A stretch of 63,634 bases of DNA, the filler included, from Octopus bimaculoides (Eukaryota): NCBI RefSeq assembly GCF_001194135.2. It is 6 parts of 6 records of this genome, joined end to end, with 100 filler letters (N's around TTAATTAATTAA, not from the genome) between each part and the next. Parts side by side here need not be neighbours in the genome. Positions count along the whole stretch, not along the records: positions 1 to 30,225 come from NC_069000.1; 5 more parts are not named here. One strand, written 5' to 3'. The position numbers and the translations under genes were made by a program. The notes beneath the pieces are model-generated. The model searched no databases. It saw only the letters and a list, made by a program, of their open reading frames with translations, and had not been told where the DNA came from. Shown here one piece after another: positions 1-63,634 of the stretch. How positions within the stretch are numbered: position 1 is the stretch's first letter; every line of letters starts with the position of its first letter.

Positions 1-319
1 AGCGTGGCCGTTGCCAGTACAGCCTGACTGGCTCCTGTAGGATTTTCGAGCGAGATCGTTGCCAGTGCCCCTGGACTGGCTTGTGCGGGTGGCACATAAA
101 AGACACCATTTCGAGCGTGGCCGTTTTCGTGCGGGTGACACGTAAAAGCACCCACTACACTCTCTGAGTGGTTGGCGTTAGGAAGGGCATCCAGCTGTAG
201 AAACTCTGCCAAATCAGACTGGAGCCTGGTGTTGCCATCCGGTTTCACCAGTCCTCAGTCAAATCGTCCAACCCATGCTAGCATGGAAAGCGGACGTTAA
301 ACGATGATGATGATGATGA
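1..319 (+). mobile_element. 3' end (3'UTR + (GAT)n tail) of RTE-clade LINE, young subfamily; truncated by window start
   Basis: Ends ...GCATGGAAAGCGGACGTTAAACGATGATGATG. The same 3' sequence follows an RTE RT C-terminus at 45371-46148. CpGs are intact. Confidence 0.85.
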
Positions 320-430
320 GAAAGATAATTGCATGTTTTGAAAGTTAACTTGTGGATTACACAAGCAATAATGTACATAAATAATAATTAACCAGTTTTT
401 GATCTATCAATGTACATATACATACATACA

Positions 431-465
<35 letters not shown>

Positions 466-1529
466 TACATACTCACGCACACATATGCAGATACAAACAT
501 ATATGCACACACACACATACACACACACACACACACACGTACAGACACACCTATTTATATATAAATACAACAAAATTACTGTTGGCTTCATGTCTATTAT
601 TACACTTAGTAATATAGGTGACCCATCAACCTGGTAGCCAGAGGCACATAATTTCATTATTAATGGAGGTAAAGATCTAGTCTTTGTCAGCTTGGAATCA
701 AAAACTCTTTCTGAGAGAGATAGAGTTAACGTCTTTTAAATGGTTCTAGTTGTGTTTAAAAATGGTCTGTTTATGTACATTTTCCATTCACTAGTCAGCA
801 AGTGCGAAAGCCCACATTTCCAAAACAAATTTTCTATCATGAGGGCACTGATTAGAAATTTCACTTTTTGAATTTAAGAGAGCACATCTGTTATTGTAGA
901 TGCCCTAAGTATGATAAAAAGGGATGTCAGAAACATCTAGATAAGATCCCAGGAGAACCATGTCTCAGAGAAATCCAAAAGATAGTGCTGACAAGTACTG
1001 CCCACATCCTTAGAAAAACCCTATCCATTTAAATGTCTGTGTTGTATTACATGAAGATATATCGCTACTGCCTTTGCCACTTTCCCTCCCCAAGCTTTCA
1101 GTCAAACTGTAACATCTCTTATCCTTCACACACCCCATGCAGATTAAAAGTAAAAAATAATAATAATAATTGTAAAAGATGAGCTAAATCAAATGGTCTA
1201 CTCAATACCATAGATTTGCTTGTAAGCTGCTTGACCATAACTATTTGAGCATATCCCTTAGTGGCTGATAGTATGTGCATCTCTGATGATGAACAGAAGT
1301 ACTGGGTGAGCATCAAAACTGTGTGTTAAGAGGGATTCTTTGGGGTTTGAACAATTCACCCCTGGAAACATGGGCATTTTGTTCATCATCTTTAAACAAT
1401 CCTTATTTAGGGTTTTTTTAATAGGATGGGCTACTTCACCTAAAGAAAATTCTAACTGGGCCCCCACCTGGACAAACTGCTCAGTATCATTTCATACTTT
1501 TCTATATTCTGAGTTCAAGATCTGTTGTG

Positions 1530-1870
1530 GCCAACTTGCCTTTCATCCTTTTGGAGTCGATGAAATAAGAACCAGTCAAGTACAGGGGATGATGTAATCG
1601 ACTTTCCACCTCCCCTCAAAAGTTGCTGGCCTTGTGCCAAAATTTGAAACCATTTAAGGCAACAAGCTGGTAGAATCATTAGCATTCTGGACAAAATACT
1701 TAATGGCATTTCTTCCAGATTTATGTTCAAATTCCACCAACTTTGCCTTTCATCATTTTGCAGGTGAATGAAATAAGTACCAGTCAAGTACTGGGGGTCA
1801 ATGTAATTGACTAGCCCCTTCCCCCTAAATTTCAGGCTTTGTGCCTATAGTGAAAGGATTATTATTATTA
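1530..1870 (+). mobile_element. Head-to-tail dimer of tRNA-derived SINE family 'S3' (possibly MetaSINE-type central domain)
   Basis: Two successive copies of GACTTTGCCTTTCATCCTTT..GGGGTCGAT..AAGTACCAGT..GCCTTGTGCC, the second ending in an (ATT)n tail. The Meta-domain assignment is from recall and unverified. Confidence 0.7.
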
Positions 1871-2600
1871 TGAATAATGGTAGATGCCAGATTGTAAGAT
1901 CACTATTTCAATATAGCCTTTACACCAGAGTGAATGTTGCCTTTTAGCCCTATGCGGTTTGATAAAATAAAGCATTAATGAAGTATTGGAGTTAATATAA
2001 TCAATTATACCCATCCCTCAATTTGAGGCCAAGTTGAAAGTCAGTATCTTATTGCATGGATGTTAGGTAATTAATAAAGAGTAAAAGATGCTAACAATCA
2101 CATACCTATGTCTAAAGTATTCAATCACAACAACAGAGATAGAGACTAATTAATCATTGCAATTTCTCCACTTCATCTAACTACTCCATCTACAATAATC
2201 TATAATTATATTTATCATCTTCTCACCTCTATATAATCAGTACTTATTTAAAATGCGGAAAATCTAGCTACTTGTATATTTTGTATGGCAATTAATCTAA
2301 TCTGACTCTCTTTATTTGTTCATTTGTTTATTTTGTGATTCAATCATTAAATTCTGTTTAGGAGATACCACATACTGGGGTGTGTGGCATCCTGTCAATT
2401 TATTTTATTATTGATTGTTACAATAGAAGTATAGTTTAAGTCTGTCTAATGGTAGCAAAAGTGGGGGTGGGGGCGATTAACTAGGGATCACTATAGATAA
2501 TGTAAATTGATTTGCTATATTTATATATTAAGCGAAACTCTTCACTGTAGTGCTTCAGTATGGCTGCAGTCCAATGACTGAACCACATAAAAGCTAAAAG

Positions 2601-3145
2601 ATCATCATCATCTTTATCATCATTGTTTAACATCTGTTTTCCATGCTGGCATGGGTTGGACGGTTCAACTGGAGTCTGGGAAGCCAGGAGGCCGCAGCAG
2701 GCCCCAGTCTGATCTGGCAGTGTTTCTACAGCTGGATGCCCTTCCTAACACCAACCACTCCGAAAGTGTAGTGGGTGCTTTTTACGTGCCACCGGCACAG
2801 GGGCCAGAGGAGCTGGCATTGACCACGATTGGATGGTGGTTTTTACATGTCACCGGCACAGAAGCCAGTCAAAGCAACACTGGCATCGGCCACGTTCGGA
2901 TGGTGCTTTTTACATGCTACCGGCACGCGGCTCACAACTACAATTTCCATGTGATTTAATTTTGATATCGCTGTTGATGTTGATGTTGATGTACTTGACT
3001 CAATAGGTCTCCTCAAGCACGGCATGTCGCCCTATGATCCAAGGTACTTTTGAGTGGGCTGGTTATGCGACACTGGTGTAGGTTACAGCTGTGGATTCAC
3101 TTTATTTGCCTGGTCTTCTCAGTCAAAGCATACCTCCAGAGGTCT
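2601..3145 (-). mobile_element. RTE LINE 3'UTR fragment, CpG-decayed
   Basis: (ATC)n, then TTTCCATGCTGGCATGGGTTGGAC...CAGCTGGATGCCCTTCCTAACACCAACCACTC: the reverse complement of the family 3' end, with internal repeat units. Confidence 0.8.
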
Positions 3146-3559
3146 AAAAGATAAAAGAAGAAATAATTATACAGAATAAATAAACAAGTTTAATAAAACA
3201 CAAGGTAATTAAAACAAGATACATAAGATTTAAAAGTTCATTGCACTGATCTGATTACAAATCTGACAGTCCACCAAGTCTGGTATGAAAATTGACACCC
3301 CACCTTCTTTTGGCAGGGAAGGGAGACTTCTCTTTCTCTGCTAGTGGATATGGTAAAACAGGTTATGTGGAGGATTCAGATAAAAGGTTTGAAGACTGGT
3401 ATTTTCTTTTGTTACCTAGCTCCCATTATCTTCCCCAAGTGCCTAATTGACGAGGCAGTGAAGAGAGAGAGAGAGAGAAAGGTGTGGTATTCTATTATGT
3501 TTATTGGAATATGAATAAGAGTGGCGAGACTGGCGAAGCTGAAAAGGTCTGGCCTGACT

Positions 3560-4700
3560 GATTTTCTAAGTAGAAGGAAAGAGTACTTTTGATGCCTTGG
3601 ATATGGCAGAAGTTAACTCATTTGATCGGTGTCCTTTCGCCAGAAATAATGATGGCGGTCAGGGACTTGATTATGGTCCCACCAGGTTCAGTATCTTACA
3701 ACACTTTTCAGAGGGAACTCATTAAGAGGACCTCTGACTCTGAACAATGGCTACTACACCAGCTTTTGATATCCCAAAAGTTGGGAGATAAAACTCCGTC
3801 ACAGCTCTTGTGACAGATGAAGCAACTTCTGGGGGATCATACTTTACCAGATGATATATTTAAACAACCTTTCCTCAAGTGTCTGCCTTCCAACACACAG
3901 ATCCTACTGACATCTTACCAAGGAATCAGCCTCTATCAATGAACTGGCCAAGGTGGCAGACAGAATCACTGAGGCAGCTAACCCATTTTCAACTATGGCC
4001 AAGGTAACACCTTCTACAAATCCTTTCGCTGTTTCCTCAGATTTCTCCTCTGACTCCCTTTCGCCAGTTATGCCACTTCCTCAGCTTATTTAACTTCTAT
4101 CGTTGATTCATTCTTCACTGTGCTGGACTCCTGTCTCCACTCACCGAGCTTCTCAAGAACCGATGTAAGAAGAATGAAACCATTTTGCTGACTCCTACTC
4201 AAACCAAAGCTTTCAGCGCTGTGAAACACTCTCTCTACAGCATCCCTCCTTGCACACTGTGTCTCTGATGCAAAGCTTTCACTTGTGGTTGATGCATCAG
4301 ACACTGCAATAGGTGCTGTTTTACAGTCCTTTCATCAGCAACACTTGCAAACGTCTTGCCTCCCCTGGACTCACTCAAGACATCTCTCAAATTTGCCATG
4401 AGCAAATTCCATATTCACCTGTGCCAACCTTTGCAGATACTGTGTGATGTCTCAACAGTTTTGCCTCATCTCTTCGTCCCACTGATTCATTGAAGACCTG
4501 TCTTTGAAGTTCTGCTTACTCTATCATCTCAGCTGCCCAACATTGATGGTGCATATCCTCATTCATGCACCTTTCGTCATCTCCATTTCACCAGATACAC
4601 ACACACTTCCATTACATCTACTTCAATCTCGTCGGACCCTGGCCCGTCAGTCTCAGATACACTTTCATTTTCACTCACTGTCCTGATACCATGTTGCTAA
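3560..4700 (+). mobile_element. Degenerate Ty3/Gypsy LTR retrotransposon remnant (gag, RT/RNase H junction and integrase N-terminal pieces)
   Basis: Gag-like LSPEIMMAVRDLIMVPP..YNTFQRELIKRTSDSEQ..LHQLL..LGDKTPSQLL (3589-3813). AFSAVKH..LSLVVDASDTAIGAVLQ at ~4209-4326. CDVSTVLPHLFVP..RPVF at 4443 onward. Stops, frameshifts and large deletions are present. Confidence 0.8.
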
Positions 4701-5613
4701 TTCATATCTCTTACTCTGTAGCATGAGCCTTGGTATCGGGCTGGTTATCATGCTATGGACCTCTTACACACACTGCTCCACACACATCATGTCCATTGGC
4801 CCAAGAGACTATGTAAGGCTCTATATATATGAACTGGCCCTAAATGCCTCTCATTTTCTCATTTGCGTGTACTTGCCTTTTCTTGCATCTGTTATATTCT
4901 TTCTCTTGATGCATTCATGTTTTTTCCATTGTTTGAACATTTTGCATTGCATTTATGCATGTTTATTTTCACTTTCCAGGACCCTTTTCTCCTTGTTCAT
5001 ATGTTTTAACTGTATTATATTTTGTTTGCAAAAATTTCTTTTTTCAAACATATACCTGCATGATTACACTGTCACATTCATGCACTACACCATGCCTTTC
5101 TTGCTTCTTTCTCATGCTCTCTGTGCCCTTGTAGACATGACTTACCTCTATTGGACCCTTCATCTGTCACATATTTTATGCAGGGAGTTGTTTGTCTTTT
5201 ACAACATGCCAGCATGCTAACTTTCACTGCTGCTCATTTCAAGGCATTTAACATCTCATGCACCATCTGGCATATTCAGCATTGCCTCAGTCACTGGTAT
5301 ATTCAGCACTGTATTTGTAATCACTGCACTAGCGTACTGCCTCAGCCTTGCATCACATCCATCCACACTGATATGTTACACAATTCTGAACATTGATTTT
5401 TCACTTTGGTCCTGAAATGTTGCATTTTTTCCATTTCTGCTTCATCAGTTTTTAACATATATTCATTTGTTTCTGTATAACTGTATATAATTTTTTTTTT
5501 TTTGCATTTTCTTTGTACATGCGGCTGCATAGGTCCTATGTTTTGTGAGAACTTTGTCCTTTGCTCATATTTCTTTCCTAGATCATTCATTTCTTTTTCT
5601 TAGAAACTCTCTT

Positions 5614-5640
5614 GTGGGGAGTAATGTAGAGACCTTGCTT
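5614..5640 (+). other. Possible polypurine tract / 3' LTR start of the Gypsy remnant
   Basis: GGGGAGTAA-TGTAGAG resembles a PPT followed by TG. No matching 5' LTR was identified by eye. Confidence 0.3.
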
Positions 5641-7044
5641 GGCCCTACCTGAGTTTCGAAGCTGAATCAGTAAATTTCTCCTTAACTATACAGCCTTATT
5701 GTTCTGTCAAGGGATAACATCATTTCGTTCAACCTATAGCCTTGCCAACATTTGATTGATGCATTTTCCTCTTGACCCATAACCCTTCTAGGCTACAAAA
5801 AGTTTAAATAGATAAAGTAAGTTAACCCACAGGAGACTAGTCACAGTTACAACGGTATACCTCTTTTTCTAGCTAGTCTGCATACTTATAAATACAAGCA
5901 GTTCCAGGCAGACCAGACAGAGGGAGAGAGAAAGCAATCCTGTGTGGCAAGTGACAGCTATGATATTTCACCATACATCTTCCCTCTCCTGTCTCTCACT
6001 TGTTGTTCACTAGCACCATTCTAACAAACATCACTCTGTTTATCTCATTCCTGCTGCTGTAACAACAAGAATATGTAAACTTAACATCATACACTCTCAG
6101 ACAAGAAAAGACAACTCACTTTTACCTGATTTATTTTATATACACCCAGTCGTCAAGGTTAGGAAATGATGATGTGTAATGGAGAAATAAATATGTTATT
6201 TACAACTTCGGCTACTGTCTTTCTTTTGCTGGAATCAACATCACCATCTTTGCTTTCAGCATAGACAATAACCGTTACATTCCGGTAACCACTCCATTAC
6301 ATGGTGAATAAGAGTGATGATGTTCTGAGGAAAATTCTAGAATTTGACAAGGGGAAACTAGCTCAGTCCAGAGTCTATAATGGGTAAGTTCCAGAAACCT
6401 TTAGCCTGGCAGTGTTACCATGGAGCACAACTAATTCAAGATAAACTTTACAGGCACAGAAGTGCCACTGGTCAGAATTGCCTGAGATACATGTAGAGTG
6501 ACAAAATCTCTATATACACTCATGTAGTGTCTGAGCATTACTGATCTATGAAGTTATATTGAACAGCTGTCGTTGAGTGAAGGACAAATCCAGTTAACAA
6601 GCAAATCTACCAAAAGGATTAGCCTATCACCTGCCTTTCACAATGCCAGACAGGTAGTATTTCTCCGTGTAGTGGTTATGGTAAAAGAGCTTGTGTAGTG
6701 GACAAAGCTGAAGGGATTGAATTCAGACACCTCTTTAGTCAAGCCCTTATTAACTTTCTCAAGTTCCAATCAGAAAAGAAAGTGTGGATAAAGAGGGAAG
6801 TGCTCTCAACCAGCGAATTTGTCAAAAGGTGAGAAACGGAGGCAAAAACGGTTAGGGTGAATGGAACTATTCTAAAGATGTGCCTGTAGCTTGAAGAACA
6901 ACAGTTAGGTGAGGGCTCATTACTCTAATGGTCAGAGTGATCCTGGATTCTCAGGGTTCCTTGATTGGCTCTTGTTGGAAGCTTTCCTGTATCAGAAGAA
7001 CTGCATCATCTATTTATTCACATAATTTTTGTACAATCTTTTAT

Positions 7045-7204
7045 CTTTTATCGTTCACTTGTTTCAGTCATTAGACTGTGGCCATGCTGGGGTACCACCT
7101 TGAAGAATTTTTAGTTGAATGAATCGACCCTAGTACTTACTTCATTTTAAAGTCTGCTACTTATTCTATAAGTCTCTTTTGCCAAACTGTTAAGTTATGA
7201 GGAT

Positions 7205-7241
<37 letters not shown>

Positions 7242-7402
7242 AATACAATAGGATTCTTTTCAGTTTCTGTCTATCAGATCCATTCACGAGGCTTTGTTTG
7301 ACTTGAGGCAATAGTAGAAGACACTTGCCCAAGGGGTCACGCAGTTGGACTGAACTCAGGACCTTGTGGTTGGGAAGTAAGTTTCTTACCACACAGCCAC
7401 CT
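7045..7402 (-). mobile_element. tRNA-derived SINE family 'S2' with internal (CA)n
   Basis: Reverse strand reads GGTGGCTGTGTGGTAAGAAACTTACTTCCCAACCACAAGGTCCTGAGTTCAGTCC (A/B-box-like), then a central domain, a microsatellite and a 3' part shared with 12238-12645. Confidence 0.75.
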
Positions 7403-7544
7403 TTATCGCTTCCTCCTCAGCTCTTTTATGTAAACCCTCCCCACCACCACATACATGATTTGTAAACTGTCCTTGTAATGTGCTCCATCAAACACCCCTT
7501 TGGAAAATAAAAGAAACAACAACAACAACAACAATAATAATAAT

Positions 7545-8015
7545 TATACTTGTTATTTTATTGTCTTTGCACAGCTTCTAATGCTGGAGATGTACTACGG
7601 TGCCAGCTGTTCACTACCAGTGAACTAAGGTAACACCCCTTATTTTTTGAGCACCATCTGGAGTATTCAAGCGGTTCCAAGCAGTGCTGTTTTCTGCAAG
7701 TGTGCCACCCTTATTGCAGACCCTATTTGTTCCATGTACTCCTCAAGATTTTTACTCACTGTTCCCAGGGCCCCGACAGTTATTGGTACAACTACCACCT
7801 TTTTCAGCGACCACAACTGCTTAACCTCCCAAGCTAACCTATCAGATCTATCGACTTTTCTTTCTTCCTTATCGCATACCTTGTTGTCAGCTGGGCATGC
7901 TATGTCTATGATCCAGCATCGTTTGCTTTCTTTCTCAATTAACACTATGTCTGATTTCCTATTCTCTATCTCATGGCCGCACTGAATCATAAAATCTCGT
8001 AGGATCTTTGCATTA
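7545..8015 (-). mobile_element. R4/Dong-like non-LTR retrotransposon 3' fragment A (restriction-like endonuclease C-terminus + 3'UTR)
   Basis: NAKILRDFMIQCGHEIENRKSDIVLIEKESKRCWIIDIACPAD..KEERK..VVVPITVGALG..LQKTALLGTA matches the PD..D..K RLE domain of R4-clade elements. Confidence 0.8.
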
Positions 8016-8024
8016 TATGCATTA

Positions 8025-8420
8025 CTTATTATTTTTATTATTATTATTACTCAGAAGTCTTATTATTATAATGTGCTTTCAGTGCACTACCGAGTGCAGC
8101 TCTGTGTGCCTTGGGTATGTGCTGTGGTTTGCTGTGATGCTCTTATAATTACTGTATTGAAAGTGTTTTATGTAGGATGCATGTGGTGCCTAGCAGTGCT
8201 ATTTTCTGTATGTTATATATATTTGTAAGTCCTGATATTTTTGTTATGTATTTGTCTGAATATTTTTTTTATTATACCTAAGGCACCTACTATGATAGGA
8301 ATTGTTTCTGTTTTTAGACTCCACATATGAGTTACCTCTATTTCCAGGTCTTCGTATTTTGAAAGTTTCTCCATTTCTTTTAGAGAAACGACGTTGTCAT
8401 CTGTTGGTATTGATACATCA
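8025..8420 (-). mobile_element. R4/Dong-like non-LTR retrotransposon 3' fragment B with (TAA)n tail
   Basis: Hand translation: DVSIPTDDNVVSLKEMEKLSKYEDLEIEVTHMWSLKTETIPIIVGALGIIKK(fs)YSDKYITKISGLTNIYNIQKIALLGTTCILHKTLSIQ*. A short 3'UTR follows, then TAA repeats at ~8025-8050. Confidence 0.8.

Positions 8421-8480
<60 letters not shown>
8421..8480. repeat. (ATT)n microsatellite
   Basis: About 20 uninterrupted units between R4 fragment B and an S3 SINE. Confidence 0.95.
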
Positions 8481-8482
8481 CT

Positions 8483-8820
8483 TTAAGGCAACAAGCTGGC
8501 AGAATTTCATCTGTCTCTGTGTTCTGGGTTCAAATTCCACCAAGGTCGACTTTATTTTTTATCCTTTAAGGGGTCAATGCAATTGACTAGCCCTGTCCTC
8601 CAAAATTTCAGGTCTTGTACCTATAACAGATAAAATTATTACACTGGGCAGCAAAAAAAATTTGAAACCATTACTATTATTGTTTTTATGCCACCAAGAT
8701 CGACTTTGCCTTTCATCCTTTCAAGGTTGACAAAAAAAAGCATCAGTTGAGCACTAAGGCCAATGTAATCAACTAATTTCTCTCATATTGTGCCTATATT
8801 AGAAAGGATTATTATTGTTG
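8483..8820 (+). mobile_element. Tandem S3 SINE fragments
   Basis: AAGGCAACAAGCTGGCAGAAT..GGGTTCAAATTCCACCAAGGTCGACTTT head, a second central-domain copy at ~8695, and ATT tails. Confidence 0.7.
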
Positions 8821-9564
8821 TTATCTTCTTCTTCTTCTTCTTCCTCCTCCTCCTGTCGTTGTTGTTTTCACCAATATCAGCAACGCAACTGCTCTATGTA
8901 GCAGACCAAATCTCGTCTGGGAAACTTCTCTATCATTTTCAAGATATATTTTAGGGATTTTTTTTTTTCTACCCAAAGACACCAGAATGCCGGAATGGCC
9001 TTCTTACAAATCACTTAGTTTCCATTTTACAAATACCACACCAAGCCCCAGGCATTCTATGGTTTCTACTTTGATGTTTAAACAGTCAATAACATTACTC
9101 ACTATTTATTGATCAATAGTAAACCTCAGCCAATGAGGAAGAACCTACAAGGCCCCTTGCCCTACAAGAACCTCAAATCATTCCTTACCCTTTAAAAATA
9201 CGGTTTTGGATATACACGAAAAGCAAGGATGATCGAATTTGGAATACCTTAGATCATAAGTTTGCCAGATCAGAGCTGATTTGGAGGTAAACAACTACAG
9301 CAACAATTTGATCAAAGAGATCTCATATAACAGTAATTGTTCGTAAATTTTCATTGTTTTTTTTTTCCTAAAAGATAATCCTCATGATGGCATGATATTA
9401 GAAGATAAAATAACTGCTGTTAATCCAGGATTAGTTCAACTGGATCTAAATTCCGTAATACTTGTTTATATTGATGGTTACTAATTTATTTTGGAATTAC
9501 CTGTTATGAGTGGAATTTAATTAAATCTATCAGAAAGAGACAATGAGGAAGCTTTTATATAGTC

Positions 9565-9770
9565 ACTTAACCTGCTAAAAATAGCAGGCAAATTCTCTTC
9601 AATCAGCACTGTAATGTCTTCAAGTAAGAAAAGTAAATTGGATAATGTAGTCCTAGATACACTATGTCTGAATAAAAGATTGGATGATCAAGGCTGGAAA
9701 GCTTTGATTATTGACTTCCTCAGTCAAGGTTGGCCTGTGGTTAAATAACATCACCACCATGAACCACAGT
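9565..9770 (+). mobile_element. Dispersed repeat family 'S5' (retroposon 3' end with (CAA)n-like tail); further copies ~32960-33130 (-), 34780-34985 (+), 41930-42300 (+), 49060-49260 (+)
   Basis: Shared motifs AACCTGCTAGAAATAGCAGC, TTGGATAATGTAGTCCTAGATACAC, GATGGTCATGGCTGGAA, GACCTGGGGCTAAACAAC. Confidence 0.6.
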
Positions 9771-10305
9771 AAGGGAGCCACTACATCATTATTCAAAATC
9801 ATCTAAATTACTTATCCACATCGTCCTCAGTATGTCATCCCTATGTCAACCCAATCTCAGTTAAGTTATTGCTACAGTGTCACTCAGCTTCAGCTATGTC
9901 ACTCCTATATTGTCACTCAACCTAAATAAGTCACCACTAGATCATCACTCAACTGATGAGCCCAGTAAAGGACCATTAGTACTGATTCATCAAATTAAAA
10001 ATTCTTTTAAAAATAATAAGAAAAATTTATTCTATTTTGTGAACTTTATTAGTAAAAATCAATTTAAGTCAGACTATCTTGCAAAGGCAGTGCTCCAGCA
10101 TGACCTTTGCTGGAATAGCTAAAACAAAAGTATTTAGATTTCACTTGCTATTGTTAGTAATCTTTTTACTACATTTTTTCTTATTTGCCTGACCTGAGTT
10201 GTTGTTTAGCTCCAAGTCGTCTCTAATTAAGCAAACTTATTATCAAAACTGGTCCAACTTTTTCCTATTGTACAAGGAACCTAAGACCACATTAATCAAA
10301 GTAGC

Positions 10306-10306
<1 letters not shown>

Positions 10307-10338
<32 letters not shown>

Positions 10339-10375
10339 CATCCATCTATCTATCTATCTATCTATCCATCTATCC

Positions 10376-10410
<35 letters not shown>

Positions 10411-10520
10411 CATCTATCTATCTATCTATCTATCCATCTATCTATCTATCTATCTATCTGCCGGCCTGTCTGTCTGTCTGTCTATATATATCTATCTATC
10501 TGTCTATCTGTCTGTCTGTC
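10307..10520. repeat. (CTAT)n/(CTGT)n tetranucleotide microsatellite
   Basis: Direct inspection. Confidence 0.95.
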
Positions 10521-10959
10521 TAACTGTCTATTTTTTGTTCGTTTATCTGTATATCTATTTCTGCTTGTTATCAATAAAGGGTTTCTTTAAGTTTATGTGT
10601 CCATAGTGAAGACTAAACCTTTTAGTCTTATCATCGAGTCAGTCTGATAGACTTTTACTCTTGACTCTCCTATTAGCATTCATTTTAGAGTGTACAGAAA
10701 TCTGTTATATATATATATATATATATATNNNNNNNNNNNNNNNNNNNNNNNNNNNNNNNNNNNNNNNNNNNTATATATGTATGTATGTATATAAATTTGT
10801 ATTAAAATAATTTCTACCAGCACAAAAGTATTTTGGTGTGCATTTGCAGTTCCGACCCGAGATTTAAGCCACTGGAACTTTTTCACAATATGAATATTTT
10901 CTCAGTTTGTCATCACTGGTGATGGAGTCAAGATGTGAACCATCCATTCTATGGTTATA

Positions 10960-11215
10960 CATCCTAAAGTCTAGGATGGTCCATGTAAAAAGCACTTGTG
11001 CTGGTGTCACATAAAGGTGCTCATCCCAGTGGCACATTAAAAGCACCCCAGCACACAAGGTTGAGTGATTGGCATTGGGAAGGGCATCCAGCTATAGAAA
11101 GCAAGCCAAATCAGACTGGAACCTGGTGCAGCTCTCTAGCTTGCCAGTTCTGGTCAAACCATCCAACCCATGCCAGTGTGGAAAACACACATTAAAGGAT
11201 GATGGTGATGATGAT
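10960..11215 (+). mobile_element. RTE-family 3' end, CpG-decayed
   Basis: AAGGGCATCCAGCTATAGAAA..CCATCCAACCCATGCCAGTGTGGAAAAC..GATGATGGTGATG. Confidence 0.7.
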
Positions 11216-12079
11216 AAAGCAGTCAAGTAGTGTCTTTGAGCATTATTAATGAAGGAATGCCCCTGCTGGTAGAGCCATATTTTGAAGTTATTTTCAGTAA
11301 ATCTGATGTAGGACTTCAGTGAAGAGTTGTCTCTTAAGTGACTCTTTAATGCAATAAACTATAGATTAACTCAAGTAGACAGTTACAGTTAATTGCAGTA
11401 TTTAGATTTCACTTGTTATTGTTAGTAATCTTTTTATTGCTATCGTTTATTAACACAAGCTGACAAGTTCTTATTGGTAGACAGAAACTATATAGGAGTC
11501 TGTTGCATCCATCCATCTTGTTGCATTTGTCCATCTGTCCATCCATCCAGATATATATATATATAGAAAGAGAGATGTGTTTATGTGTGTGTGTGTGTGT
11601 GTTGGAAATAACATGAAACTCTGAGTAACAGCTTTTCTTCTAGCTGTAGCTTACTCATTTAAAGGGGATCTTTGTCTCATGGGCTACATGGGGATTTCAC
11701 TGGTGTTAGTGCAATGTTAAATTTACCCAGTACACTCTGTAAAGTGGTTGGTATTAGAAACAATGCCAAAGCAGATATTGGAATATGATGCAGTCCTCTG
11801 ACCAGTTGAATCTTGCCTACAAGGCGCTCATGTACTGGTAATATTTCCTTAGTTCACTTTGAATTTAACTTATTTTGGATCACCTTAAAAACATTGAGTT
11901 AACTTGTATTTTCGGAAATATTAATTTCAACAATATTTTCAATATCTAAATATGCTAATATAATAGAAACAATTGTCGGTTTTATAAGGTGAATTCTAAA
12001 ATAAAGATGTGATTTTCTCTATACGTATTTTTGTTGTCAAACACTCTGAATTTCTCAAAATTCTTCTAAATGATATTAG

Positions 12080-12137
12080 GATCTACTTGTCACACATGAG
12101 GAATTACCTGGGGTGTGTATTCTACTTACATTTACTG
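12080..12137 (+). CDS. Candidate upstream (signal-peptide-like) exon of the Ig gene
   Basis: TAG|GAT CTA..GAA TTA CCT GGG GTG TGT ATT CTA CTT ACA TTT ACT G|GTATCT gives ..LPGVCILLTFT ending in phase 1, as the next exon requires. The donor is weak and there is no in-frame ATG (ATG at 12096 is one base out of frame). Confidence 0.3.
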
Positions 12138-12237
12138 GTATCTGATTGTTGGATATATTCAACCAAATTTATTTAAGACCGAATGCTTTATTGGTATCTG
12201 CCTGGATTTTTTAATCCCTTTTTTCCTTCTGCATATA

Positions 12238-12645
12238 CTCTTTATTCTTTTACTTGTTTCATTCATTTGACTGTGGCCATGCTGGAGCACTGCCTTTAGT
12301 CAAGCAAATCAACCCCAGGACTTATTCTTTGTAAGCCTAGTACTTATTCTATTGGTCACTTTTGCCAAACCGCTAAGTTACAGGGATGTAAACACACCAG
12401 CATCAGTTGTCAAGCGAAGTTGGCAAGACAAACACAGACACACAAACATATACATACATATATATATATATATATATACAATGGGCTTCTTTCAGTTTCC
12501 GTCTACCAAATCCACTCACAAGGCTTTGATCGGCCCGAGGCTATAGTAGAAGACACTTGCCCAAGGTGCAATGCAGTGGGACTGAACCTAGAACCATGTG
12601 GTTGGTAAGCAAGCTACTTACCACACAGCTACTCCTGCATCTATA
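12238..12645 (-). mobile_element. Full-length S2 tRNA-derived SINE with internal (TA/CA)n
   Basis: Reverse strand GCAGGAGTAGCTGTGTGGTAAGTAGCTTGCTTACCAACCACATGGTTCTAGGTTCAGTCCCACTG (A and B boxes), then a central domain and a 3' end. Confidence 0.8.
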
Positions 12646-12731
12646 TTTATATATACCTTCAAAACCTTTTGACCAACTCACAGCTTCTCTCTCTACTTCA
12701 TCTGTTATATAATTCCATCTTCTTTTTTCAG

Positions 12732-12898
12732 AATCTGTTGACATTGTAATATCTCCTGGTGAAGTAATAGCCGGAGGAAAAGAAAAAGTGAAGATCACAT
12801 GTATAGACAAAAAGTACGCCAAAAAAGTATATGCCATAACTATTTCTAAAGATGGTAGAGATATTGTTACCATTGAACCTCCAAAGAAAGCAATCTGG
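12732..12898 (+). CDS. Ig-domain protein, coding exon A (strands A-C', first Cys)
   Basis: TTTTTTCAG| acceptor, phase 1. (E)SVDIVISPGEVIAGGKEKVKITCIDKKYAKKVYAITISKDGRDIVTIEPPKKAIW |GTAATT, phase 0. Not reported in the + strand ORF track. Confidence 0.8.
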
Positions 12899-13371
12899 GT
12901 AATTATATTTATCAATTAATCAAATATAACTGTTGAGCTCTCTCTCTCTCTATCTATCTATCTGTGTAATTGTATATACGTTTATATTTTTTTTGTTCCT
13001 TTGTCGCTCTTACTATTTTCTAGTGTTTTTTCTCTCTCTGTTCTCTACTTATCTCCTCTTTATTCTCCTGGCCACTGTCAGGAAAATGCAATTAATAAAA
13101 TTTATAAAATAAGAAATGTTCCCTACTCAAAAACTTAGAACTTCCCTCTAATCACAACATATATCTTATTTTACTATGATTAATATAACTTTTGAGAGGC
13201 ACTTTCTGTAAAGGTAAAGGTTAATGACCCAGTGATGGATAATTCTGCTTAGAAGTTGTTGATCAATTGACTCTAATTATCTCAACCTGGCTGAAATAGA
13301 TATTGATTTAATTATTGATTGATTGATGACATTGTTGTTGATGATGTTATATATTTCTAATTATTATTTAG

Positions 13372-13549
13372 GTGGATAATGATATATCAAGAAGAGCTTA
13401 CCTAATCAACACCTACATCAGTGCTGGTAATTCAATTGCTACCTTATATGTGACCATCCCTCGTGGCTGGGACACTGGCCTATACAGGTGTACTGTTCAG
13501 AAGACACCACGTCCAGAAACTTCCAGACCAATGGCACTGAAAGTCAATG
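13372..13549 (+). CDS. Ig-domain protein, coding exon B (strands D-G, DxGxYxC)
   Basis: TTTAG| phase 0. VDNDISRRAYLINTYISAGNSIATLYVTIPRGWDTGLYRCTVQKTPRPETSRPMALKVN G|GTAAGT, phase 1. Canonical DTGLYRC motif. Confidence 0.85.
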
Positions 13550-13725
13550 GTAAGTAGACACTAATACAGAATAAATGGTATATTCTCTATGTAAAGAGAA
13601 CAGATATTTCCTAAATAATTAATTATTTAAGAAATATCAGATTAATTATTTTAACACCATCAAGTATCAGATTAAATGAAATACAGAGTTCAACATAGCC
13701 TGGCTAATTTAAACTAATCAAAATT

Positions 13726-13978
13726 GCACCCACTACACTCTCGGAGTGGTTGGCGTTAGGAAGGGCATCCAGCTTTAGAAACTCTGCCAAATCAGATTGG
13801 NNNNNNNNNNTAGGAAGGGCATCCAGCTTTAGAAACTCTGCCAAATCAGATTGGAACCTGCTGTAGCCACCTGGTCCACCAGTCCTCAGTCAAATTGTCC
13901 AACCCATGCTAGCATGGAAAGCGTACGTTAAACGATGATGATGATGACGATGATGATGATGATGATGATGACGACGAC
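13726..13978 (+). mobile_element. Intronic RTE 3' end with (GAT/GAC)n tail; contains a 10-N gap with duplicated overlap
   Basis: Family 3' end sequence. TAGGAAGGGCATCCAGCTTTAGAAACTCTGCCAAATCAGATTGG appears on both sides of 13801-13810. Confidence 0.8.
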
Positions 13979-14158
13979 TATTTAAATTTACCAGATTTGC
14001 ATTACATTAGGAATACCTATTGTAAAATGAAAAAATAAAAATAAAAATGCTGCATCTCTTGATGTAGTGTGAACATAATGATTACTAGGTATGAGACACA
14101 AATTAGAAATAACAGTTTGTATTTTCAAAATGATAAAGACAAATAAAAATTTTTGCAG

Positions 14159-14238
14159 GATCCAGTCTACCTCGAATGGATATGATGTTGGTACTTTTAG
14201 TTGCTGCAAATATGGTATATTCTGTAATGCAAAGTTAA
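14159..14238 (+). CDS. Ig-domain protein, last coding exon: GPI-anchor-like C-terminal signal
   Basis: TTTTTGCAG| phase 1. (G)SSLPRMDMMLVLLVAANMVYSVMQS*: small residues, a spacer and a hydrophobic tail with no cytoplasmic domain. Strong donor GTAAGT at 14243. Confidence 0.7.
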
Positions 14239-14332
14239 ATATGTAAGTTTGAGAGTTTTTGTTTTGTTTTTAATTCTTTAAAATTTTAAATTTATTTTAT
14301 TATATACTTCTGTTAGATATTGCCTCTTTCAG

Positions 14333-14600
14333 ATGAATTTACTTAAGTTAGACATACTGAAATCCTCGAATTCACCTTTTGAACAGATATATATATTGAG
14401 TATAGTATTCACTTTTGTTATTGTTGTTTTAAAATTGTTGCTGTTATGAGGCAATGCTGAAAAGTTCTTGGCTTTAAGGGTATCATGAAAGTTTCTGGTT
14501 GGAGACCCAACCTTCAGATTTCTTTTATAGGGCTTAGAAAAACTGAAGAACAACTGCAATAAGTGTATGGATCTGAGAGGGGAATATGTTGAATAAAATC
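14333..14600 (+). other. Probable 3'UTR exon of the Ig gene
   Basis: 90-nt GTAAGT..CTCTTTCAG intron (14243-14332). AATAAA at 14592-14597. The end coordinate is a guess. Confidence 0.5.
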
Positions 14601-15515
14601 ATAATTAACTCATCCTCCTGTATTTTCATTAATCCAAAGTCAGGAACTTAGCATCCCCTTATACAATTGTTTTTATTGTTAAGTTTTTCTGCTCAGGTTG
14701 ATAGATGAAGGCAGATAATTAAAGAATAACTCACTAAACATTTTCCCATTAGAATAAGGTATATTGTCCTTACAGTTCAAACTTAAATACATAAAAGATT
14801 AGTAAGTTCACTGTGAAAGGTTTAGCAGTACAAAGGTGATCAGTTTGAGTGATAATGTAGATTTCTTGTTGGCTCATCAATACCACACTTAAATGAATGA
14901 AATAAATACCAAACTGTTATGTCTTAACGCTACTGCTATCTAGCACCTTCGGATGATCTCTACTCAATAGTTTCATTGATCAAGCAAATTAAACATTGAT
15001 TTGTCAAAACAAATGTGAGGTATATCATTATATTTTTGTATTAGCTTTTACTATCCCAAGCCAGTTGAAAAGATGAAATTAATAGTCTGTGTAAACTCAT
15101 ATTAAACCACATTTATTAAATATTTGCAATTTATTCTTTTAAAAAGTTATTAAAATAATTCCTTACTATTATATATTTTTGTTTTATTTATTACAGTTTT
15201 CTTTCAACATCATTAACGAGACTGATTAGCTCCAGGGGATCTAAACAATGAAATTAAAACACTCCAACATACATGCAAATGTACACAGAATACAAATAAA
15301 ATCCATTGACAAACTATTAAACGTTCCTGACAGCAAAATCTAATCATCTGTCTGTTGATAGCATTTTTGCTACATAATGCTATATTGTTCAGCTGGGATT
15401 GTAGATTGGAATACCAGAGAAGAATTTGAATGAAAGAAAAGAGTAAAAGTAGGCTTTGTGTATTGCTGTCATCAGCACCAATTAGCTCTTTGCCTGTTGT
15501 GATAATAATAATAAT

Positions 15516-15553
<38 letters not shown>

Positions 15554-15678
15554 ACTTTAGAGCAATTATTAACAGTCAGTTGTTAAATTGTTTCAATGGC
15601 TTGTGAAACACAACACTAGCTCAGTTACATCTTAAAAATTCTTTAATACCTCGGTTATAGCAATTTGCTTTTGTTGAT

Positions 15679-15711
<33 letters not shown>

Positions 15712-16346
15712 ATATGTATGTATATATNNNNNNNNNNNNNNNNNNNNNNNNNNNNNNNNNNNNNNNNNNNNNNNNNNNNNNNNNNNNNNNNNNNNNNNNN
15801 NNNNNNNNNNNNNNNNNNNNNNNNNNNNNNNNNNNNNNNNNNNNNNNNNNNNNNNNNNNNNNNNNNNNNNNNNNNNNNNNNNNNNNNNNNNNNNNNNNNN
15901 NNNNNNNNNNNNNNNNNNNNNNNNNNNNNNNNNNNNNNNNNNNNNNNNNNNNNNNNNNNNNNNNNNNNNNNNNNNNNNNNNNNNNNNNNNNNNNNNNNNN
16001 NNNNNNNNNNNNNNNNNNNNNNNNNNNNNNNNNNNNNNNNNNNNNNNNNNNNNNNNNNNNNNNNNNNNNNNNNNNNNNNNNNNNNNNNNNNNNNNNNNNN
16101 NNNNNNNNNNNNNNNNNNNNNNNNNNNNNNNNNNNNNNNNNNNNNNNNNNNNNNNNNNNNNNNNNNNNNNNNNNNNNNNNNNNNNNNNNNNNNNNNNNNN
16201 NNNNNNNNNNNNNNNNNNNTATTTCTTTTGTGTCTATTTAATGTCACCGAAAACAATTTCAGTTACGGTCACAGGACAAGACAAATGTTTAGGTTATTTT
16301 TCAACACAACTTCAATGTAAAAACGTTTTGTGAACAGAAAACACAG

Positions 16347-16396
<50 letters not shown>

Positions 16397-17171
16397 GCAC
16401 ATATACATGTGTGCATGTATACATTATCATTTTGTTTTTATGTTCACTTTCCATGCTAGAATGAGTTCGACAGATCAACAGGATCTAAAAGGTTTCAGTT
16501 TTGGCTTGGTTTCTATGATTGACTGTCTTTCCTAATACCAACTACTTTACAGAGTGTACTAGGTGTATTCTTTATAGCACCAGCATTATAGAAGTTGTCT
16601 TGCCTTCAGCAAGACTAAAGAGTTTTCTCAGCCCTGTGTTGTCTCTGTTCAGCTCACAAAGCAGTTTATAAAGTATATTGGGTGCTTTTCTTCATGCCAC
16701 CAGGATCAGTGAGGTCACTTTGTAGCTTACAAGGTCAAACAGCCTCCAAGATTGAAAGAGGGGATAGGGGAGAGAGTGATAACTCTAAGCGAGATGTTGA
16801 GAGAAACTACAGGAATGAATTTATTGTTGTGAGAAGGGAGTTGTGGAGGGATTAAAAAAAAAGACAGTGTTGCAGAATAATAACGAAAAGAACAGAAGGG
16901 AAGGAAAGAATAGTGTAGGGTTTAGTGTGAAAGACAGAAGATGATGAGTAGGAAGGACCCACTGCTATTACAAGTTATACATGTTATCACCATACGTTCA
17001 CACATACATAAAACACAAGACCATCTGGTTTTTAAGATGAACAATTTCACCTTCAGGTTGCTTAAAAGATCATTAAGTATTAACATATGTGTATTAGAGG
17101 AACACAATGTTTTTAAATGTTTCTGCTAAGACTAATAATCTTAGAAAAAGTTAATCAGCTTATGCATATAC

Positions 17172-17218
<47 letters not shown>

Positions 17219-17223
17219 TTCCG

Positions 17224-17254
<31 letters not shown>

Positions 17255-17477
17255 CTGTATATATAAAGGTATCGTTTACATATGTTGCTTATCTTATCTG
17301 AGGTTACATAAAATTATGTGAAATTAATAATTCATGTGGTACTTTATAGCAATAAGTAGAATCATAAACAAACAAAAGATATTTTCTCAATAAATGAATA
17401 TATAATCTCATCAAAAACTAGGTTTCTTATATAATCTCATAAAATATTTAGGTTTCAGATCTAATCTTATAACTCAG

Positions 17478-17720
17478 ACACAGATATAGCTGTGTGGTTA
17501 GAGAGATTGCTTTGTCAACACATGATTTGGTGTTCAATCCCACTGTGCAGCACATTGGGCAAATGTTCTTTTCTGCTTCTTTTGAATAAACCAAAATCTT
17601 ATGAAAGTAGTAGATGTGATTGCTAACTAAGATGTTTACTTTGAAACATGGTCTTGGATTTGATCCCATTGCACAGTGCTTTGAACAAATGTCTGCTAAT
17701 ATAGCCTCTGACTGACCAAA
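17478..17720 (+). mobile_element. Degenerate S2 SINE heads
   Basis: TAGCTGTGTGGTTAGAGAG..GTGTTCAATCCCACTGTGCAGCACATTGGGCAAATG, then a second GATTTGATCCCATTGCACAGTGCTTTGAACAAATG. Confidence 0.5.
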
Positions 17721-20024
17721 TCTTTATGAATTAAATTTGGTACCTGGAAACATTGTGGAAACTCATCAGCAGGGCCATTGTTGTCTTTGAATGGCAGATT
17801 TAATTGTGTATGATATGTTATGGCACAACCGTTTTGGCACTGCCTAATTGAAAGTTGAACATTAATGATTATATTGAATTTAAAATCAGACATGCCAATG
17901 ACACCAGATCTTTCTGCTCAATTTCCAATGCAAGGTTACATAGAAGGGATCCATTTACCCTATTTCTGTAGCAAAATGGCCAGCAGGGATCTATTTGGAT
18001 ACTGTGAATCACCCCTTCTTGCTACAGCCAAAGCTACCTAAATACAAAATTAACTTTCCACTGCTATATCTACACCTAGTCTTCAATGTTTCCAAAATAT
18101 ATCAACCTATCAAGTCACACAGCACAGCACTCACAAAACTTCCCATGCTGCCTCTGAACAGTCCATCACTATTCTTCCTCACTTATTGCCAAATCACCAT
18201 TAAAGAGACAGGAATTTCTGGAATTCATTATGAATCTAAACACATTTTTCTTGACAGTGATGAACTTTCAACTAAATTTTGTCTTTTCAAAAGGAAAGAC
18301 TTCAAAATTGACAAGACAATACCAAACTGCATAAACGTGCATATTACTTTATGTAAGAAGTTCTACAACCTCTCCATAGCAGTAGTATTATTTTGCAACT
18401 GGTTGAAATTTGTAAATTTGCATTTAGAGTTTGTCTACAATTTCTCTTAAGCATTTTCAACATAACACAAGGGTTACTTTTCTCCATACATTCCAGCCTA
18501 TGTTTAAGGTAAAATTCAAATACTATAATTATGGCTCCAATTTGCTTGATTCCACTGCATGGCATCATGGGAAAGTGTCTTCTGCCATAGCCTTGAGTTG
18601 ACCAATGCTTTGTGAGTGAAATTTAGTTGACAAAAACTGTGCAGAAGCCTGTCAGGTATGTATGTTTTTTTTCTTTGGGATTTATTTTAAGTTTATTCCT
18701 TCGCAGAATTCAAGTCAGTCACTAACAAACTGACAAGGCTCTTTTGTTTAAAATCAAGACAGCTCTTGGGGTTGGTGGATATCTGAATTGGTTGGTATGT
18801 GCATGTATGTGTGTATTTGGATAAAGTTGCACTAATGTAGAGTGTGCATATCACTTTAGAACATAGGCATTATCTTTTATCTTTTACTTGTTTCAGTGAT
18901 GTGTCAGAATGGTAACTGAGTCAAATGATAAAATAAATGCCAGACTAAAATAAGTGCTAGAATTACTATGAACGCAGTAAAATCCCTGAATGTAGTGCTC
19001 TAGCTTGGCCACAGCCCAATAAGTGGAACCAGTGAAATAAAAGAATAAAAATTCAAGAAATATGTATAAAAACATGCTGATGGGTGAGAAATGTCTATAT
19101 TTTCACTGTTTGAAAACTCGGTCACTGAATATTGTCTAACAGTTGCATAGTCTACAAAGAACCATTTACTATCATCATCATCATTGCCACTGCCAACATT
19201 TGCCTCTTTATAGATATTTGCATGGGCTAGTACCCTCTACATTAAAGTTTTTGAGAAATTACTAAAGAAAGTAAGGACTTATGTAACAAAATTATCTTGG
19301 ACTTTGGTGCATCATCAGACATATTCTTACTCATTGATAACACAATGTTTTATTCATATATTTTAATCCTTACACAAAATTTTCTTTTGAAAATGGATTT
19401 AAAATATAACTTTTGTATTTGGTTTAAATATTTTATTTCTAAGAAATATAATTTCACTAAACACTAGTGTCTCCTTGACATTTGCTGTTCTTTTGAGAGC
19501 TTATGATGCCCTAAGGAAATGCTGCTGCCCAGGTTGTGAGCAACTGTGTTAGAAAAACAAATAAAAAAAGGAAATAAAATGGAAATGAAAAAAAAAAATG
19601 TATGATGTTGATATGATTTGTCTTGTTCAGTTTTTATAAGAAGGAATGGAGATCAAACATAAAATATTCAGTGAAACAACACTTGGCAAAGACTTAACAT
19701 ATGACAAGAAACATTTCCAGGGAAAACACCAGCAGCCAGCAAAGATGTCTTGACTTCAAGCTAATGAAGGTTAATTTGGAAAGCGAAACAAAAAAAAAAA
19801 AAAACTTATTCAATACTGATGCTATTATTGGATTAGAATTAAATCAGGAACTGCCTTTGTTCCAATTTTAAATACTAGTAGAAATATATTTCAGTCTGAA
19901 AGAATACACTGGGAAATTCAGTTGTAGCTGACTGCTGGTGCTACTGGTGGTGATGGTGGCAAGATAGCCAAGTGAGTAAGTGACATATACACATCTTCAG
20001 GAGATTTTAACATATATTCAGCCA

Positions 20025-20101
20025 TTACTCCCCTGGCTTGTTCACATGCTGCGGTTTTTCACGTAATGGCACTGGACGACGAAACAGCAATACATGAGGT
20101 T
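20025..20101 (-). CDS. CKS1: Cyclin-dependent kinase regulatory subunit Cks1, last coding exon
   Basis: TTTCCATAG|AA CCT CAT GTA: (E)PHVLLFRRPVPLREKPQHVNKPGE*, the conserved EPHILLFRRP motif. Confidence 0.96.
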
Positions 20102-21292
20102 CTATGGAAATATAACAGTAAAGAAAATTATTAAATGAACACACATGCATTATTAGCATACATATACAAACATACATCCACCCACATATGTATATGAGTA
20201 CCTTTTTTTAAATATCAATCTCACTTTTAACAAAATTATTTTCCTAGACCATTTACACTCAGTGGAAACTGATGAGCAAAAGGGGACATGCCATGGATTA
20301 GATATAGGCAATAATAATGTCATAAATTGGAAATCCCACAGCAATATACAATTGTCAACCTAAAAGTGTTTAAAATGTTGAGATTTATGAATCACTAGTT
20401 TCACAATGTAAAAGTAATTGGACTATCAAGGATAGCTGCAGTGAGGCTAAAATTATCTAGCAAAGTAGGGCGGGTGCTATTCAACTGCATTGTCAGTTAC
20501 ACAAAACTACTATTAGACCACCTCCTGATTTATGATCAGACTACTGTCTTGTTTAATCAGTTATCCCAAAAACAAGAATTATCTGCTGTGCTGACGTCTC
20601 AAAACAGCTCATCTAAGACTTACATTAGCGTGATGCTCACATCAGCAGAACAGTGCTACTGCTGCAGCACACATACACACTAAGAGCATAGATCACATTC
20701 AAAAGAAAACCATATCAATATGCTTCAATCCCTAGTTCACATGCTGCATCATTTTACTCCCTCTTCTACCACTATTACAGTGGCCTCTACTCTTCCAAAC
20801 TAGCTAGTTGTACACTCTCACACACTCATCTTTCTATCACCTCCCTCTCTCAAGACCACTTGACCTATATGTCACTCATCCTCTTGTCACCTCCTTGATC
20901 CATACTAAATATTTATTCAATCCATAATTCTCAGAACTGCAACCACTGGGATTCTGCCCTTGCCTACACTATAACCCTCAACCTACATGTATCTAAACTG
21001 AATACATTCAACTGATTTCACCTGTCTAAGAAGGCTAACAAGGGCTATGGGCACCACACTTTCTCCTTTCACTAACCCACAATTTTAATAATAAAAAAAA
21101 AAAAAAAGAACCAGTCAGTTGATTAAATAATTAAATTAGATACTTAATTGAGATGAACAATAAATCTTAATGGTAATCAACATATAAGATATCTTCTGAC
21201 TAACACAGTAATTGTTTGTAGTATAAAGTAAATAGCTAAATTATTAAAGGAGGAAATAAGGAGTATGAAATTTTGAAGACAGTAACACAAAC

Positions 21293-21420
21293 CTGGAGAA
21301 TGCACCATGTAATGAATCCAACCTGGAGATTGCTGCACTCCAAGGTTACGCCATTCAGTCTCTGTCATTAAGTGGTTTTTGGGCACAAGTTTTGCAATAT
21401 CACTGGGTAAGATTACATGT
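21293..21420 (-). CDS. CKS1: Cks1, middle coding exon (128 bp)
   Basis: TTTTTCAG| (R)[42 protein letters not shown](E) |GT. Phases 2/1 match the neighbouring exons. Confidence 0.98.
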
Positions 21421-21774
21421 CTGAAAAAAGGGGAAGAAGAATTAAAAGTGGGTTGTATTGTTATACAGTATACATCATCACCATCATCATCATCATCATT
21501 GTTTTCATTGCCCCCTTTTCTATGCTTGCATGGGTTAGAGTTTACTGAAGCAGATTTTCTACAGCCAGACTCACCTTTCTGTCACCAACCCATATCGGTT
21601 TTCCAGAATTCTGGAAATGAAGGAATGTTTGTGTGACAATGATACTTATTTACAACCATCATGTGTATGTCTGTGTGTTTTTTTTATCTGTTACTAGTTT
21701 CAATCATTAGACTGCGGCCATGCTAAGGCACCAGCCTTGGAGAATTTTCTAGTTGACTGAATTGACCCAAGTAC

Positions 21775-22012
21775 TTATGCTGGTGACACATAAAAGGCAT
21801 TCATGCTGGTGATACGTAAAAGGCATCCATGCTGGTGATACATAAAAGGCACTTGTGCCAGTGACACATAAAAGACACCCAGTACACTCTGTAGAGCGTT
21901 TGGCACCAGGAAAGGCATCCAGCCACCTGGTGCAGCTCTCTAGTTACTATACTAGCTCTGGTCAAATCAACTAACCCATGCCAGCATGGAAAACGGACAT
22001 TAAATGATGATA
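21775..22012 (+). mobile_element. RTE-3'-end-related repeat with four ~26-bp internal units, in a Cks1 intron
   Basis: TGCTGGTGAYACRTAAAAGGCA repeated four times, then the family 3' end ..CCCATGCCAGCATGGAAAACGGACATTAAATGATGAT. Confidence 0.65.
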
Positions 22013-22470
22013 TATCCCTCTGTTAGGTTGTTTGATCAGACACTTGCCCAACTAGGTAATGTAACATGTATGTGGTTACATATTTCTCAAACATGTGTAA
22101 CATTAGCATAATTCCCAAGCTGATTCAGAGCGACACAAGGGTTACAGGTACTTAACTTGAGGTCGAACCTTTAAGTCACAGGTGGAGTCCATCTGTTAGG
22201 CTTCCAGTCAGTTTTGGGTACCTAATTTCATGCATGCATACATTGCATGTATGCATTATTCAAGTGTCAATAATTCTGTATCAATCATCAGATATTACTA
22301 CTGTTTATCCAACTGTAGAGCATCTTTAAGAATCCTTAAGAATTCAAGCATTCAACTTGGTCATTTTTATCCCACAAGAGCATAGTATTTGAAATGCAAA
22401 CAATGAACTATAAGCATTACTGCTAGATTAAGGATATTTTGAAAGTAAATGGTAATTGTACTTATCCAAC

Positions 22471-22529
22471 CTGTATTCATATTTATCATCGTAGTATCTC
22501 TCAGAGTAGGAAATCTGATCCGCTGGCAT
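22471..22529 (-). CDS. CKS1: Cks1, first coding exon (59 bp)
   Basis: ACAAA-ATG. MPADQISYSERYYDDKYEY(R) AG|GT. Total CDS 59+128+77 = 264 nt = 87 aa + stop. Confidence 0.96.
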
Positions 22530-24857
22530 TTTGTTCNNNNNNNNNNNNNNNNNNNNNNNNNNNNNNNNNNNNNNNNNNNNNAAAAAAAAAAAACAAAAAA
22601 AAATTTCAACAAAATATTTAATACAAATCGATCAATCAATAAATATAAATTAAAAAACACAATATTTTACCATAAGTTGTACAAAACAGATTAAGAGAAA
22701 ATTTCAATAAGGATTGTTAATTGTCCTATTCCCTCTCCCTGATCTACATGTCTGAGCTCTGAATACTTTCTACATTGCCCTATATATAAGATAATATCCT
22801 TTCTGTACTGGTGTCAGCTGACTACTCACACTCCCTTGAAGTGACAGGCAAGTAAGATAATCTCTTTAGTACTGGAACCACAAAATGCACCCAGCATCTT
22901 TGTAAAGTAGTTGGCAAACTGAACAGAGAATGCATAGAGTTATAAGATCCCTTTATTCAACTTCTCTAATGTTAGTGCCACAAAAGTGCACCCACTACAC
23001 TCTATAAAGTGGTTAGTGATAGAAAGAGCATCTAATCATATAAACTAAGCCAAACAACAAGTACGAGCATCAGTCTATGGAAGCAGCAGCTTCCAATAGG
23101 AGATAATTATTATGATAATGATGAATTTAATTGAAATATTAACTTGACTGAACAGAAACAACTCCATTTGATGTGGGATCACCATGTTGCACACATATGG
23201 TTGTGATGCATGTGCCTGGTATTCCCTTATCAGACAGGTAGTCATGATGGGTATACTTGGCTTCGTATATTTTATCCCAGTGTCACTTTGATGACATGCA
23301 CTGCTCTCTCACTCAATAATAATAATAATGACAATAATATAGTATATTCTGCAAGCTGGCAGAATCAATATTATGCTGGAGAAAATGCTTAGTGGCATGT
23401 CTTCTGGTTCTTTACATTCTGAATTCAAATGCTACCAAGGCTGACTTTGCCTTTCTTCCTTCCAGGGTCGATAAAATATATTATTATTTTAATGAATGAA
23501 GCTTAATCAAGTGAACTAAGAATATTTCAGGCATGGCAACTTTGAATATGCAATTGCATATTCAAGTTTGATCCCACTGCACAACACTTTGAGCAAGCAT
23601 CTATCATAGCCTTGGATTGACAAAGCCTGGTGAGTAAAATTTATTGGATGGAAACTGTGAAAATCTGTTACGGACATCATTTCTGTTCTTCAGTGATAGA
23701 TTTAATCTGTCACCCAATTTAACACCAATATCTAACTTTGGATTCCTTTAGTAGACTCTGCTCTATCGCAAGTATTTAGGCCAGCCTCTTTTCTTCCTGC
23801 CATCAATGTTATAAGTCCTGAAAATGGCCATAGGTGCTGTCCTTCTTCCTCTAAGTTATTAAAAAACAGAGGTGAAGACTAAAACCAGAGGCTGCTGAGC
23901 CATTCACCACGTAGTCACAAGCATAAAACTCTTATTACTCAAACTAATGTTTTAACACAGTGCAAGGTACATAACTCTGCCGGTTTCAGTTAGTCTCCGT
24001 AAACAAAAGGTTCTGCAACCACACCACACCACATGTGATTGGCTAACAGTAGAAATGCTATCAATTGTTCAAATGTTGATACATATACATTAAAAAAAAC
24101 CCATCCAACTCATACCAGTATGAAAGAACTAACAAAAAACTACTTGTAAAAACATCTTGACAAGTATTTCTCAAATTTCTACTGGCTGTAAATGCATTAG
24201 AATTGCTCCCAAGTCTGCATCAAAATGGAATTTATGGTTATGATGAAAGAGTGGATATATGTATTTTCTAACCATTTTTAATAAAACAGAATTATCAGAT
24301 ATATCACAATTTAATCTGTTCAGTTTCATATCATCTACAGTTTCACATCATATACATATGAAGGGACATGGCCAAGTAGTTAGGATGTTGAAGTCATGAT
24401 CATAAGGTCATTGGTTTGATTGCCAGACCAGGTGGAGCATTGTGTGCAGCAGCATTACACTCCATTTCATGTTGCTTTAGTTGAGTGGACTGGCTTCTTG
24501 TCAAGAGGAAAGTTACTATCAGTTGCCTAACACATTAGAAAACAAGAGTGTCAGCTTAATGAGCCTGTAGGCTCAAGACAGACTTTAACATAGATGTGTG
24601 CATGTCTATCAACATCTACTCTTCCATGCTTGAATGGGGCAGACAGAATTTATTAAGTCAGAATCCTTCCTGTTGCCAGCCCTCATCTGTTTCCAAGCAA
24701 AGTAATATTTTTTTGATGGCCAGACATGATTTTCATAGAGTACAAGGTGCAATGGGTAAATTGTCACCATTTTATCTTTTTAATTTCGTGCATGTGCATA
24801 GTTTATTTTTGATTTTGTCGACTACACAGTATAGAAGGGTCAGATAAAAATCAAACA

Positions 24858-25455
24858 TCTAGTCAACACCATGGTCTTTCGAGTGATCACTGGTGATGGC
24901 AACATTATGCCTCCATTCATCTTCCCACACAGCCTCAGACTCAACATGGAGGCCTACATCAAGTGCCTGGAGGAGGTAGTGCTGCCCTGAGTCAAGAGGG
25001 TGGCTGCTGGAAGACCCTATATCTGGCAAGAGGACTCTGCACCATGCCACACAAGCAAGACAACCAAGTCATGGCTGTCAGACAATTTCTGCGACCACAT
25101 TACCTCTCACATCTGACCACCTAACTCCCCAGACTGCAACCCCCTTGATTATTATGTGTGGAGTGCAGTTGAGCAAGAGACCAACAAAACCCCTTGTAAC
25201 TCCAAAGATGAACTTAAGGCAAGGATTATGGCAGCATTGACCAACTTAGATAAGGAGACCATCCAGAAGAGTTGCAGGAGATTCTGAAGTTGTCTGGATG
25301 CCATGGTTGAAGCAAATGGCGATTTTATTGAATAAATTTACTCTTTAGTATTTCAAGATATTTTTATGTAATCTTGGTAAATATATCTGTTAAAATGAGA
25401 TGTCAGTGTTATTTTCATTTTTGCGTATTTAAATGACATATTCACTGCACTGTGT
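24858..25455 (+). mobile_element. Tc1/mariner superfamily, DD37D (maT-type) transposase pseudogene, 3' half
   Basis: 24871-25335: MVFRVITGDGNIMPPFIFP..IWQEDSAPCHT..I*PPNSPDCNPLDYYVWSAVE..MVEANGDFIE*. 37 residues separate the second and third catalytic Asp. Three in-frame stops. Confidence 0.85.
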
Positions 25456-25734
25456 GTGTGTGTGTATTCAGATGCACATACATAGCACTATCCTATAATT
25501 AAGGGATTCAAGCAACAAAAACTTGCAATAAGAAATAAAGGTGTTAATCCAAACCCAGCCCAAAGATATGTAAATACATAGCACTTGAAGATGACTGGAC
25601 GCTAAGTCATTGTATACCAGGCAAGTACATGAAAGATGACCATGGTTGACAATAGAATTTAAATTATTATTTCACCATTGAACTTTTATTCATCAATTGA
25701 TTCAGTTGAGTAATAGGAACCAAGACATAATTTT

Positions 25735-26130
25735 TTTTTCTAATTTTGGCATAAGGCCAGCAATTTTGTTGGGAGGGGTAAAGTTGATGACATCAACCTC
25801 AGTACTTCACTGGTATTTTATCAACCCCGCCAAAAGGATGAAAGGCAAATCTGACCTTGACAGTTTGGAATTTAGAATGTAAAGAGCTGGGAGAAATGCT
25901 GCTAAGCATTTCATCCCCTTCAATGGTTTCAGATTTTGGCACAAGGCTAGCAATTTTAGGTGGATGCGGTTAGTCGAATCAATCAATCCCAGAGTTCAAC
26001 TGGTACTTATTTTATGGACCCCAAAAGGATGAAAGGCATAGTCAACCTCAGCACAGTTTGAACTCAGAATGTAAGCAGCTGGAAGAAATACTGCAAAACA
26101 TGTTCCAAAGTTCTGAATTCTCCCTTAAAA
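25735..26130 (-). mobile_element. Head-to-tail dimer of S3 SINE
   Basis: Two successive reverse copies of TTTTGGCACAAGG..ACTGGTACTT..AAAGGATGAAAGGCA. Confidence 0.7.
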
Positions 26131-27414
26131 CCTTTATTATTTAAACAGACCAGGTCACACCTCTCACACGTACCCTGCAATGTCATCCTAAAGATAAGCA
26201 ATCACATCATCACAATCTTTAAGCTATGAGATAATGCATGATTGGTTACATTTGACAGAGTAATCTGACTGCTGGAGAGTTTTAGTAAAAGTCTATTTTG
26301 AGCTAATCCTCCCTCCTCAACTCACCAATCTATATATGACAGAGTTCATATAAACTAATCTGGATAATAAATAAATTTTGGTATAATTATGTTCTTGGTG
26401 TAGTCAGGATCATAAAATGAAAAACAAAGTTATTCAGTGTGATAGTTTCAAGTTGAATGGTTGGAATGGTAGACTGAGGAATTAAATGTGTGAGAGTATA
26501 CAGCTTTATCCAAGTATCTTTTGAGTTCAAATCCTGCTAGATAGGATTTATCAATAATCTGAGGTTGATGTAAAAAAAAAAAATTTTTTTTTTAAATGTT
26601 TAGTGCATCAACTGGAGTAATTCACTAAATTATTCGTTCCTCTTGAATCAATGTGAGATAACATTTCAGCCAGAAACTGAATTAGTAAAATCATGTTCAT
26701 TCGAATTCTCTCAGAAAGAAAGAAATTATTCGCATCTCTATGTACAATGCACAAAACAAAAAGGTGATATGAAAATCTTTCATAGGTGTTAGTTTTATCC
26801 CAAATATATTCCCAGTGAAAAATCTTGGCACTCAGTTTATTGACCATTGAGAAATGAAGGACTATGTTGAATAAGGAGACATTTAAACAAATAATAATAA
26901 ATTAGGAAACAGTAAACGATTCCGGTACACTGGTAAGAATAGATTAAAAACAAATTCTAAATTCATAGTAACACACAAAAAAGTAAAAGGCTCGTAATGT
27001 ATTAATTTTGGCCATTTAAGACACTAGCCTCGAGGTTTCTCCAACCCAGTGTACATGCTAAATGTCTAAATTTCTTTCACCTACTTCAAAACTACAATAT
27101 TACAGCTTTGGTCTCCCGTCTCCATGTTTGTTGATATAGACTGGTGAACATTGAAGCAGGAACATTCTTGAACAGTTCCCAAATTACATAATAATAGATG
27201 GATCCAAACAAAAGTGGTTGCAATCAGTCTAGATTTAGTGTTCCATTTGATTTTAAACAATACAACTGTCAAAAGGCTTATAAACAAAGATAACGATACC
27301 CAGGGATGGGATGAAAAAAATCATTATTAGTTTGACGAGTGTGCAACTATATATATATTTATTAAAATCTGATATTACTGTTGCTACTAGAGTTTGAGTA
27401 ACATAAAACTAAGT

Positions 27415-27620
27415 AGCAACAAAGTCTGGGTACATGGGGATTAACATATACTTTAAGAAATTATTTCTTATATTCAATTGGTTATGTTATGATTATATTT
27501 ACTCCATGTACCCACATGGGGATTAATACATACTTTAAGAAATTATTATTTCTTATATTTAATTGTTTATGTTATGATTTTATTTACTCCAGGTACCCAG
27601 ACTTTGTGGACACCCTGTAT
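27415..27620. mobile_element. Small mariner-type MITE with internal ~85-bp duplication
   Basis: Inverted ends CAAAGTCTGGGTAC / GTACCCAGACTTTG. The right end reads TA-CAGGGTGTCC on the reverse strand. The internal unit ACATGGGGATTAA..TTACTCCATGTACCC occurs twice. Confidence 0.5.
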
Positions 27621-28086
27621 AATCTATGTGCATCGCGTACACATTTCTCGTGTTTATAAACACACACAAATATACGTGTATATATATATACATATATANN
27701 NNNNNNNNNNNNNNNNNNNNNNNNNNNNNNNNNNNNNNNNNNNNNNNNNNNNNNNNNNNNNNNNNNNNNNNNNNNNNNNNNNNNNNNNNNNNNNNNNNNN
27801 NNNNNNNNNNNNNNNNNNNNNNNNNNNNNNNNNNNNNNNNNNNNNNNNNNNNNNNNNNNNNNNNNNNNNNNNNNNNNNNNNNNNNNNNNNNNNNNNNNNN
27901 NNNNNNNNNNNNNNNNNNNNNNNNNNNNNNNNNNNNNNNNNNNNNNNNNNNNNNNNNNNNNNNNNNNNNNNNNNNNNNNNNNNNNNNNNNNNNNNNNNNN
28001 NNNNNNNNNNNNNNNNNNNNNNNNNNNNNNNNNNNNNNNNNNNNNNNNNNNNNNNNNNNNNNNNNNNNNNNNNNNNNNNNNNNNNN

Positions 28087-30225
28087 AATCCGGAAAGAAA
28101 GCAGGGGAAAACTCTGCGAGTGCGTTGCAAACGAAGTTAACTTCATTGGAGCGCATGCTCTGAATTCTCGCGCGCATTTTTTTGCAGTTGATAAACAGTG
28201 GATACAAGGGACATTACTCTCATCGACTAATTTGATGGCTAATGAAATTTTATCTTATTTCTTTCAGTCGCTCAGTTCTAATGTAGACACACAGCTGCAT
28301 ACACGTAGAAAGCGGCGGGGACCGTCGATTAAATCGACTCCAGCTCTTTCCTTTTTTTTTTTATCATTGTATCGATCCCGGCAGGTCTGAAATCAGAATG
28401 TAAAGTACTGTCACTAAATAAAGCAAATCATTTTGTCCTATGCTCTTCTAATTAATTGTCATACCACTTGAAACCAGTTACATAGATAGAAGTGAATACG
28501 ATTACAGAATGTATTATCAAGGTTCCTTTATCACCTGAAATTAAGGATTCATTGAAATGACGAAGTGTGCAATACTTGAATATGAATTCCAAATTTCTGT
28601 TCAGATTGAGGACTACCCAGAAATCGTAAGCCAACCCCGATTATTCGGGTCCTTTGTATTAAAAAAAAAAAAACAACAACCTTTCAGCCACGACGACTTC
28701 TTTTCTTAAAGACTTCTCTGGGTAGTGTTTTCTTCGCTTTTTTTATTTTATTTTAAGACAATAGGGTGAGATATGATTTCTTTTCTAGCAGCCCCCTCGT
28801 TGGCTCATTACTAAGAATTAAACAGAGGAAGCAATTACTATGTATATTTCACTTTCCTGAAAGAAAAAAAAAGGGTGGTTCGTGAAAAAAGGCGTTCTGA
28901 CAGGGTTCATCGGATAAGATATCAGAGAAGTTTTAAACAAATTGTAAATATAAGGTAAAACGTTAATAATTTATAAGAAGTTTGGTTTTGATTAAAGTTA
29001 TATTTTGTAAACAATGACGAAATATTTCTGCTATTGTTAGATTGTTAAGTGAAATAGAATACAGCTGGTGCTAGTATAGTATGCGGTCTACGACGCATAC
29101 TATATTCAGAGATTAAAAAAACTCCAAATATTTCAGAGATAAAACACTTCGTACATTATAAAGGAATTACACAAATAAGAAAAACCGAATCTTATATTAT
29201 TTTATATGATAAAGAAATTACACAGATAAATCAAGACAATTCATTTTAACAGTAAACGTCTTATGTCATAGATCCACACACCTCGCGGCACATATTGTAC
29301 CAGTCAGGTATTGCATTTGTAGATTTTCCTATCAGAGTCACTGCTGTGGTCATGGATATATCCATGACAAAGAAAAATATTAGTTCTAAAATCTTACTCA
29401 GGCTCAGCTTGCAGTTTGATTTGTTAATGTCCATATAATGGGAAAATTGGTTTCCGTTACAAACTGAACGTGAAGTTTGACACCCTTTTCGAAGACAACG
29501 AAGTACAGGCCTGGATTGTTCACCTCTGTCACGCTTTCGTTTTTCCTGCATGACAGCACCGCATCGATGGCAGGGATCTACTTCTTGTGTATCCAACAGA
29601 TTGTAATATTTTAAAAATGTGACTGCTGTTTCTTCTGTCAAGATGATACATGTATAAAAATCTTTCAGCAACATTTCAATGTAAGGTAAACTGCAAGTGG
29701 AAAGGTGAGGTGATAGCGAGTAGTTTTTAAGGTAGATAATTCTGGCTATACTGTTTGACAACGTGGTAGACCGCATAATATACTAGAACCAAATTCGGTA
29801 AACAGAAGTGAAAGAGCATTAAATTAAAATTGCCATCTGTATGTCATACTAAATGCATACAGATCGCTAGAAGGCATAATACTGTGATAAAATCTTTTAA
29901 TAGACTCGTATTAAAAATACGATTTATATCGAAGCGAGACGAACATCGTCACAGCAGTGGTTCACGAAAACAAGACATGTTTCGCCTTTGTCGAGGCTTG
30001 TCAATGGCTTGCAGTCGATTGTCGCCAGCTTAAACGGAATTCATCTGGAGGAGTTGCGGAGACTAAAAAGAAATTATAAAAGCAGCATGAGGGAAGGCCG
30101 CCGATATGTTTCACATGTGGAGAGAGAGGCCACATGAAGGCGTGGTGCGCCCAAAGAGAACAACAAGCAGAACAGGTGGAGAGTGTGGACCAGGTCATGG
30201 TGACAGAAAAAGAAACAGAGAATGG
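28087..30225. promoter_or_regulatory. CpG-retaining (island-like) region, possible promoter
   Basis: Frequent CG dinucleotides, in contrast to the CpG-depleted 1-27 kb. Lies 5.6 kb upstream of the Cks1 ATG. No transcription evidence. Confidence 0.35.
29067..29790 (-). mobile_element. Internally deleted Merlin (IS1595/ISXO2-like) DNA transposon
   Basis: 29-bp TIRs GGTGCTAGTATAGTATGCGGTCTACGACG / rc GGTTCTAGTATATTATGCGGTCTACCACG (26/29). ORF 29261-29776 has a CHRC..RCLRKGC zinc ribbon and the LSLSKILELIF..DWYNMCREVC N-terminal signature. The catalytic domain is absent and no TSD was seen. Confidence 0.75.
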
Positions 30226-30325
30226 NNNNNNNNNNNNNNNNNNNNNNNNNNNNNNNNNNNNNNNNNNNNTTAATTAATTAANNNNNNNNNNNNNNNNNNN
30301 NNNNNNNNNNNNNNNNNNNNNNNNN
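30226..30325. other. Artificial scaffold join (44 N + TTAATTAATTAA + 44 N); same at 46975-47074, 50535-50634, 57037-57136, 62395-62494
   Basis: Identical 100-nt structure five times. The 12-mer carries stops in all six frames. Confidence 0.92.
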
Positions 30326-33300
30326 ATTTGTTTCTTTAAACAGTTTTGAGAATAATTGTATACTAAACTCAATTTAAGGAAATAAGTATTTTTAGGGGAA
30401 ACAATTGTACCAAAAAAAAAAGCAGATTTTTCTCTCCTTTAAAGCTCTATATCTGTAAAATTAACGATAAAAAAAGTTATTTGTAATTAAATCACTCGTA
30501 TTTTTCTGATATTTATTTAATTTTTGCAACATTTAGATGTTCTATCTTTCTACCCCATAAAACACAGACTTGTTGTTTGCCTAGATAAAGAAGTGTTTTT
30601 TTTTTTTTCTTAAAGTGTTAATCCGTTTGATTAATGAATTTGTGTTTGCAGAGAGTCTTTGCTCGTTTACTATGAATCCCTGATCACATACTAAAGGTGG
30701 AGGGAGAAAAAGAAAAATAACTTCTTAGCTTTTTTAATTTCCCATGAAAAGAAAGTTTCCAGACATTTCCAACGTCTTTTTCATTATGTTTACAGCATTC
30801 TCTCAATTTACGATGCATATCTGGGAAATTGCTTCCACTTGTGTTTAAGCTGAAACATAACATCACTGGATTACATTTCAACCAGATATAGTTTTACATT
30901 CTGGGGTGGGGGAACGAGGAGAGAGAAAGAAAAAAAAATGGTAAAAAAAAAAGAAACACATTGCCAGTTTTCTTTCTGCTCTTTTCTTGTTGTTTTATTA
31001 TTTTCTTTCTGAAATGAAAATTCTTACATAATTTGTATTAATTACTAAAAACAAAAGGTATTGGGGTGCATTTAATTATTCAGCATTTTCTAGCAGTGAG
31101 CATGAGTGTTTTTGTTTTTGTTTTGTCTTGTATTGGTTTTCATGAGGTCTTAAATATGAGAAGTAACAGTTAGTTACCTGATAACTTTCTTTTGTAAAAC
31201 TGTTTCTAAACTTAGAGAAAAAAAAAGCAGATTNNNNNNNNNNNNNNNNNNNNNNNNNNNNNNNNNNNNNNNNNNNNNNNNNNNNNNNNNNNNNNNNNNN
31301 NNNNNNNNNNNNNNNNNNNNNNNNNNNNNNNNNNNNNNNNNNNNNNNNNNNNNNNNNNNNNNNNNNNNNNNNNNNNNNNNNNNNNNNNNNNNNNNNNNNN
31401 NNNNNNNNNNNNNNNNNNNNNNNNNNNNNNNNNNNNNNNNNNNNNNNNNNNNNNNNNNNNNNNNNNNNNNNNNNNNNNNNNNNNNNNNNNNNNNNNNNNN
31501 NNNNNNNNNNNNNNNNNNNNNNNNNNNNNNNNNNNNNNNNNNNNNNNNNNNNNNNNNNNNNNNNNNNNNNNNNNNNNNNNNNNNNNNNNNNNNNNNNNNN
31601 NNNNNNNNNNNNNNNNNNNNNNNNNNNNNNNNNNNNNNNNNNNNNNNNNNNNNNNNNNNNNNNNNNNNNNNNNNNNNNNNNNNNNNNNNNNNNNNNNNNN
31701 NNNNNNNNNNNNNNNNNNNNNNNNNNNNNNNNNNNNNNNNNNNNNNNNNNNNNNNNNNNNNNNNNNNNNNNNNNNNNNNNNNNNNNNNNNNNNNNNNNNN
31801 NNNNNNNNNNNNNNNNNNNNNNNNNNNNNNNNNNNNNNNNNNNNNNNNNNNNNNNNNNNNNNNNNNNNNNNNNNNNNNNNNNNNNNNNNNNNNNNNNNNN
31901 NNNNNNNNNNNNNNNNNNNNNNNNNNNNNNNNTTTTTTTTTTTTTTTTTTTTCCCCATTTCCAAACTGATTTTTTATTTTATTTGTTTTTGCTTTTGGTT
32001 TTAATAAAGGAAGAATTTGAATGAAAATTCTATCTATATTTCTGTATACAACTTGCTATTTTAATGATTTTTATCCACCCCATTCCACTGCTTAATTCAG
32101 TAAGATATATTTTTTTCATAATTTGTCAGAATTTTTTTTTTAATGGCTGAGGTAGGATTTATAGAATTTACATTGTAATAATTAGCAAAGACCTTGACCT
32201 TCATATTGCACAAGGGTGCTGCTAATAATAGCAGTAAATAAAATGATAATCCTTTTAGTTTTTTTTTAAGGGTTTTTTTTTTTTTTCTTTTTTTTTACCT
32301 GTGAAATTATTGAGTCAGGTGTATATTTGCTTTCTATGTATCCTCTCATGCTGCTGGTACTTATTTAGTCATCACCACCCGGCTAAAAGTTAAAAAAAGC
32401 AAATACATACAAGATTTTAAACTCAGAATCTAAAGAAACAAAACTACAAAATGCTGTCAAACGTTTATCGCAGTTGTTTGTGAAATTGAAAATCTCTGAA
32501 CTTCAGTATTTTACAACCATTTATCCTGGGTATTAGATTGGTGGAGGTGGGGGTTATATTCTGTCCCCTAATTGTCATAAAAGGTGACTAAAGGACTATC
32601 AGGAATGGCACCCTGTTATAAAACACTGCCTCAGAAAGTCTTGTCTAATTCAATGCTGGCTCAGAAATGGATGTAAAAATAACAATAGTGATGCTTTATT
32701 TGTGTGTGTGTAGGTGGGGACGTGCACATATGTGTGTGTGTGTGGGGGGGGACGTGCGCATATGTGTGTGTGTGTGTTTGGTTTAATGAGGAGGACAGAC
32801 TGATCATTGTCTTTGAAAGTTATCTGATGATAGTGCGATTGATATGACTAAGTTGCTTGAACATCTATAAGTCAATATATGGATGGGCAGGAAATTCTAA
32901 AAATGTTGATATTTTAGAGAAAGCTTGGGCAAAAGTGTTTAGAGCAGGGTTTGAAGGGTTAGAGTTGTTGTTATTGTTTCACCCCAGGTCAGCTCTGATC
33001 AAGCAAACCCATGGTCAGAAATATTGCAGACATTACCATTCTCCCAATGTGTCCCATTTGGAAGACAAGTCTTCAGTGATTTTGAGGCAGACATGTTGGC
33101 TGCTGTTTTTAGCAGGTTGAGCAGTGGTGGTTTGTGTATAGGCACTGTGGAACTGCAGCCCCACCACTTTCCACTCAATATTATCGATAACATTCAATAT
33201 AATGAGTCCTTTTTTCTTTAATTCTTTCTTTATACTTGTACATTATATAATCTTTAAGCTTAACATCAGTAGCCATCCCCTAGTTTATGAAAAAAATACA

Positions 33301-35002
33301 AAAATCCTTGTATGGAACTGTGCGCTTCACAGTTCCAGTGTTGCGGTGTTTGGCTGTTGTGCACATGCTCACATGTCCAAGATAGGAAGCTGCAGGCTAG
33401 GGAGAGAGAGCACTGTCATTCACGCAGTGCCAACTGGTGTGCAAGTGAAAGGTAGTGTTTCTTTTTGATTCCACGTATGTTGTGCTTAAAAACGTGTTTA
33501 TATTCTTGAATGTGATAAAGTGTAGAATTAGATTATTATCCTGCTTCCAGCTACAGTGTTGCTGCCAGGATTTGAAAAATAGGGCAGATTTTTCCACCCT
33601 TATTTTGTGATTCAGGGAGGATTTTTGAAAAACAAGGGTGAGTTCATGGCGGTATTCAGTGAACAAATTAAACACACTACTCGGCAGTAGCTAAAATGTG
33701 AACCAATCAAGTTTATGTATAAATTTTCTTTTTATATGTTTGTTTCCTTTTAAAACAATGGCTAAAAATTTTCTGAAGCAGCACCCCAAATAATTTTATC
33801 TACAAGCTGCCACTAAGGTTGAGTAACCATATAGAGGCTATTTTATTGGCTGAGACAAGATTAGATGGACACAGTAGGTGTGATGAGAGAAAAGCAGTTT
33901 GGGTGAAGTTGAAATGTGGGTGGCTGGTTCAGAAGAGCAGAGATGGTTGTAAATGTGATGAAATAGAGTAAAGAGACAGTATATCAGTGTCATGTGAACT
34001 GATGTGCAAATGTCTGTCACCCTTGGATGTAGGTTAAGATGTTTATCTATGTAGCAGTTGTATCATTCATGATGTTGAACTAGTATGTATCATGGCTCCT
34101 ACATGAGATTTATAGAGTCAGTAGCTTCTTGGGATATATTTTTTATTTTTGTTATACAAGTCAGATTCCTATGAACGGTCAGAAATTGTGTAGCCTAGCA
34201 TTTAAAGTGACTGTAAAGTGTTTAACTCTTTGTTGTTCTAGACCACAGAAGATAAGGTTTAAGATTATTTCTTCAACATATTTAGTGAATATGTTTTTGC
34301 ACTTACATGCATAAACACACACACACTTACACTAACACTTGACTGTAATTTAGTTTTTGTTTTGCAAGTTGGTGTAACATGTGACAATAATTGCTGTAGT
34401 GTGTCCGTTTCCACAAAATTACCAGGAATTATCTTCACTTTAGTATTTCATTTGATTTGCCTTTCACAAATGTTTAAGTCAAGGAGAAAATGAGTTAAAT
34501 TTTTTAAACCAAATCTTAAGGGGTTTATATCTGTGTCTTGAAGGTTGGTAGAAATACTTTTAGCTAAGAAAGTTAATGGATCATTTTTGTTCTTGAAAAG
34601 GGGGAGGGGTTACAACATTTTTGGTTTGCTTTATAAGGAAGACAGGATAAAGTTCTTTGTGGTCAGTGCTCAGGATAAACACAGTAATGTAGTGACTAAG
34701 AACATGGATAATTCAAGAAGAGAATTGCATAGGAAGAAAAACTTACAGCAACAACCACACCAACAGTGGAGTCTCAGTGCAGTCATTCAACCTGTTAGAA
34801 GAAACAGCTAAAACCTATGTCAGATCACACATCCTATTAACTTAAAAATGGACACATCATATAACATACTTCTAGATACACCATATCTGAAAAAATATGA
34901 TGAGATTGTCATAGCTTGGACAACTTTGATCATAAGACTGTTGGATCACATTTGAGCTAGGGCTAAACTATAACAAAACAATATTGTAAAAAGGATACTC
35001 TC

Positions 35003-35300
35003 ATCATCATCATCATCTTCATCGTTTAACGTCCGCTTTCCATGCTAGCATGGGTTGGATGATTTGACTGAGGACTGGTGAAACCAGATGGCTACACCAG
35101 GCTCCAATCTGATCTGGCAGGGTTTCTACAGCTGGATGCCCTTCCTAACACCAACCACTCCGAGAGTGTAGTGGATGCTTTTACGTGCCACCGGCACGAA
35201 GGCCAGTCAGGTGGTACTGGCAACAGCCACGCTCAAAATGGTGTATTTTACGTGCCACCTGCACAGGGGCCAGTCCAGCAGTACTGGCAATGAACTCGCA
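35003..35300 (-). mobile_element. RTE LINE 3' end
   Basis: (ATC)n-GTTTAACGTCCGCTTTCCATGCTAGCATGGGTTGG: reverse of the family 3' end. Confidence 0.85.
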
Positions 35301-35815
35301 AAAAGGGATAGACTGGTTATAGTTGGAACATATTTGATCATAGGCCTCATAGATGATGGCTGACCTAGAAATAAACAACAATCATCCACATTTCACCACA
35401 AACTTGGCAAAACTGTTAAGTTTCTAAATTTGAAGTTCCACTGTTGAAGATTTTCTGTGATTGATTGAAAATTAAGATTATTCATTGTGGGGTAAAGCAT
35501 TGCATCAATTTGTGTTGTTTTCTTTCTAAAACTAGGGTTCAACTTATTAATTGTAGAATCACAATGACCCAGTGAGGCGTGTTATTAAACTAAAACCGAA
35601 AGATGTTGACTTCAAATCCACTGTAGTAATTATATTTTGTATTTAGAGCAGTAGTGTACCTAATAATTCTACCTTGCTTTTGTTGGTTTAGCTGTCATCA
35701 GTAGATTATGATTTCATCTCAGAAAGATGCCTTTCATCTTTCCAATTTGAGTAGATACAGGAGGAGGTTTCATCACCTCCAACATTCTCTGACATTTGTG
35801 GCCTTATATCAATGA

Positions 35816-36031
<216 letters not shown>

Positions 36032-36790
36032 TAAAGATGGTATTTAACTATCGGTTATACATTTTCAGATCTGGAAGAGTGTGTATGAATATAGTCTGGC
36101 TAAATATCAGAGACAGCAGAGAGATATTTCCAGCTGGATCTGGTTGGAGAGGAACAAAAACAACCTTCCATACCGTTTGAAAGCAATATTTTTGTTTTAA
36201 CGCTAAGGGAAGTAACTCTGAGTGAGTCATGGTGATAGCAGTGACATTCTACTGGTTACCATGACATCCGACATTATTTCTTCTTTAAGTTTGAAAACTG
36301 AGTTAATGGAAAGGAGTTACAACTAGATGAAATCTCCAGGTGGTTTAAATACACAAGTCTCCAATGTCCAAGTGGCTAAATAGTGTCAGCAAAAGGGCAC
36401 CCATGAGTCATGGCCTGGTCATGGCATGGCCTGGTCATGGCATGGCCTCCTTTGAATCTAAGAAGTTAAGGGTGAAAACACTTGCCTGAGGAAGGTTTCT
36501 TCTCTGAAGACCCATTGTTCTGTTCTCTTGAGATTTCTTACCATTGTATATACTTATATGTATATGTATGTGTATGCTTACTAATTTGTAATGTTTAGTT
36601 ACAGTCTCAGTTTAATGCTGCCACCACCAGCTATGCTAATATTTGCCTTCCATGAAACTTAACTGTATAGAACAAATAGAATCTTTCCAGTTAAACCAAA
36701 TTTTTTTAAGCCCTTTTATTGCCATATTTCTGTTTGAATACACTGTTTTTGTTTCAATTAATTTTGAAAATATTGAAGAATCTTAGCAAA

Positions 36791-37318
36791 ATAATTTTGC
36801 CATTATTAATCTGGTGTTTGAAACAGAAATTAACATACAGAATTCTGATGGAAGGTTTCAATCTAGATAATTTAAAACAAGGAATTTATATTGTAGAACC
36901 AGGGTTGGTTTCAGGCAGGTTTGTTTCAAAAGGTTTAAGNNNNNNNNNNNNNNNNNNNNNNNNNNNNNNNNNNNNNNNNNNNNNNNNNNNNNNNNNNNNN
37001 NNNNNNNNNNNNNNNNNNNNNNNNNNNNNNNNNNNNNNNNNNNNNNNNNNNNNNNNNNNNNNNAACATACAGAATTCTGATGGAAGGTTTCAATCTAGAT
37101 AATTTAAAACAAGGAATTTATATTGTAGAACCAGGGTTGGTTTCAGGCAGGTTTGTTTCAAAAGGTTTAAATAATTTTGCCATTATTAATCTGGTGTTTG
37201 AAACAGAAATTAACATACAGAATTCTGATGGAAGGTTTCAATCTAGATAATTTAAAACAAGGAATTTATATTGTAGAACCAGGGTTGGTTTCAGGCAGGT
37301 TTGTTTCAAAAGGTTTAA
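36791..37318 (+). repeat. ~148-bp tandem repeat (at least 2 units in contig, third across a gap)
   Basis: ATAATTTTGCCATTATTAATCTGG...CAAAAGGTTTAA at 36791-36938, 37064-37170 (partial) and 37171-37318. Confidence 0.8.
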
Positions 37319-37377
37319 GAGGATTTCTTCTGTTTCACTAAATCTATTTCTTGAACGAGTTACTTTCTTCTTTACAG

Positions 37378-37518
37378 CCTATTGGAGCACTAAATCCAGC
37401 AAGAAAGAAATTCTTTGATGAACGTTATGCTACATGGGAGCATGAACAAATCCCACCATTCCATTATGGAACTCACTATTCAACTGCCGCCTTTACTCTC
37501 AATTGGCTTATAAGATTG
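37378..37518 (+). CDS. NBEA: Neurobeachin/LRBA-like BEACH domain exon (141 bp)
   Basis: TTTACAG| [47 protein letters not shown] |GTAAGT, with the BEACH YGTHYS motif. Confidence 0.96.
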
Positions 37519-37681
37519 GTAAGTTTCATTCCCCATCTTTTTTTTTTTTTGCATAGCTTTTATTTATTTTGTCTCTTTTTTATAAGAACCTATAATTCAT
37601 TTTAGAGTTTCATCACAGTCAGACAGAGGTGGGGTGGTGGAAAACTATAGAAAAAGTTGAATTGGTATTATTTAAAGCAGT

Positions 37682-38090
37682 CATCATCATTGTCATCATT
37701 TAGCATCTGCTTTCCATGCTGGCATGGATTAGTCAGTTTGACTAAGGCTGGTAAACTGGAGAGCTGCTGCAAATTCTAACCTGATTTGGCAAAGTTTCTA
37801 CAGCTGGATGCCCTTCCTAACACCAACCACTCCAAGAGTGTAGTGGATGCTTCTTACGTGCTACCAGTGTGGGTACCAGTTATGTGACACCAGCATCAGC
37901 CACAACTGGATTTTCTCAAGCATGGCATATTGCCACTTATAATGCTGCCATGAGGCTCAGTGTTTGGAGGGTGATTTTTATGTGCCACTGGCATGGGTGC
38001 CAGTTACAAAACACCAGCATCAGCCACAACTATGATTTCGCCTGACTTGACAGGTCTTCTCAAGCATGGCATATTGCCAAAGGTCTCAGA
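37682..38090 (-). mobile_element. Intronic RTE 3'UTR fragment, CpG-decayed
   Basis: Reverse family 3' end with internal repeat units. Confidence 0.75.
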
Positions 38091-38389
38091 AATTTTTGAA
38101 TAAATATAATTTTATAATCTCATTCTTTTACTGGTTTCAATTGTTAAACTGTGGTCATACTGGACCACTTCTTTTTAGGTTTTTTTAAATTTATTTATAT
38201 CAATCTCATTAATTTTTGTGATACTTATGTTATTGGTCTTGTAAGAGACGAAAGGCAATTCTTGGTATAATGAGAAACGGCTTTAATGGAACCAAATACT
38301 CAGTGTATATTTTTCATTCTTTTCAATGCTTTGATTTATTGGTTGTCTCCTTGCTGATGATTATATGCACACATAAATATACACACATG

Positions 38390-38505
38390 AAGCAGACTCC
38401 TGTGGAGCTTGGCACAGACTTCTGGCTTGCCAGTTCCTGTTGAACTGTCCAACCTATGCCAGCATGGAAAACAAACATTAAATGGTGATGATTATGATGA
38501 TGATG
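38390..38505 (+). mobile_element. Short RTE 3' end
   Basis: CTGTCCAACCTATGCCAGCATGGAAAACAAACATTAAATGGTGATG. Confidence 0.6.
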
Positions 38506-38602
38506 TATAGATGTGTTTGTAAAGATAGACAGGGAGCCAAAAATAAATAGTTTGCTTTTTTTTTTTTTTAATTACTTTTGTTAATTTATTTTTATTTTGC
38601 AG

Positions 38603-38722
38603 GAACCATTCACAACTCTATTTTTGAATATGCAAGGTGGAAAATTTGACCATGCAAACAGGACATTTTTTTCTGTCAGTCAGGCTTGGAAAAACTGCCA
38701 GAGAGATACTTCTGATGTGAAG
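38603..38722 (+). CDS. NBEA: Neurobeachin/LRBA-like BEACH domain exon (120 bp)
   Basis: TTTTGCAG| [40 protein letters not shown] |GTAAAC. Confidence 0.96.
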
Positions 38723-38997
38723 GTAAACTTTGATAGTAATTGCATTGCTGTTTACATGGCTTTCTTGATGATTTTGATAAACATTTAGGAATTGAATCAT
38801 TGAGAAAGCTAATTTGCTAGAAATAATGACTAAATTTGTCTGAGATAAAACACGATCATCTTAAACAATGATAGATTAAATAAAGCAATTCTACGTACAC
38901 TATTTTTGAATACAAGATGGAGTGGACATTGTTTGCAAAGTATCTTCTCTTTGGTAGAAGGAAGCTGGAATATTTCAGGAAGTTATACTAATTAGAG

Positions 38998-39265
38998 CAA
39001 TGGTTCTCAACCATTTTTTACCTATAGACATCTTTGCTCTCTGTTTTATTTGGGAAGTGGTGGTGGCAGTGACGGTGATCAACGATGACGATGGCCCTTA
39101 TAGTCACTCAATCTCTGAAAGCATCTATTGCCCATTTATGATTAAATACTAGGTATTGTATAAAAAAATTGTTAAAATATTTTGTGTATTGTAGAAGTAT
39201 ATCCGATTTATTGTAAATAAATTTTAACAATGAAATCTTAAATGGATCCCTGTTGAGAACCACTG
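38998..39265. mobile_element. hAT (Charlie-like) MITE, 268 bp
   Basis: TIRs CAATGGTTCTCAAC / GTTGAGAACCACTG (13/14). Perfect 8-bp TSD AATTAGAG at 38990-38997 and 39266-39273. Confidence 0.9.

Positions 39266-63634: not shown

What the first reader, a model, noticed from the sequence alone, without database searches (positions are those of the whole stretch)
12732..14238. Unrecognised small Ig-superfamily gene: one Trp-less V-type domain with a GPI-anchor-like tail
Seen: three exons with canonical splice sites and compatible phases (1-0-1) join into a 141-aa frame ESVDIVISPG..KITC..YAITISKDG..RRAYL..ATLYVTIP..DTGLYRCTV..ALKVN-GSSLPRMDMMLVLLVAANMVYSVMQS*. Known: the 72-residue Cys-Cys spacing and DxGxYxC fit a V-set Ig fold, but Ile sits where the C-strand Trp is expected. 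A small-residue/spacer/hydrophobic end without a cytoplasmic tail is the GPI-signal pattern. Inference: a Thy-1-sized surface recognition or adhesion molecule, perhaps related to atypical molluscan IgSF domains. I cannot name an orthologue, and the ORF track shows only the middle exon.
Basis: partly seen in the sequence, partly recalled or inferred. Interest (0 to 1): 0.78.

Follow-up and report, generated by a model that had tools for sequence, protein, structure and literature searches.

The report
Annotated octopus small Ig-domain gene
The three exons are real and are the last three exons of a four-exon Octopus bimaculoides gene (LOC106881629) that is already annotated but uncharacterised; it encodes a 159-residue secreted protein with one immunoglobulin-like domain and a tail that looks like a GPI-anchor signal, so it is a conserved cephalopod gene but not an unrecognised one.

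Summary
That protein is 100% identical to residues 19-159 of RefSeq XP_014787579.1 (O. bimaculoides LOC106881629; UniProt A0A0L8FRF4, "Ig-like domain-containing protein"). So the gene is already annotated, though I found no paper on it.

The only missing part is an 18-residue signal-peptide exon, 9.7 kb upstream of the window. It is therefore not the tail of a multi-Ig protein.

Orthologues exist in O. sinensis/vulgaris and Argonauta hians (dN/dS 0.07). A 45-50% identical homologue sits on an intronless metatranscriptome contig.

The N gap (13801-13810) lies in intron 3, inside a SINE, and is flanked by an exact 44-nt duplicate. It is a collapsed contig overlap and does not affect the reading frame.

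Ig-likeness is consistent but weak. Pfam hits are below threshold, AlphaFold pLDDT is 50 or lower, and every distant library hit is a multi-Ig protein. The canonical Cys pair and DxGxYxC motif are conserved, and an invariant Ile sits at the Trp position.

The GPI-type tail is conserved by inspection. Function remains unknown, and interest is low to moderate.

The parts
12732..12898 (+). It enters in phase 1 and ends in phase 0, and encodes (E)SVDIVISPG...KKAIW: Ig strands A to C'/C'', including Cys24 and the invariant Ile36.
   Evidence: Splice sites and translation. 100% identical to XP_014787579.1. Same boundaries in O. sinensis, Argonauta and L004.
12899..13371 (+). Intron 2 (473 nt, GT...AG).
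   Evidence: The O. sinensis intron is 2953 nt, and its ends align at 92-97%.
13372..13549 (+). Coding exon 3 (phase 0 in, phase 1 out). It encodes VDNDISRRAYL...ALKVN(G): Ig strands D to G, with PRGWDTGLYRC.
13550..14158 (+). Intron 3 (609 nt as assembled). It contains a lineage-specific SINE plus a (GAT)n insertion at about 13725-13976.
   Evidence: O. sinensis intron 3 is 380 nt and aligns only to window 13550-13724 and 13977-14158.
13757..13854 (.). Assembly gap (Ns at 13801-13810) flanked by an exact 44-nt duplicate (13757-13800 = 13811-13854). This is a collapsed contig overlap inside the intronic SINE.
   Evidence: One search shows the duplicate. One search shows that the joined version aligns gap-free to other SINE copies. 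One search shows the same N run in assembly GCA_001194135.2.
14159..14238 (+). Coding part of exon 4. It encodes (G)SSLPRMDMMLVLLVAANMVYSVMQS plus TAA: the candidate GPI attachment signal (omega region NGS / spacer / 16-residue hydrophobic end).
   Evidence: Conserved in all four full-length homologues.
14239..14919 (+). Probable 3' UTR (inferred). AATAAA occurs at 14592 and 14901.
   Evidence: A 94% identity block with O. sinensis runs on past the stop codon to 14919. No transcript data were available.
3350..3386 (+). Alternative first exon of RefSeq isoform X2 (XP_052831136.1): ATG...MVKQVMWRIQIK plus G, donor GT at 3387. It has no signal peptide and lies beside retroelement fragments, so it is probably a by-product start site.

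Best explanation
The span holds exons 2-4 of a four-exon protein-coding gene, Octopus bimaculoides LOC106881629.

The 159-aa precursor has three parts:
- An 18-residue signal peptide, encoded about 9.7 kb upstream of the window.
- One basic (pI about 9.5) Ig-like domain of about 115 residues and V-type length. It has the canonical B-F disulphide pair and a DxGxYxC F strand, but an invariant Ile where the C-strand Trp normally sits.
- A C-terminal propeptide: small residues N-G-S-S, a 6-7 residue polar spacer, then a 16-residue hydrophobic end.

Most likely mechanism (inferred): the protein enters the ER, and GPI transamidase cleaves it at the N133/G134 region. It is then displayed as a lipid-anchored, single-Ig-domain glycoprotein on the outer leaflet of the plasma membrane. 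There it would act through extracellular protein-protein binding (cis or trans recognition), in the manner of Thy-1.

Shown: the gene structure, its identity, its conservation under purifying selection, and a full-length mRNA of the same architecture in a relative.

Inferred: the Ig fold (good odds), the GPI anchoring (moderate odds), and any recognition or adhesion role (speculative).
For: Gene model:
- Canonical splice sites and phases.
- 100% identity to XP_014787579.1 residues 19-159.
- The window is 100% identical to CM046620.1 of GCA_001194135.2, with exon 1 at L005 3001-3055.

Conservation:
- Orthologues are 93% (O. sinensis) and 84% (Argonauta hians) identical, with identical intron positions.
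- dN/dS is 0.07 against Argonauta.
- The window is collinear with the O. sinensis locus.

Transcript-level support in a relative:
- P0011 (164 aa, 45-50% identical) is encoded without introns on a 1203-nt JGI metatranscriptome contig. That contig has a 5' UTR carrying in-frame stops and a 3' UTR with AATAAA, and its ORF runs across all three junction positions.

Ig-likeness:
- Four Pfam Ig families match at E 0.002-0.15 in 3 of 5 family members.
- In an exhaustive profile search of 1.84 billion proteins, all five distant hits (E 1e-15 to 3e-4) are multi-Ig proteins, and the matches fall on strands E-F-G.
- hhalign against 21 V-set domains gives a local P of 3.7e-4. The global alignment places Ile36 on the Trp column.
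- A PDB profile search is topped by CEACAM1, PECAM1, CD226 and VH domains.
- The top 50 Foldseek hits of the AF2 model are all VH or nanobody domains.
- UniProt names the protein as Ig-like.

GPI-type tail:
- KVN-GS(S/N)-xPRxD-(16 hydrophobic residues)-1 to 4 residues is conserved in all four full-length sequences. Only 1-4 residues follow the hydrophobic run, and its mean Kyte-Doolittle value is about 2.0.
Against:
- All Pfam Ig scores are below gathering thresholds (best 17.3 bits against 30), and P0011 alone matches nothing.
- AlphaFold confidence is poor (mean pLDDT 44.6 and 50.0, pTM 0.32 and 0.43), and no G strand was modelled.
- Foldseek E-values are only about 1e-2 with TM 0.3-0.4, and the PDB is rich in antibodies.
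- The PDB sequence hits also include non-Ig neuropilin b1 domains at similar E-values.
- The canonical C-strand Trp is absent.
- No GPI predictor was available. A 16-19 residue hydrophobic end could also act as a short transmembrane anchor.
- dN/dS against the closest species is 0.47, although it is based on only 17 substitutions.
- No expression or functional data were found.
Confidence: 0.65

Rival explanations
1. Same gene and same Ig-like ectodomain, but the C-terminal hydrophobic segment is a true transmembrane helix. That would make it a type I membrane protein with essentially no cytoplasmic tail, not a cleaved GPI signal.
For: AF2 models residues 121-140 as one continuous helix. From D140 to the C-terminus there are 19 residues. 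The distant homologue ends in ARRHS, a short basic stop-transfer-like end.
Against: The uncharged run is only 16 residues and contains Asn or His in its middle. It is followed by 1-4 residues in every homologue. It is preceded by a conserved N-G-S-(S/N) small-residue cluster and a Pro/Arg/Asp spacer, which is the classic GPI-signal layout.
Confidence: 0.2
2. The domain is a beta-rich fold that is not a true immunoglobulin-superfamily member. In that case the Cys spacing and the DxGxYxC-like motif are convergent.
For: All Pfam Ig matches are below threshold. The N-terminal half gives no significant profile alignment to Ig domains. The structure models have low confidence. The C-strand Trp is missing.
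Against: All five distant hits in an unbiased 1.84-billion-protein search are multi-Ig proteins. Four different Ig Pfam models are the only Pfam matches. The strand order in the model and the Foldseek hits are V-domain-like.
Confidence: 0.1
3. The three exons are the 3' end of a larger multi-Ig gene whose upstream exons lie outside the finding's span.
For: The window lacks the first coding exon, and intron 1 is long: about 22 kb here and 39 kb in O. sinensis.
Against: Independent gene models in three species give 159 aa with only a signal-peptide exon upstream. The metatranscriptome mRNA of the homologue has in-frame stop codons just upstream of its ATG and encodes 164 aa. No other Ig-like exon was found in the 12.7 kb upstream within the window.
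Confidence: 0.02
4. Chance ORFs or a dead pseudogene, with no functional product.
Against: dN/dS is 0.07 over dS 1.23. The frame is intact and the splice sites are conserved in at least four genomes. A homologue is seen as an expressed mRNA.
Confidence: 0.01

Closest known systems
Octopus bimaculoides LOC106881629 (XP_014787579.1; UniProt A0A0L8FRF4, "Ig-like domain-containing protein") and its orthologues O. sinensis/vulgaris LOC118766974 and Argonauta hians Ahia01_000465400
   Same: This is the gene itself: 100% identity over the 141 residues encoded in the window. The orthologues are 93% and 84% identical with the same four-exon structure.
   Different: Nothing differs. The public records carry no function beyond "uncharacterized" or "Ig-like". 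Isoform X2 and the O. vulgaris model use other, probably spurious, end exons.
Thy-1 / CD90 (vertebrate GPI-anchored single V-type Ig domain glycoprotein)
   Same: Overall design and size: a signal peptide, one V-length Ig-like domain of about 111-115 residues, a C-terminal GPI-type signal and no cytoplasmic part. The Thy-1 description is from PMC6497726 (abstract) and general knowledge.
   Different: No detectable sequence relationship. No Thy-1 sequence appeared in any search. The resemblance is in how it is built, not in membership or orthology.
[quoted passage not shown]
   Same: A small cephalopod glycoprotein reported as Thy-1-like. The title is confirmed. That it is lipid-anchored and Ig-related is my recollection only.
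   Different: Not testable here. This is a lead, not a result.
GPI-linked multi-Ig adhesion molecules (CEACAM family members, IgLON/OBCAM)
   Same: The best PDB sequence matches fall on their E-F-G strands: CEACAM1 at E 0.02 and OBCAM at E 0.75. They are IgSF surface recognition proteins, some of them GPI-anchored (general knowledge).
   Different: Those have two or more Ig domains and clear Pfam membership. This protein has one domain, sub-threshold scores and no Trp in strand C.

Membership tests
Immunoglobulin superfamily, V-type domain | Two Cys (strands B and F) about 65-75 residues apart | tested here: met
   Cys24 and Cys96 are 72 residues apart and are invariant in all homologues that cover them.
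Immunoglobulin superfamily, V-type domain | D-x-G-x-Y-x-C motif entering strand F | tested here: met
   DTGLYRC in the octopods and DSGLWKC in P0011.
Immunoglobulin superfamily, V-type domain | Invariant Trp in strand C, about 12-16 residues after the first Cys | tested here: not met
   Ile36 (Cys+12) is invariant in all six sequences. A global hhalign to 21 V-set domains places it on the Trp column.
Immunoglobulin superfamily, V-type domain | Score above the curated Pfam threshold for an Ig family model | tested here: not met
   Ig_3 scores 17.3 bits against 30, ig 15.5 against 21.8, Ig_2 14.2 against 27, and V-set 12.7 against 26. The best E-value among family members is 0.0019.
Immunoglobulin superfamily, V-type domain | Significant remote homology to bona fide Ig domains | tested here: met
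   In the profile search of 1.84 billion proteins, the distant hits P0005, P0007, P0008, P0009 and P0010 (E 1e-15 to 3e-4) are all multi-Ig proteins by Pfam. Caveat: the scores sum over repeated domains and cover only strands E-G. hhalign gives a local P of 3.7e-4.
Immunoglobulin superfamily, V-type domain | Two-sheet beta-sandwich fold | tested here: inconclusive
   AF2 mean pLDDT is 44.6 and 50.0. Strands A, B, C, C', D, E and F are modelled, but G is not. The Foldseek top 50 are all V domains, but at E about 1e-2 and TM 0.3-0.4.
GPI-anchored protein | N-terminal signal peptide | tested here: met
   Exon 1 encodes MEIFRFGVFVTVLCAYLV in the RefSeq protein and the orthologues. It lies outside the window. 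It was judged by inspection; no SignalP was available.
GPI-anchored protein | Omega site with small residues at omega and omega+2, a polar spacer of 5-10 residues, and a 12-20 residue hydrophobic C-terminus with no cytoplasmic tail | tested here: met
   N133-G-S-S / LPRMD / MMLVLLVAANMVYSVM-QS. The same layout is present in O. sinensis, Argonauta and P0011. This was inspection only.
GPI-anchored protein | Positive call by a trained predictor, or biochemical release by PI-PLC | not testable with these tools
Thy-1 (CD90) orthologue group | Detectable sequence similarity to vertebrate Thy-1 | tested here: not met
   No Thy-1 appeared among the hits of any protein search.

The most novel reading that the evidence does not exclude
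This small family may be the gene behind the Thy-1-like, lipid-anchored brain glycoprotein purified from squid in 1988 (Sgp-1). That would make it a coleoid-cephalopod-specific neuronal surface protein that arrived at, or kept, the Thy-1 design (one Trp-less V-type domain on a GPI anchor), and it would link an old biochemical observation to a genome locus.
Probability: 0.12. Interest if true: 0.45.

Novelty: already known. Interest (0 to 1): 0.2.

Why it matters
As a gene discovery it does not matter, because the exact protein already has RefSeq and UniProt accessions with an Ig-like label. What remains of modest interest is biological.

It is a single-copy gene under purifying selection. It appears restricted to cephalopods, and no relative was detectable elsewhere among billions of proteins. 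Its design mirrors Thy-1: a signal peptide, one atypical Ig domain and a probable GPI anchor.

Cephalopods are known for lineage-specific surface-molecule repertoires in the nervous system. A small orphan IgSF surface protein is therefore a reasonable candidate marker or recognition molecule to look up in existing octopus cell atlases.

Tried and rejected

2. Search for the signal-peptide exon inside the window: regex and tblastn found nothing credible. This is explained by its position 9.7 kb upstream of base 1.

3. O. vulgaris model P0003: its odd N-terminus maps to window 11230-11310 at 74% identity but has no ATG there, and its C-terminus is a different end. I treated it as a mis-model.

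4. P0004 (481 aa, E 6e-21): this is a tandem-repeat ORF from an SRA-derived catalogue that shares NGSSLPQMDM with exon 4, nine times over. I judged it a short chance word amplified by repetition, not a relative.

5. Two AlphaFold runs, with 3-sequence and 6-sequence alignments, stayed at low confidence. I did not pad the alignment with generic Ig domains, because that would have been circular.

6. Two scans of metagenome contigs found no further homologues. The third protein search added none either.

7. Literature: there are no papers on the LOC, XP or UniProt identifiers, and nothing specific on cephalopod GPI-anchored IgSF proteins. The 1988 squid Sgp-1 paper is not held.

8. Paralogues in the window: none.

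Full report
**Where the window comes from.** The window is AT-rich, repeat-laden animal DNA. It is 100% identical to Octopus bimaculoides assembly GCA_001194135.2, record CM046620.1. Window base 1 corresponds to base 12693 of locus L005, at about position 17,444,850 of the record. It is also collinear with the orthologous O. sinensis locus over window 321-19183.

**The observation.**
- 12732-12898 follows ttttttcAG and precedes GTaatt.
- 13372-13549 follows tatttAG and precedes GTaagt.
- 14159-14238 follows ttttgcAG and ends in TAA.
- The lengths are 167, 178 and 80 nt, which gives phases 1-0-1.
- Cys24 and Cys96 are 72 residues apart, and D90-x-G-x-Y-x-C96 is present.

**The assembly gap.** The Ns at 13801-13810 lie in intron 3.
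- O. sinensis has a 380-nt intron here. It aligns only to window 13550-13724 and 13977-14158, so the stretch in between is a lineage-specific insertion.
- That insertion is a SINE followed by (GAT)n. Other copies of the SINE lie at window 148-319, 2601-2778 and 11063-11215.
- The 44 bases to the left of the Ns are repeated exactly to the right: 13757-13800 equals 13811-13854.
- Removing the Ns and one duplicate gives a SINE copy that aligns across the junction without gaps to other copies in the window and in O. sinensis.
- The gap is therefore a collapsed overlap of two contig ends. The two sides are continuous, and the coding frame is untouched.
- The same N run is still present in the chromosome-level assembly.

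**Identity of the gene.** A search of 5.8 billion proteins returned three octopod proteins:
- O. sinensis "uncharacterized protein LOC118766974" (159 aa, 93% identity);
- Argonauta hians Ahia01_000465400 (159 aa, 84% identity);
- a 153-aa O. vulgaris model.

The 90% cluster of the first also contains O. bimaculoides XP_014787579.1 (LOC106881629 isoform X1; UniProt A0A0L8FRF4, "Ig-like domain-containing protein"). Its residues 19-159 are identical to the window's product. I found no paper that mentions any of these identifiers.

**The missing 5' end.** All full-length models add only MEIFRFGVFVTVLCAYLV plus one G. This is a typical signal peptide, encoded on a separate exon that ends TTGGTTG|gtaag.
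- In O. bimaculoides this exon is at L005 3001-3055. That is 9.7 kb upstream of window base 1 and beyond a 1.7-kb N run.
- In O. sinensis, intron 1 is 39 kb.
- This explains why no such exon could be found inside the window.
- RefSeq isoform X2 starts instead with MVKQVMWRIQIK, encoded at window 3350-3386 with a GT donor. It lies next to retroelement fragments (DUF7041 at 3574-3810, RT RNase H at 4225-4398) and has no signal peptide. I regard it as a by-product transcript start.

**Is it a real, constrained gene?** Yes.
- Splice-site positions and phases are the same in O. sinensis, Argonauta and a more distant genomic contig, L004.
- Against Argonauta, dS is 1.23 and dN is 0.086, so dN/dS is 0.07.
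- Against O. sinensis the ratio is 0.47, but this rests on only 17 substitutions.
- A 164-aa homologue, P0011, is 45-50% identical. It is encoded without interruption on a 1203-nt JGI metatranscriptome contig that has in-frame stops upstream of the ATG and a 600-nt 3' UTR ending near AATAAA.
- That contig is a spliced mRNA of the same architecture: signal peptide, domain and hydrophobic tail. It rules out the "tail of a multi-Ig protein" alternative for the family.
- The source organisms of P0011 and of the ENA contig carrying P0006 are not labelled. I presume they are other cephalopods, which is an inference.

**Family size.** Three word-indexed searches and one exhaustive profile search of 1.84 billion representatives found no further relatives. 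Two scans of JGI metagenome contigs also found none. There is no paralogue in the window. As far as can be detected, this is a single-copy family restricted to cephalopods.

**Is the domain an immunoglobulin domain?** The evidence all points the same way, but none of it is strong.
- The only Pfam matches are four Ig models (Ig_3, ig, Ig_2, V-set), and all are below their curated thresholds. The best is 17.3 bits against 30, and the best E-value among family members is 0.0019.
- A profile search of PDB sequences is led by CEACAM1, PECAM1, CD226 and antibody VH domains at E 0.02-0.6. Neuropilin b1 domains appear at similar E-values.
- In the exhaustive library search, the five distant hits (E 1e-15 to 3e-4) are all multi-Ig proteins by Pfam, matched on strands E-F-G.
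- hhalign of the family against 21 V-set domains cut from one of those hits gives a local P of 3.7e-4 over the E-F region. In global mode it places the invariant Ile36 on the Trp column.
- AlphaFold2 gave poor confidence with the 3-sequence and 6-sequence alignments (pLDDT 44.6 and 50.0). The better model has strands at the expected A, B, C, C', D, E and F positions and a C-terminal helix.
- The top 50 Foldseek matches of that model in the PDB are all VH or nanobody domains, but at E about 1e-2 and TM 0.3-0.4.

I put the Ig assignment at about 0.85.

**The C-terminus.** All four full-length sequences share the same layout:
- KVN-G-S-(S/N), which is also the only N-glycosylation sequon;
- a Pro/Arg/Asp-containing spacer of 6-7 residues;
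- a 16-residue uncharged run (mean Kyte-Doolittle about 2) that contains Asn or His;
- 1-4 final residues.

This is the textbook GPI-attachment signal, with omega at N133 or G134. It is short for a membrane-spanning helix. No trained predictor was available, so this remains an inference from inspection. I give GPI anchoring about 0.65 and a tail-less type I membrane anchor about 0.2.

**Mechanism and comparison.** The most likely product is a basic (pI 9.5), 12.8-kDa single-Ig-domain glycoprotein held on the cell surface by a lipid anchor. It would act by extracellular binding.
- In build and size it works like Thy-1/CD90, but no sequence relationship to Thy-1 was detected in any search. It is not a Thy-1 family member.
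- A 1988 paper reported squid brain glycoproteins with similarities to Thy-1 and Ly-6. The citation is confirmed, but the text is not available. Whether Sgp-1 belongs to this family could not be tested and is offered only as a lead.

**Verdict.** Nothing here is surprising for a specialist beyond a tidy, lineage-restricted, Thy-1-like orphan. Interest is 0.2.

Noticed in passing
window 20025-20102 and 21294-21425, minus strand: Two coding exons of a CKS gene (cyclin-dependent kinase regulatory subunit; Pfam PF01111, E 1e-21). It is convergent with the Ig-like gene, and its stop codon lies 5.8 kb downstream of it. Argonauta hians has the same neighbour, so local synteny is conserved. The first CKS exon was not located.
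   Followed up: partly
window 3350-3386 (+), with 3574-3810 and 4225-4398: The alternative first exon of RefSeq isoform X2 (MVKQVMWRIQIK, no signal peptide) lies beside retroelement remnants (DUF7041 and the RT RNase H-like domain). It is probably a transposon-associated start site rather than a productive isoform.
   Followed up: partly
window 12230-12655 (also 7042-7400): A roughly 400-nt interspersed repeat ends 77 nt upstream of the exon-2 acceptor. At least eight copies at 80-89% identity are scattered through the O. sinensis locus, and a 68%-identical copy lies at window 7042-7400.
   Followed up: no
window 148-319, 2601-2778, 11063-11215, 13726-13958: Copies of one SINE family of about 175 nt (core ...GGAAGGGCATCCAGC...). 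The copy in intron 3 carries the assembly gap and is absent from the O. sinensis intron.
   Followed up: yes
window 11230-11310 (+): This stretch is 74% identical to the odd N-terminus (MSLSIIDEGMPLLVEPCFEVIF) of the O. vulgaris gene model P0003, but it has no ATG here. The O. vulgaris model looks mis-predicted at both ends.
   Followed up: partly
L003 (JGI metatranscriptome 3300018952, contig Ga0192852_10068746) and L004 (ENA ERZ21867824, ctg113718l): These carry the only distant homologues of the family, at 45-50% identity. They come from unlabelled environmental or unknown assemblies. They carry an extra Cys-Cys pair (E/P-CCGK) that the octopod proteins lack. The source organisms were not identified.
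   Followed up: no
P0004 (SRR5665811-derived, 481 aa): A tandem-repeat ORF that contains NGSSLPQMDM, identical to the start of exon 4's product in Argonauta, nine times. I judged it a chance 10-mer amplified by repetition. It could instead be a satellite derived from this exon.
   Followed up: no
window 10729-10771, 15728-16219, 22537-22581, 27699-28086: Further N runs (assembly gaps) in the piece. The window itself begins immediately after a 1.7-kb N run of the chromosome record.
   Followed up: no
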